From: Blasia pusilla
Lineage: Eukaryota
Reading direction: 5' to 3'
Length of the DNA: 64,000 bases
Assembly: GCA_050084515.1 (NCBI GenBank)
Contig: CM114271.1
Coordinates: forward strand, 26,784,001-26,848,000
Shown: one piece after another, positions 1 to 64,000 of the stretch
How the letters are laid out: each line of letters begins with the position of its first letter
How positions within the stretch are numbered: the first letter of the stretch is position 1
Made by a program: the position numbers and the translations under genes
Notes under the pieces: generated by a model
What the model was told of the DNA's origin: nothing
The model's input: only the letters and a program-made list of their open reading frames with translations
Databases searched by the model: none

Positions 1-393
1 GCTATCAAGGAATCCGGACGCTAGCACCCTAGTCCTATCTCACACACATACAAGAAAGGTGCTCCAACGTCCCAACATGAGAAAGATGGCTTAGGAAATC
101 CATCTTCCTCTCTTATATAGGGTTGGGAAGAGCCAAAAGGCTTTTCCCCTAAAAATAGCCCTCCCCTTGGTAACTTGCGCGCACAAGTTACCAAGGGCAA
201 GTGACCTGGTCAACAAGTCACCCGGTTGTGAAAGACCTCAACATGAAAGTTTTCCGAAATGACGTTCCTTACACAATAGACCTATCCTCAACCTCATCCG
301 ACACCGTGGGACAAAGTTACACTCAAGATAGTCCACTGGCTCCTACGCCCTATCCACGATAGATCTCGGCCTATCGGCTACTCATATGTGACA
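1..393 (-). repeat. Terminal repeat A (3' copy, A2) of element A
   Basis: Aligns almost base for base with 2561-2953. Contains a 14-bp-arm hairpin CCCTTGGTAACTTG/CAAGTTACCAAGGG at ~164-197. Confidence 0.9.
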
Positions 394-611
394 GCTGTCG
401 TGCGCATACATATCGCTACACAACATATATCGTTGGTCATATCTACACCACACAACACCGATCTTTCCGACACACGGGTCAATCCACACATGTACAAAAA
501 TCAACTCATACATATACATGGAGATCACGCAACCGCCCCCCTAGCTGGCACTTGGATCCCCCCAACTCCAGATAGAAAATATCACATCCCTCTCTTACAT
601 GATCTACTACC

Positions 612-2137
612 CTATACACATCTCGGACACATCCATCGTCCCGTGGGAACCACATCAAGAGGGGGGGTCAGATATGACATATGCCACCCTCGAGAACAAC
701 CATCACATACCAACATGGTGGCTGCATCCCTTGCAGATCCGCACAACATACACCTCAAGCCTCTGCGGTACCACTATCAAGCTCGGATCCACCATCCCAT
801 CTACGTTCGGAAGATGACATGGCGCTCAATTCCGCACATGATCCTTCCAAACCATACCATCCCGTCCCATCCCTGACGCCAAGGATTCCTGCCGACTAAA
901 GCGATAACCCATAGCCAACCATGGCAATTGTAGGTCCTACTCCCTCAATTGTCCCCGTTGCAAGCCATGCTTGCGCAATCCTCTCTTCACCGTCTGTACC
1001 ACTCTCTCCGCCAACCCATCCGCCTCAGGATGATCTCAGGACGTGGTGTGGTGATCTATCAGCGCCTGATCACACAAGGCATGAAACTCTCCCCTGAACT
1101 CGGTACCCTGGTCAGTCAACACCTCCGTCGGTGCACCAAAGTGACTAAGCACACAATCTAGAAACGCATAAGCTGTTCCCTCGCTCGCCCTGTCTGGAAG
1201 TGCCACCAACTCTATCCACTTGGAGAAATGCTCCACCATAACCAACACATACCTATGATGACGCCCCGTCAATGGCAAAGGTCCCGCAAAGTCTAAACTC
1301 CACCGATAACCTAAACCCGTAATCGGCAAAGGATGTAACTGCGGAGTGGGAGCATTGAAGGATGCTCGCACTCTATCACATACCATACATCTAGCCACAA
1401 ACTGCTGTACCCCACTATGCATGTCGCGCCTCCAAGAGTGAACTGGAGTAAGTTGTAAGTACGCTTTACTCCAAAATGTTCCAACTCCTCATGGGCATGT
1501 CGCACTACACTTGCTCGCTGGGAAGGATGAGGTACCACTCGTATCCTATCATCTCCCCATACCCGCAAAATATAAGTCCCCTCCCACCTGAACCTCCTGG
1601 CTCTCTGAAGGATCCGATCCCGCTCTCTAGCACTCAATGTACTCACTATGACGCCAGTGCGCAAGAACTCCACAACCTCCACGTCGTCATGGATATCACG
1701 ATCACGTGTCGCCTCCTCACTAACCTCCGGATCCAAAGACTCATCATCCAACCCCACCACTGGAGTCGTCACCTGTGGCTGACCTGCCATAGTCAACCAA
1801 CAAAGTTAGGCAGATGCATGCCAATCAGGCATCGTCTCCTCATCACTCTCTCCGTGCCATCGAGCTCCTGTGTCGTCTCTCAGACTCGGACATGGGTTAC
1901 GACTCAACCCATCCGCATCCTGGTTCAGCCGACCTGGCCTATGAACCACCTCAAAGTCATACTCCTATAGTAATAGAGCTCACCTGGCAAGCTTTCTCGT
2001 AAGCTTGTCGGACTCCATCAACCTCCTCAACGGTTGATGATCAGTGATAAGTGTGAAAGGGTTGCCGAATAAATAGCACCTGAAATGTGCCACGGCCCAC
2101 ACTCTAGCCAAGCACTCTCCCTTGTAGGAGCTGTACT
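612..2137 (-). pseudogene. Decayed Gypsy pol: RNase H end, integrase, PHD finger
   Basis: ORF-track fragments 1980-2186, 1311-1796 and 1036-1422, plus manual translation of 752-612: CMLCGSARDAATMLVCDGCSRGWHMSYLTPPLDVVPTGRWMCPRCV*. Frameshifts present, and a deletion near 875. Confidence 0.9.
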
Positions 2138-2560
2138 TAAAAGGAAATAAATGCGGGAGGGGGAAGGGGGGGGGGGGCATCGCCATTCACCCGTCCACGC
2201 CCGCCGTCGTCCACTTGTCTGCGCTCGTGCGACCTAAACGCCTCCTGCTCTTTCCCAACACTCTCGCTACTCTTGACGATGCACTCGCCGCCCCACTCCG
2301 TACTACACTCTATCACTGTCCTCAATCCTTGTGCACCAGCAAACTCTGAGAAAAACGGACAGAGCTTCCGCCCACGGTCTTCGGAACAAAAAAATGACCA
2401 ACACCTACAACACACGCGTCTCCAGGGACTCCCGACCAAGGCAACTCGCTTGCCTACCTACAAGCAACAAATTCCCACCAGCCCCCTAGCATCTTTCTCA
2501 TGTAAAAATAAAGAGTAGTAAAGCCCCCTACATCGATATATCGAACATCGTCCACCCTTT

Positions 2561-2953
2561 GCTATCAAGGAACCCGGACGCTAGCACCCTAGTCCTATCT
2601 CACACACATACAAGAGAGGTGCTCCAACAAGCCCAACATGAGGAAGATGGCTTAGGAAAGCCATCTTCCTCTCTTATATAGGGTTGGGAAGAGCCAAAAG
2701 GCTCTTCCCCTAAAAATAACCCTCCCCTTGGTAACTTGCGCGCACAGGTTACCAGGGGCGGGTGACCTGGTCAACAAGTCACCCAGCTGTGAAAGACCTC
2801 AACATGAAAGTTGTCCGAAATGACGTTCTGACACAATGGACCTATCCTCAACCTCATCCGATACCGTGGGAGAAAGTTACACTCAAGATAGTCCACTGGC
2901 TCCTACGCCCTATCCACGATAGATCTCGGCCTATCGGCTACTCAAATGTGACA
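2561..2953 (-). repeat. Terminal repeat A (5' copy, A1) of element A; left limit uncertain
   Basis: Direct repeat of 1-393. Right end is ...TGTGACA at 2953. The partner copy is cut by the window edge, so the repeat may extend left of 2561. Confidence 0.9.
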
Positions 2954-5900
2954 TAATGGAGGTGTATTTCCAATATAATATTTAGTAAATATGTATATCC
3001 ATTGACACTGTCTGCATGCGTGCATTGATATATTGACCCATTTATAAACCTTACACCGTCCAAAAGAAGGAAGAAACAAATGACAACTTTTATGAATCAA
3101 AATGGATCAAAGTGATGCAGATGGGCACATGTGACTCCACCACACGAATTTAAAACCACCTTTGAGAATTCTATCTCATGCATGGACATAATGAAATTTT
3201 CCTAGAGGCGTCTCGATGATGATGATCAATTTCACGACATATGCTATCTTCAAAGGGGGGGGATGAAGGTCCACTATCGATAATCCATTGTTGACTTGCA
3301 TGTTTTTGGTCCCATTCTGAGCTATGAGGCATTGGCTATCCAATACAACATCACATGGCCTCTAAAGTGCTTCTTCCATCCTCTTTGTAAGAGATATAAA
3401 AATCATAAGATAACCAAGATAAATGGTGAGATCACGGTAGGGAGAGATGGCAAAATTGGTTGAAATTAAGTGAATTATTCACAAAAAATAGGGATTCACT
3501 ATTTTGGGAGTCCATAGACGCGCAATACACTTGCAACACACTCATACCATATTTGCAAAGTACTTACAAATGAAATTTGTCTTTGTGAGTCTTTAGACTC
3601 GTACACATGGCCATTGTACATAAAATCCTGCAAATTGGACTCATAAGGTGCTTGCACTTAATCCATAATTGGAATAGGTGCATTTTTTGGGTCTCAACTT
3701 GTAGAAGACTCAAAAAAACTAAAGAATACTTGAAAAAATGAAAATCTCCTTATTTTCCCTCTTTTTCATCTAACATTTGTTGGACTCTAAGACCACTTTT
3801 GGATCATTTCATGGCTTCGTGAAGCCATGTAATTCTTTCATTGATTTTTTTTTCAGGTTCTACATATGTCTAGGAGGGGTGAATGAATTCGATCCCGCCT
3901 GTCGATAAACGATCCAGATGACCATCTAAGGGGCGTTTTGAAAAAGAGAGAGCGTTATGGAAGATTCCTTGTAAACAATGGTCACTCGCTTCAAATTTGA
4001 CCATCGTCATTGAATGAAGATTGGTGCACGGAAGCTTATGGAAATAATGTGGATAATATGAAGCGGGAGGTGTGGGTGTTGGCAATATCAACACACAAAA
4101 ACTATGATGTTGCAAGTTGGAGGCTCTTTTTGCAACTATCTTAGCAAATTTGTGTGAGATGTTATCCACAACAGAACTCAACTAATAAGTAGATTGTGAT
4201 CGAACATATAAAATTCTGAGATGAACTCATCTTCTTATCTTTTAAATTATGTATATAAAAAACTACTCATAAAGCTATGACAAATCGATGTCATTGGCTT
4301 TTCTTTCAATCCCCTCTCATGCTATTCAAATTATTTTCTTGTCATTTGATTCCATAGCTCAATTGTAACCTTGTGTTTTTTCAAAAATCCAATCAACACG
4401 TGGGATCCCGGATTCTTACTTACCAATGAATGTTGATTAATACTACGTGTCGTGCATTTAAATCCTTTGGTGTTAGTCTAGTGTGATGCAAAAGCTTGCA
4501 TTCAATCAATCTTGCTCTCAATATTTATCTTGACCCAAATATACTCATATTAGCCCTATTTTGGATTATCTAGGCTTACAACTTCTTAGTCTCAGTCTTA
4601 AATTATCCCTCAAGCACAACCTTCGTAGATGCAATCAAATACCAACTTAACCCCTCACTCCCCAACACAAGCAGGTTATTCAAGATTTTGGATAGGTTCC
4701 TTGATACTTAGAGGACTATTACTATTGTAGTGCTCTTGGCGGTTTCAACTACCCTTTAGACCTCAAATGAGTCTCAAACCAAAAGTCAAATCTAAGCTTG
4801 ATATCAAGGTCCAAGGTTAGGGTCCAAAACTATACTACATGGACTTTGCTTAGTGTTAAAATCCCAATCCTAACTTTTGAGTCCATCTCATCCCCATGGT
4901 TCCCAAGCTGGGATCTAGGATTCAAAACCTTATGGAGACCCTCTCCCTTACGTATTGTTATAGAGGTGTTTGGCCCCTCCTTTCCAAAGAGTCCCTCCTG
5001 GGCCATTTCTTGTGTCTCTAAACCCAAACTATCATTCCAAAAATTATGGGATTGTTTCAAGACTTTTGCTTGTGAATTTGTCCAAATCTTGAGCTATTCT
5101 AAAATTCCACCCCACATTTTTTCATGCTTTTTCAAGTCACAACCATTATCATTTGAGTGCCCATTTAGGATCTCATCTCTCTTTTGCAACTTATATCTTG
5201 CTTATGATATTCTGGCACGTTTCCATCCTAATGTGAGCCCCTAGAATTTTTGATATTTTGTGTTGATGGGCGTTTGGTCATGAGGTTGCAACATATTTAG
5301 TAGGGAATGTGAAACACCTTATCGAGTGAATTATATTCCAAATACTAATTTTATTTCTTAATTGGGGAAGAAATATTTTATCTCTAAAAAAATGAGAATA
5401 TTTATTTTATGAAGTTGTAATGAGCAAGTGAAGAGGAGACAATGCATTCAAAGGAGATTGTATCTTGCAATATTTGGAAACAAATACCTCCCTATATATC
5501 CACTTTCACATGTTTGTGCTTAACCCCACAACCTTAATATTCGAGATTCTTATGAGGGGATGTTTGACACTCCCTAGGTGGTAGTTCAAATGTCCATGCA
5601 TCATTTTAATGACCTCTATTATCATCCATTCAAGGATCTCAACTGAAAGAAAGTTATTTGTTCATGCCTACATTCATGATCTTTTTTGGTGGAAATTATA
5701 TGTTTCTAGCTAGTCTTTAAAAGTGTATAAAGTATTTCTCTAATGCCAATTGGCTTTTGGACACAAAATAAAAAAGAACACCCATTTTCCCAAGCTTCTT
5801 CCTCTAGGTGATTTGAGAAAACAAATGGAAAATTTGAATCCAACCTAATTGGATCAACATGTGACCCTATTTCTTCCTAAACCATGGTTTATGTTCAAAT

Positions 5901-8605
5901 AATCATACATGTGCTTATCATCATGACAACGTTAAAGTGCACTATATAAAGCCCAAGTGCACACTTACAAGGGATTCAAAAATAACTTGCAAATATATTT
6001 TGTAATTGATGTATGGGAAATTTTTAGTACCAATGACTTATCCTATATGGGTAGCATGCACTTAGTGTGTCACACAATTATCTAGATGGACGTACACATG
6101 TAGTTGTAGATGGATCACCACCTCTATTCCTATATGTGATTGGATAGATGTAGTGATTGTCCACACCCAAAAAGGACTCACACCATCCAATCAATTATAA
6201 GAATGTTGTTTACTAATCTAGTGGATGATTTTAATTAACCTTCCTCGGAATCCCCATGACTAAGATCTAGGGCCTCTAATTGTGTAGGTGCCTCACACTC
6301 TCTCTATCAATCTTGATGTCCAAGGTTGCACATGGAAAAAAATTGCGTTTGCGAACATATCCATGGACTTACGTTCGTCTTATGAAAGGATTTGTTCATA
6401 TGGGCCCCACTTCATCCTCTTTCTCATTCCCCCCACTTGCCTATGTTGTGCACCTTCTCGTTTCTTCCTCTCGCCCTAGCCTCCCCCCGTCTGCCCCTAC
6501 CTTGCCTTCCACCATGAGCTATAAATGTGGGCCCAACCTCTTGCAATCCATAATTGTGGATATGCCCTACGGGACCCGTGCCTAGATGTTCTTGGAACTT
6601 GGTTGCATGCATGGGCTTATGACACAAGAACAAGTGAGGGCTTGGATTAAGGGAGGCATGCAGGGATTGAATGTGTGTGTGGGCTATGAGCCCTTTTCTG
6701 GCTTGTTGTTGGCTTGCACAGTGCAACGGATATGCACGTTTTGTACATGCCTTATACGAGCCTATCACGAACTCGATGCGAAACACTACAAGTGAGCCGC
6801 GGACTTGGTGCAAGCTACAAAATAGGTGGCAAGAATGGGTGATGGGATTTTGGACTAGATGTGGGCTGGCCGAGCTTGGAAATACGTTGCGGTTGGGGCA
6901 GGCTCGAGTGCGGACCATAGGAACTTGGGCTCACATGATCATGTTTGTCTCACGGATGGACATAATTCTATGGATACAGACATGTGTGCGGACAAGGACT
7001 TTGTCTGTATGCAACCTTATGCATAACCATGTTGATGTCCTCCTCCTCTAGACTCTACAATGTGGAATCGCTGGTCGACTCTACTCAATGAGATGTCCTC
7101 CGCCTACGCCTTTGGCACAACATCCAAAAGGATATCTAGTGGACTGCTCAGCAACCATGACTCTTGTTAGTGTGCGGCATATGAAGGATCTTGTAAGTGA
7201 TTCGCTGCCGCTTTCAAGATTGAGACTATACCCCAAATTGCAAATATTATCTCACACATCTTCTTGTTGTGACAAATGATGTCATTTTCGGTTCGAGATA
7301 AATGCCAAACCATACATTCTATCACAAATCAAACCCCCAAACAAGTATTAGACTTATTCTAAATACTAAGGAAATATCCAAAAAAAAAAAGCATTGGATG
7401 TTTGATATACTCCCGAAGGCATCTCAAGATGCTTCTACTACACCTTTTTTAAATGGATATATTACCTTCAATGTTTCCTAAGATTGCCGCAACTCCAGTG
7501 CTTGTTGTTGATCCACTTTCTCTATTGCGTAGGATCACCAATGTGTACCAAGTCCCATCTTATAATGGACATTTTTATTAAAAATTTATGGAAAAATGAA
7601 TTTTGCAATGCATATGGTTTGAAGGGAAACATTTACATAGAAATTAAACATTCATCCAATGACATAATGTTTTTGGAATTTTGCACCACTATGTAGAGTG
7701 CCATAAGAGTAACTCTAGAAAATTTATATAATTTCTCCAAATGACTTCAAATTGCGTGTGTAAACATTTTTCTCCTTGTTATATGTTCCAATTCCAATAG
7801 TAATATAGATAGATAGAGCTCTCATAAGTAAGTGTGGAGAATTATAATATGAAGTCATTGGAAACACGTTGAACTTCTATAATTAAACAATAAAAATTGA
7901 AAGAATAAGGGTAGATAGAATCCCTTATCACGTGGGGCAAAGAGTTATGGTTTCCTTTTCCAATCTCCATCTCTAAATTGAGAAAAAGTAGGTCATTCAT
8001 TTTTATTTTTTTTAAGAGCATAATTTAAACTTTTCTCACAACCAAGCTTGAAGATTAAAAATAACGGAGGAAGGAAATTGCTTTCATCATTTTGAAGAAT
8101 AATTCTTGTTCACGATTCTCTTATTATCTATTTTCATCATTTTTGCAAAATATAACTTAAGTTTTCCTCCAAACTAAACCTGAAAATAAGAATCAATTTT
8201 TTTGGGCGGAAGGCTTTAAAAAATTTGCGTGGGAAAAAAAATAATGAACAGGAAGGAGACTTAGGAAGATTTCATGAAGATTGGATTCAATTTTTTTTGA
8301 AACTTTTCTAAAACAAAAATTTAAGATAATGACTTATTCCTCCTCATAAAGTTCAAAATTTGGCAATATTTTTATTTCAAAATTGGAAAAAAAGATAATA
8401 ATGAACACAAGGGATTCTTAGAAACATTACATGAAGAATTAGAAAATTAAATTTAAAATTAAATTTAATCTAGTCATGAAAACCTAAGCTTAAACTTTTT
8501 GGATTACTTATTTTGAAGGGGGCAACATTTTTGAAGCCTTTGACACATATTGCCCAATTAACTCATCATACCGAGGAGGCACTTTTCGATAATAGAATAT
8601 ATATA

Positions 8606-8632
8606 CTAGTCGGTATTCCTTGCCATGCACGG
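8606..8632 (-). mobile_element. Helitron-type 3' terminus
   Basis: Minus strand reads CCGTGC-ATG-GCAAGG (imperfect hairpin), 8 nt, then CTAG followed by T. This is the canonical Helitron 3' layout. Confidence 0.5.
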
Positions 8633-10203
8633 AGTGAAGAGATTAATCATGTTACATACAAAATCTATTTCTCATTGCTTGCAGAGGAGGAAAATATTTT
8701 AGTACCGCCCCTAGGACAGAAAACATTTTCTTACCGCCCGATTGTCACATGTCAAGCAAAGAGATGTTTGCAAATTAAAAAAGATAATTCATATTACAAT
8801 AGGGAAAAAGAAATATTTTCTATTTTACAGGCAACAAGAAAATATTTCCTCCTCTAGGAGCGCCAAGAAAAAGATTTTAAGTGCAATCTTTTCAATCCGG
8901 TGGGCTGCTCACTAGTATCATACCATTAAGGGCGTTAGCCCTTTGCTAAGAAGCTCCCACGGAACGCCACGTGTGAAGCATGTCAGATATCCAATTATTG
9001 TTTAATTTTCCCCGTACTAAGCTAAGATTTGAATAGAAAAAAGAGATTTTTAAAATAATAACTGTTTTTTTGTTTTAAGAAAAAAATTAATTAAAAATAA
9101 AATCCAAAAATCAAAATTATCTTTTTTTTTCATTTCATAAATTAAAATTTCAACATTTAGGGAAAAAACTAAAATTTTTAATTTAAATTTAATTTTGGAA
9201 GGGAAATTACATATTACTTTAGAAATATGTCCTTTAGTCTCCTTTTCAAGCTTTCATTGTGAGGGATTTTTTAAGAATATTTTGAGACAAACTTTGGATG
9301 AAAATCAGTGACTTTTTTTTTACTAATTGAGAAACTTTGAATACCCCCTATCAAATTTGTCATAAATTGATGGATTGTTTAATTTTACAGTATACTAATC
9401 AGAAAATAGGAACGGGTAAGGTTTTAATAATAATAATTTATTTATAATTAACTCAAATTCAAATATCTTCCCCATGAAATCTTCATTGTCTTATTTTTTT
9501 TAATCTTTCCTCATTTTAAAATTTCAAATTATTTTTTGAGGTTCATGCAAACAAAATTTAAAGTTTAGTTTTGAGGGGAAATTAATTTTTCTTTTGGGGA
9601 AAAAATGAAGAGGATAATAGGACACTAATGGGACAAGAATTATTCTTCAAAATAAGGGAAGACATATTATTTCTATTTTCTTTCAAGTTAGATTGGGGCA
9701 AACTTTAATCCCTCTTTTGGGAAAAAAAAGCATCAAAATAATTGATGTTCTTTTATTTATTGAAAGACAGGGATTGGAAAAAGTTAAATTATTTTTTCAA
9801 AATTAATAAAAGAAAATGTATGAAAATTGTCTTGAGCGGAATTAGAAATTTTATAAAAAATAGATCTTTCTTATTTTTTTTTATCGTGTGTCCACTTTTT
9901 ACGGTAGATTACTAGTAGATAATATAATATATTAAGATAGATTTAGCCTCCATCTTAAGCGTTAACGATGATCTTCTAAACCCTTAAGCCCACGAAGAGA
10001 AGCACTACGACTGTCTGACCGAATTGAGGCCATAGAACTCCAGTTCGTGGGGTTTTGGTCTTCTGTGCTTTAGTTCACGCTGTTCCGGGCGCAGGAAACG
10101 CAAGCGCAGAGCCTGACAGCGTTTGGTGCACGGGATTATCCGCAGCGTTTGAAGAGGTTGAGGATTCCCGTCGTCCAACTGCGCGGATTCTGCAGCTGAC
10201 GAA

Positions 10204-10752
10204 AGACATAGCTTCGCGCGCGTGGAGTCTGGAATCTGTAGTGAGGAGAAAGGTCTCATGAGATTGTTGCACCGAAAGAGAATTACGCGCTGAGAGTCTG
10301 GAGCAGACAGGACGCTGCGGTTTTACTCTGCTGTGGCTCACGCACAGAAATAGAGCTCCGCGGATTGGATCTGTAGGCAGAGGGAGGTGGAGCTTTACTG
10401 AGAAGCTCGGAGTGAGAGAGCATTGCGCGCGTTGAATCTGCGGCGTAGAGGACGCTGAGTCTCCGGTGACTCTTGGACCGACAGAGAGTTGCGCGCATTG
10501 AATCTGTAGCGTCGAGAAGGTGAAGGTTCCGTGTGAGTGTCGGACCGAAAGAGCATTTCATGCCTTGAGCTTTTAGCGGAGAGGACGCTAAGCGTTTCCT
10601 GTGGTTCTTGCACCGAAAGAGAGTTCCGAGCTTTGAATCTGTAGCGTCGAGAAGGTTAAGGTTTCCTGTGAGTCTTGCACGGGAAGAGATTTTCGCGCAG
10701 CGAATCGGTTGCGTCGAGAAGGTGAAGATTTCCTGTGATTCTTGCAGTGATT
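10204..10752 (+). repeat. Degenerate ~67-bp tandem repeat (about 8 units) directly upstream of the gatB start codon
   Basis: Units start near 10204, 10278, 10351, 10416, 10484, 10551, 10619 and 10686. Recurring core: GAGAG..GCGCGC.TTGAATCTGTAGCGTCGAGAAGG...TCTTGCACCGAAA. Confidence 0.85.
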
Positions 10753-10789
10753 GAGAATTTTGCCTGTAGCACACCCGTTGAGGAGCTCC

Positions 10790-13700
10790 ATGGCTGCGGC
10801 GCGGTTGGCGAGGGCCTCGATGGCCTCCCTGCCTCCCGCCCTGTGCGTCTCCTCCACCTGCAGTAATCTCTTCGCCCTGGGATCTCGCCTCCCGCAGTGG
10901 CGCGTTGCAGCGCTTTCTCGCTCCTGCGCAGCGACTGGAGGCCCAGGGTCTGCTGCACCATGTCCTCCATCCCACCCTCCCACGGGGAGAAGAAAGCAGC
11001 GCAGGGATTTAACCGCGAGGATTTTGACTCAGAAAAGCGATGGCAGCAGCGCGACGACGGAGAGCAGTGGCAGTGGAGTTGAGTACGAGGCCGTCATCGG
11101 CATCGAAACTCACGTTCAGTTGGCTACAAGCACCAAGGCATTCTGCTCCTGTCCATCGCAGTACGGGTCGGAGCCTAATGCGAATGTGTGCCCGGTGTGT
11201 ATGGGGCTGCCGGGGTGTCTGCCTGTGTTGAATGAGCGAGTGGTGGAGTTTGGAGTGAAGCTTGGGCTCGCACTCCATTCTGAAATTGCGCTAAAATCCA
11301 AGTTCGACAGGAAGCAGTACTTCTATCCGGATCTTCCCAAGGGTTACCAGATCTCGCAGTTCGATATTCCCATAGCCAGCCATGGATTCGTGGAAGTGGA
11401 CCTGCCGGTGGAGTTCGGGGGAGGACACAAGAGGTTTGGTATAACCCGAGTGCACATGGAGGAAGATGCAGGGAAATTGATCCATGCTGGTGCGGATCAA
11501 CTCTCTGGCTCCTCTCACTCACAGGTGTCTCACTTGAATTCATCGTGCGATGGGATGGGTGAATCCCGCACTTGTTTGCTTTCTGCATCGCTCTCTGCAG
11601 ATGTCGCTTCAGCCTCAAAGCCTTCGTTCGTAGCTTCTTGCACAGAGTGCGGACATGGATTTCAAAACTGCCCATTCTTTTCCAGAGAGTGACGAGTACG
11701 ACTTCCGATCTCACAGTAGCTTGTGGCACAGCGTGCAGCCTTTGATTTTTTTCTAAACCGCCCATTCTTTCCGAGGGAGTGGCAGGATCAATCTCACGGT
11801 AGATCGTTGCACCGCGTTCAGCCATTGATTCAAAACTGCCCAGCCTTGTCGAGGGAGTGATAGGAGTTCCGTCGATCTCACATTACCTTCTTGCACAAAG
11901 CGCAGACATTGCTTTCTAAACTGTCCATTCCTTTTGAGGGAGTGGCAGGACTGCTGTCGATCTCCCGGGCAAATAAGTGAAGGCATTTTGTTGTTTCTGT
12001 TGCTCGCAGGTGGATTTGAACAGAGCGGGAGTGCCTCTGTTGGAAATTGTTTCAGAGCCCGACATGCGGACAGGCCTGGAAGCTGCTGAGTATGCTGCAG
12101 AGCTTCAACGTACCGTGCGCTACTTGGGAGTAGGCAATGGCAACATGCAGGAGGGCTCTATGAGATGTGATGTCAATATTTCAGTGAGGCCGAAGGGACA
12201 GGCCAAATTTGGTACGAAGGTTGTTCACAAATCTTCACCTGTACTTTCAGGCCACTAGTGAACAAATTCGAATTCCAGAAGATGTGCAATATTAGAGGGT
12301 TCCCAGAGAGTCTAAGAAACGAAGTGTACCAACTCCACAGATTCTATTGTGTCATCATGCTAGTAAGGTCTACTAGCTGCTTCTCAATCGAGTAAGCGTT
12401 CTAGTTTTTGAGGAGAAAGAGTTCAAGCTGTGTGGATTCTGTGGCTCAGTCCCCAGTAGGTCAAGTTGGCTAAGTATTCTTTTTCCCAGCATTGTGAGTG
12501 AGCGTTTTGGATATTCTTCAGGGCTTCTCAGAAGGAAGTTTTAGTCAAATGTGCAGTTCATGACTCACTTTTGGCAAAGGGTGGCCACTATTTTTGCTTG
12601 ATGGAAGGTCGTCGAATTGAATGTGCCAACCAGGTGGAAATAAAAAATATGAACTCCTTCTCTGCAATGCAACGAGCAATAGAATTTGAATTTGCCAGGC
12701 AAACTGGTCTTCTTGAAGAAGGTGAAGGTGATAAAATAGTGCAAGAGACAAGGCTGTGGGAAGAGGGTGCGCAGGTATGCTTTCCAACCATTTGCTGTAG
12801 CAGTGAGGGTTGAATTTTTTTCACTTTCTTTGCGAAACGGCTAGATTTGAATGTATTGCCTCATCAGTGAGTTATTGTATGGCTCATTTTCCGCAAGGTC
12901 CAGAGTGTTCCTCGTTTGTATAGATACAACGAGGACTACTCAATCAAGGCGTTTGCCTTTGCAAATGAAGCATAAGGTACTTGGAAGGTGGATTGTCCTG
13001 AGAATGGATCCTCTCAATCGCGAGCTAATTGTGATATGCTGCATCGTACAGCGAACTGTTACAATGCGGAAGAAAGAGGGGCTTGCAGACTATCGCTATT
13101 TCCCTGAACCAGATCTACCTGAAGTAATATTGACAGAGGAGTACATTGATTCTATCAAAGCAACTTTACCAGAACTACCAAATGAAAAGCGACGACGGTA
13201 TGAAAACATGGGTCTCAGCATGCAGGACGTACTTGTGCTCACTAACGATAGCGATGTAAGTTGGTTTGCAATTCATTTTCGTTTAGGAAGTGATTCATGG
13301 CAGAAAATTCCAATCTGGTAATCTTTTGTGTGTAAGATACGCATGCCCTGATAGATTTCTTGAGTGTTCTGGTCACACAGTAAGCCAAAGATCCTTGCAT
13401 TGCTTTCTTCTGCAGGTTGCGGCCTTTTTTGATGCTGTTCTAGAAAAAGGATGTGAAGTGAAAATGGCTGCAAACTGGATAATGGGCGATATTGCAGCAT
13501 ACCTGAAAAATGAGAAGCTTTCGATCACAGAAATAAAGTTATCTCCGTCAACTTTAGCAGAGCTCATAGGTCTTATCAAGGATGGAACCATTAGTGGGAA
13601 AATTGCAAAGGAGGTGAGATGGATCCTTGTGTGGGGGATAATTGAAATTGAGCTTGTCATAGGAGAGGTTGATATTGTGGATATTTTTTATTCTGAGGAA

Positions 13701-15287
13701 ATATTATGTGATTCGGATGTTCTTTGCTAATTTACTACTGTACTACTAGACTCTGTTGGCTGTTTCAATTACAGTAATCTTGGGGTGCTGTTCTTGTGTG
13801 GTACCAGATCCTTCCAGAGCTTCTTGAAAAAGGAGAAACTGCAAAGCAAGTCATAGATAAACGAGGCCTCAGTCAGGTAACTATTGGTCCAGAGTTGCGT
13901 CTTTCCTCTTTTAAGATTCACCCCCAGTCGTTATAAACTGATCTTTATCTTGCATGTATATCATATTTATCTGCTTGGATAGAAGAATGTCAAGACTACA
14001 ATGCAGTCATGTTCGTACTTGACCTGGTGGTTGAAGATTCCTGAAAGAGAGTTGCCCTGATCATAATGTAAAGCTAACTCCAAAAGAAAGATACAGTGCC
14101 TTTCCCACAGCTACATCCGGGGTGTTATAAACCGGTAGTTCAACACCAGTGGTACTGGTTACTATCTTGGATAGCATTTTCCTAGGTTTTGGTAGGACGT
14201 GAATACTCTATATTTATGTCACAAATGCTGGATACAAGATGAGAATTGTCATTTCTCATGCAGATTTCAGACATTGCGGCAATAGAAAAAATGATCGAGG
14301 AGGTCTTGATGAAGAATGTAAGCCAAGTTGAGGCTTACCGAGGTGGCAAAACGAAGTTGCAAGGGTTCTTTGTTGGCCAGGTAATATTCTGATCGAATCC
14401 TTATCAACCACTTTATCCTAGGTAGTTACCTGATACTGATGATGTCAAGAGAGAATGGATGAATTGATTTTTTGTCCACAGGGACTCAGGACAGCAATGG
14501 GACTTGAAATTGCGATGTTTGCGCCATGAAAGCATGTCAGAGTAACGAAGACAGGTATTAGGAATTGAAGGTAGCCGTTAAGAAATTAACTAAGCCAGGA
14601 CGGAGAGTTTCGGAAGGGCATGAGATTACATCAAGAGACAATTTGCTTGGAAACTAGCCAAGGCCTTAAACTTTGAAAGAAAAAAGTCCTTCATGTGGAG
14701 GCTAAGCTAGAAGTTTGAAAAGGCGGTTGTAAAATATGCTTCTGGGTTAATACTTGGAAAATAAACAAGGCCTCAACCTCAAAATAGTGCTTCCCTGGGA
14801 GTAGAAATATGGTCCTGAATGGGTGCGTGAGGGATGCAATTCCAAGACAAGTACAAGATCCCAAAAGCCAGGAAGTCTCCTTGCAGACTAGAAATCATAT
14901 CCAATCAATGAATCTTCTTGAAGTGATCAACCAGCTGCCCAAACAAATACATTGGCAGCTTTAAGAGGAAAAGTTTGTTTCACTGTAGTCTGCGAACTAG
15001 AAATAAGTCTCGAAGACTGAACAATGAAACTGAAGCTTGAGGAAGAGGATTTTCTTTGTTGAGGTTAATGGATCAGGATGGACGAGGCTTGCACGCCGGG
15101 TACTGCACCGCACATGCCGAACAGAGTACTAGGGATTAAAAGTGATGCTTGGAGCCAGGAGAGGACACTTACTGAATTTGTTAATCACTGCCATGTGTAG
15201 GTAATGAAGGCTTCAGGAGGAAGGGTTAATCCAGCTTTGATGAACAAGATACTTCTAGAGAAGTTGAATGCAGGGACAACAAATTAG
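10790..15287 (+). CDS. GATB: Glutamyl-tRNA(Gln) amidotransferase subunit B, chloroplast/mitochondrial precursor (8 exons, 586 aa)
   Basis: Exons 10790-11524, 12010-12219, 12634-12774, 13052-13255, 13416-13613, 13808-13876, 14264-14380 and 15201-15287; all introns GT-AG, spliced frame open to TAG. Motifs: [97 protein letters not shown]. The N-terminal ~85 aa are Ser/Ala/Arg-rich, like a transit peptide. Confidence 0.97.
11630..11967 (+). repeat. ~84-bp tandem repeat (4 units) in gatB intron 1
   Basis: Units start near 11630, 11716, 11798 and 11883. Shared core: TTGCAC..AAACTGCCCATTC..GAGGGAGTG..CGATCTCAC. Confidence 0.85.
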
Positions 15288-18200
15288 GATGTCAAAGGGA
15301 TGCTCAAACTCAATCTGTACAATATTACTCGGCCCCTGCCTTGCAGTCAAGCTTCTGCACAAGGATTTTGGTGGTAACATGTTCATGCCTCTAAGAAGTT
15401 ATTGAATGACGTGCTGTTGCACATGTAACTGATTGACTTCACAAGTTAGCTGTTTGCTCTCAAAAGATACTGGGAGGAAGTTTGGAAGGAGGCACAGAAC
15501 CTTGCCACCCACGGGGCACACTGTTTTTGAACAGAATTTCGAACTTCTCAGTTTCCTTTCTACAACCCCAGTTTTCTCCTTCCTAGAACCAGGGTTCCCA
15601 ATTTCAGGGGTTTCCGCAACAAAATTCCTCGATTCGCAAACGTCCCAACTTGTATTCTCCTCACCTTATTCCTGAGATGCTGAAACTTAGCTTCTTCGAA
15701 AATTGACAGTCTCATGGAAGCAAGCAGGAAGACCTCGAGAATCTTCTAGGGCGGATGTTTGATTTCTTCTGGCATAGAATCAAACAATCTAGCCGTGGAA
15801 CACTGATGTCAAAACTATTGTACAAGTTCGCATAAGGGTTGAAGGCACTTATTTTGACTAGTAACTCCCACCACGATTCAATTGCATATTTTTTCTTTCA
15901 CCCTCATTCAGTCTCAAACTATTGACGGCCTAGACCACTGTTGCAGCCATACTAACAAGACGCCAGCAAACCGAGCTACTTATCGGACAGCCAACTCTTT
16001 ATTGTGCATGTGAAAGCCCACCCTTCTAGAAAACCGGTATGAAGTATCATCCCCTGGAGAGATACCCATGGTCTCTACTCTCCTTATGGCACCCCTCACT
16101 AAGTTCCACTCTCCTAGAGATGAAACCCAAATTTCTTAAGCTTGAAAGACAGGAGGGCTATCCTCAAGGATATGCACACCAAGCTAAACTGCCCCAAAGG
16201 GTCATAAGCCCTTTCCAATGGATCATATGTATGTTCTATGTTTCAACGGCTGAAGATGAGGGTGCTATTCGTTGGATAAGGGTAACGTTGTCACCTCAGG
16301 AATAAAGATCCAGAACCAAAATTTGGCAATAGTGAGACCACTGTGCACTATCGAACAGAACAGTAGGAATATTCTATTACCTTCGGATAAAGATCGGATC
16401 AGTATCAAATCTTTCGAGTAGCGAGGCAATGGGGTCAATCTTAAGAACCTCCACACGGAATAGAGAGCAAAAGTACGAGATCCAGTAAGCTAAGATGTAT
16501 TCACAAGACATTCACTTTAGTCGTGTCATCCACGTACCACTCTCAAATATCGTCCCAAAACTTCAAAGATGCGCACGGAACAACCAAACAGAGTGTAGGC
16601 ACATGTTACGAAAGTCGATCTCTTAGGATCAGGACAAGATGAGGTCTTAACACTCACCCGGGAGATGGGAGCCTAACGTTTTCAACATAGTTCTTTGGAT
16701 GGATTCAGGAGACGGTAAACACGCTACATGAACTCGAAAACTTCTGTTATTAATTGATTGTAAAAGAAACATAACCGTTTATATATATTTTTAAATGAAG
16801 CCAAATCAAATAGTCACACAGATTCTAAGCTTAGTTGCCACAAATTAGTCAAAGCTCCCAAAGGAACCGGTTTTTGTTCCGGGAGCAAGTTAACACGAAG
16901 CTCGTCACGAAGTTACTGCAATTTAGATTCCACTCATGCATTCCACGAGTTGACGAGCTCCACCTGTTTGTAAGCTCATGATGGCTAAATATCACAAGCG
17001 GTACTCGTTTTAAACCTCTTGAGGGTTTTAAAGGATCTCAAGGGACATGTGCATTGCAAAAGTAATTTGCGTTGTATCGGTGCAGTTAATGATGTCCTAT
17101 CTGCTATCCAAATTGGGAGGGACTTGTGATATGGTCGGATCGAGAGGAAGAAGACGCAGAACCCACTTTAAAGCCGGATAAGTTGATGGCAGTAAAACTC
17201 TCGTTGACAGCAGTGGCATTGAAGAGCACATCGAGGTTCCAGATCTCGTTAAACGATGTCATATTCACTGGAGATGATTGCATGCTCTCCTTATGCAGCG
17301 TCCCACAGCCACAGAGACGAAGCATGGATACGACACCGCCTCTGAAAATTTTCATCTGTCAGAAATTCTCATGAGTTCTTGACAATCATGTGTTTAGCGC
17401 GGACCTAAGGAAAACCAAAATGTCCAACGAGAGGGAGATAGTCACGATTTATTGTGGAGATCTCAGTGCGAAATGAAAGTATCATGCGGTCACCACCGGA
17501 CAAACGCGGAAGAACTGTTGTACGGGGATTCCCGAAGCCTACCTTTTCCGTAGCCGACTAGATGGGCTCGAAATGAGGAATGCATTCACTAATTTTTTGG
17601 GAAAGCGAATGTAGAGACTTTCCCATGCGCTAAGTTCAGAACACGTTTGCTCCCTCGTCACCACCAGAAATCTGACAGACTCTTAATTTGGGTAGAGGAC
17701 TTGCCGATCATGTTGAGGACTCCCCAGTATGATTGGCATAGGAAATGACGTGAATCTGTCATGCAATGATCACAGGTGGTACCGAGACTTTCTGACCTTA
17801 CTGATCAACCCGGAGATGGTGAGAATTCAGAATTCCAGATGGAAAAGGTAAATAACATTCACCCGTTTTAGAAGTGATGACGAGGTGATCAGCACTGTGC
17901 CTGACGTTTGACCTCCGAGTGAAAAAGTGCGCTCAAAGCAGTTTCTACTGCATCGCGGAAAGTCAAAGTTGCGGCATGTCGACGTGCTTTCAGTTACGAA
18001 TCGCAACAGTCCTGTCCAAAATAGTATACAAGATACCACCGTGTTCACGTCGGAGCTTACAACAGATAAGACCGTGAGATTCCATTCGAAATTGTGTGTA
18101 GACTCATCCAGCGTAGGTTTTCTTAAGTCGCCCGTGCTTACCGGTACGAGCTTGCGTACAAACAAATCTGTTTCAAGAACCAGATCACTCCACCCCACCC

Positions 18201-19970
18201 TACCAGACACAGCGCACGGCCGTTCCTTTTCTTCTCAGCTCCAGGAAGAAAGTAGAGTACGAAGGAAGACCTTTCAATCAACGTCGTGTATCTCTCTTTC
18301 GGCCAGCGTACACTCCTTTCAAGTGGGCTGTCCAAATTAGGGGAATGCACTGGTCACACGGATTCGCACCTGAACTCACTCTAAGATATTCCAGCTGTAC
18401 CACATATGATAGGTTACAGAACTCAATGTGATCATCGAGCGTGGTTCATTTGCGTAGTAACGCCGGTGCTAACAATTTCATCTGATATGCGTCTGATACA
18501 AATAAGTGCTAAGGATGCCATTCAGTTTAGTCGTCAAATTGTGACGCCGGTGCGATACACGGCAATCGGAAACAAGGGATAGGTCTCTCCCTCTTTACGG
18601 CACCTCCCCCCTCGCAACACAAGTCTTTTCCACTGAACCAGACCAAGATAAGTGCAGACTTCTTACATCCCATCCCTTGCCATTCAGACCTGGATAGCAA
18701 AACCGGATAGTGCGTACGTGCTGCAGTTTTGTGGAAAACTAGAGCACATAAAGATCCTTGCGTAAAACCTACGAATCCACAATAGTAAGGATCCTGGAGG
18801 AGAAATTACAATCCCACCATGAAACACCATGACACGATCTGCTTGCTTTTACGAGTTACGTACGCTAACTCCAGCAGGTACGCTAACTCCAGCAGGGTAG
18901 GACAATTCAAGATACTTCCGGCAGTGCCAGCACTTACACCGGAATCAGTTCTGCGGAGAGCGATGCGTTACCACCCTCTCATTCATAAGCCATGCTGAAG
19001 GGAATCCACCAACCGGATGCTACAAATTTGGAGAGTCTCATTAGTAGTAGGAAGAGTAGAACAAGTGCCGGACCCCATATGACCAGGGTAATAATGAACT
19101 GCAGGCACAAGAGATGAATGAAAAAGAGCCTCTCGAACCGGTGCCGAAATTAGATTCTCGAAAAGATGAGCCATGTGCGATCCACAGGCTGTAAATTCGC
19201 CAAGTAGGGAGACACGACATGTTTGCGGGCTTTCTGGCTCGTAGGTACATGGAGGCATGCGATAGGGAGATAAAGGATTTGTGATGCTTGCGCCACAGGA
19301 GTGGAGATGACGGAAGTGGAAAAATTCCAGTTAAGGAGAGAGAGAGAGAGAGAGCGTAGGCGGAGATTAAACAAAGCTAGTGAGTGGCGCCGGAGCTGGC
19401 GAGGGCAAAAGGTGCACAGTGGTAGGTCCAATCGAAGAGAGAAACTGAGGATGAAAGGCATGGGGAGTCGAGACGCATTTGGAATGTAGCATAGCCGTCC
19501 TCGACAGCTTGATTTTTCGCCTACTCCAAGGCCGATTTCCTTTCCAAGAGTCCTCCCTTTTCACGACCGAATACAATACTCCGACCTCGATCCACCGCTG
19601 TCGTCACAAGCGGACCAAAAGTCGGATCGTGAAGAAGAACAAGAACAAGAAGATGAAGACGATGACGATCAGCGTCTTCTTTTGGGGTTTCTTTGTCAAG
19701 AGCCTACTAGAGCGCCAGCATCGGGACGCACTCCACCATTCGAGAACGGTATCCCATGCGGACTGGAATCCATAGGCACCAATTGCCAATGGCTAGACCC
19801 GCCGCACCTGATCTACATTCAAACCGTTCAAAGATCGTGTCCTCTTTGCCATACCAGCTAGACAAAAGGTAACATAGCATTTGGAAGTTCATACTTTCTT
19901 CTGAAAGAAGAAAAGGTCACCCACTAGGATTTCTTGCAAATGGGGATGGGAATCCAATAGGAATAAATCA

Positions 19971-20181
19971 TCTATATTATCACGGGATAGGATAGTGTCT
20001 TCTTGATTTGCAAACACTCCTAACTCATGCTAACTAGGGTAGTATGAAAATGATCCTCCTTATATTGCAAATTTATTTTTTGAATTTGTGTGTAGCATCA
20101 TTAATCTTTTCTCTTCACACAGGTTATGTTCTAATAGAAGCTCTTCAAATTTATTTTTTTATTTCCCGTGCACTTTACTAG
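19971..20181 (+). mobile_element. Putative short non-autonomous Helitron
   Basis: Starts A|TCTATATTAT and ends CCCGTGCACTTTACTAG|T (A/T target, no TSD). Related 5' ends occur at 22074 (shares TTCTTGATTTGCAAACAC) and, more diverged, at 24771. The 3' hairpin is decayed. Confidence 0.45.
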
Positions 20182-22748
20182 TACGAATAATGATCATATG
20201 TGAGTGAACCCCATGCATAAGCACAAATCTTCCATGCTTGTCCACTTTACAACACCATTACTTAAGAGCCTAGATCCATGCAGATATTCTTAATGGCTCG
20301 CATACTTTATTTCTTCACACCTTGACATGTTCAAGCTCATGTATTAGTAGATATTTGTACTAAATCTTACGTAAACAAACATCTATACACACAAAATCCA
20401 CTCCAATCTTAACAAGTGTGAACTATTTTTTAAGGACTTTCAAGGAGGACTACACTTATGTGGGAATAGAAGTACACAAAAAGTAACCCCCTCCCCTTCT
20501 CCTCTTATTACAATATAGATGACGTGATAATTATTTTTCAAATATTCTAAAATGTTAAAAGAGAAAGAAGATATATAAGTCTTGTCTCGATGTACATGAT
20601 TTTCAGGAAAAAACAGAATTCTTTTTTCTTGGAGGATTCGCGGGTAATAGAGACATTCTACGAAAGTGACAAGTTATTTCTACTACTTCAATAATCTTAT
20701 TAGCAATCAAGAAGATAGGAGTTACAATGCAAATAAAATCTTTTCTAAAAATTTAATTTCTTTTCAAAAAAGAAATAGGAATTATCAAAAGAAAAGAAAA
20801 CAAGTTTGACGGTGTATATTCCTAGGTCACTAGTTCATCTATTTTAAATTTGAAGGTAGCAAGGTTATTTATTATAGAAATAATATTTAAAAATATGTAA
20901 AGCTTCATAATGAAATAATGAAGTATCTTCCATTTCATAGGCTTTTGAGGTTTTTTCTTTTTTAATGAAATATTGTAAAATTGGATAAGCATCTACTATG
21001 CTAACCTTTATAATCGGGCACCAAAGCACAATTACTCATGTAGATAAATATAAGATTTTCCATAGCCTTTCCTCGCGTCACTTTGGCAATAAGAAATAGT
21101 TTCTTACAATAAGAAAATTTGCTAAGATGAGGATGACCTCAAAGCTTGCCCAAAATTCATTATGTAAGTGGCATTCATGCTAATTATGGTATGTTTGAAT
21201 GGAATACCTAGGGATTTAATACATGATGCTATCAATTAATCACCAAGATCATTAGGAAGCATATTTCTTCCTCTTTCCAACCATACGAATTTAAGTTCAG
21301 ATATTTGTATCATAGAAAAATTCAAATAAAACTCACATGTGTGGATGTTGGGATTTCTACTTCACTCACTACATGGAATTAAAATTTCACCTTCAAATCA
21401 CTTTGTACTACTTTTTACGAAACTTAAGGAATCTTACAATGTTTATACTAAGGTATGTATGTGCATGTGTTATGCATGCTATGTACAAGGCAAAACAATT
21501 CCACTCTATAGTCTCTCTTGCTAAAATATTTCTTACGTACATTTTTTTTCTACTTTCTTGACAGAGACTTCACAATAAATTTAAACGTGAAATATGTTGA
21601 AACTTGGGGATTTAATAGAAAAAACATAGAAACCCCTAATTTTTTGAAAATTTCAAATTTTGGGACGGAGATCCGATACGAACTAGTGTGGTCCCCTCCC
21701 AATGCAAGGTAAAATGGAGGTAGTGGAGGATACTCGACATAAAATCTTGCAAAATTTTAGATTCAATGTGATAGAGAGAGCAAGGATAGAAATCCAATTT
21801 CATTTGGGATCGATAAACTACAAAATAAGGGATTTTTGAGAACCCCTATGACATAATGTAGGAGAGATAGTGAATTCTTTACTACCAACGTAAAAAATTG
21901 ATGCACGGGTTTTAGTTACCTCACATAATTAATTCTCAAAATTTTCAAATGTCATTTTAAATTAATTGCGAACAAGGTTAGTGGCTCATAAAGCAAATGA
22001 TCCTATTGGCTCAACGTGCGAAGTGTCAAGAGGAGAGGAGCTTCCAAAATGAAAGGGCACTATACAATAATAATCTATCTTTATTATTATTGGAGAGTAT
22101 TTTCTTGATTTGCAAACACCTCTCTGTTTGACATGTGGCAACTAGGCAACAAGAAAATATTTCCTACTCTACGAGCAACAAGGGAAAAAAAAAACTTGTG
22201 TGCACCATGATTAGTCCCTACACTCTTGTACATATTATGGGGAAATGGATTTATACAATCCCTCTTCTTGCTTTGTTTCCTCTCCTTTGCTTCAAAGGAG
22301 GAAGTTGAGAAGAAGGAGCAAGGAAAGAAGTTAAGAAATGACTAACATAGAGGGGGAAAGGATTTTTTCTTGTTTTTTTTATTTCATGTATTGTCCCTAG
22401 TATTGTGGGGAGTTAAGAGTGAAATCCACATAGATTGGTTAGATGAGCATAAGGGAAACTTGTATAGGCCGAAATAAACACTCCTTTTCAAAATTCAAAA
22501 GAAATAGTGGATCGTGAAGAAAATAATAACAGCCCTCACTACTAGGTAGTAATAAATTTTAGTGCAGGTTTGGGGGAATGGATTCGGAGTGCAAATGATT
22601 TTCAATCCTCCTTGTTCTCCTAACCATGAATATGAATCTAATAAAAACAAACTCACTCTTCCGTGTTAATTAATTTCTCACTCCTACCTGTTGCTCACTT
22701 TAGGAGGAGTGAGAATGTCGTGTTCTCCTCCCGTGCTTCCCCTTACTT

Positions 22749-22976
22749 CTTATATCTCCAAAGGCAAAACGTTGTGGCATACTTGTCTCCTTACTCCTTA
22801 TATCTCCAAACCCAAAACCATGGTCTCCTTACTCCTTTTTCTCTCTACCCCTTATATCTCCAAACCCAAAACCATGGTCTCCTTATTCCTTATTCTCTCT
22901 ACCCCTTATATCTCCAAACCCAAAACCATGGTCTCCTTATTCTCTCTACTCCTTTTATCTTCAAACCCAAAACCAT
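22749..22976 (+). repeat. 47-54-bp tandem repeat (about 4.5 units)
   Basis: CTTATATCTCCAAACCCAAAACCATGGTCTCCTTA at 22797, 22851 and 22905, with degenerate copies at 22749 and 22952. Confidence 0.9.
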
Positions 22977-25900
22977 ACCGCATACCGGTTTCTTCAACCC
23001 GGTCGTCGGCCCCGCCACACTCGAAACAGTTTTGGCCTATGCTAACCAGTTGGATACCTTTCCTTTCGTGCCCCATGTCCTCAACTGTAAGCAGCGCGGA
23101 TTCCTCCGTGTATCTCAGGCTGTTATTCGATTGAGAAGCGCATCACAATTCATCTCCAGATACTTCCAAGAACGCAGAACATCGCCGCACTTCTCCAACT
23201 GCGCCACTCTCTCTGCGAGCCTTCCTGCCCGCGGAGACACGAGGTACTCGAGTACTCTTGCAACTGTCCGAAGTAGTCTGACGACACGCTCAGGCAGACG
23301 CGCGTCCCGCAAAGGCCTGCGAGAATCCTGCAAACTGGAGGACCTTGAAATCGGCAGAAGCGTACGCAACATTTTGGATTCTCCCTGAGAGAATGGGGAA
23401 AAGACACTCACGAAGAGACTATGCGATGATCTACAGAGTCTGCGCTCGAGGGAGTAAGGTACGGTGGAAGGAGAGTGTTGAATTGTTTACTCAGTCCAAA
23501 AATATTCATCGTGATTTCGTTTTAAAGGGTTGTGCCTCTGTTGTAGGGATCGGCAAGGTTATTGCACTGAAATTATTTCCTTACAGAGATACAAATACAA
23601 AGAGGTATCACGGAGTCGATCCACCAACTTCTGTACTAACAAGGTTTAAAGACTATTTATTCTGTACGCGAAAGCATTTCACGGCCCTCACAAAAAAGCG
23701 ATCTGAATCACTCGAGACGAGCGAGAACTAGTTTACAGGGAAAGGAAGAGAAATAATATTTGTCCACGCGTTTGGCAACGACCGTTGCAGTCTTCATGGA
23801 ATTTTCGCCGCAGGAACACAGGATGACCTTAAGCCAAGCCAGTGCACTGTCCATGGTATACGAATTTGTACAGCGTGCAAACTGCTAAAGGTGGCCAATG
23901 AGAGGTTTCCTGACCTGGAACTCACGGCACACTGAAAGATAAAGACTGAGAAGTGGAAGTTGGTGGTCACGTACAGCCACAAGGTCGGCCAGGAAAGAGT
24001 GTTACGAGCACGGATATTCTGCTGAATACTCGCCTTGACTGGACGGGATCAGTCCTGCGTGGAGATTACTCTTGTTGTAAATCAATTATCAGTCCTGTGG
24101 TACCCGTGGAAAATAATGAGTCAAGTTCGTCGTTGCAAATGGGGAAACTCTTGTAGGAGATCTTATCCCATGGACACTTTTCTTGGGGTCGCTTGCGATC
24201 CCAAGAAATCGCATTCCGGCTGAGACCTTTGGCCAGCCAGCGGTTTTCAGCCGGTTTCCGGGAGGGAGGGTGTGAAGACAAAAGACTCAATAGGTCGTAG
24301 AATTGCGCCCAAAAATGTTGGGCGCAAGAAATCTGAAGACCCCGTCAAATTTTTGTGACTCCGGCATACAAAAATGTCATCTCGGTCGTAGGATCCATAT
24401 GATGTGGTCTAACCTCCGACGTTGGTGAGCGATGTTGGCCCATGGGATAAGGCCCCTAAAGTATCTTGATCTGGGCAATTCAATCGATGAGTCTATGTTC
24501 AGATCCACGCTCTCAAGCTTGCGTCGGTACCATTTTGTATCTACGTTATTAGAAGACGATGGGTTTGAGAATCCCATTGTATACACTTTTGCCGTAGTTT
24601 TCAACAAGTGAGTTAACAGGTTTAGGCATAAAGGTGGTTTAACAAGTGATGTGCCCTTTCACGTGAAATATAAGTATAATAAATTTAAGTATGATAAATT
24701 TATCATGAATTTTCACAAAATGGTGAAGTCGAATTATTGAAAGAATTTGATAGAGGGTTCAGAGTTTAAATCTATATTATTATTGCAAAGTGCCTCTTCT
24801 ATTTTCAAACTCCTCTCTCATTGACACATGTCCCCCTTAGCCAATGCAATCACTTAGAATTGATTTAAAGGGTATGTTCAATCCTAAATTATATTTCTAT
24901 CATAATGATGGCTTCCATTAGTATTCCTTTATTGCCATCGCGGAAGTTTGAACAAAAATTTCAGAGAGCTAAGAAGATAAGTGCACATAAGATGTTGTGC
25001 AAGATCATGTCATCAAGCAATTTCGCCAATGGATCTCAATAATCAAAAGTCTACATGTACATAAAGCATACATGTCCTCTTGGAGATAGTCATACCGTTC
25101 ATATACCTTCTACCTCAAAAGGAAGTTGTTAACTTTTGACGTAAGATTGACACATGATTAGTTAAGGAGCAAAGGAGATTGACATGGGGGTTACTCTGTC
25201 CAATTTATCTCATACACATAGATTAGCTTAGAATTGCATCTCCTAATGATTCACATGGAAGAAATATGGAGGCATCTTCATGGAGGAAATATACCTCTTG
25301 CTTAAAGGCATATTCCTTCTATACTTTGAGTGTGCCCAAATAGAGGGATCTATTTGTGAAGGTTTCATTCCCTTTGTTTTTAAAGGTTAAGAGTGACAGA
25401 GGGGTGAACGAGCACTTAGGGTTTGTACTTCTCACTTTGTGGTAGTCCCAATAGAAATTTTCATTGTTTCCAAGTTGAGTCATTGTCGATGTTGGATGTA
25501 AGAGTGCCAAATAAGAAAAATTATATTAAGAGTCAAAATAACCACAATGAGAAGATCTTTGAACCCATTTTTTATTTTTTGACATTGGTATGTTATGTAG
25601 AATAGATTATCGTTGTTTTCTTTTTGGATTCATATGTACAATAATATGAGAATTTTTCATCTATTAAAGTTTATTTTTTTGGAAGGTAGAACGGTTTTTA
25701 GACCATATGGAGATGACTACCAACATATCACAAAGCTATTGGAACTTAAAGCCCGCCATGTTCAAGAGGCAAAGCGATTTTTGAAGGAGAAAGGATTCAA
25801 TGGATTGAAACAATATGGATTTCCTTATATGTGCAACATTATAAAAGTACAATCAGGCTAACTACAACATAAGTCCCACGACTTCAGATTGGCATCACAA

Positions 25901-28001
25901 ATACCTTAGAGAAGCATTGAAAAGTCAAATTGACAATTCTTATAGTGCTTTGGGAAATATTACATATTACATATTGGATTTGAATTTGAATTCTATGTGA
26001 GATCCGTCTATGGGTCCTAAGATCACAAAAACTCCACATATACATACCTTTATACTTGGGGATGATATTATTTCAAGAAAATAGGAGAGCCTCTCTTGTA
26101 AAGTAAGATTAGAGAAATGAGCTATCATGGAAAAACACATATAACATCTATACTTGTTGGGGCTCAAATTTGGTGGCTAAAACTTGCTAGTTTTAGGATG
26201 TAGGGTAAAGACTCTACTACTAATAAGTCCCTAAGCCCATGTCCCTAAAAATTACTCAAGCCTACTTTTGAAATCAACAATGCTCTAAGAAAACTTTTCA
26301 AGAATATGAGCATCTATAGATCTCTAACATGCTTCATACATAAATATCATATGGATGGTGCAAAAAGTAAAATTTAATTTCATCAAGGGAAATGAATCCC
26401 TAAGCCTAAGATCCTAAACAAACCCCATTTTTTTACTACTTCTTACATATGAAATAAACAAATCCTAATGAAGCAATGTTAAATCCATTAATATCCAAAC
26501 ATCCGTGTCAATGTTGTCGCAACAAAATCATTTGCACCATACAGAAAGAATAAGTTACCTTCAACAAGGGTAATGAATCCCTAAAGCCTAAATACTAGTG
26601 AACCCCTTAATGTTGTCAACTTATGAAATAAAAAACCCCCAATGAAGCAATGCCAATATAGCAAGCAATGTCCTATATGGACATCCATATGTCCATATAG
26701 CTACATGTTGCACAATAGTAAAAGCATTATTTTATCTCATAAGAATGTTAAAACAAAATTTCACACTTGACTATCAATTAATGATACATATCATTTCCTC
26801 CATCATCAATATATGTAAAAAAATTTACGATCCTAGACTTGCATTCACATAAGGATTTAATTCAAGTTCTGGCTTCCAATTTTGAGCAAGGATTAGAAAT
26901 GCTCTTAAAGCTTTGAGCCCTAAAAGACCTATTCCATGTAAGTATGTCATTGTCCCAATGCATCCCTTTGCAATGTGCATGAAATGCCCTTAGTGAACCT
27001 TATGCGTCACAATCACTTATGAAAATATGAAGATGATGCAAGAACAGCGTACTTACTTGTCAGTAGATATTTCCTCAAAAATCACTTAGGCGTGGCTCGA
27101 GCAATTATTTCAGTGATAGGCAATGATCCTAGAGACACAACTTGGGGAAGTGGTGCAATTAGTGGGGGTGAGATCGGCATTGAGGGCACTCCATGAATGG
27201 CAACTTGCCATCCTTGCACAACTTGATGAGTTTTGGCCAACTGTCAAGTGCAAGGATATTTCTCCCAAAGAACGAAAAAACTTGCATGCTATCGCCATTC
27301 ATCGTTGTTATGTCAAGTATCAAATCCTCCAATTTTGAGCGACTCTCTTATAGAGTCTACAGAAGGTTTGGAGACTTTTCTCGGCCTCCCTGATGTGGCT
27401 TGCCATTCTTGTCAACAGGCAAGTTGGGAATGTTTGCCAAAGTTTGAACGAAGATCCCATCCGAGTCCTTGTCAACAAGATCATCTATTTGAACTAGTTG
27501 GAATCCATTTGTCAGCCGTGTGAAATAGAAAACTTGAGAATATTCAATCTTTCTAAAATAATCAAAGATGTTAGAAAAAAGTGAAGAGGACTTGTTCATT
27601 GAGGCGACTAATCAAAGAGAAGTGGATTTCAGCAGCAATCCGTTGTAGATCGAGCTACAAGTTGTTGGAAAAGAATTTGACATGAACAAACATACAACTA
27701 AATAACTTGAAAGAAACTTACCCTCCCTTGAAATCTCGTGCTTCACATGGAAATATTGTTGGAGGCCACACTTTTTTTTTGTAGTCTCCCACTTTAACTC
27801 CCACACATTAGAGACTAATAAACTAATCTCCTTCACCTCCATGAGAAGCAATGAAGCAGCCATGGTCACTACAATAGACATCGATAAAAGAGAAGAGATA
27901 ATTTATCTAGTCATATGAAAGTGATTTATTCCAAGGAGGCTTTTTGTCTCTACTTTTACCTCCCCGAAATCAGTGTTTGGTTGGAACGGGAGAATACAAA
28001 A

Positions 28002-28600
28002 CACTAGAAGAAAATGGGGGATTTATGACTAGGATATACGAGGAAAAAGGATCGTAGAGTCAAAAAAGCCAAGACATAAATCCTTAATGACTACAACAAC
28101 TACCGTGGTTTTCTGACATGGACATGAAAGATGAGTCAAGGACTAAGTCATATTATAATGAGTGCCACATTAAATAGACGACGTGGACAAAATGACGCAT
28201 TAGCTTGTGACATGTATTAAATGTTAAAATACATATCCAAATACTCCAATAATATTGTGACACATATAAAGTAGCCAATAACATTTGGTATTTTGTAATT
28301 CGGTTGGTAATTTTGTCATGATTACATGAGTAATATTATCCTTCTATACTCATAAACTATTATTGTTATGATCAGATGACTAAGAGGTGTAACTAGAATC
28401 AATTTCAAATGATTCACAGATGTAGCAAAGTCATTTTTGAATGACTTAGAGATATAACAAAAGTTATTTCCAAATGATTGTCTATTATTATAGTGATCCA
28501 AGTAGTCATTGATTTGATATCATTTCATTTGTGAGTTGTGACTTACATACTTATTCAATCATGACTACGTAAGTTTAGGTCATATTCTAGTTTTGTAGGC
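28002..28600 (+). mobile_element. CACTA-type terminus with subterminal repeats
   Basis: Begins CACTAGAAGAAAA, followed by many ATGACT(A)/AGTCAT motifs in both orientations. The first 13 nt match the TIR at 56739 except for one base. Confidence 0.55.
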
Positions 28601-29190
28601 TTTTGGAGTTGTTTGAGATTTATGAAACATAAACCAGACTTGGAGTTTAGCGAAGAAAAGTGCAAAGTGGGTTAAACCACGAAATGGTAGATATATGTAA
28701 CGGGCACAAAATTTATCTTGAAAAAATCATTAACTCCATTGAACTTGCCAAAAGACTCACTTTTAGCAAGGTATGAACCAAGGAAGAGTAGGGTTAGGAT
28801 GCTCATTAAAAGAAAAGACTAAGCTTGTATGTCAGGTGGAAAGGAAGCCACACATTGCAAAATAAGCCTAAAAAAGGTCATGTTATGTTCAAAACTACAA
28901 ATTTAAAACTTTTATTGAAGCTTTTATGTGCAAAAAAAGCTTACCAAAAACCCTTTACAACCATGAAAAATGTTATAGATTGTAAAGATTAGCTTCAAAA
29001 TATGATACATATTGATGTTCAATGGTATTCTGAAGTCAATAGCAAAATTGTAAATATATTATCAGTGAGTATGATGCCAACAAGATTTAATGAGAACCCT
29101 TTCTCATACGCATTTCTGGCCATAGTATGGTTGAACCTAAAAGCATCTCCAAAAGTAAAATGTCATGGCTCATCCGCATTATTAGGTGTA

Positions 29191-30152
29191 GAGTTATTAT
29201 GTAAACCCTCCATTCTCTCACGACAGGAATCAACAATGGTAGTGCCGAGGCAATCACTTCTTCATAACATCAAACCCCAAAATTCCCAACTATGAAATCC
29301 TTATAAACTACTTTACGTTTGTACACAAGGAAAAATAGCACAAAGAATGTTAAACCCTACTCGATCAGGCCTATTGACATCCATGGATTGCTATGTAAGG
29401 ATATACAAAATACAATCCCATGTCCTTTTATAGGTGACTTTAGGAAGAATCACCGAAGTTGGAGATTACATGACTTGGTTCATGAACGCCTCCTTGAAGT
29501 GATAAACTAGATAGCGAGTGAACCAACGTCAATCTACAAAGAGAATCTTGACATGGTACGGGTTAAGAAAAGGAAAAGTGGGCACAACTCGTGCTCCATC
29601 CCTATCCATATTTGACGGACATCCTCTACTCTCCTCTAGAATGGGGTTTGGCGGAGTTGCCCTCCCAAGAGGGGTAATCCACCCTCATCGGAAAAATAAC
29701 AAGTCAAACCATCTTCTATTACTAGTATGACTAAACTCTCCTAAGGTGACAAGTCTCTCGCCTCCACACAGATCACACTCTAGAATCCTCTCGAAAAGGT
29801 CAAGTTACTCTCCCAAAAAAAGTAATCCACTCTCATTGGAAGAGCAAGCAATCCCAAAGTCATCCATTCAAGAGTGACACGAGAAACTCAAGATATGAAG
29901 TAGAAGGTGATGAACCCTTGAAGGTCCCTCCTCTTTATATGCTCACAAGGGATCTACAAGAATACGAAACAAGGCTTAATTTATCTTGTGCCACATGGCT
30001 TCCTCTCAAGGCTTAGCCAATCACATTTTGACATCTTAAGGAGGTTTACGCATGGGAATTTTATTTTCCTAGGCTATTTTACTTAATACTTATGAAACTC
30101 TCTCTAACACTTAATGATAAAGGAGTTTACGTAGTGGGTGATTTTACTATGC
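29191..30152 (-). repeat. Decayed LTR of family X
   Basis: Colinear similarity to 34004-34847 and to the reverse complement of 41624-42903 (for example ATCTTGTGCCACATGGCTTCCTC, GGCTTAGCCAATCACA, CTAACACTTAATGA). Termini are eroded. Confidence 0.85.
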
Positions 30153-33100
30153 GTCTCCATGCATCTCTTGTTCAACATTATGGGATAGCAATGAGAGAAA
30201 CAAATTGTAATATAAAATAGGGCATATCTCTAGGACCAACACAGGTAGATGACCCACATGTAGAGGTCACTGGAGGAACTAGGTGATTTTAGAACTAGAG
30301 TATTTACAACTAGATCCTATAGCATTAGTTTTACAACTAGAAATCCTAAGATTACTAACATGTAATTATCTAGTCGTATTATGTCACTAAGCATGAGACA
30401 TGATTTAAGCTTTATAATTAGTAATAAAGAATATTTAGAGTTAAATGATTTTATATTACATTTTATGAATTGGAATTGAAATTAACTAGATCTAGTCCTC
30501 TTAATTATATGTAGTTGATTTGTAATAATTAATAGGATATGATGTGTAAGAACTAAGAATAATGATGAATTGGTTAATATTTAATGAATAAGTATAAATA
30601 TTGCATGGAAATATAAGTACTAGTTGAAGTCATAAACTAAAAAAAAAAGACCCAAGTAGCATAGAGACCCAGGTGGCATACGCCACCTCGGTCTTCTCTT
30701 ATTTAAGAAAAAAAATAAAGCGGGAGTCGAATTTGCAAATAGACAAGTTTCAAAGAAGAAGTGACCACCCGATCAAACCCTACCCTCGAAATAGTTTTGT
30801 GGCATGCGCTCTTGTTACTGGTGATCATGTGCGGTTCTAGCGCTTAGGAAGATCCGACGTTGAGCATTTTGCATTGTGAAAAGTTGAAGGCTACGGCGCA
30901 ACCTAGACAGTTTTGGTCTCAAAGGAGTGTATACTCTTCATATGAGAGCTCCCATATGCGCATTCTACTGCTCCATTCCCATTTCCCTTGAAATCAATCA
31001 AAGGGCTCGAGATTCCTCAACTACGCTCTTGAGAGAAATACGGACGTTGCTACTCTCCTCTGCTTTCGGTAGCTCTAGTTGTTAAGTTATATTCACAGAA
31101 TCGAACTGTTGGAATGAAATGTCATGGAGCCTGTCGCGACACTCAATTAATGACTGCTTTGTTGCAAGTGAAGTTAAAGGTTCTCGTGATATTCATGTCT
31201 GTGCGTGTGTTTGCACGGAAGTGCTCAAGCTGATGTTCAAACAATGGGTGATGTTAGGGAGAAAATTTGCTTAGATATCTTCCATGTCCGTCTGTGAGCC
31301 TCTTCATCTCATAGAAAATTTGGTCGAAGCTTCTAACGAGCTCCCCGTGCTTTTGAGGATTATGTTGACTTTATCTCTATCGCAATGTATATGTCTATCT
31401 TACTCTCACTCGCTCGGTATGCAACGGACAAAAACTAGGATGTTCTAAAGTGATGCACCGTCATGGGAAGGAAGAGGGATCAATCAGAAAACTCTTCTAA
31501 TAGCAAACATCAATCTTCATCTCCGCGTCGCCTCATCCGCGCTTTCTACTTAACACTCATAGCATGGACAACAGCACAAAGAAGTTGGTATCGTAGGATT
31601 CCCACTGGTATCTCTAGCAACGGAAAATGAGCAATGATTGTTGCAATGTTTGGGGAATTGGGAGCTCCGTTGGTAAGGTGAAATTGATTTGAGAGTTTAC
31701 TTGTTGCAAGCGTGGGGGAAGATGCAATGCTTTATAGGTGAGTTGTGGATGAATGTGGTTTGATCATGAGATGGAGTGGGCAGCACAACAACAATAGCTT
31801 CCGATTGAGCTTGCGGGATACATCTGAGGACGTAATCCTCTGTTGATTTCACTTATAGCTCCAATTCGTTGATTCGAGACTGTCTCTCTTCAATTCGTTC
31901 CTGTTTCGAATTCAAGAAGCGGACCAACCTATTGAGTTCAAGTGAGAAGAAATTTCAAGGATCTAACATCATTTGTCATTTATCTTCACTACCGATATCT
32001 TCTACGGCAAGGATGTGAAAGAATTAGTGGAAGTAGCAGTTGGCCTTTCATGTGGTTAAACTAGCAACCACTACGACATGCCTACTATTACTCCTCACAA
32101 ATTAGGCCATTAGGTAGCAAGCAGTTTGCAAAATAGCAGCAAGCGCTTGAAACCTCCAAGAAGATCAAAAGTCCATACCTTTTCAAAGGTCCAATTGCTC
32201 ATTTTTTGTGACCTAATTGTTTAAGAAGGGAATTTTTCTTCCATAAACTTGCATCTGTCCTACACTCTTACCTACGAAGTCATCTTGCTTAGTCACATAT
32301 ATTGGTTCTTCATTATTAGGCCCTTCATCATGGTGTATTCAAGTGGAGTTGATTGAGCTCAACTCTCCTTACCTAGAAGAGTTTCCTCCATAGTTCTAAG
32401 TGAACAGGTGCCACATATTCCTTTTGTGTCTTTATTGGCCTTGCAAGCATACATACTATGCCTTGGACGGAAAATGATGGAGATTATAATGAGTGTAGAG
32501 AGAGTCATGCCCATACAAATCGCTACACAACATACATCGCTATCAACAAACATACACACAAACACGCACGATCGATGCTAACTCATGGCATCCAAACAAC
32601 GAGACAAGAAGTACCAAAATATCTCCAATAAATCAAGTAGATCTCTCTCCACACCATAGCTCTGTACACTCTCTCAATGTCAAACCAAACGCACTCCTAA
32701 TAAGAGGCTTGGGTTACACTCACAAGGCAAGGGACCAGAGGTTCAACAAAGAGAGAATGAGCTCTCAAGCTCTCTCTCCTTGAAGTATACCCCCTTTCCT
32801 CTCCCAAGCTCTGTCCTCGTTAACCTAGCTTGCACGTCACCTCCTTGGCTCTTGATTTGCTGTAGCGGGTCAAGGGCCACTTCCCAAAGTATAAGGTAAA
32901 CTCTATCCCTTACCCAAAATAGTAAGTTTCTCTATATGGCTCCAAATGAGCCGAAACGGAGGGAAAACTTGCTCTCACATGTTACTTGTGGCCTCAACAC
33001 GTCATCGTCTACCTCCTCAGGCTATCCTCTAGTATCCTCAAAGGCGCTCTACTAGATCTCGCCCATCTATCCTAAAAGTCATGACAACTGTCGTGTGCAT

Positions 33101-34003
33101 ACACATCGCTACACAACATACATCACTGTCAACATACATACACACAAACACGATCCCATGCTAACTCATGGCATCAAAAAAATGAGATAAAAAGTACCAA
33201 AATATCTCCCATCGCCCTCCTAGCTGGTGGTTAGGTCCCTCTAACTCCAGATAGCCATCTATCCCTACCTACCATGTCATACATCTCTCGGACGCTAGGA
33301 GCAAAAAGGCCGGGTGCTCATATGGCCCCATCGTTAGTCGCCTTATTGTCATCTTTTTCACAGACACAAGTCAGAATCTATAACTACCTACTCTATGTAC
33401 ATCAGGGACACATCCATTGTCCCTTAGGAATCCTAGTGAGAGGTGACATTAGACATGCCATATGACACCCTCTTGAACACCCATCACAGGCTAGCATAGT
33501 GGTTGCACCATTGGTGGAACCACACAACGTACATGGCAAGTCTGCAGGAACTACTGCTAAGATCGGATCAACTGTATCGTCAATGTTAGGAAGGTGACAT
33601 GACGCATAGTTACCGAAATGGTCATTCCAAACCATACCATCGCGTTCTCCAACAAGAGAACACCAGATGGCAAAATCTCACATACTCTCAAGATGGTACG
33701 CCGTACAGTCACATCCAATGTCATGGATGTCGTTTGCTGCAAGTAGACATAATCTTTGTGATGAAACCTCCGGATAGTAGGTCGATAACCACCTCATCGA
33801 ATAGTCGCATACCTTTACGTATCATGATGTTGCGCAATCGCCAAGTTCTCAAACGCCATGGGCATCACTCTCCAAAATAACTCAACCCTCTAAGAACATG
33901 CTCGCATCCATACATCAAGGTCATCAAGGTTCAACACCTCACCAACATCTCAACAAATGGCGGTAGGTAAATCAGACTCTCGGCCATAAAGCAGCAAGTA
34001 CGA

Positions 34004-34847
34004 TGTCTTGTCGAGAGCCTTTCTTCGAGTAAGGGCAGACCTTCTAGTTGCGATAGACGTGGTCGATGCAAGATGAACTCTCTAAGAAGTTCTCCTTTTT
34101 CAATACAAAATTATTATGTATACTCTCCATTCTCTCACGACAAGTATCACAAATGGAAGTGTCAAGGCGATCTCTTCTTCGTTACATCGAATCCCAAAAT
34201 TCCTAACTATAAAATCCCTATAAACTATTTTACGTTTGCACACGATGAAGATAGCACAACTAGTGTTAAACCCTGCGCCCATGGATCGCTATATAAGGAC
34301 ATACAAAGTACAATCCCATGTCCTTCTAGATGTGACGATAGGAAGAATCACCGGAGTTGGAGATTGTATGACCTGGTTCATGAACATCTCTCCAAAGTGA
34401 TAAACTAAATAGAAGGTCCTTCCTCTTTATATACTTACAAGGGATCCAGAAGAGTACGAAATAGAGCTAATCTTATCTTGTGCCACATGGCTTCCTCGCA
34501 AGGCTTAGCCAATCACAATTTGACACAAGTAGAGTTCCTCTTATCTCTTCCAAAATATCCTTTTTCATCCACTTGATATTTTCCAAATTACCCCAACTAA
34601 GCTAGCCACCAACCAAGACTACTTTTGCTTTTTATTAAAGCACCAACCTTGCTACTTTACTTTTATAAAGTCATCTTTTATTTATTACCTATTTTCCTAA
34701 AGTTGGGCCCGCATGAAAGAGACACCATAAAGAGGTTTAAATATGGGAATTTCCTTTTCCTAAGCTAATTTACTTAATACTAATAAAACTCTATCTAACA
34801 CTTAATGAGGAAGGAGTTTACACACTGGCTCATTTAAATGTATGACA
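34004..34847 (-). mobile_element. Solo LTR (family X) with 4-bp TSD ACGA
   Basis: TGTC...GACA termini; ACGA at 34000-34003 and 34848-34851. Removing the LTR and one TSD copy restores the integrase frame. Internally deleted relative to the 1280-bp LTR at 41624-42903. Confidence 0.9.
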
Positions 34848-35612
34848 ACGATGAGAAAGATGTTGAGGATGCTTGCCGACTAAATCTGTATCCCAACCAT
34901 GGCAACTGAAGTTCCCAGTCTCCTAGGTTACCTCTCTGCAAGCCATACTTGCATAATCCTCTCTTCACCATCTACAAAACACTCTCCGCTAGTCCATCCG
35001 CCTCATAAATGATCTCGCGAAATGGTGCGGTGTTCCATAAGTGCCTTATCACACAACGCTTGAAACTCCCTTCAAAACTTTGTACCGTGGTTTGTCAACA
35101 CCTGAGTTGGTGCGCCGCGAATGACTCATCACTCGATCTAGGAAGGCATACGCTACTCCCTCTCTTGCTTTGTCAGACAATGCAACCAACTCTATCCACA
35201 TTGAGAAATGCTCGACCATCACCAACACATAACGACTATGGCGCTCCGTCAAAGGCAAAGCTCCTCCAAAATCCAAACTGCATCTATAACCCTAACCCAT
35301 GATCGGAAGTGGATGCAACTGTGGAGTTGGAGCATTGAATGATGCTTGGACTCGATCACACACAATGCACGTGGCAACAAATTTTTGAACGTCAGTCTGC
35401 ATGCTTCGCCACCAATACTGTATCTAGAACAAGCCATACGTCCACTTCACCAAACTCCCGGTGAGCATGACACACCAAACATGCTCTCTGCGAAGGATGA
35501 GGCACAACACATACTTTACCATCCTCAATCCTAAACTTGCAACACATATGTCCCCTCCCACCGGAACCGTCTTGCTCACTGTAGGATGTGATTCTGCTCT
35601 CTAGCACCCACT

Positions 35613-38600
35613 TGTTGGATTCTCAACATCCACTTCTCTAAGCACCGTTAATCTGATCGGCCCCCTTGTATGAGGAGAAGCCTAGATTGATGGTTCCAAC
35701 TTAGACGTCGAAGGAGTCATAGTAATATGACGTAGGTGGTTTACGGAGTAGCGTTACTAGGTTTATCTAACCCTATATTGCGGGGGTCCGGAGTCGCAGC
35801 CCTTGGAAAAAAATTTCTATTAATAGAAACAAAGAAAAATAGGTAAAAACCCTAGTTTTCCCGAGTAGTCAAATAGTCGGGAGCCGCAGCAGTAGCGCAT
35901 TCTCGTATGTCGAGTTATCTCCTAGTTCAGGTTCCATCGAACCTCTTGTGTGAGCGCACAGACGGACTAGGCCACCTTGTATCTCTAAGTTTTGTAAAGA
36001 TTTCAGTGATTTCGTCACTTTCTGTTTTCTCACATGGTATCAGAGCAGTAGGTTTTCCAGTATTTTGTATCTGGCGATCTAGTGTGTTTGCACAAAATCT
36101 TGAGAGATGACTACTTCTTCGTCAGTTCATGCTCGCCCTCCACCGCTGGGTGAAGGGAAGTTAGATGGGTATAACTATACGTTGTGGAAGTTCAAAATGA
36201 GAACTGTTCTCGAATCATTTGAGATCTGGGAAACGGCCACAGGGGTCGATTCAAATCCACAAGCTAGTTTGAGTTATACATGTTCATCTTCATCTAGGGA
36301 TATCGATCATGCTGTATTGTTGGCATGGAGACGCAGAAACGCTGATGCTCTATATGCAATTGTCACAAATGTAACTGATTCTGTCATGACTGTCATTCAA
36401 CATACAACCACTGCTGCTGAGGCGTGGAACATTTTGAAAAATCAGTATGAAACGAGGAATGAGACTCGGATTGAATCGGAGAATCGCCTACGTCCAGAAA
36501 TTTTCAGAAGGAGAAAGCGCGGAGCCATTTTTTACAAGGATCAAGAATCTTCAAGATCAGATGGCCTCCGTAGGAATTTCAAAGTCTAGCAAAGATTTGG
36601 CACGTCGGTGCATAAGGATTTTTCCTCCAAGGTATGACAGTTTGGTCACTGCACTGAATACTCAAGTAAGACCCACGCCGCTTACTTTTGAATAATTTAG
36701 TGCAATGTTGGTAGAAGAGGAAATGCGCTTCAAAGCAAGACAGGGAAGTGATGCAGCATTTACTGCCAACATACAAAGAGGTAGAAATCAGGATTACATT
36801 TCAAATGTCAAGAAGAAATTTCCAAGAAAAGCCTTCAAATGCTTTTGATTGTGGTAAGCTAGGTCATCTTATCAAAGATTGTAGAAAGAGGAGTCAGGAT
36901 GAGAAGAACGATTGTTTAAGACCTAAGAAGGAGTCTTGAAATTCTGTAGAACTAGGAGAACATGAAGTAGATGCTTGGGTAGCAATAGAAGAGTTTTGCA
37001 CACAGGCAGAACATTCCACTAAGTCAAAGAGTGAAGATGCATGGGTGCTCGATAGTGGAGCATCTAGGCATATGACCAATCATAAGGATTGGTATAGCTC
37101 CTTACAGTCTCTACAGGAGCCCATCGTTGTTACTGTTGGGAATAATGCAAAGTGCCATGTAGAAGGGAAAGGCACAATTTCTTTAGTCTCACAAAAAGGC
37201 GATGAAAAGAAGTGAAATGATGTACTGTACGTACCAGAGTTGAAGCAAAATTTGATTTCAGTGCCAGTATTATGTGATCGTGACCTAGAAGTTCGTTTCA
37301 AGAAAAGTGGAGCACTCATCGAGAATGCCAATGGGAAAGTAGTGGGTGAAGGTGTACGATGTGGAAATATCTACGAGTTGTATGCTTTCACGACAAGTGT
37401 AGGTACATATCTTAGTAGCAGTAAGTTGTGGCATAAAAGATTTGGTCACCTAAGCTTTCCCTTACTAAGTCAGATGTAGAAATCTGACATGGTTGCTGAT
37501 TTACCAACAATTTCTGGAGTATCGGATACTTGTGAAGCTTGTATGATGGGCAAGCAACACCGACAACCATTTCCACAAGAGTCCAGCAATAGGGCAAAGG
37601 CTCCTCTAGAGTTGATACATGCTGACCTCTGTGGTAAAATGAGAACATTGGCATTAGGTGGTTCTTCCTACTTCTTTTTAGTAGTAAACGATTATAGTAG
37701 GAAGATGTGGGTATATTTCCTTCATGATAAGGCAAGTGCTTTTGGAAAATTTAAAGTATGGCACAAGCTGGTTGAGAATGAGACAGGAAAGAAGGTACAA
37801 AAGCTTCCCACCGATCGAGGAGGAGAATTCTTATCAACAAAATTCAACAAATATTTGGGGGAGCATGGAATCAAGCGACAGTTAACCACGGCACATACAC
37901 CACAACAAAATGGATTTTTTGAGCGTCAAAACCGTACAGTGGTGGAGATGGCAAGATGTATGATGAAAGAAAAAGGTTTGACAGAAGGATTTTGGGCTGA
38001 AGCTGGTAATACTGCTGTATACATTCTAAATAGAAGTGCTACCAAGTGAGTGCAAGGCATGACTCCTCATCAATCATACTCAGGTAAGGTACCATCAGTC
38101 CAAAATTTCAGGACTTTTGGTAGTGAGTGTTTTGTACATATTCCTGAAGTATCTAGGACCAAGCTTGAGTCCAAGAGTAGGAAGTGCATCTTTATGGGAT
38201 ACAGTGATGAGTCTAAAGCTTATCGCCTTTGGTGTCCTGAGGAAAAGAAGATGCTTGTGAGTCGTGATGTGGTGTTCCAGGAACAGCCTCGTCAAGTGGC
38301 GGATATCAGTGGTTCGTCCACATTATCATCAAACAAAGAGATAACACACCAAAGCACACCACAAATGTTTACACCAGATCATCAAGAAGAAGAATTTGGT
38401 GATGATTACAAAGAGCAACCTGCTCTTCTACTACGGTCATCATACCCTAAGTGGATAAAGCAACTCTTGGATAGTAAGGATCCACCAGCAACTGATGAAG
38501 TTGTTACACATTCAAGGAGATCCAAGAGACTAGAGGAGCAGAATAGAGCTTCCGCACATCTCATCAACATGGCCTTGATGACAGAGGTCTTGAAGGTGGA

Positions 38601-40598
38601 AGAGCCATCATGCTTGGATGAGGCCTTGGCTCATCCTCAATGGAGAGAGGCCATGCAGATGGAGATGGACGCTATTTAGAGAAATGAAACTTAGACTTTG
38701 GTTGAAAAGCCAAAGGACATGAAGATAATACGCACCAAGTGGGTGTACAAGACCAAGTACAAGTCGGACGGTACATTGGATAAATTCAAAGCGAGGTTGG
38801 TCGCACAAGGATGCTCACAAATCGAAGGTTTTGACTACTATGAGACTTTTGCTCCTAGTGCAAGGATGACAACCATTCGAATTGTTCTAGCGGTTGCAGG
38901 AAGAAGACGTTGGCCTGTATACCAATACGATGTGAAGTCTACCTTTCTGAACAAGAGTCTCAAGGAGGAGGTATATCTTTCTCAACCACCAGGTTTTGAG
39001 ATACCCGGATTAGAAGAGAAAGTTTGTTTACTTCATCGAGCATTGTATGGGTTGAAGCAAGTCCCAAGGGTATGGTATCAACGAATAGATACATTCTTTC
39101 GAGAGAAGGGTCTCATCAAGAGTTCGTCAGAAGCAAATTTGTATGTGTTTTGCAAAGATGGGATGTAAATGTTGATAGTCTTGTATGTGGATGATCTGAT
39201 CATCATAGGAGACCACAGTAAGAAAATAGAGGAAATGAAGGGAGTGTTGAAATCTGAGTTTGAAATGTCAAATTTAGGTCTTCTGCACTACTTTATAGGT
39301 CTGGAAATTTGGCAACAGTCAGATTCTATTTTTGTCGCTCAGCAGAAGTATGCTAGAGAAATCTTGAAGGCATTCGGGATGACCGAGTGTAAGGCAGTGG
39401 TCTCGCCAATGGAGGTAGAGTTGAAACTCTCGATGGAGGATGTTTCACCATTGATAGATGAAAAGTTGTACAGAAAGCTTGTAGGCAGTTTGATATTTTT
39501 TTGTAACACTAGACCAGACATTAGCTTCGCTGTGGGAGTGTTGAGTAGGTTCTCAACTAAGCCTCGTGAGAACCATTGGAAGGCACGGATGCGTGTGTTG
39601 AAGTACATCAAAGGCACTATTGAGTACGGCATCACCTATGGAGGAGGGACGGAAATGACAGGTTTTTGTGACTCGGATTGGGCAGGAGATTCACATTCTC
39701 GAAGATCGGTTTTGGGTTATTGCTTCTTGGTAGGATAAAGTGTGGTGTCATGGGTCAGCAAGAAGCAACCTACACTGGCTCTTTCTTGTACCGAGGTAGA
39801 GTACAAGGCGGCTTGTTATGCTTCTTGTGAAGCAGTATGGTTGAGATGGACATTGGAGGACATAGGAGAAGCACCATAAAGTGCTAATGTAATGTGGTGT
39901 GACAATCAGAGTTGCATTTCCATAACACATAATCATGTATTTCATGCTCGTATGAAGCACATAGATCCAGTATCACTTTGTTCGTGACTTGATCGAGAGA
40001 GAGGTTTTGAAGTTAGTCTACTGTCCAACAGAGGATAACCGTGCAGACATCTTCACGAAAGCTTTGAGGGGAGATCAGCTTCACCGACAACTGAAGGATC
40101 TTGGCATAGGTCCAAGACAGTAGTCCACATGAGAGTGGATATTGAGGGGGGGTGTTGAATTGTCAACATCCACTTCTCTAAGCAGCGTTAATATGATCCG
40201 CCCCCTTGTATGAGGAGAAGCCTAGATTGATGGTTCCGACTTAGACGTCAAAGGAGTCATAGTAATATGACGTAGATGGTTTACGAAGTAGCGTTATTAG
40301 GTTTATCTAACCCTATATTGCGGGGGTCCAGAGGCGCAGTCCCCGGAAAAAAATTTCTATTAATAGAAATGAAGAAAAATAGGTAAAAACCCTAGTTTTC
40401 CCGAATAGTCGGGAAAACTAGGGTTTTTACCTATTTTTCTTCGGGAGCCACAACGGTAGCGCATTCTTGTATGTCGAGTTATCTCCCAGTTCAGGTTCCA
40501 TCGAACTTGTTCTGTGAGCGCACGGACGGACTAGGCCACTTTGTATCTCTAAGTTTTGTAAAGATTTCAGTGATTTCCTCACTTTCTGTTTTCTCACA
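35613..40598 (+). mobile_element. Full-length Ty1/Copia LTR retrotransposon (inactivated)
   Basis: LTRs 35613-36034 and 40153-40598 (TG...CA); TSD CCACT at 35608-35612 and 40599-40603; PBS TGGTATCAGAGC (tRNA-iMet) at 36035-36046; poly-G PPT at ~40144-40152. Confidence 0.97.
36107..40122 (+). pseudogene. Copia gag-PR-INT-RT-RH polyprotein with stops and frameshifts
   Basis: KLDGYNYTLWKFKM (gag); CGKLGHLIKDC knuckle; WVLDSGASRHM protease (~37040-37075); LWHKRFGH; LELIHADLCG/TDRGGEF integrase; KARLVAQG and LYVDDL RT; FCDSDWAG RNase H. Confidence 0.95.
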
Positions 40599-41623
40599 CC
40601 ACTGTGTTCGCGATGCTGCTAGTACGTAGGTACTCCAAGACCACTCCATCGTCGTGAATATCTCGGCCACCTGTTATCTCCTCACCAGCCTCTAGATCTA
40701 AGGACTTTTCATAAGACCTCACCATCGAAGTCTTTGCAATCTGGCTGTCCATAGCCAATAAGCCCAAATAGATTCGCGCATGCCATCCTTGCATCAACTC
40801 CTCATCAGTCTCACCATGCCAACGAGATCCAATCACATCTCGCTGACTCGAGCATGGGTTACGGCTCAAACCATTTGCATTTTGATTGAGCATCCCAAGT
40901 CTATGCACCACGTGGAAGTCATACTTCTGCAACAAAAGAGCCCACCTCACAAGCTTCCTTGTAAGCTTATCAGGCTCCATCAACCACTTAAGTGGCTAAT
41001 AATCAGTAATAATGGTAAAGAGGTTGCCGAATAAATAACACCTCAAATGTGCGACAACCCACACTGCATCCAAGCACTCACCCTTATACGAGCTATACTT
41101 CGCCTCTCCAACGTTGTTCGAGCGACTAGCGTAAGCTACCACGAACTCTCTACCATCATTGTCATGTTGGATGAGCACGGCTCCAGGCGCCAATATGCTC
41201 CAATTGATATGCAACTAGAAAGGACGCCCCCTGATAAGTGTCCTTAATATGGGCGGGGGACGTTAATCTATCCTTGAGCAGCTAAAATGCTCTCTCCTGC
41301 TCATCCCCCCAATACCACTCCTAATCCATATTGGTGAGCAAGGTTAGCGGCTTCGCAATCGAAGTGAAACCCTTGACGTGTTTTCAATAGAAGTTTTCCA
41401 ATCCCATGAATGCACAAACTCCACTCCCATCTCTAGGGTCTGGAATGCGTGAAATAGCCTCTACCTTCACATGTTGCACACCAAGGCCCCCTCGATATAT
41501 CGTATGACCCATGTACTCAATTCGGTCGTAGAAGAACTTGCATTTGTCTGGAAGTAGCTTTAGCCCATGTAACTAAAATCCTCAAAACACCTCCTCTAGA
41601 TGTCGCTCATGCTCCTCAACCGT

Positions 41624-44131
41624 TGTCGTATAGTAAAATCAGCCAATGTGTAAACTCCTTCCTCGTTAAGTGTTAGATAGAGTTTTATTAGTATTAAGTA
41701 AATTAGCTTAGGAAAAGGAAATTCCCATGTTTAAACCTGTTTATGGTGCCTCTTTTATGTGGGCCCAACTTTAGGAAAAAAGGTAATAAATAAAAGATAA
41801 CTTTATAAAAGTAAAGTAGTGAGGTTGGTGCTTTAATGAAAAGCAAAAGTAAGCTTGGTTGGTGGCTAGGTTAGTTAGGGTAATTTGGAAAATATCAATT
41901 GGGTAAAAGAGGATATTTTGGAAGAGATAAGAGGAATTCTACTTGTGTCAAAATGTGATTGGCTAAGCTTTGAGAGGAAACCATGTGGCACAAGATAAGA
42001 TTAGCTCTATTTCGTACTTTTGTGGATCACTTGAGAGTATATAAAGAGGAAGGACCTTCAAGGGTTCATCACCTTCTATTCCACATCTTGAATCTCTCGT
42101 GTCACTCTTGAGTGTATGGCTTTGGGATTGCTTGCTCTTCCAATGAGAGTGGATCACCCCTCTTGGGAGAGTAACTTGACCATGGTCTATTCTCCGAGAG
42201 GTTTCTAGAGTGTGGTGTGTGTGTGGATATGAGAGGTTTGTCACCTTAGAGGAGTTTAGTCATACTAAAAAATAGTGAATGTTTTGGCTTGTTACTTTCC
42301 CAATGAGAGTGGATTACCCCTCTTGGGAGAATAACTCCGCTAAAACCCATTCTTGAGGATAGTAGAGAATGTCTGTCAAACATGGATAGGGATGGAGCAC
42401 GAGTTTTGTCCGACTTTCCTTTCCATAATTCATACGATGTCAAGACACTCTTTGTAGATAGGCACTAGTTCACTCGCTATATAGTTTATCACTTTGGGGA
42501 GGCGTTCATGAACCAGATCATTCAATCTCCAACTCCGGTGATCCTTGCTATCGTCACATATGGAAGGACATGGGATTATACTTTGTATATCCTTATATAG
42601 CAATCCATGGACATCAATAGGTCTGCTCAAGTAGGGTTTAACACTAGTTGTGCTATTTTCCTCGTGTACAAGCGTAAACTAGTTTATAAGGATTTTATAG
42701 TTAGGAATTTCGGCGTCCGATGTTACGAAGAAGTGATCACCTCGCCACTTCCATTTGTGATACTTGTCGTGAGTGAATGGAGAGTATACATAATAAATAT
42801 ATATTGAAAAAGAAGATCTTCTCAGAGAGTTCATCTTGCATCGACCACGTCTACCGTAGCTATAAGGCCTGCTCTTACTCGAAGAAAGGCTCTAGACACG
42901 ACAAATGGTGCTTCCATCGAGAGATCTTTTAGGCGATAGATTATGTTTGCAAGTTGGAGTCTTATCAAGATGACTACTTTTGGTAGTAGTTCATCAACCG
43001 AGGGAGGTGAGGATCTTCTCCGAACTTTGAGAACATTGTTGAGCCAACAAGGAGGAGTTCACATATTGGAGCAAAGATCAATAAGGGCTCTTCAAGCGAT
43101 TGTAAAGAAGTTGGGGAGATTTGATGGGAGGAACATCACCAAGTATGTTTGAGAGTACGTTTGTGAGATGGAGGTAAACCGTGTATCCGAAGGTGATATG
43201 GTGTCAAGTTTTGAGTTAGCTGTGATATCAGAGATTCATAGTCAAGTAAAGAAGTTGAGAGCAGAAAATCCAACCTCGAGGGAGGAGTATGAGCAGTTCC
43301 TAAAAAGAGAATTCTTTGATGATGATGTGGATCGGGTGACTAAGAGGAGTTTTTTAGAATGGATAGAGCAAGGTCTAGAGAAGGGAATGACTCCAAATGA
43401 ATTATTGTGTGAGTTTGAGAAGCGGTTTTTTCAGCTTTCTTCTTCCAAAATAGCAACTCTAGACTTGAGGAAAATTGAGTTATTCCTTGAGGCGGAATTG
43501 GAAGAAAGTGGAAGAAGTTGTTGCTATCCTTACAAAACAAAATCAAAGTAGAGGTAGAACCGCACTATTCAAGTCGGAGGTATCAATTTCAAATTCATTG
43601 CCTAAGCCTGTTTCAACAAAACTTGAAGATTGTGCTATAGATGAGTTGGTGAAAGGTTTGAGAGAATTGAGAGTAGAAATGGCTCAGCTTAAACTTGATA
43701 GGAATCCTAGTGTTGGTGCTCCTTCGACAAGTAGAAACTTTGTGAGAAGATGTATATGGTGTGATAGTATTGAGCATCAACGTCGAGAATGTGAGGAGTT
43801 TTTAGAAGCTCTTAGGAATGGAATAGTAAACTTCAAATATGGGAAGATTCATCCAACGCAGACTGGTATGCCGTTGAATACCAACTTTGGTAGAGGAGGA
43901 ATGATACGACACCACGTAGGTTTTTGGGTGCTATAGGCACTATAGAGTTATAAATTTTCATAGCGGAGTTTAGGAGTTGGTGTGACTTAAAGTGGGCTAG
44001 GAAGTCCAGAGAGTTCAACCTGTTTACATCATGGAACAAAATCTTCCAGCATTTAGAGAGGGCAAGGAGGATTACCATGAGTGTCATGGATAGAGCCGTT
44101 TCAAGATGAGAAGGAGGAGTTAGGAGAGGGT
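41624..44131 (+). mobile_element. Truncated Gypsy-like element of family X: 5' LTR, PBS-like site and decayed gag
   Basis: LTR TGTCGTA...CACGACA at 41624-42903; AA then TGGTGCTTCCATCGAGAG (PBS-like) at 42906; gag fragments GRFDGRNITKY and zinc knuckle CIWCDSIEHQRREC. Confidence 0.85.
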
Positions 44132-44286
44132 TGTCACATCTGAGTAGCCGATAGGCCGAGATCTATCGTGGATGGGGCGTAGGAGCCAGCGGACTATCTT
44201 GAGTGTAACTTTTTCTGACGGTTTTGGATGAGGTTGAGGATAGGTCCATTGTGTCAGGAACGTCGTTTCTGAAAACTTTCCTGTTG
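44132..44286 (+). repeat. Truncated start of repeat A (element A subfamily), opposite orientation
   Basis: TGTCACATCTGAGTAGCCGATAGGCCGAGATCTATCGTGGAT matches the reverse complement of ~2800-2953. Confidence 0.9.
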
Positions 44287-44365
44287 GAAAGTAAGTGGGG
44301 TGATTTGAAGCATGATGTTGCCAAATTTGCTGGCTGAATTGCTTGTGTAGAAGATCAACATCGGT

Positions 44366-47300
44366 TGTCATTCCACTAGTCTAAAATCCATCTTACTATG
44401 AATCCTAAAATCTCTACACATGAATGAATGGACAACCCCAATTTCCCCCCTAACCGGTGGTTTGGTCCCTTTAACTCTAGATAGCCTACAAAAAAAATCT
44501 AAATGCTATGCATCTTTCCAGTGCTAAGATCAGGAGGTTGGGTGTTATGTCTCCCTATCGTAAGTCACCTTCCTCCAATCCATTACATCAAGAGTCATCT
44601 TGTAATATACCTATCACACCTATATACGTCTAAGACAAAGCCAACGTCAATGAGGATTCAAGTCAAGAGGCGGTGTCAAACAAGACATTTGCCATCCTCT
44701 ATATCTGGTCATCCCAAACCAAGCAAGGTCCGGCCTCCTTGAATGTATAGGAAGCGAGAAAACTCACCAATGTCGGAAAGGCTGCCCCTGGCATGCCAAT
44801 TCTGTCGACCATAGTCAATGGCGGTCAATCATGTAGCCTCACTCCTTGTGATCGACAGCCTGGATCCAATATAGAATCCACCAATAAATTAGGGGAGCAA
44901 TCCACTCTCGCATATGCCCTCCGTAATACCTCGTATGGTACCGAGGAGGTCCACCAAAGACGCGGCCGATGTGCTCGTGAACCCACAATAGCCGCATCCA
45001 ACAAAACTGCCAGGCGAATCCATGTGCCCACTTGATATACACTTCTCACCATACGGGACCTCGAATCGCACAAAATCGGTACATTCTCCAGAATCTATGC
45101 TGGAGGACGAGACAGATGCTCCTACAAGTGTCGCAAGATCCACATCATCTTCCAAAACAACCTGGACCGAGAGTCAACTAATCCGCTATCCCGTTCAGCA
45201 TTCGACTGGCCCTAACATGACTCACCAACAATGACCAAGTCTATGGTCCCTACCCACTCCAAGTTCTACGCCCCCAACAATGAAATGTCCCTCGATAGGA
45301 AACTCTGGTAAGCCTGAATGGCAGACGTAGACAGCAAGTCAAGAAAAGAGAGGCGTAAGTGCACCACATGGTGAAGTGAAGCGCGCATTGCAACATCATC
45401 AATCTCCACATCCAGGTACTGCTGCACGCGCACTCCAGCCTGCAAAACAACAGCTTACCCAGTGTTGATCCCTCCAAAGAGATCCAACAATCGAATACCC
45501 TTCTCTGGGATGCACCACACAATCAAGGTAATGTCCAAAGGGGCCATAGCATCACTCCTGGCTATCTGGGGTTCCTCTGACCCGTCACACTATGGTACAA
45601 ACGTCTTGCTCCATGTGGTGTGCAGAGGCTTAGTGGCTAAGCGTTGAAGCTCCTTAATCGAGCCCCAAAGCGACACCTCTCCTTCATGGACTAATGCGAC
45701 TACCATGACACTTCTCTCCATAGAAATGTAAGCAACGAGATTATCCTGTGCATGGACATGTCCTTCAATCAAATCACTAGGCCAAGTGATGGCATTGCTA
45801 AATGCTGCAAAGGTCGCCATCTTTCCTCGCCGTCGCTTTATCACTGCACATGTGAATCAAACGGATAATGAGCTAAGGCGCCCATCACCTAACTGCCATC
45901 CTGGTTTGTAGGACGCTAACTTCTCCCAGTAATCCAAGGAATATCCCATCGGATTTAACACTGCTCCACCAACCAAGACCTGGTAGGACTTTGCATTAGT
46001 CATTATCGCCTTGGCTCACACCACCGACTCATCTGTAAGATGTCCCGGGCGAATCCTCCCCACAACCTATCGGGTGATATACTATGTGCTACTTGCTCCA
46101 CCCAAAGATATATGTATCCAGAATGGACAATGCTCCACATCGGCTCTTGTCAAGCCCAATCCTCTTAATGACGCTTTCCCCAACATCAGGGGTTGCGCTC
46201 TTGAATCCAACAAGACGCGCTGCGGACTAAAAGCTCTACCTCCAGAACTCACCAAATAGAAGACCTCTCCCCGGTTATCCAGCAACATAACACCAGGAGA
46301 AGCCATGGCACGCTCTATCGCGAGTCTAGCGGGCATTTCGGCCATCATAGCAGCCTTAATTTGCCATGAATCTGACGTGGACGGCCCGAGCATCCATTCC
46401 AGGTCCATCACCTCCTCTGCAATCACCTTTGAACGTGATGCAGGAACTCCAACTCCGCGCTCACATAGCATAGCGACCAGCCGGAAAACCTTGACGTGCG
46501 TACCTCCCGACGTCATAACATCGGAAGTACTAAACACTGGAGCATGGTACACCATCATGGCCGCCCCCAACATCGTACTCAACACATGCTCCTCCTAAGC
46601 ATCAACAATAGGAGTCATCGTAGTCGCTTCTCCCATCGCCCTTTGTGCCTGCACACCAATAACATCACCAACTCTCCGCGAACTCTAATCATGATCCATC
46701 GATGGGGTCCTCATCGCCTCAGACAACGTGAAAGATTGAGGAAGCCTGGTATGTTTCCTGGCTTCCCCTCGTTGTGGATCCAACTCAACGGCTGCTCCAT
46801 GTGTCACAACTATGGCGGCCTCTATTTGGGCAACCCTGCTCATTCAACCAGGATCCTCCGTATCTCTCGCTGATCCATATGATGTCGATGCCATGGATCT
46901 AGCATCGGATAACCTCAATGTGATAGCAACAATCTGCTTCTGTAGCTGTTGTATCTCAGCAGCCATTCCAGCCTCACGCCTAGCATCTCCTTCCACGCAT
47001 CTAGGTGGTGGGACTCTACCTCCTCCACGGGCAGCTCCACCACCGTGTCGGGCAACTTCAGCTCCTCGTCCCCCAACGGGACCACCAGGTGCACGATCTC
47101 TAGGCTCACTTGAATCGGCTATTTGCTTTGGTGCCCTCTCTGGCCCTCGGTCTGGATTTAAATCAAGGTGTAAATTGAAACACATGGCGCGTGTGTGACC
47201 CTACCTCTGACAATAGACACACTGATAACCTCCTGGTGCAACACCATCTCCTCCATGCTCAGGCACACGTCCATAACCCTGACAAGTGCAATCACGTTGA

Positions 47301-50300
47301 TGATGGGCTCCACCACATGACCAACAAGTAATTGTAGGCGGCTACTACTAAACTCCATATGAAAGCGTAGGTCTCTATAGCACGGCCTCTTGGTATCCTC
47401 CTTGAGATTGTGATGCCATAGTCAACCTATCTTGGAGTCCACGTTGCTACACTAGTGGTGCAGACAATCGTGAATACTCTCGCCGAGAACCCATGGTGGG
47501 TACGGTCTCCTCCGCCATCTTGCGCTCAATGTTCTCGGCGGTCCTTAAAACATCTCTCAACGTAGGGGAGATGTTCAAATGAAGCATCCCCTCCCACACA
47601 CGTGTCCGCATGGTCTGGTCCAACATCGCGTACCATGACTTGATAGCCTGAGCCTGTGTCAACCCTTGAGTGACGTTGATCAACCGACGCAAGCGAGTGT
47701 AAACCTCATGCAAACTCTCACTCGGGCGCCTTTGGAAGTCATGGATGCTCTACAACTTCTCCGTCCGTACCCCTTGGTAGCTCGCCCTCAACTCAACGAA
47801 GAACTCAACCACGGGGTTAAACCAAGGACAAACTCGGCTAGACGGTGCAACTGCTCTAGTGTGAGTGACCCCTCCTAAAACATCACTAGTGGAAGAGGAA
47901 GTAGCCTCTCATGACTCCTCCTCCTTATCTGGGAATGGCTGCGTCCATGACACATAGTGTGGGTCATAGTAGAGTCGCCATGCCTCAATCTCTAGGGCAT
48001 ATATGTGGGAGAACTCATGGTAATCGTCCATGGGTGCCCCCTCTCAATTCTAGAACATACCGTTCCATGCTATAAATGGATTGAACTCTCCAGAATTCTT
48101 AGCCTGTTGTGAGTCACACTAACTTCTAAACTCCGCAATGAACTCGTGTAGCTCTAGAGTGCCTATAACATCCGAAAACCTACTCGATCCTCTACCCCGG
48201 TCGTCCATCTCGTACGCCCAATTGGTAGGACCACTTGATGTGTACGGTGAATCACTAACACATTCCTCTACATACTCCCCCTTGTCTGAAGATGACATAG
48301 AAGGAGATCAAGGTGGTCTTTCAAGTGGAGACCCTCAAAACCTCGCACCACTCCGGATAAACCCTTCAGAGCTACTCTCAATTCCACTACCTGGCCTCTT
48401 AAAATCCCGAAAGGACGCCATGATAGCCCTCGTGCCTCTCCCACACGATCACTCTCAATCTTGCAAGTTATCCCTCAATCACTAAACCCAAATGTGCGTC
48501 ACTCAATCTGCACTCTCTCACTGAGACGTGTGTTGTGCGGCAACAAGCGGTGCGGTCCGGAAAATCAACTGATCTATCGTCTCATCGACAAACCATCCTC
48601 AACTCACGACATCCCACATAGGTCTATATCCCCTAAACCCATACATCATCGATGCTCTTAGCATCAACACAAAACCCAATATCCTAAATAACTTCCCAAT
48701 ACCCCGAAATCCCTCCCACATGTTGGGTAAGAGATCAGAATGGGTAACATGACAATAATATCAATATCGCTCCTCGGAAATTATAAATCTCGACCCCAAC
48801 TTGGTCGTGAAGACAACTCCAATCAACAACTTGTACTCCTCTCCTATTGACATTGCTCAAACCTCCTCGATGTGCGGTGCAGATCCAACCGTCCAATGCG
48901 GCACTGGCGGCACGGAACGGCTACAAACAGCACGGCACTCGAGAATGGGGAGCGGAACTCTGCGGCATACCCTCCTCAATCAGAAATTCACACACTCTGC
49001 TCCTTAGTGAAGGAGCGGCTCCGCGATCGAGAGGGTGCGGTGCGGCCACAAGCGGCACGGGGTGACAATCGATGGCGCATTGCGGCTACGCGCGTCACGG
49101 CACGGTACTCGATTGTCGTCAAGCGGCTACCAATCACAACCTAGCGACGTGAAATGAAAACTCAAACACCATAACCCGAGGTCACGTGCCATCATTAGTT
49201 GATGACAAAACTATGATGATGATGGCCGCCAAAATAAAGTATGTGATGGCGGCGCAAGTGAGACAATCAACAGTCGACGTGGAAGACCCTCCACTCCGTA
49301 ATGGCGGCAATGGCAACCAAGGGTGGACAAAGGCCGAACGCAGCTCTAAACACCGCTAGGCGGCGGCGGCAGCCAACGATGGACGATGGACAGTGTATCA
49401 TTGACAATGATGGTGGACCATTAATGGTGACGTTTGATCATCGATGGCGGACCGTTGATGGTAAGTATAACGGCGCAACGGTTGATTTAGGGTTTGAATA
49501 ATTTAACCCTAAAAATCACCTAGCAATGGCATTTTTGCAAGATTGACCATAAATTTTTGCTCGAAACTCCAAATTGCACACTTTTTTTGTACATCGTGCA
49601 TAGATTCACGATCTACGACGGCGTCAAAAAATATTTTAAATCGGACATTCCTTTAAAAATTGAAGGGGACTGTTGTAAAGCCCAACGTCTATTTCTCCTT
49701 TTTTAAAAATTTGGCGGCGCTTCCACGCTGATTTCTCCCAACAAAAATGTAAAACATATGAGAACGAAAATAAGAAAGCTATGTGGTGCTCTTGAGAGCA
49801 CCGACATGGAGTAATCCGCCCCCATACTCAATTCCTATAAAAAATTAGGCAGTGCTTCCGCGTGCCACTCTCCCGTACAAAAAATCAGCAAAGCAAAGCA
49901 GCAAACTCGCACGGCTCTTGCTATGCTGAGCACTCCCACGAGCCATGAAGCGGGGAACAATGTCCCCCAACCTGCACCAAACATTGAGCAACCAGCGAGC
50001 TCCCCCATGAAGTTCTCTCACTCACTTATTCTCTCTTTGTAAAATAAGATCCAACCTCTTTCACTCACTCATTCTCTCGTTGTAAATCAAGATCCAATCT
50101 CTCTCAACACCATAGCTCTCAAATGTGTGCACTGTCACATGTCTCTCTCAATATCAAACCAAACTTTCTCTCATACTGAGAGGTTTGGGTTACACACACT
50201 AGGCAAGCAAGACCATAACTTCGCCGTCTCATGCCAAGAGGTTCAACAAAGAGAGAATGAGCTCTCAAGCTCCCTCTCCTTGAGGTATACCCTTCCCCTC

Positions 50301-50397
50301 CCCCAAGCTCTCTCCATGGTTACCTATGCTCCCAAGTCACCTCCTTGGCTCTTGACCTGATGAAGGAGGTCAAGAATCACTTACCAAAAATAGAAAG
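44366..50397 (-). mobile_element. Ty3/Gypsy-like retroelement copy C: repeat A, long leader, gag, protease, DNA methyltransferase, deletion, PHD tail, 3' UTR
   Basis: Repeat A homologue at 50083-50397 (matches 32629-32900). gag at 47447-47713; knuckle CVYCQR*GHTRAMC at ~47221-47180; protease VLLDSRAQPLMLG at ~46220-46180; C5-MTase motifs at 45500-44950; PHD remnant RGWQMSCLTPPL..RWLCLRRI* at 44700-44620. The 3' UTR is homologous to copy B, and the terminus reads ...ATGACA at 44366. Whether the whole span is one element is not certain. Confidence 0.82.
44710..45500 (-). pseudogene. Retrotransposon-encoded DNMT3-like cytosine-C5 methyltransferase domain (single frame, several stops, C-terminus deleted)
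   Basis: Manual translation: GIRLLDLFGGINTG*AVVLQAGVRVQQYLDVEIDDVA...RDISLLGA*NLEWVGTIDLVIVGESC*GQS...GLVDSRSRLFW...ILENVP...VLLDAAIVGSRAHRPRLWWTS. This gives motifs I, II, III, IV, V, VI and VIII in canonical order. Confidence 0.9.
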
Positions 50398-50713
50398 TCG
50401 ACCATAGCATAGGTAGTTCTATATTCCGACTTGTGTCTGTGACATGGATGATAAGAAGGCAACTAACGATGGGGCCACATGAGCACCCGACATTCTTACT
50501 CTTAGCGTGTGAGAGATGTATGTCATGGTAGGTAGGGATAGATGGCTATCTAGAGTTAAAATATCTCCAATCGCCTAGGGGGGCGATTGGAGATATTTTG
50601 GTATTTCTTGTCTCGTTGTTTGGATGCCATGAGTTAGCATGGGATCGTGCGTGTTTGTGTGTGTATTCGATGACAACGATGTATGTTGTGTAGCGATGTG
50701 TATGCGCAGGACA
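50398..50713 (+). mobile_element. Inverted 3' UTR plus repeat B fragment of the DNMT/PHD family (copy D)
   Basis: Reverse complement of ~33089-33395; ends ...GCGCAGGACA at 50713 and abuts CACTA coding sequence. Confidence 0.85.
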
Positions 50714-53700
50714 TGCGTTGTTAAGTTCAGAAGAGGTCAAAGTATTCAATGCAAGGGTAGAATCACTTAAAGTTTCGAGTGGATATGCTGGTGCATTACA
50801 AAAATACCTTTTAAGAAAGAAATTAGGTACTTTGAAGTCTCATGACCTCCACATATTCATGCAACAACTTCTGCCTTATTTCTTATGGGGTCTCTTGAAA
50901 ACTCCTTGGAGAATGACAATCATGCCTATGTGGCGAGTTTTCCGAGAGCTTTGCGTGAAAACTTGGGATTCAGCCCAGTTTGCTTCTTTGAAAGAGGATG
51001 TGGCAACTACCTTGTGCCTCATGGAAGCCGAGTTATCTCCCTCTTTCTTTGATGTCATGACTCATCTCATGGTTCATTTGGTGGAAAAGCTCGATATATG
51101 TGGTCTGGTTGGTTGGAGATGGATGTATCCTATTGAGCGCTACTTGGGGGTGTTCAAAGGTTATGTCCAATCTCATGCTCGACCAAAGGATGTATGGTTG
51201 AAGGGTATATCCTTGATGAGGCCCTAGGGTTCATTACAGAGTATATGCAAGATTACAGTGTGGTGGAAACAAGGCTTTGGGATGCTTCTGAGAAGGAAGG
51301 TGTTATTGGCAAAGTTCTGGAAGGGGCAGGCGTGAAGCATCAGTTAACTGCTAAACTTGTAGATGTAATACTTATACTTAGTAGTATTATATTGTTGGTA
51401 CTTTGGTGTCTGTGAGTCAAAATCTAAACTTTGATTTGTATATGCTGCACAGAATATATAAACATTCTGGAAAATATGAATGCACATTTTCTGACTAGAT
51501 ACGCAAAAAGATAAAAGAAGAGATTGCCAAGGGTAACAAGGTAGATGAAGTAGTTCTAAAGTTGCCAATGCCTCCATCGCTCTCATATCTCTCTTTTAAG
51601 AGAATGAAAGCATATGGAAATCACTATAGGGTGGAGGACAGTAACTCATACTCTACGTATGACTCAGGTATAGCATCTACATTTCTATCACCAACATTTT
51701 ACCAAGATAAATCTCTTAGCCAAATCCCTTACGTGGGAATCCTTGTAGATATTTTGAAATTAGATTATGGCACATTGGATGAGCGCATTGTGCTTATGAG
51801 AGGCAAGTGGGTTCAATCATCCCAGAATAGGCTTGATGCTACAATGATGCATGATCAAAATGGTTTTTTCTTGGCAGACTTTAGGAGATTCCTACCGAGT
51901 AACTCATATACTTTTGTTTTTCCAAGCCAAGTTGAACAAGTATTTTATGCACTTGTTGAGGAACGACTTGGTTGGAAAGTAGTTATGTAAAAAGTTGCCT
52001 GATCTCCACGAGTCATTGCGGGAAGGCCAAACATATGTACTGATGATCATATGGACCTAGGGGGATGAGGGCTTCAACAAGCTTGGAAATGGAAATGCCA
52101 AATATTTCCCTAGTTGGTCCAATACGCTTATTAAATGCTGAATTAGCTCTAGCCTCTGTAGAATTTATGACTAATCAAGAATTGGGTGAAAGTTCTGAAG
52201 ACAACAATGAGATCAAAAGTAGCTCTAATAGTGAGTAAGGAAGTGTATTTTGTAATACACTAATAGTCATCATCTATATAGATCAAATCAGATGCATGAT
52301 CTAGGTATTATATGAGTTTGCTTAAAATAGTTGGATGATCATTGATCAAGTCTTTGGTGGGTGATTTTTCAAGATTATGTCTTGTGTATGTCTTTACATT
52401 GAGGTTTATATGGATACCTCAACCTTATGTTGTCATAACCTAACCTTCATAAAAAATTACTAATTTGGAGTTAGGGGCATACCTTTGCTTATGCACTATG
52501 TAGTCTAACTTTTTGTGGAAAGGTCGTGCGACGTGGGGTTTTCTTTTCAGGGTGCAGATTATAGAGTCAAGTGGGAAACCAGAGTATAATAGCGGAGATA
52601 ATCTAACGACTTCAGAATCCAAAGTTTATACAAATGATGTAGGAACAATATTGTCGGAGGAGGAGGCAAACCTAGAATACTTTAGGCTACGAGAGGAGAG
52701 GTGTGAAAGAGTGAGAGCAGCAACACGTCCCCTTGCTTCCAAGTGGAGGTTTGACTCACTTTTGATCTTTTGCAAAGTTTCACTCTTCTAGTTATTTTAC
52801 ACTGTAATCTATGTTAGTGAATACATGTTTGGAATCCTTCCAAACACGTATTCGCGTAGTGAGTTTTTCCGCCGTTAGATAGTTGCATATCCCTAGATTG
52901 TATGCTCTATACGTCCTTGGGCATCTAACACCTTATTGTATTACATATTGGTTTGTAGGTCTATTTTTCCAGAGGAGATACCTAAAGCCAAGGCAAGCCT
53001 AATACATGCTAGAAGAAGGTCACATACATCAACACCTAAAGTCCATTTTATTCGCTACCGGTGCTTACACTTGACGATGGAGGAATTTGGGTCTTCACAT
53101 GGTGAAGACAAGTTTCATAGCGATGGTTCCAAATCAGACCCACAATTTGATGTTAATCTAGAGGAGTCAAGCCCTGAACCCTCAGAGTTTGCCCAAGAAA
53201 GCACCTCGAAGTGTCCTTTCAAGATTAACAAGCATCATAAACCTGGAGATATAAGTGTAAGATTCCTCCTATCCTTTCTCCTAATATGGTGGTCTATGTA
53301 TCTCACTTTAAGCTTTGTAGTTAAAAGAATTGCATACGGATGAGTATATGTTCATGAATGTGCTAACATATTTCTTTTTTGGTTGTGTAGGGAAAAAGTC
53401 TAGCCCAAATACGTAAGGAAAATCAAGCAAATTATCCTCTTGCTGCATACCCTTAGCCTCATCATGGCTATCATCCAACATTTCAGATGCCACCCCAATG
53501 GCCATCCTCAATACCAAGTTAGGGAATTCAATGATTACTGATTGAGTTCAATCTCTTCACATGCATGTTATACTCTTAATGAAATCTTATCTAATCATAT
53601 TCTACTTTGAATTGCACAGTCAATTCTTCCAAGTTGGGTCCCACCTAGAAAATTTTATCCACCCCACCCATCACAAGGATTATATGTACCAAAACCTACT

Positions 53701-56700
53701 CACCCATCAGAAGAAGTTCATGAGTGGAGAGACCATCAAACGCCACTTGGTAAGTTACAATGGAATGCATAACACAATGATATGACATTCTATCTAACTT
53801 GACACATGAAATTTATGCCTTTACAAATCCTAATTTTTTTTATATCTAACTTCTCATTTTATAGTTGTAGACTCATCTATCAAGCGTATGCATCGCAAGG
53901 ATGAGTATGAGAAGTGGAAGGCATCCACCAAGCAGCGCGAGCGTGCAAGGCTAAAACCCACTGTAGAGGTCACTTCAAGGGGTGAAATTGTTTACGGATG
54001 TGAGGGAAAAATCCAATGGCATGATGATGTCAAGGCAAGTGTTCATCGCCACTTGGACCTTAGTATAGTTGATGTTAGTAAACAATCTGAGCAAGACCTG
54101 AGAACAATCCGTAGAGAGATAGAAAATCGCTATGAGTATGTTGGTGGTGAACTTAGTTTGTCTTCAAGATTTGATGAAATTTGAGAGGGCCTGCTTGATG
54201 AAGCTTTGGGTAGATAAAGGGTCACTTTCTGAATGTGCTTGTCCTCCGGATGTGAATCCACGAACTTGGCAAACATTGAAGACCTATTGGTTGTCACCTG
54301 CGGACAAAAAAAACTGAAAGAATGAAGGCCAATAGATCTAAGGTCGAGAACCCAAATCCTAATGGTAGAAGAGGGTTTTCCGGCCAAAAAAATATGTTTG
54401 TAAGTAATCGAATCTTAGAACCTTGGTGATTTACTTTCAGTTATGAGATTATTGTGTGCCACAACCTTGGAATGTGAATTTAAGGTTTTTGAATCAATTT
54501 TAGTAAATATTGTATTGATTATTTCCATGTAGAAGAAGGAGCGGGGAGCTTCACTCACTATACAAGAGATGCAAGAGTCTTTGAGTACCCCAAAAATGGA
54601 CCCAAGCCAACAATCTATCAGCAATAAGGTATGGTTGTGATAATGAGTATGGGATTGGATGTGTGATTACAATTGAATCTTTTTAGATTTATTATTTTTG
54701 TCGTACCATGTCGAGTTGGTCTTTGAATGTTTTTCTATGTTTATAGTTCATGTCTTGTCTCTTCTACATTGTGCACATCTCCTTTGCCTTGAGCTTGAGC
54801 GTGTTTATTTTAGTGGTAAACATTCCTTCTTATTTTTTCTTAGTTCTCGTCTCCTCAATTTTTTGATGACTTGATTTGTTTCACAGGTTTGTAGTACTTG
54901 GCTTGCTTTCTAGCTTCTATATTTTTTTTTTATCATTTGATTTGTTTTTTTAATGATAGACTATTTCTTTCCCCTTGGTATTGGTGTATTGAGTATATAC
55001 TCGAGTTGTTTAGCTACTAGTTATATATCTTATTATTGATGCACGCACCTATTTTTTGATTCAGATTTCTACGACAAGTTTGACTCATAGGATAGATGCC
55101 ATGGAGAAAGAAAGCGCTTCGATAAAGACAGATATTGTTGACATCAAGGAGAACATTGCTCATATCATGGAAATGTTGTAAAAAATGACTCATGCGGTGG
55201 CTCAAACACCACATGTACTCCACCAGAAGTGGTAGTTCCAAATTCATCACCTTCTCTCCCATATGTTCCCAAGGATGTGAATCTTCCCTTGGCATCATAA
55301 TCAAAAGAAAATCCAAGAGACATTGACATGGCTTTAGAAGGGAACTCTGTAGGCAATTTAAGCCCTTTTCTTATTGATGATATTGAGAGCAATATGGAGG
55401 TGATAGAGAAGAGTACAATTCAACCTACTATTTTCTATGCTTTTGGTGTTACTATGGAGACAACTAGCGAGGGTGTTGAAGTTCTCTGAGCTTATGGAGA
55501 ACAAGATAAATGATTCCAAGAAGAAGCAGAAAAAGGAAGCAACCTTCACTTAATGAGAGGAGAGAGAATAACATTATAAGTAATTGATTTTGATGTATGT
55601 TGCTCAATCATTCCGTTGTATAGACAATGAAGAAATTAAGGAATAATGATTTAAAGTGATTTGGCTTTGTAGAAGTTCTTGGAAGGTGCATTCTCGATTC
55701 CTACATACTCATGCAATATTCCCCACAATGGTTGGAGTATTATGAAGGTAACTATTTAAGATGGATATTGTAGCGTGGCTTGGATAAATTTGCAAAAACA
55801 ATATAAAAGCTAATTCATGTATGTGTGGTCATGCATGCACTTGGCACTAGGGGACCAAGTGTTTCTTTCAAAGAGTCGCAAAGGCTATGAACATGTGGGA
55901 GTGGGAAAGATCTCTGGCATCGCACGAAGCGATAAGTGTCATGGTTGTTTAATACCCCTAGGGTGTGTCAAGGTGGATATGATTACAGTGCATGATGCAA
56001 AACCCAACCACAATGATGATCCCCCACAAACCCTTCTAAAGCATGCTTTAGGTTCCTCAATTTTGTGGCCAGACAGATTAGTGAAAAAGTTATAAGCATC
56101 CCACAACCTCATACTTTCTAGTCTTCTTTGTATAGGTAGTTACTTTCACTTGCCAAGACCTCAAAGTATGAAGAGTAGTTCAAAATTGGTAAGTGCCTTA
56201 TTTCAAATATCTAGAACCTGTAAACTTTACTGTATGCACAGTACTTGACTTTCATGAGAAGTACTTGATTTTTTTTGCCTCACTAAATGATACTTAACGA
56301 AGTTTTGAATACAAATAAGAGTTATCAATTATCTACTTGCTTCTAGATTTACTTTGTTATGAACCCTCCACATGTTGCTACAAATGCAACAAGTGGACAA
56401 ATAACATGCGTACAAGTACATCCAATTAGAGCCTTGCAACTATTTACAGTCCTAAAAAACCAAACAAAAGACTAAGATTAGTATCTGCCAATACTAATTG
56501 TGTTTACATAGCGACATTGATGACATTCCATATCATCATAGTAAAAGTTCCATGTCATACTTTAAATCTTGCCATGTCATATTACCAACATGGAAATTTA
56601 CAACTACAAGTCCTAAACAACGAGTCCTTTGATACTAGATCTTTCTAGTTTAAAATCTCAGTCATTAGTGGCCAAAAGTCATTTGCAACTACTCATAGTT

Positions 56701-56739
56701 GTATAATCTAGTGGCTAAAAGGGTGTTTTCCTTCTAGTG
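50714..56739 (+). mobile_element. CACTA/En-Spm DNA transposon, 3' part (decayed TnpD-like transposase, spliced TnpA-like ORF2, right TIR)
   Basis: LKSHDLHIFMQQLL, FFDVMTHLMVHL and WMYPIER (DUF4218-like); YVGILVDILKLDY and FVFPSQVEQVFY (DUF4216-like); WQTLKTYWLS and CHGCLIPLGCVKVD..ALGSSILWP (TnpA-like). Ends TTTTCCTTCTAGTG at 56739, the reverse complement of CACTAGAAGGAAAA. Confidence 0.9.
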
Positions 56740-58040
56740 TTGGTGGTGCAGATGGAGAAAGGATGGCTTGTAAAAAATTACTCAATGTGGACTTCACAAG
56801 AATTGGGAAACCATGTTGGATTTTGGATCCTGGTTTGCCTGAAATTCTTTGAACATCACACAAGAATTGTTGACCACATGTAGTATTTTTTTGCGTCCAT
56901 TTAGGAAATGCAAAGTGAGAGCGGTTGATGCATTCGAAAACACTCATGAGTCATGATCGTGGGTCCAATGAGGAAAGACCTTGGTGTGACCCACGAAAGT
57001 TGCAACCTCAACTAGCTAGTCGCAAGACTAGGAAGAGCGGCAGAACCAACCGCAAGACTAACGCTAGATGAGACGCGCACATGTCTTGTGACTAGGCTTA
57101 GGTGAGAAAGGGGCATAGCTCATTACGGGGACAAAGCCAAGGCAAGAAAGGTTTGAGATCTTGGAGCCAATCACCAAGTTGAGGGCCAAATGCAAGGAAC
57201 ACATAAGTAGTCAAGATGGGCCAGACGCCATGAGATTAGTCACGAAACGTAAAGGGCGGAAATACAACCTGAGATGCCAAATGGGAAGTCAAGACATGCG
57301 CTAGCCATGAGAGACATGAAAGACGGGTTTGAGCTCCAATATGCATTTGGGGATCCGAGAGTTGCATAAGTTGCAAGAAGCCTTGGCCAAGCCATCTTGA
57401 TGAATAATAGTCAAACGCTAGTCCATAGGTCATAAACCACACTCGAGGGGCCTCACTTCCACGGAAGTGGCCCATCACGTACGACAAATTATAGGGTTAT
57501 TTTATTCCATATCGGAGAAAACTTATGAATTTTTGTGGAAGGACTATGGGGGTTTTTTTAGGAAACTCACTTATAAGAAATATAGGCCAAAGTTATTCAA
57601 ACTCTCGTTCATGGAAGATGTACATGGAAGTTAGGGGTTATTTCACTTTGAAATGAAGGTATACACGTGGAAATCCCTTATTGGTACACTTGTATTATGT
57701 GTAAGTAGAAGATTAAAAATAATATGATAAATAAATAATACTACCGTGATGGTGTTTTTAAGTTTTAAATTAACTTAAATAATCATTTTTATTTTAAAAA
57801 TAAAACCGATACCCAATTTATCTAAGGCAAAGGCGTGACATGAGAAAATGGTTCAAACAAAAAATGAAGAGCGGGAAGATAGAGAGGCAACTAAGAGGGA
57901 AGAGGTCGTGGTTTAGGGCAAGTTTTTTTGAGTTCAGGAACCAAATGGCTTGGGCGAGGAGCGTACACCTTCTTCAAATCCTTAATTTATTGTTTGTTCC
58001 TTTGCATCAGAATATTTTTGCATTGAGTGAGGGAGTTTCG

Positions 58041-58163
<123 letters not shown>

Positions 58164-58369
58164 CGTTACCCTCCGCACATACATCACATAAAAAGCAACG
58201 CATCTTTTAAAGAATGTAATTCTCCTACCTGAAGCGCGCACGTTCTTGTTTTTTAAGTTTTTGCCACCAGTCCTCCCCGAGAATTTAGAGGAGAGTCCTG
58301 CTCAGGGTTGAAGTTCTTTATCGCACTTCCATTCTCTCCTCTAGTTGTCTGCTCTACAAGTCTGTCGCA

Positions 58370-61300
58370 TGGGGAATTTTCTTGTTGATTTTGAGGTAGA
58401 TAGCACACTTTTCTGTAAACTCTGCATTTCATAGGCTATCGGATTTGAAAGTGTGGTGCGTCTCTTCACCATGTGTCTTGATGTATTCATTGCCCTATGG
58501 TTGAACGTGAAAACCTAGTTTTCATCGCTCCTTGGGGTTTTTCTTTCTTATTGTTGCATCAGGGCTAGGGTGAGTATGACCTAGTAGTTTTCTTGGCAAA
58601 TGCCTTTCCTTAGTTCCTCGATTGTAGTCGCTTGATTTGATGACTTATGCTTACACGTTTCTTTGAATGTATATTCAGATCATTGTAATGGATATTGCTT
58701 GCGACTCCAAAGTTTTGACTGATCTGGTAAGGAGGAAAGAATATGGTTAAATCGTAAAGCACAGTTGAATTCCTTCCCTACACATCCAACAAAATCCAAA
58801 CTAGCTAGTGAATCTATAGTTGGGACCAGGTTTGAGGTTCAAACCTGAACCATTGCATTAAAAAAGTGCGCACTGCTCGATAGTTTCAAGTTTAAATTAT
58901 ATCCACTTGCCATAGATCTTGATCCAAAAATCTGACCATATATACGGATTTGATTAACAGTAGGAGGAGACATAAATGTCTAGTCATGTGTTGTAGCAAG
59001 AGCGACTACACTCTCTTCTATTCTCATGAGGTTGGCCTCCGGTGCATGTTCAACACTAGCTTATATTGGATCTTCCAATAGAGATCAGTGCCCAATTGCA
59101 ATTTGAACACACTTTGTTGTTGCTCCAAGACCCCTTGATGCGGTTGATGAGGACAACACATGCCGCTTCACTAAAGGGCAAAACTTTCCATTTCATTTTG
59201 TGCCCACAAAACATGCTCTGATGCATAACTAAGCTCCTCCCCATGTTGTGCAGAATGCACAACATCTAGCGGTGAGTGAGGTTGAGCTTAAAAATCTTGA
59301 AGTTTTGTGAGTTTCTGCAGCAAAAGGATTATTGAGATTGGATCTAGGTTTCTTGAATGCGATGTTATGTGTCAATACTCTAGCTTTTGATTGTTAGGAC
59401 TAGAGTATTGAGACATGATATCACATTCAAAATACAATAGGTGACCTATACTGTGTTGTATATTTCCAATGATTGTGAGAGCTAGCTTATTGTCATGGCT
59501 ATATCACATGAAAGCCATGTGATATAGCCATGTTCTTGTCTTGCCATGTTCTTGCCATGTTCTACATGTTCTTGTCTCGATTCCATGTTACCCTAATATC
59601 TGGTATTCTATGTTACTTGTCTTGTTTGCAGGACAACTCTCTCTGTCTATACTCAAGATTCCCTATGGTGTGCCTTGAGAAATGTTAAATCCTAGTAGAC
59701 CTAGTATTCGGATAGTGGAGAAGGGTGGGGAAGGACAGGAGGATGACCCCATCTGTGTTTTAGGATATAAAGAAGGGTAATCATTGGCTGACCTCCGTTT
59801 GAAATGCCTAGTTGACTTTGATTTTGACTTTTGGGATTTCAAGCTCCCAGGGAGAACGCAACAGAATGCAGAGAAAATGATTGTGTGAGTAGAGTTAGAT
59901 GGGATAGTTGGTGTTATTTCACACATACCATCACGCCCAATAGGGAGGAGCGTACATGTCTCTTCCCATTAATGTGTTGCTACTCTATCTACCATATCGA
60001 GCTTAGCTCCTATATGTGAGCCACCCTCACAGCCACAGAGACTTACTACTCATATGCCAATAGATATGCCATTGATTTGAGCATCCTTTGAATGAAAGTT
60101 GATGTTTGTTGTTGTAGCCAAGTGTTGGAATGATGAGTTTTTGAGATTAGGGAAATGGGTAGAGAAAAAGGTTATAGTGAGCACAATTGGAAGGTGAGAA
60201 CTTGGGATGAAGGTACATATGTGAGAGGACATCTGGAATATCTAGAGTGTCGAGAGCATTATGGGAATGCAAAAAATTCCAATAATGTAAAAGCAATAGC
60301 TAATTGTTTTAGCAACTTTAGGACAAAGCATATAGTGAATGAGAAGCACAAGGATAACTTTTGTAGGCGGAGGAAGTTGCCCTCGTCTTTGATGAGGACC
60401 ATTGATATTATGGATATTTCCTTGTTTGATCATGGCAAAGCCATATCTAGAGGGATGGACATAGTGTTGTGAATGAACGATGACTTGGGAGGTGAAACAA
60501 AGATCTTCATTGTGACACCATCTCCAACTGACCCGAGGTATGCAAGTATGTCTTACTTGTTTAAAGTGAGGTGCCCAGTCCATAGTAAATTACACACTAA
60601 CATGTGCCCAAAGAAGCTACACTTGGAACACAATTTGAGACAACATTTGGTTAGTCATGATAACTTAGATGCCTTGGATACCAAAGAAGCTACTGTTGAA
60701 ATTTCATTGAGGTTTGGGAAGAGAGGAAGACCAAGGAAGGTAGATGGCAAGGATCTGTATCCTTCTCAAGGGTCAATACTGAAATTCTTCGGAGAGGATA
60801 AGTCCAAGGGAGGGAGCTCGACAAGTAAAGGTGGTTGTGATCCTAGTGTAGATCGTGGATTAAGTTTACTCTACTGGGGGTTGTGGGATCAAATAGTCAA
60901 ATAGAGAGGAGAGAACATGGATGTGAAGGGTGTTCTTGATGATCAAGAGGGAGGAGCAATGTGGGATTGTGAGTTGACTTGTTTTGCATAGATTTACAAC
61001 CGCAATACTGGTTCAATTGTGAAAATAATGGGTTCATTTTAGACACAAACATTGTGAGAGATTTGTAAACCTAACATGTACAAAATGCGAGTCTGTAAAG
61101 CGGTTGGATGATTTCCGTGGTTGGATGTACAGGGAAGCGAAAGCTTTAGTGCCTAGAGGAGGGAGAGATACCAGTGGTGGGATACGGTTGGACCGTCTCA
61201 CCAAATCAGAACTCAAACGACATGTAGGTGCATTGTCTTCCAAATTTAGAGGGCAAAGATGGCTTTTGTCACAATATGCAGCCAAAGTGTCTACCTTGAG

Positions 61301-64000
61301 TACAAAGAGCAAGAAGCTAGAAGAGTTGTTAGGAGAAGCAGCCGATAGGAAAGATTTGAGATTATTCTTGAGGAATATAGTAAATGGACATAGGAGTGGT
61401 GCTTTTGGTGGGAAGGAAGCTTTGTGGGATTTCATGATAGATGAAGCAAAAATCTAAGCATGGCAGCCAAGGGATTTCGCTACAGTAAGAGAACTAGAGC
61501 CATATCCCAAGCCATGTTGCAATTTGGTGGTCGAAAAGTGGCCCTAAAATTTAGGAGGGCCAAGTCTAAAGGCTGTGAAGCGTGATAGAGCTTAACTTTG
61601 TGTGGAGGTATTCCAAGAGGTGTCTTGGGTGTTATTAGCATCAAAGGTGGCCCTAGAAATTCATGCAGATGTGCCTGTCATGTTTGCAGAGGATGAAACT
61701 AGGATTAAAGAGAGACCAAGGTCCATTCCTCCGGATGATCTACCTCTATACAATTTATGGTTAAGTTTAAGTATCATATAGTCTTGTTCATTTAATTGAG
61801 TCACAGTCTTACTCAATGAATTGTTTTTCATATATGGGAGGCAAAATACGACACCTTGATTGGGTTCTGTGGCCAAAGAGAAGGACATATATGTTCTTAT
61901 GGACTGGAGGTTTTAGTGGGTGAAGATGATGAGGGATATCATAAAAATTTGAGTACTTTTAAAGGCTACACTAAAGGCATGTATGCTTGAGTAGTCATTG
62001 TAAATCCTCTTCATGAGTCTATGCCCAAGTTAGCCAACTATAACTTGTAATAACTTCACTACAAATTGGGTGAGACATCCGTGGATTGAATTGGAATCCA
62101 TGTGGGATAAGCGTTGTCGTGCGTATGTTGGTCCTCTCTTAGGATATGCTAGTGATGGGGATGCTTGTTGACAAAAATTGATGATGGAAGACTACAGAGG
62201 AGCTAATAGTTATGTTCTGAAGTATAGTGTGGGTTGGGAAGGATGGAAACACTCTGTGTCTATAATTCCTAATGGGGATCTATAAGGTTTTGGAGACCAA
62301 GATCCAACCCACAACACAAAGAAGGCAATTAACCCACTAGACCGATGTTCTGCTACTTTAGTCCTTGGAGATCAACATGCCTCATTATCTTATGTAACTA
62401 ACGTATACAATCACTACAAAGTGACTGAATATGGATTGAAGTGGGATGATGTGAATAGAAGTGACAGACGGAATTGGGTAAGCCCTCAAAGGATAGTTGC
62501 AAGGAGAGTGCAACTAGGAGTTTTTTTTTTCACAAAAAGGAGTTTTTTTTTTCACAAAAACATGACTTGAGGGGTCGAGTAGTGTTAGCATCTAAAGTGT
62601 CTTGGTTTTTCAGATTTTGTAGGGTTTGGTTGAAGTATGGGGATCATTCTGTAACCGGAAATGTTGGATCTATGAAAAAGAAAAACATGAGATATGTCCA
62701 AGCTTTCCATTATATTAACATGTCATGTCATTTCATTGTACTAATGACATGTGCCTTCCATGACAAGTGGCCATATCTCAAAGTCCCTTTTCACTTGTTG
62801 GGTTCTGACTGTTGTGAAATATTTTTCAGCAAAGTAGGAGGCATGAGCGGCCATGAACAAAATTATGACTTTGGATCTTTGTTAGATAGTGTTGTGGGAG
62901 TGAACCGAATCGCTAGGTTGGAGTTTGGTCCAGAGGGCTTGAAGATAGGTCGTTCGCATCCAAAGCAGGACCATGTGTGGGGTACTTTACATCCCTTAGG
63001 AGCAAAAGAGTTGGCTCCTGATTTTTTTTATTACTCATTAGTTGGGACTAATGAGCTAGTAGTTGACGCCCTCAAAGAGAGCTTGGATGATGCCTAGTGC
63101 ATACTAACCAGGTTGAACATGTCTCCTATAACTTCTTTGCCACTTGCCCAAAGAAGATGGTGGTTGCATCCTTGGGATTTGGAGGCAGAGACATGGCCAG
63201 ACACTGTTGTAATGAAGGAATTTGTGACATGTGATGATGTTGAGGATCAATTGGATCATCAATCTACAGTACGGCCACCTCCTATTGAGGAATCAGGCAT
63301 AGACTGTGTGATGTTGGAAGATCTAAATTGTCTTAATGCATTGACTAATGTTGAAGAAACACATGTGCAGGCTCCTCCCTCTGCTATAGATGGATATGCT
63401 GATATGGATTTAGATCCATCTACCGAGGTTAAGTTATTGGGACATGAGGTAAGACATATATTTTCACAAGTTTTGCAAGATGTCACGGATGTGCAAGTTC
63501 CTTACAGAGTGGTTCTGATAGTGACTTTTGAGGGGAAAGTATACTTCAAATCTAGACTTGTGAGTGAACTATCTTGCAATCCTTTCATGTCAAAGGATAG
63601 GCTAACGCGGATGGCCCAGAAGACATTCTACACCACTGGTAAGGGAAAAGAACGCAACCCAGATTCTCCATCTTGTTTTGTAGATATTGGAAGTGACATT
63701 GTTGTTTTGTTTGAGTCTTTGGCGCTTGCTCGTCCTTGCACTCGATCACGTAAATCAAATAACAAAAAAGGCAATGAAAATAAAGTGGAGCAAACGGTTA
63801 TCACTAAAGAATTTTGGTTAGCTCGCATTTTGTTCATCAAACGAAAGTATGGAAGTCAATGGAGTAGATGTCTTCGCCCCATTGATCTTTTGGACAAATC
63901 AGAGTCCTCAGTTGGACAAACATGGAGTGTATGTCAAATGCCTTGCAATTGGTACCAGCACTTTGGTAAAACCAATACCTTATTCACCTATAATGCATGT
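58370..64000 (+). pseudogene. Decayed P-element-like (DDE, DxxH) transposase gene; start uncertain, runs off the right edge
   Basis: Manual translation: VMFAEDETRIK (D at 61692), LLGYASDGDA (D at 62154), DQDPTHNTKKAINPL (DxxH at 62301), GSDCCEIFFSKVG (E at 62816). Upstream Cys/His-containing ORF fragments at 60155-60900. Many stops and frameshifts. Confidence 0.7.

Follow-up and report, generated by a model that had tools for sequence, protein, structure and literature searches.

Bryophytes and green algae harbour a family of Ty3/Gypsy-like retrotransposons that combines a DDE integrase with split direct repeats (A1-internal-B1-A2-B2), a layout that apparently arises since the integrase cuts within the repeat produced by the RT instead of at its ends. 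We consider it probable that the RT-made repeat and the integrase ends are out of register in these elements, and that the integrated copies are circular permutations formed via joined cDNA ends. According to the textbook classification, split direct repeats are associated with tyrosine-recombinase elements without target duplications (TSDs), and a DDE integrase is associated with two identical LTRs. The gene order of the family is gag, protease region, C5-DNA methyltransferase (DNMT), RT, RNase H, DDE integrase and PHD finger, and the relatives named in the database sources belong to Marchantia, Riccia, Calypogeia, Sphagnum, Closterium, Chromochloris and Haematococcus.

The window, that is the whole 64-kb stretch of Blasia DNA that was analysed, contains copies A, B and C of the element as well as smaller fragments (see the table). 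In copy B the split repeat order can be read directly on the minus strand, where the 3' UTR is followed from 5' to 3' by B1, the dinucleotide GT, A2 and B2. Pairwise alignment of B1 and B2 of this copy gives an identity of 85-87% over 115-126 nt, and A1 and A2 are only 72-83% identical. The same CACGACA-nn-TGTCA pattern occurs in copy A, with a B1/A2 junction that reads GCGCACGACA-GC-TGTCACA at 402-387 of the minus strand; the internal regions of copies A and B are only 73-77% identical, yet both show the split layout. The split repeats and junctions of both copies had been described in a sequence-only reading of this DNA, which also stated that the 5' repeats carry A only, and direct reading confirmed these observations. 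A1 of copy B (50083-50397) stops exactly at the point at which, in the 3' repeats of the same copy, B2 begins (32629-32888 matches 50083-50388), and no B-like sequence was found after A1 in copies A and B, with local alignment scores of 10 and 15 against shuffle means of 11.3 and 10.1. The post-A1 sequences of the two copies share weak homology only (score 19 versus a shuffle mean of 12.7, sd 2.4). The isolated A fragment at 44132-44286 opens with TGTCACA and has unrelated sequence upstream. The truncated A1 of copy B (50397) lies inverted against copy C (50403); its interpretation as a DIRS1-like inverted repeat was rejected, as such an arrangement occurs in 0 metagenome loci.

Repeat, priming and coding features of the element copies in the window, with positions numbered from the first letter of the window
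Copy	Feature	Position	Strand	Remarks
B	B2 (terminal repeat)	32628-32503	minus	3' end GGGCATGACT, a decayed integrase end
B	A2	33086-32629	minus	opens with TGTCATG
B	Primer-like predicted transcript start CTCATTCTCTC in A2	32761-32751	minus	
B	TATA-like GGTATAC in A2	32791-32785	minus	
B	Spacer GT	33088-33087	minus	between B1 end (CA) and A2 start (TG)
B	B1	33211-33089	minus	terminal letters GCACACGACA (33095-33089), i.e. CACGACA
B	PPT-like AGGAGGGCGA	33221-33212	minus	directly upstream of B1
B	3' UTR	33222-33395	minus	homologous to the UTR of metagenome subfamily M2
B	Integrase C-terminal region and PHD finger	33396-34006	minus	PHD at about 33530-33398
B	Integrase (H2C2 zinc domain and core)	34870-35611	minus	
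B	RT C-terminal part and RNase H	40600-41632	minus	
B	N-terminal pol region	45041-45751	minus	also matches the N-terminus of Marchantia protein P0010
B	gag CCHC zinc knuckle	47180-47221	minus	interrupted by an in-frame stop
B	PBS-like GAGAGAATGAG	50068-50078	minus	just past A1
B	A1	50083-50397	minus	about 143 nt missing at the 5' end
A	A2	1-393	minus	cut by the window edge
A	Spacer GC	395-394	minus	
A	B1	532-396	minus	
A	PPT AGGGGGGCGG	542-533	minus	
A	pol remnant	618-2138	minus	RNase H, integrase, PHD
A	Decayed PBS-like sequence	2555-2546	minus	just downstream of A1
A	A1	2561-2953	minus	94.4% identical to A2 of this copy
A	Primer-like sequence in A1	2650-2640	minus	
A	TATA box in A1	2680-2673	minus	
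C	3' UTR, PPT and B	50403-50713	plus	ends GCAGGACA, directly against unrelated flank
C	PPT AGGGGGGCGA	50577-50586	plus	
Fragment D	UTR and PPT (44451-44442) of a further copy	44438-44609	minus	match stops exactly at the B start
Isolated fragment	First 155 nt of A	44132-44286	plus	copy-A type (91.6%)

The order of RT, RNase H and integrase in the window is the same as in the polyprotein of metagenome locus L010, as determined by Pfam and tblastn. Pfam detects PF00145 (36 bits, cut-off 22), RVT_1, RT_RNaseH, Integrase_H2C2, rve and PHD in the L010 polyprotein, and protein searches revealed relatives that combine PF00145 with RT, integrase and PHD. The C5-DNA-methylase match of copy B is weak (PF00145, 21.9 bits at about 45292-45041, just below the cut-off of 22), and the pol remnant of copy A is devoid of the regions matching residues 1-415 and about 834-956 of P0007 pol. 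A search for a tyrosine recombinase (PF00589) in copy B (sense frames, 33000-42998 and 44900-50100) and in L010 (polyprotein, forward frames of the 5' region and reverse frames of the pol region) found none, in agreement with the earlier proposal of a Gypsy-like element with a DDE integrase. A chromodomain was not found by Pfam in copy B or L010, which have a PHD finger instead. The element shares with Ty3/Gypsy elements the RT-RNase H-integrase order with a DDE (rve) core, short TSDs and TG...CA termini; two identical LTRs, with a PBS at the 5' LTR and a PPT at the 3' LTR, do not occur in the integrated copies and would exist only as the inferred RT-level repeat B-nn-A. It shares with the DIRS order the A1-internal-B1-A2-B2 arrangement, and neither the tyrosine recombinase nor the absence of TSDs.

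To survey the family, 80 metagenome loci were used that code for this polyprotein (DNMT, RT, RNase H, DDE integrase and PHD), and counts are given as distinct loci after removal of duplicates. B-nn-A-B 3' ends were identified in 22-23 distinct loci, 15 of them from subfamily M1 and 7-8 from subfamily M2, and three loci of other subfamilies (L001, L002 and L006) show PPT-B-CACGACA-NN-TGTCA(C/T)G. B after A was found in none of the 17 distinct metagenome 5' ends, and the same is true of A-B preceding A (0/17). The spacer between B and A is exactly 2 nt in 23 of 24 rows, corresponding to 22 of 23 distinct loci, and because the layout recurs with this constancy in independent metagenome loci it is far beyond chance. 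The terminal heptamers are kept even across subfamilies whose A and B otherwise do not align. The A2/B2 joint consists of the A end, as it occurs before the leader, and the B start, as it occurs after the PPT. Among 14 distinct M1 loci, 7 differ in the length of this joint (+1 or -2 nt), and the B1/A2 spacer varies in none of these; the -2 joint is shared by four M1 loci that may belong to a single lineage, and the heterogeneity is therefore no clean sign of joining de novo.

Copies ending directly after B are represented by 12 distinct metagenome loci in addition to copy C, and three complete A-internal-B copies among these loci carry TSDs. Such copies fit recombination between B1 and B2, as had been suggested for copy C, and may also have originated by direct integration. 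A pair of loci (L022 and L023) is 99.4% identical internally with different flanks, one ending in B-A-B and the other in B only; they may represent a pair of young insertions or a chimera of the assembly, and were left out of the evidence.

Target duplications outside A1 and B2, which the sequence-only reading had proposed to look for, were checked in nine elements with both termini. Seven of these complete elements are bordered, beyond the start of A1 and the end of the last B, by a perfect 4-bp TSD (GGTC, CCAC, ATTA, AAGG, TGTG, TACA and TGTT); in the remaining two, one shows a match at three of the four positions and the other has no TSD. The element termini are TGTCA(T/C)G ... CACGACA, i.e. 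TG...CA. Since the duplications flank precisely these two ends, B-nn-A represents both integrase attachment ends juxtaposed internally, which supports what had been supposed of this junction.

A G-rich purine tract (PPT) directly precedes B1. Runs of G6-G11 occur immediately before B1 in 22 of 22 rows, except that L033 and L061, both decayed rows of M2, have only G3-G5, and a G-run PPT is also present at this position in L001, L002, L006, L038 and the window copies. The earlier observation that no purine tract touches A2 is correct for A2 itself, but a tract does exist and abuts B1 in copies A, B and C; the related idea that the element replicates without standard PPT priming is contradicted by the conservation of this G-run in every subfamily. 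At the other end, A position 164-186 and the first nucleotides past A are perfectly complementary over 10-17 nt in 12 of 18 rows, which represent 11 of 17 distinct loci. In the control with shuffled leaders the matches averaged 5.2-6.4 and reached 9-12 at most, and these maxima overlap the weaker PBS matches. Six of the 18 rows have a short complement or none, and in copy A of the window it reaches only 8 of 10-11, which we read as decay. In copy B, GAGAGAATGAG is perfectly complementary to the primer-like sequence that A contains at 50261-50251 and 32761-32751. The primer-like sequences differ (M1 AGTTTTTCTAGA, M2 AACATAGTTCTTTGAG, copy B CTCATTCTCTC) yet stay complementary, thus covarying with the PBS, and a TATA-like box is located 31-34 nt upstream of them. 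No tRNA-type PBS was found after A1 and no tRNA genes occur within the 64-kb window; with a self-priming complement, a tRNA PBS would be unnecessary. The earlier statement that no convincing tRNA PBS follows A1 stands, but A1 is followed by a PBS complementary to the predicted 5' RNA end of the element itself.

RNA reads from related copies are strand-biased, in sense orientation, and cover UTR-PPT-B1-A2. Pile-ups of molecule starts or ends were not flagged among the mapped RNA reads, and neither a circle nor a transcript start or poly(A) site came to light. A dip in RNA depth over the last 47 nt of A2 was discarded as a poly(A) sign, being mirrored in the DNA contigs, and contig joints between B1 and B2 positions were attributed to repeat cross-mapping. 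The RNA reads also show a joint from 33278 to 32791 (3, 8 and 7 reads), which is absent from the DNA contigs and has no canonical splice ends.

In the replication cycle that we propose, reverse transcription itself looks ordinary. The transcript would start inside A, about 32 nt past the TATA-like box, and the minus strand would be self-primed as in Tf1, by pairing of the first RNA nucleotides with the PBS directly after A. The plus strand would be initiated at the G-rich PPT directly before B. Given a PPT before B and a PBS after A, the LTR at the RT level would be B-nn-A, and the linear cDNA would have the structure [B-nn-A]-internal-[B-nn-A]. The integrase would bypass the outer cDNA ends and use the conserved internal site CACGACA-nn-TGTCA(T/C)G (B end/A start); by use of this internal CA-nn-TG, the integrated copy would become the permutation A1-internal-PPT-B1-nn-A2-B2 with a 4-bp TSD, in which the A2/B2 joint would be the U5 end fused to the U3 start. 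Both cDNA ends would be joined prior to opening at the junction beside the leader, and the arrangement of the repeats suggests a 2-LTR circle or an equivalent end-joined form as intermediate. A symmetric 2-LTR circle would contain the CA-nn-TG site twice in identical form and predicts the product A-B-nn-A-internal-B as well, which none of the 17 distinct 5' ends shows; the junction must hence be chosen directionally. More tentatively, it is about as likely as not that a DDE-integrase lineage in green plants uncoupled the RT repeat from the integrase ends, and that productive integration needs a joined-end (2-LTR circle-like) intermediate.

The order of events might also be the reverse, cutting first and joining later with no free circle, although we regard this as rather unlikely. 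The integrase would cleave the CA-nn-TG of the left repeat in the linear cDNA, the new CA-3'OH ends (B end and A start) would be inserted together into the target, and the host would end-join the outer cDNA ends (A end to B start) within the chromosome. Exactly A1-internal-B1-nn-A2-B2, a 4-bp TSD and an imprecise A2/B2 joint would result, and nothing in the sequence tells this route from the one through a circle. The left junction is 113-176 bp from the cDNA end versus 290-460 bp for the right one, an asymmetry that could account for the missing alternative permutation. Such a route would, however, leave a chromosomal double-strand break per insertion, and the fact that we know of no precedent for it counts against it.

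Replication in the manner of DIRS, PAT or Ngaro elements, the idea of the sequence-only reading, is more doubtful still. A terminally incomplete transcript would be copied without PPT/PBS priming, and the internal B1-nn-A2 would serve as template or splint for rebuilding both ends ahead of integration. The repeat layout is indeed identical to that reported for split-direct-repeat elements (PMC8969392; legends of Figs. 1e and 4c of PMC5890265), but neither a conserved PPT at the B1 start nor a covarying self-complementary PBS at the A end is needed for such replication. In addition, no tyrosine recombinase was found, and TSDs are present whereas DIRS elements are described without them (PMC8969392).

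It is very improbable that no special mechanism operates, the layout deriving from tandem arrays of an LTR-less A-internal-B unit, as the sequence-only reading had offered for an alternative, or from a solo A-B that was inserted beside B1 many times independently. The B-terminated copies, including the three complete ones with TSDs, would be in line with such units. Against them, the 2-nt spacer is maintained over diverged subfamilies, and a second internal region was never seen after A2-B2 among the metagenome loci, where flank and TSD follow instead, the duplications being located outside A1 and B2 and not around A2-B2; moreover, an A-internal-B copy without the 3' transcript-start region could presumably not make the first strand transfer. 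That the copies are merely damaged ordinary LTR elements with A+B at both ends is hardly credible, as A2 and B2 together resemble a normal TG...CA LTR but B does not follow A in any of the distinct 5' ends, the PPT precedes B1 and not A2, and a PBS-like sequence comes directly after A.

The split layout on a Gypsy/DNMT element is already known from KnitGypsy-Dnmt3 of Klebsormidium nitens, for which it was noted in one figure legend that gives no mechanism (de Mendoza et al., 2018, Nat Commun, PMC5890265). Section 9 and the figure legends of that article mention no TSD, PPT, PBS or mechanism for this element, and the words 'PHD' and 'chromodomain' do not appear in its main text. As far as the published description of these features goes, KnitGypsy-Dnmt3 resembles the Blasia/metagenome family in having a C5-DNMT inside a Gypsy-type Pol and A-coding-B-A-B repeats; its host is a charophyte alga, and the host here is bryophyte-like. 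Klebsormidium proteins were not among the matches listed in word-based protein searches.

The PAT-like, Ngaro and TOC1 elements of the DIRS order share the A1-internal-B1-A2-B2 arrangement and a presumed circle with two B/A junctions. They encode a tyrosine recombinase and are described as being without TSDs (PMC8969392); the family studied here differs from them by its DDE integrase, its 4-bp TSDs and TG...CA ends, and the presence of a PPT and a PBS. Self-priming Ty3/Gypsy elements are represented by Tf1/sushi and the plant Tcn1 chromoviruses, as outlined in PMC6317226. They have in common with the present family the Ty3/Gypsy pol order, and their PBS is complementary to the 5' end of their own RNA rather than to a tRNA, as would hold here for the predicted transcript start; they differ in their ordinary identical LTRs and chromodomain, in place of which a PHD finger, a DNMT and permuted repeats are found here. 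In retroviral 2-LTR circles, the integrase cleaves the palindromic LTR-LTR junction (PMC1905944, PMC1180852). The likeness lies in a DDE integrase acting on juxtaposed CA...TG ends in a circular molecule, the circle being predicted in our case; the retroviral junction is formed by joined cDNA ends and constitutes a side route, whereas here CA-nn-TG is inherited inside the repeat and the joined ends would correspond to A2/B2.

This family, widespread in the green lineage, breaks the textbook link of split repeats to a tyrosine recombinase and of a DDE integrase to identical LTRs. LTR-finding pipelines seek identical terminal repeats with adjacent PBS and PPT, and are therefore likely to miss such elements or to place their boundaries incorrectly. 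If the proposed mechanism is true, circular cDNA, usually deemed a by-product, would be a productive intermediate, and the family would constitute an integrase-based convergent counterpart of the circle-dependent DIRS/Ngaro strategy. It would then be the first LTR-type element with circular cDNA as an obligatory substrate and not a dead end, and a defined extrachromosomal form would be at hand for studying what the DNA methyltransferase carried by the element does.

The split direct repeats described by the sequence-only reading lie at the 3' end of copy B, a Gypsy-like element that is degraded and runs on the minus strand; its domains were placed by Pfam and tblastn with stops read as X. Downstream of its PHD finger the order is 3' UTR, B1, GT, A2 and B2, where A and B are two repeat modules, named independently of the family copies A, B and C and fragment D found in the window. 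Among the matches listed, the nearest proteins belong to liverworts (Calypogeia, Riccia, Marchantia) and Closterium. Copy B is interrupted by other repeats and by a Ty1/copia element whose LTRs (35613-36034 and 40153-40598, 88-93% identical) are of the ordinary kind, in contrast to the split repeats inside the same window.

Features of the split-repeat copies and of the nested element in the window
Feature	Position	Strand	Evidence or remark
gag with CCHC knuckle, copy B	47221-47180	minus	Pfam/tblastn
C5-DNA-methylase, copy B	~45292-45041	minus	weak match, 21.9 bits against a cut-off of 22
RT and RNase H, copy B	41632-40600	minus	Pfam/tblastn
Integrase, copy B	35611-34870 and 34006-33644	minus	Pfam/tblastn
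PHD finger, copy B	33530-33398	minus	Pfam/tblastn
B1, copy B	33211-33089	minus	ends CACGACA
GT spacer, copy B	between B1 and A2	minus	
A2, copy B	33086-32629	minus	starts TGTCATG
B2, copy B	32628-32503	minus	
Primer-like sites CTCATTCTCTC, copy B	32761-32751 and 50261-50251	minus	complement at 50078-50068
Copy A	2953 to 1	minus	A1 and A2 94.4% identical; A2 cut by window edge
Junction CACGACA-GC-TGTCACA, copy A	402-387	minus	
Copy C	50403-50713	plus	stops right after B
Ty1/copia nested in copy B pol	35613-40598	plus	copia-type gag, rve, SH3_retrovirus, RVT_2

The 5'-truncated A1 of copy B (50397, minus) abuts copy C, an inverted UTR-PPT-B fragment (50403, plus), the two pointing apart; this is probably a local rearrangement, since the arrangement is absent from the metagenome loci. 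Inside copy B, at 44132-44609, an A fragment (plus, first 155-200 nt) faces a UTR-PPT fragment (minus; fragment D) whose match stops exactly at the boundary of polypurine tract (PPT) and B, and which may have a short, unalignable B. A tandem duplication of ~43 nt (50040-50095, minus) includes the A1 end and the sequence of copy B resembling a primer-binding site (PBS). Three repeat copies (29194-30153, 34004-34850 and 41621-42903) are 84-92% identical, one being opposite in orientation, and two of them interrupt copy B. Elsewhere, a GC-richer stretch contains an open frame at 10751-11689 (plus) with a strong match to GatB_N (181 bits; Glu-tRNA amidotransferase subunit B); the frame is presumably an exon of a host gene and is adjoined by 67-135-nt tandem repeats at 10326-10761.

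Scanning metagenome contigs with an alignment of the family polyprotein gave 80 loci, 68 of them distinct, and reference modules were taken from L010 for subfamily M1 and from L039 for subfamily M2, the UTR and B of the latter being clearly homologous to those of copy B. The 3' end reads UTR-B-nn-A-B, nn being a 2-nt spacer, in 15 distinct M1 loci and 7 of M2 (plus one cut by a contig end), and B followed by unrelated DNA in 4 and 8, respectively; these counts exclude L013, L014, L031, L045, L052 and L058, which are cut off or rearranged, and include L049, of which L059 is a duplicate. The arrangement PPT-B-CACGACA-NN-TGTCA(C/T)G is also found in L001, L002 and L006, which belong to other subfamilies. 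B1 and A2 are separated by exactly 2 nt in 23 of 24 rows; a microhomology deletion accounts for the remaining one. At the 5' end A stands alone in 17/17 distinct loci, with the leader next in 16, and B follows A in none of the 17. The split-repeat layout is thus a family property, and the original observation proved real and robust in copies A and B as well as in independent loci.

Two loci, L022 and L023, are 99.4% identical over 2.7 kb (pol, UTR, B); one runs on as B-nn-A-B and the other stops after B with a different flank, so they are either two very recent insertions, one of each form, or a chimera produced in assembly. The 5'-truncated copy L020/L021 starts at the match to L010:5856 and stops exactly at the B end.

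Both termini lie on the contig in nine elements, three of them of the A-internal-B form. Seven of the nine are flanked by a perfect 4-bp duplication that directly adjoins the A start on one side and the terminal B end on the other; in the other two, 3 of 4 bp match in one and none in the other. The terminal heptamers, TGTCA(T/C)G and CACGACA, are imperfect inverted repeats of each other and are kept even between subfamilies in which A and B cannot otherwise be aligned, while the B start and A end boundaries showed no conservation across subfamilies. The nearly intact L010 polyprotein contains PF00145 (36 bits), RVT_1, RT_RNaseH, Integrase_H2C2, rve and PHD, and a tyrosine recombinase was absent from all frames searched in copy B and L010. 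Integration of the family is by its DDE integrase. The B-nn-A junction and the target duplications bear out the proposal that the attachment ends are internal and juxtaposed.

That proposal had coupled the internal ends with replication without standard tRNA or PPT priming, and here it was half right. No purine tract touches A2, as had been noted, and no tRNA-like PBS lies directly after A; however, a PPT and a putatively self-primed PBS are present. A run of 6-11 G stands directly before B1 in 22/22 rows (reduced to 3-5 G in L033 and L061, two decayed rows of M2), also in L001, L002, L006 and L038, and copies A, B and C and fragment D have AGG(A/G)GGG... in the corresponding position. Immediately downstream of A, the leader begins with a perfect complement to a stretch within A (position 164-186), 10-17 nt long in 12/18 rows or 11/17 distinct loci (shuffled leaders: mean 5.2-6.4, maximum 9-12). 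The pair covaries, with AGTTTTTCTAGA in M1, AACATAGTTCTTTGAG in M2 and CTCATTCTCTC in copy B; copy A keeps 8 of 10-11 complementary positions. In M1, M2 and the window copies, the primer-like sequence is preceded at a distance of 31-34 nt by a TATA-like box, and this places the complement at the predicted transcript start. This position is, on sequence grounds, the signature of Tf1-type self-priming, documented in Tf1/sushi elements and in Tcn1 elements of plants (PMC6317226).

In RNA-seq of 'organism A', 885, 1449 and 937 reads from three runs were placed at at least 85% identity; most are less than 95% alike and therefore have related copies as their source. Their strong strand bias fits sense transcripts over UTR-PPT-B1-A2; depth dips are mirrored in the DNA contigs and the reads show no molecule ends. 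A joint from 33278 to 32791 (3, 8 and 7 reads in the three runs) connects the 3' UTR to A2 at its TATA-like box, so that the PPT, B1 and most of A are left out; it is absent from DNA contigs and lacks canonical splice ends.

Given a PPT that precedes B and a PBS that follows A, ordinary reverse transcription would yield [B-nn-A]-internal-[B-nn-A], and since integrated copies have the A start as one terminus and the B end as the other, they would be circular permutations of this product. The A2/B2 joint, which consists of the A end as found before the leader and the B start as found after the PPT, would be a U5 end fused to a U3 start; its length is off by +1 or -2 nt in 7/14 distinct M1 loci, and the inherited B1/A2 spacer is constant in the same 14. 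The simplest route to permuted copies would be a 2-LTR-type circle opened by integrase at the leader-adjacent CA-nn-TG, and palindromic LTR-LTR junctions are reportedly cleaved by retroviral integrases (PMC1905944, PMC1180852). Cutting first and joining later would likewise give the permuted copies. A symmetric circle, however, predicts an A-B-A-internal-B permutation, and A-B preceding A was seen in 0/17 5' ends; it also counts against the model that neither circles nor transcript starts nor poly(A) sites were observed. Copies of the A-internal-B form may come from B1/B2 recombination, as the sequence-only reading proposed, or from direct use of both internal sites and, having no 3' copy of the predicted transcript-start region, should be dead ends.

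According to reviews, split direct repeats are a feature of DIRS elements, paired with the absence of target-site duplications (PMC8969392, PMC8557442), whereas the present family has 4-bp duplications. Closer is the Klebsormidium nitens element KnitGypsy-Dnmt3 (de Mendoza et al. 2018, PMC5890265), whose Pol is of Gypsy type and includes a Dnmt3 domain; according to the legend of Fig. 4c its repeats are structured like DIRS and its domains like Gypsy, as in the family described here. The main text of that article contains neither 'PHD' nor 'chromodomain', and its section 9 and figure legends mention no target duplications, PPT, PBS or mechanism for KnitGypsy-Dnmt3; KnitGypsy was absent from the other papers searched, and among the papers listed on split direct repeats with integrase or Gypsy, judged mostly by title and abstract, none reported them for an element with a DDE integrase. 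Compared by description, the window element belongs, as a bryophyte representative, to a kind that has been noted in print before, and the positions of the PPT and the putatively self-primed PBS lead to a permuted-LTR model of its replication that is specific and testable.

Follow-up and report, generated by a model that had tools for sequence, protein, structure and literature searches.

The question raised by this locus is whether a cytosine methyltransferase read inside a Gypsy polyprotein belongs to a retrotransposon family of land plants, and what it might do there. Hosts hold transposons in check mainly by cytosine methylation, and a transposon with its own de novo methyltransferase therefore reverses the usual picture. 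To our knowledge, DNMT3-bearing retroelements have been described only from dinoflagellates and one charophyte alga. The best explanation overall, and a highly probable one, is that 50388-32504 of the window (the whole 64-kb stretch of liverwort DNA that was analysed) is what remains of an old Ty3/Gypsy-type element of a liverwort, a dead copy with a DNMT3-like domain.

A decayed Gypsy copy and its methyltransferase

The Ty3/Gypsy-type element lies on the minus strand in the order gag-PR-DNMT-RT-RH-INT-PHD (Table 1). This order, proposed in the initial annotation from the letters of the sequence, was recovered by collinearity with relatives and by Pfam on the window, and relatives with sufficient sequence have the same order. 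No frameshift interrupts 48193-44711, which forms a single collinear tblastn match (41% identity) to residues 9-1142 of Marchantia Mp_4g09160 (P0168), gag being collinear from residue 9. Pfam calls neither gag nor protease in the window, and both are assigned by collinearity with relatives: the window protease reads RVLLDSRAQPLMLG opposite RVLLDTGAQPVMLG of P0312 and P0320, both with PF13650 (Asp_protease_2).

Table 1. Features of the element and associated sequences in the window
Feature	Position	Strand	Evidence or remark
Inverted copy of 33089-33397 (B1 and the sequence just before B1)	50403..50713		83% over 313 nt
Repeat A1, 5' end	50143..50388	-	direct match to 32669-32888, 75% over 247 nt; placed as A1 in L039
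gag, two CCHC zinc knuckles (CWSCGGAHHQRDC; CVYCQR*GHTRAMC, around 47320-47180)	46400..48193	-	translation
Aspartic protease, active-site triplet D-S-R at 46207-46199	45600..46400	-	alignment with relatives
DNMT3-like C5 cytosine methyltransferase domain, motifs I to X	44560..45520	-	11 in-frame stops
Foreign DNA, ~3 kb, in place of DNMT-RT linker and RT N-terminal half	41640..44710		
Reverse transcriptase, C-terminal end	41336..41638	-	RVT_1 positions 159-205, E 1.4e-5, 25.4 bits, under the cutoff of 29.6; tblastn to P0170 873-973, 55%
RNase H, Ty3/Gypsy type	40600..41259	-	PF17917 (RT_RNaseH), E 1.3e-26, 93.2 bits
Nested Copia-type LTR retrotransposon between RH and INT	35613..40598	+	LTRs 35613-36034 and 40153-40598, 93%; rve (37480-38049) ahead of RVT_2 (38695-39168)
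Integrase, zinc-binding domain and core start	34870..35474	-	Integrase_H2C2 (35474-35121), E 4.5e-7, 30.3 bits; rve weak, 0.01; tblastn 48-53% to P0178, P0042
Integrase-ORF C-terminal extension ending in PHD finger (33533-33399)	33399..34033	-	PF00628 (PHD), E 7.9e-11, 42.3 bits, cutoff 24; extension collinear with P0011, P0178
Repeat B1	33090..33212	-	direct match to 32504-32629, 85% over 126 nt
Repeat A2	32669..32888	-	direct match to A1
Repeat B2, probable 3' end of element	32504..32629	-	match to B1; B-A-B as in L039, L060
Second related copy, 5'-truncated, RH-INT-PHD-B	389..2138	-	~72% identical to the first

The C5-methyltransferase motifs all fall in one minus-strand frame with 11 stops. 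Every motif string reported in the initial annotation was re-read in the translation of 45700-44500 through the stops: LDLFGGI (45487-45467), YLDVEID and DLVIVGESC*G (Cys codon 45217-45215), followed by GLVDSRSRLFW, ILENV (ENV at 45088-80) and LDAAIVGSRAHRPRLWWT. The domain had been placed at 44710-45500; it is present there, but its true extent is larger, as the alignment with relatives adds a heavily decayed EPNADERERAMGF block and equivalents of motif X in the same frame, down to ~44560. A frame change near 44690 was rejected for the C-terminus, since the alignment fits the unchanged frame with heavy decay. With stops written as X, the window domain (P0001, 300 aa) matches PF00145 (DNA_methylase) with 26.4 bits (E 5.9e-6, cutoff 22), the profile check that the initial annotation had called for; its relatives score 31-46 bits. 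Motifs I (FxGxG), IV (PC), VI (ENV) and VIII (RxR) are all kept in intact relatives; in the window motif IV is mutated (SC*) and the other three are still recognizable. SC* aligns with PCQ of the intact relatives, which fits the two C>T changes suggested earlier (S from P, stop from Q). A match in an ESM Atlas search is described as 'DNA methylase, Streptophyta', and Pfam finds no PWWP/ADD or plant DNMT3 N-terminal domain in the window or its relatives.

The copy is dead, as had been stated: it is inactivated by 30 in-frame stops (mostly TAG), by the replacement of the linker and the N-terminal half of RT with ~3 kb of foreign DNA, and by the nested Copia element. There are 19 stops per 891 codons in gag-PR and 11 per 340 codons in the DNMT frame (45520-44501). 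From the window copy to the host reads, the differences are mainly T>C (143 places) and, in 124 places, A>G, with 40 C>T and 39 G>A; the window copy shows T or A at sites where most of the family has C or G. For example, codon 22, a stop in the window copy, encodes Leu in 594 (out of 610) DNA reads with the first mate on the plus strand, and in all such RNA reads of three runs (48/48, 47/47 and 41/41). The foreign block contains plus-strand gag-like ORFs (43153-43936) with one CX2CX4HX4C knuckle, on which Pfam is blank, and an inverted family gag start (43916-44082; 76% against 48013-48183). The relatives' residues from DNMT to mid-RT have no equivalent in the window copy, and 564 DNA reads of other copies diverge from it at 44692.

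The repeats of the element are split direct repeats (A-coding-B-A-B) and not plain LTRs: no pair of identical direct LTRs was found around the coding region, where the repeats run A1...B1-A2-B2. The relative L039 has a clean A-coding-B-A-B layout (92% for A1/A2, 94% for B1/B2), with which the repeats of L060 and L005 agree partly. No target-site duplication was recognized at either candidate end. The inverted block at 50403-50713 has no counterpart in L039, and the ORF of a CACTA-type transposase begins adjacent to it; the block may be a fragment of another copy, its membership in the element is uncertain, and the A-coding-B-A-B layout leaves it unexplained. Ends in the form of terminal inverted repeats were considered and dropped, as relatives show the clean layout without an inverted block. 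The CpG observed/expected ratio, 0.67-0.69 in the element and 0.61 in the window, is not distinctive.

Kinship of the domain and of the element

The domain is DNMT3-like, as its wording had suggested, judging by its nearest proteins among solved structures in sequence, profile and predicted fold. A phmmer search of the solved structures gave 30 distinct sequences with E<=1: a single plant DRM-type enzyme (E 0.59) and 29 entries for DNMT3A/B/C, the best of them with 2.3e-8 over query 7-192. With the family profile the matches are DNMT3A (3.6e-24, 88.7 bits), 3C (1.1e-21) and 3B (2.6e-21), and the best matches outside DNMT3 are DRM (2.3e-13, 53.1 bits), the bacterial M.HaeIII (2.2e-9, 40.0 bits) and DNMT2 (2.8e-3, 19.9 bits); DNMT1 is absent among the 56 sequences listed for this search. 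The profile aligns with DNMT3A (2qrv_A) in three collinear blocks, and for the AlphaFold model (pLDDT 92.1) the Foldseek matches listed are all DNMT3A/B/C (E ~2e-19, TM up to 0.81).

The domain thus resembles the cellular DNMT3A/3B/3C in sequence, profile and predicted fold, in its collinear motifs I to X and in a PCQ/PCN-type catalytic loop. It differs from them in that identity in the fold alignments is only 20-23%, in that the retroelement domain is embedded in a Gag-PR fusion without PWWP or ADD, and in motif X, which is LGQAMD here and worded differently in DNMT3. Plant DRM2 and NtDRM are DNMT3-derived de novo methyltransferases as well and are the second-best solved relatives (2.3e-13 to 4e-10); the motifs, however, are circularly rearranged in DRM but run linearly from I to X in the window domain, and the DRM alignment covers only profile positions 89-223, against the C-terminal part of DRM.

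Elements of this kind have been known since 2018, when KnitGypsy-Dnmt3, a DNMT3-bearing Gypsy-type element, was described from Klebsormidium nitens (de Mendoza et al. 2018, PMC5890265); what the initial annotation had stated about dinoflagellates and Klebsormidium agrees with that paper. Likened by layout as described there, the bryophyte family is of the same kind: both carry, within the coding part of a Gypsy-type element with an integrase, a DNMT3-type domain whose motifs are not rearranged, and both have DIRS-like A-coding-B-A-B repeats (figure legends of PMC5890265) and a streptophyte host. KnitGypsy-Dnmt3, however, is reported in few copies from an alga (PMC5890265), whereas the liverwort family is high-copy and occurs in embryophytes (the liverwort, with relatives in Marchantia, Calypogeia and Sphagnum). 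The conserved stop after DNMT (see below) and the C-terminal PHD finger are features of the bryophyte family that the available text of PMC5890265, with 0 occurrences of 'PHD', does not mention for KnitGypsy-Dnmt3.

SymbioDIRS-Dnmt3 of Symbiodinium shares a DNMT3-type domain in a retrotransposon polyprotein and A-coding-B-A-B repeats, but its tyrosine recombinase, in place of an rve integrase, marks it as a DIRS element; it comes from an unrelated host lineage and is an independent acquisition according to its authors (PMC5890265). The 'EpiLTRs'/DAM-LTRs (bioRxiv 10.64898/2026.05.21.726589) are likewise LTR retrotransposons with DNA methyltransferases and chromatin-reader domains; these are, in contrast, adenine methyltransferases, a DNMT4-related cytosine enzyme and chromodomains, and 'streptophytes (Gypsy-DNMT3)' are named in the available text of that preprint only as prior work. 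A literature search confined to main texts returned no description from a land plant, in line with the initial annotation, which knew of none, although the DNMT tables that accompany PMC5890265 and PMC12344493 may list such elements; yet ~15 Marchantia gene models with the DNMT domain are in the public annotation as hypothetical proteins.

The DNMT domain is also found in Calypogeia, Sphagnum fallax and green algae. A representative protein library gave 812 matches at E<=1e-3 (287 at <=1e-10), and Marchantia models make up 10 out of 14 matches in one protein search and 15 out of 72 in another. In a census of domain order in 239 proteins, the order RT-RH-DNMT-INT(-PHD) occurs in 103, DNMT precedes RT or follows PR in 49, DNMT stands alone in 86 and one has INT-PHD. 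The green-algal Gypsy elements (e.g. 'pol' KAF8056149.1 of Scenedesmus sp. PABB004 and CEUSTIGMA_g8544 of Chlamydomonas eustigma) have a homologous DNMT, with 33-36% identity to the window domain and 34-42% to the Marchantia ones, and share the RT/RH/INT/PHD modules, but their DNMT lies between RNase H and integrase. The literature search, aimed at land plants, returned no paper on these algal elements. In a midpoint-rooted tree of 185 DNMT domains, built from retroelement-type matches only, the window domain groups with copies from Marchantia and Calypogeia in a clade of 18 tips (support 0.992), and all RT-RH-DNMT-INT sequences (95/95) fall in one separate clade (support 0.89). The different position and the separate clade in green algae indicate that the module moved or was captured more than once.

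These algal relatives also bear on whether the bryophyte family gained its DNMT3 independently of KnitGypsy-Dnmt3, which we regard as possible but unlikely. Independent gain would be consistent with their different order and clade, and with the lack of any Klebsormidium protein among the named matches of the family protein searches, although the latter is weak evidence, as length windows and shared words restricted what these searches could return. Against it, the two elements share an uncommon combination, A-coding-B-A-B repeats together with an integrase (figure legends of PMC5890265), and both hosts are streptophytes.

The conserved stop and a possible life cycle

In the closest relatives of the liverwort copies, a TAG or TAA followed by CAA divides gag-PR-DNMT from RT-RH-INT-PHD in the same frame. 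DNMT is followed by RT in 51 loci (out of 80), and in 11 of the 51 the stop lies 271 nt past the DNMT match in an identical context; L018, L031 and L032 have a stop at the analogous place, and RT is in frame in 12 out of 14 stop-bearing loci. For example, L031 has an open gag-PR-DNMT frame of 1,369 aa, one TAG and an open RT-RH-INT-PHD frame of 1,047 aa. Protein models terminate at homologous C-termini. Since the stop is conserved between DNMT and RT, the methyltransferase ends the Gag-PR-DNMT protein. The conserved-stop motif was not found in the window copy, because that stretch is deleted.

We tentatively propose a life cycle of readthrough expression, methylation of the cDNA or the target site, and PHD-steered integration, which to us is a plausible option but short of a probable one. 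Live copies would mainly produce Gag-PR-DNMT, and the full polyprotein through occasional readthrough, for which the conserved stop and its sequence context are the sole indications. Particles would then contain the methyltransferase in Gag-like amounts, and there it could modify cytosines of the new cDNA or of the DNA at the integration site, so that a new copy would already be marked on arrival in the genome; the integrase may be guided to its targets by the PHD finger, through the reading of histone tails. If true, this readthrough strategy would be new for retroelements, and a parasite-encoded de novo methyltransferase would contribute to land-plant methylomes. It is doubtful, though, that all of this holds together, i.e. 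a live bryophyte lineage (including Marchantia) with DIRS-like repeats and an integrase, readthrough expression of Gag-protease-DNMT3, methylation of itself or its target, and PHD-guided integration.

Alternatively, the domain might take part in the life cycle without methylating DNA, either in a structural or regulatory role (as DNMT3L for DNMT3A) or by acting on RNA, but we consider this rather improbable. Inactive paralogues of the DNMT3L type lose catalytic residues. Here, by contrast, catalytic residues are preserved across distant members: in an alignment of 17 sequences with a mean column identity of 25%, G104, W105, Q108, E150, D180, H189, R190, R192 and W195 do not vary, and at least 90% of the sequences have C107. 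Homologues in Marchantia, Calypogeia, Sphagnum and others include some with intact catalytic motifs: FGG, GWPCQG, ILENV, GSRAHRxRxWWTN, PTLVS, EPNADERERAMGF and LGQAMD. The precedents reported in PMC5890265 point both ways. The Klebsormidium domain, the only Gypsy-borne one with a published assay, gave no methylation in yeast, a result on which the authors are cautious because human DNMT3B also failed there, and their discussion raises RNA methylation for a LINE-borne DNMT; the SymbioDIRS-Dnmt3 domains, however, methylate CG de novo in yeast (PMC5890265).

The family in the host and in Marchantia

About 1% of one WGS run of the host contains 33,020 DNA reads at >=85% likeness, with a summed depth of 450-2,260 over gag/PR and 200-1,140 over DNMT; the family is thus high-copy in the host, with hundreds of copy-equivalents at 85-95% likeness. 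From three RNA runs, 838, 681 and 1,062 reads were obtained (depth 36-41 over 45369-45492), and in almost all of them the first mate lies on the plus strand, i.e. other copies are transcribed in sense across DNMT, assuming the usual convention for stranded libraries. The source of these reads could be silenced or read-through transcription. Most copies are decayed, and an open frame of at least 900 aa is present in just five loci (out of 80).

That the Marchantia and host copies form a domesticated family, i.e. immobile cellular genes derived from a retroelement, is very improbable. The Marchantia members are annotated as protein-coding genes and RNA reads exist, but the numbers of copy-equivalents in the host, the terminal repeats and the heavy decay of most copies by stops and nested insertions argue for a retroelement. 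We can practically dismiss the chance landing of a host DNMT3 gene fragment in one Gypsy copy, the alternative named in the initial annotation: the window does hold a single DNMT copy, its second related copy being RH-INT-PHD only, but gag-PR-DNMT-RT recurs in Marchantia models and full-length relatives (same-order copies are found in Marchantia and Calypogeia), the DNMT stretch of other copies is represented among the host DNA reads at the depth given above, and the window domain is nested among retroelement copies in the tree.

DNMT3-bearing Gypsy elements are thus numerous and transcribed in a liverwort, with relatives that have gone unremarked among the gene models of Marchantia polymorpha and in Sphagnum. 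Annotators should be warned that the ~15 'DNA methylase' gene models of Marchantia represent ORFs of retroelements. Further oddities are the conserved stop after DNMT and the joining of A-coding-B-A-B repeats with an rve integrase. Marchantia polymorpha is a genetically tractable model with mapped methylomes, and with relatives of the element in its genome, what a transposon gains from DNMT3 becomes testable in a land plant. The window itself holds an intron-bearing GatB gene, an exon of which shares 91% identity with Riccia fluitans and 89% with Calypogeia fissa, which bears out the land-plant host read from the sequence in the initial annotation.

A DNMT3-like domain in a Gypsy-type element

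The cytosine methyltransferase (DNMT) that the initial annotation had read inside a Gypsy polyprotein is real, and the interpretation attached to it is supported. In the translation of 45700-44500, all of the motif strings it quoted lie in one minus-strand frame and where it had placed them, but its box stops short: the domain goes on in the same frame to about 44560 through the EPNADERERAMGF block and motif X, both of them heavily decayed. With stops entered as X, the window domain matches the Pfam family DNA_methylase above the curated cutoff (E 5.9e-6, 26.4 bits; cutoff 22). The single frame claimed for this region is recovered without frameshift from 48193 to 44711 as one tblastn match to residues 9-1142 of Marchantia Mp_4g09160 (41% identity). 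There are 11 stops in the 340 codons of the DNMT frame and 19 in the 891 codons of the gag-PR frame upstream of it (n = 30: 21 TAG, eight TGA and one TAA); the window contains one copy of the DNMT domain.

The domain had been called DNMT3-like, and solved-structure, profile and fold matches are all led by DNMT3A/B/C. Among the 30 distinct solved-structure sequences matched by the window domain at E<=1, 29 are DNMT3A, 3B or 3C (best E 2.3e-8, query residues 7-192) and the 30th is a plant DRM-type enzyme (E 0.59). A family profile of 17 members, run against solved structures, matches DNMT3A (3.6e-24, 88.7 bits), DNMT3C (1.1e-21) and DNMT3B (2.6e-21), followed by NtDRM (2.3e-13), DRM2 (3.8e-10), M.HaeIII (2.2e-9), M.HhaI (5e-9) and DNMT2 (2.8e-3); DNMT1 is not among the 56 sequences listed. 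The DNMT3A match falls into three collinear blocks (motif I; IV-VIII; IX-X), so the domain is not rearranged like DRM. When the Marchantia domain is modelled with AlphaFold (pLDDT 92.1, pTM 0.91), the Foldseek matches listed are DNMT3A/B/C only (E about 2e-19), with a target-normalised TM of 0.75-0.81 for isolated catalytic-domain chains and lower values for longer chains. In a family alignment with a mean column identity of 25%, the catalytic residues vary little or not at all, which argues for selection on catalysis.

The minus-strand parts of the element are collinear with relatives (tblastn, Pfam), in the Gypsy-polyprotein order proposed at first, with RT only partly left: compared with relatives, the window copy lacks the linker between DNMT and RT as well as RT's N-terminal half. 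The host had been taken for a land plant, rightly so. The window carries a nuclear, intron-bearing GatB gene (glutamyl-tRNA(Gln) amidotransferase subunit B), and the identities of its first conserved exon (Riccia fluitans 91%, Calypogeia fissa 89%, Physcomitrium 87%; ferns and seed plants less alike than Physcomitrium; top match overall 93%) indicate a liverwort.

Features of the element and its surroundings in the window
Feature	Position	Strand	Evidence or remark
GatB gene	10751-13730	+	
GatB exons	about 11084-11527 and 12851-13730	+	
gag		-	two CCHC knuckles
Protease		-	'VLLDSRAQP' aligned with 'VLLDTGAQP' of relatives bearing Pfam Asp_protease_2
DNMT domain		-	between protease and foreign DNA
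Foreign DNA, about 3 kb	44710-41640		between DNMT and RT end
RT, C-terminal end	41638-41336	-	E 1.4e-5, under Pfam cutoff
RNase H, Gypsy-type	41259-40600	-	E 1.3e-26
Nested Copia element	35613-40598	+	LTRs 93% identical
Integrase	35474-34870	-	Integrase_H2C2, E 4.5e-7
Integrase C-terminal extension, PHD finger at its end	33533-33399 (PHD)	-	E 7.9e-11, 42.3 bits
Second related copy, 5'-truncated, RH-INT-PHD	2138-389	-	tblastn, repeat comparison

The nested Copia-type element has long open frames with rve and RVT_2, and postdates the Gypsy-DNMT copy that it splits. The foreign piece contains, at 43153-43936 (+), two overlapping gag-like open frames with one CX2CX4HX4C knuckle; these frames have no Pfam match and are probably part of another retroelement. 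After the DNMT, a stretch of gag from the family itself lies in inverted orientation (43916-44082, +, a 76% match to 48013-48183), and three fetched relative loci (L028, L029 and L034) have an inverted gag piece of 468 nt (92%) after RNase H; such recurrent inverted self-duplications may be replication by-products. About 840 bp of extra DNA (34033-34870), probably a small inserted repeat, separates the integrase core from its C-terminal extension; a 115-nt stretch of it is 83% identical to 30030-30144.

Family membership and order of domains

The DNMT is a part of the family and not a one-off capture: the same domain is found in relatives, in the same order, and in many host reads. A search with the window domain found 14 longer proteins, including 10 hypothetical proteins of Marchantia polymorpha and one of Calypogeia fissa (43-56% identity). 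An intact Marchantia domain as query matched 72 proteins, among them 15 Marchantia models, Calypogeia, Sphagnum fallax (50%) and the green algae Chlamydomonas eustigma, Haematococcus and Monoraphidium; a representative library gave 812 matches at E<=1e-3 and 287 at <=1e-10.

Among 239 fetched proteins, the DNMT follows PR or precedes RT in 49 (DNMT-RT-RH-INT-PHD in two and PR-DNMT-RT-RH-INT in three of these); the other orders are RT-RH-DNMT-INT(-PHD) (103), DNMT alone (86) and INT-PHD (one). Protein P0360, assigned to a Spirochaetia metagenome-assembled genome, carries INT-PHD and matches the DNMT query over a short stretch; most likely a contig with a eukaryotic retroelement was placed in a bacterial bin. 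In a midpoint-rooted FastTree phylogeny of 185 retroelement-type DNMT domains (230 to 420 residues over the domain), all 95 RT-RH-DNMT-INT(-PHD) sequences form one clade (support 0.89), and 42 of the 44 with DNMT after PR or before RT are in a clade free of the other arrangement (0.82). The window domain belongs to an 18-tip clade with the Marchantia and Calypogeia copies (0.992). The second architecture, RT-RH-DNMT-INT-PHD, differs from that of the window in the place of the DNMT and has a DNMT clade of its own (in green-algal and other proteins: P0011, the Scenedesmus 'pol' P0017, P0330, P0335, and P0350 of C. eustigma, where SH3 and a chromodomain are added). Related elements therefore carry the module in two alternative positions.

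A conserved stop after the DNMT and a possible mechanism

Relatives were fetched with the family alignment from metagenome-record loci (346 of 469 pattern matches confirmed, the best 80 of the 346 kept); their order is GAG-PR-DNMT-RT-RH-INT-PHD, as in the window. The DNMT is followed by RT in 51 of these 80 loci, and in 11 of the 51 the DNMT match is followed after exactly 271 nt by a stop, within the sequence GTTTTTGC(A/G) TA(G/A) CAACCCATG. Others have it further on (GCA TAG CAACCA at +313 in L018; TAG CAGTTA at +364 in L031 and L032). RT is in the same frame as the DNMT in 12 of 14 stop-bearing loci; in L031, for example, an open gag-PR-DNMT frame of 1,369 aa, one TAG and an open RT-RH-INT-PHD frame of 1,047 aa follow one another. 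Five distant loci have no stop between DNMT and RT, and protein P0042 is likewise one continuous frame. The stop-bearing loci (L002-L047 and L031/L032) are those most closely related to the liverwort copies, and in them the stop separates DNMT from RT. The Marchantia models P0168, P0307 and P0308 and other proteins terminate at homologous C-terminal positions, which explains the 35 'PR-DNMT' models in the order census. A kept stop, variable between TAG and TAA and with CAA or CAG as the next codon, seems similar to the surroundings of leaky stops in plant viruses, and suggests programmed readthrough, with Gag-PR-DNMT as ORF1 and putative major product. This stretch has been lost from the window copy.

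The methyltransferase would then be as plentiful as Gag and enter the particle, where it would methylate freshly made cDNA, or else the site of insertion; the PHD finger would guide integration by recognising histone tails. The anatomy and family of the element, its abundance and transcription, and the conservation of its catalytic motifs are established; the mechanism built on them is tentative and somewhat less likely than not. Methylation of cDNA or of the insertion site was proposed for a DIRS-borne DNMT3 in the discussion of de Mendoza et al. 2018 (PMC5890265). Against the mechanism, that study reports a yeast assay in which the domain from Klebsormidium produced no methylation; its authors draw no conclusion from this, since human DNMT3B failed too.

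The same study describes Gypsy-DNMT3 as a kind, from a charophyte host; later citations, in their accessible portions, speak of 'streptophytes' and add no new hosts (PMC12344493; preprint 10.64898/2026.05.21.726589). The literature searched (main texts of open-access papers) contains no description of Gypsy-DNMT3 in liverworts, mosses or other land plants and none of six Marchantia gene identifiers looked for; the name Gypsy-DNMT3 is used in two papers, and a single paper cites the 2018 study and also names Marchantia, in connection with 4mC. Neither the stop after the DNMT nor the PHD finger appears in the available text of published Gypsy-DNMT3 accounts. Gypsy-DNMT3 is now found in a new, experimentally tractable host group.

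Abundance, transcription and decay

About 1% of a WGS run, mapped to 44501-48200 at >=85% likeness, gave 33,020 DNA reads, only 38 of which reach >=99%; added up, the depth comes to about 450-2,260 in gag/PR bins and 200-1,140 in DNMT bins. If the 38 near-identical reads belong to the window copy, the family would amount, roughly, to hundreds of copy-equivalents. Three RNA runs gave 838, 681 and 1,062 reads (depth over the DNMT 36-41 at 45369-45492), with the first mate almost always on the plus strand. In usual stranded libraries this means minus-strand RNA, so that the reads would represent the sense strand of the element if the libraries follow that convention. RNA reads >=99% alike to the window copy number 0, 0 and 1, so other copies are transcribed and this one is not.

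The window copy had been called dead, and it is a fossil (30 in-frame stops, the N-terminal half of RT gone, a nested Copia element); the interest is in the family. Counted over the sites where a fifth or more of the DNA reads disagree with it, T replaces C 143 times and A replaces G 124 times in the window copy (the reverse 40 and 39 times), the pattern expected of methylated-cytosine deamination, which fits the excess of TAG stops. Where the window copy has a TAA stop at codon 22, 594 of 610 first-mate-on-plus DNA reads carry a codon for Leu, as do all such RNA reads (48/48, 47/47 and 41/41), and further read-majority letters bring back residues of Marchantia. At 44692, 564 DNA reads continue unlike the window, marking the point where family and window copy part.

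The relative locus L039 has two pairs of direct repeats (A1 1676-2017 and A2 10350-10691, 92%; B1 10238-10350 and B2 10693-10805, 94%), giving the layout A-coding-B-A-B, with which L060 and L005 agree as far as their sequence reaches. The repeats of the window (A1 50388-50143 and A2 32888-32669, 75%; B1 33212-33090 and B2 32629-32504, 85%) fit this layout, and their low identity points to an old insertion. In its figure legends, de Mendoza et al. 2018 (PMC5890265) describes the layout for SymbioDIRS-Dnmt3 and calls the repeat structure of the Klebsormidium Gypsy-Dnmt3 'the same' as that of a DIRS element. Just upstream of A1 there is a further block (50403-50713) that repeats 33089-33397 in inverted orientation (pre-B1 and B1; 313-nt match, 83%). 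It falls outside the A-coding-B-A-B layout of relatives, is absent from L039, and may have been left by another copy or be specific to the family. CACTA/En-Spm-type transposase frames (50694-51990, +; DUF4218 E 4e-22, DUF4216 E 8e-5) adjoin the 5' side of the element, and a long CT/GA dinucleotide run at about 57950-58150 (+) reads (SL)n in an open frame.
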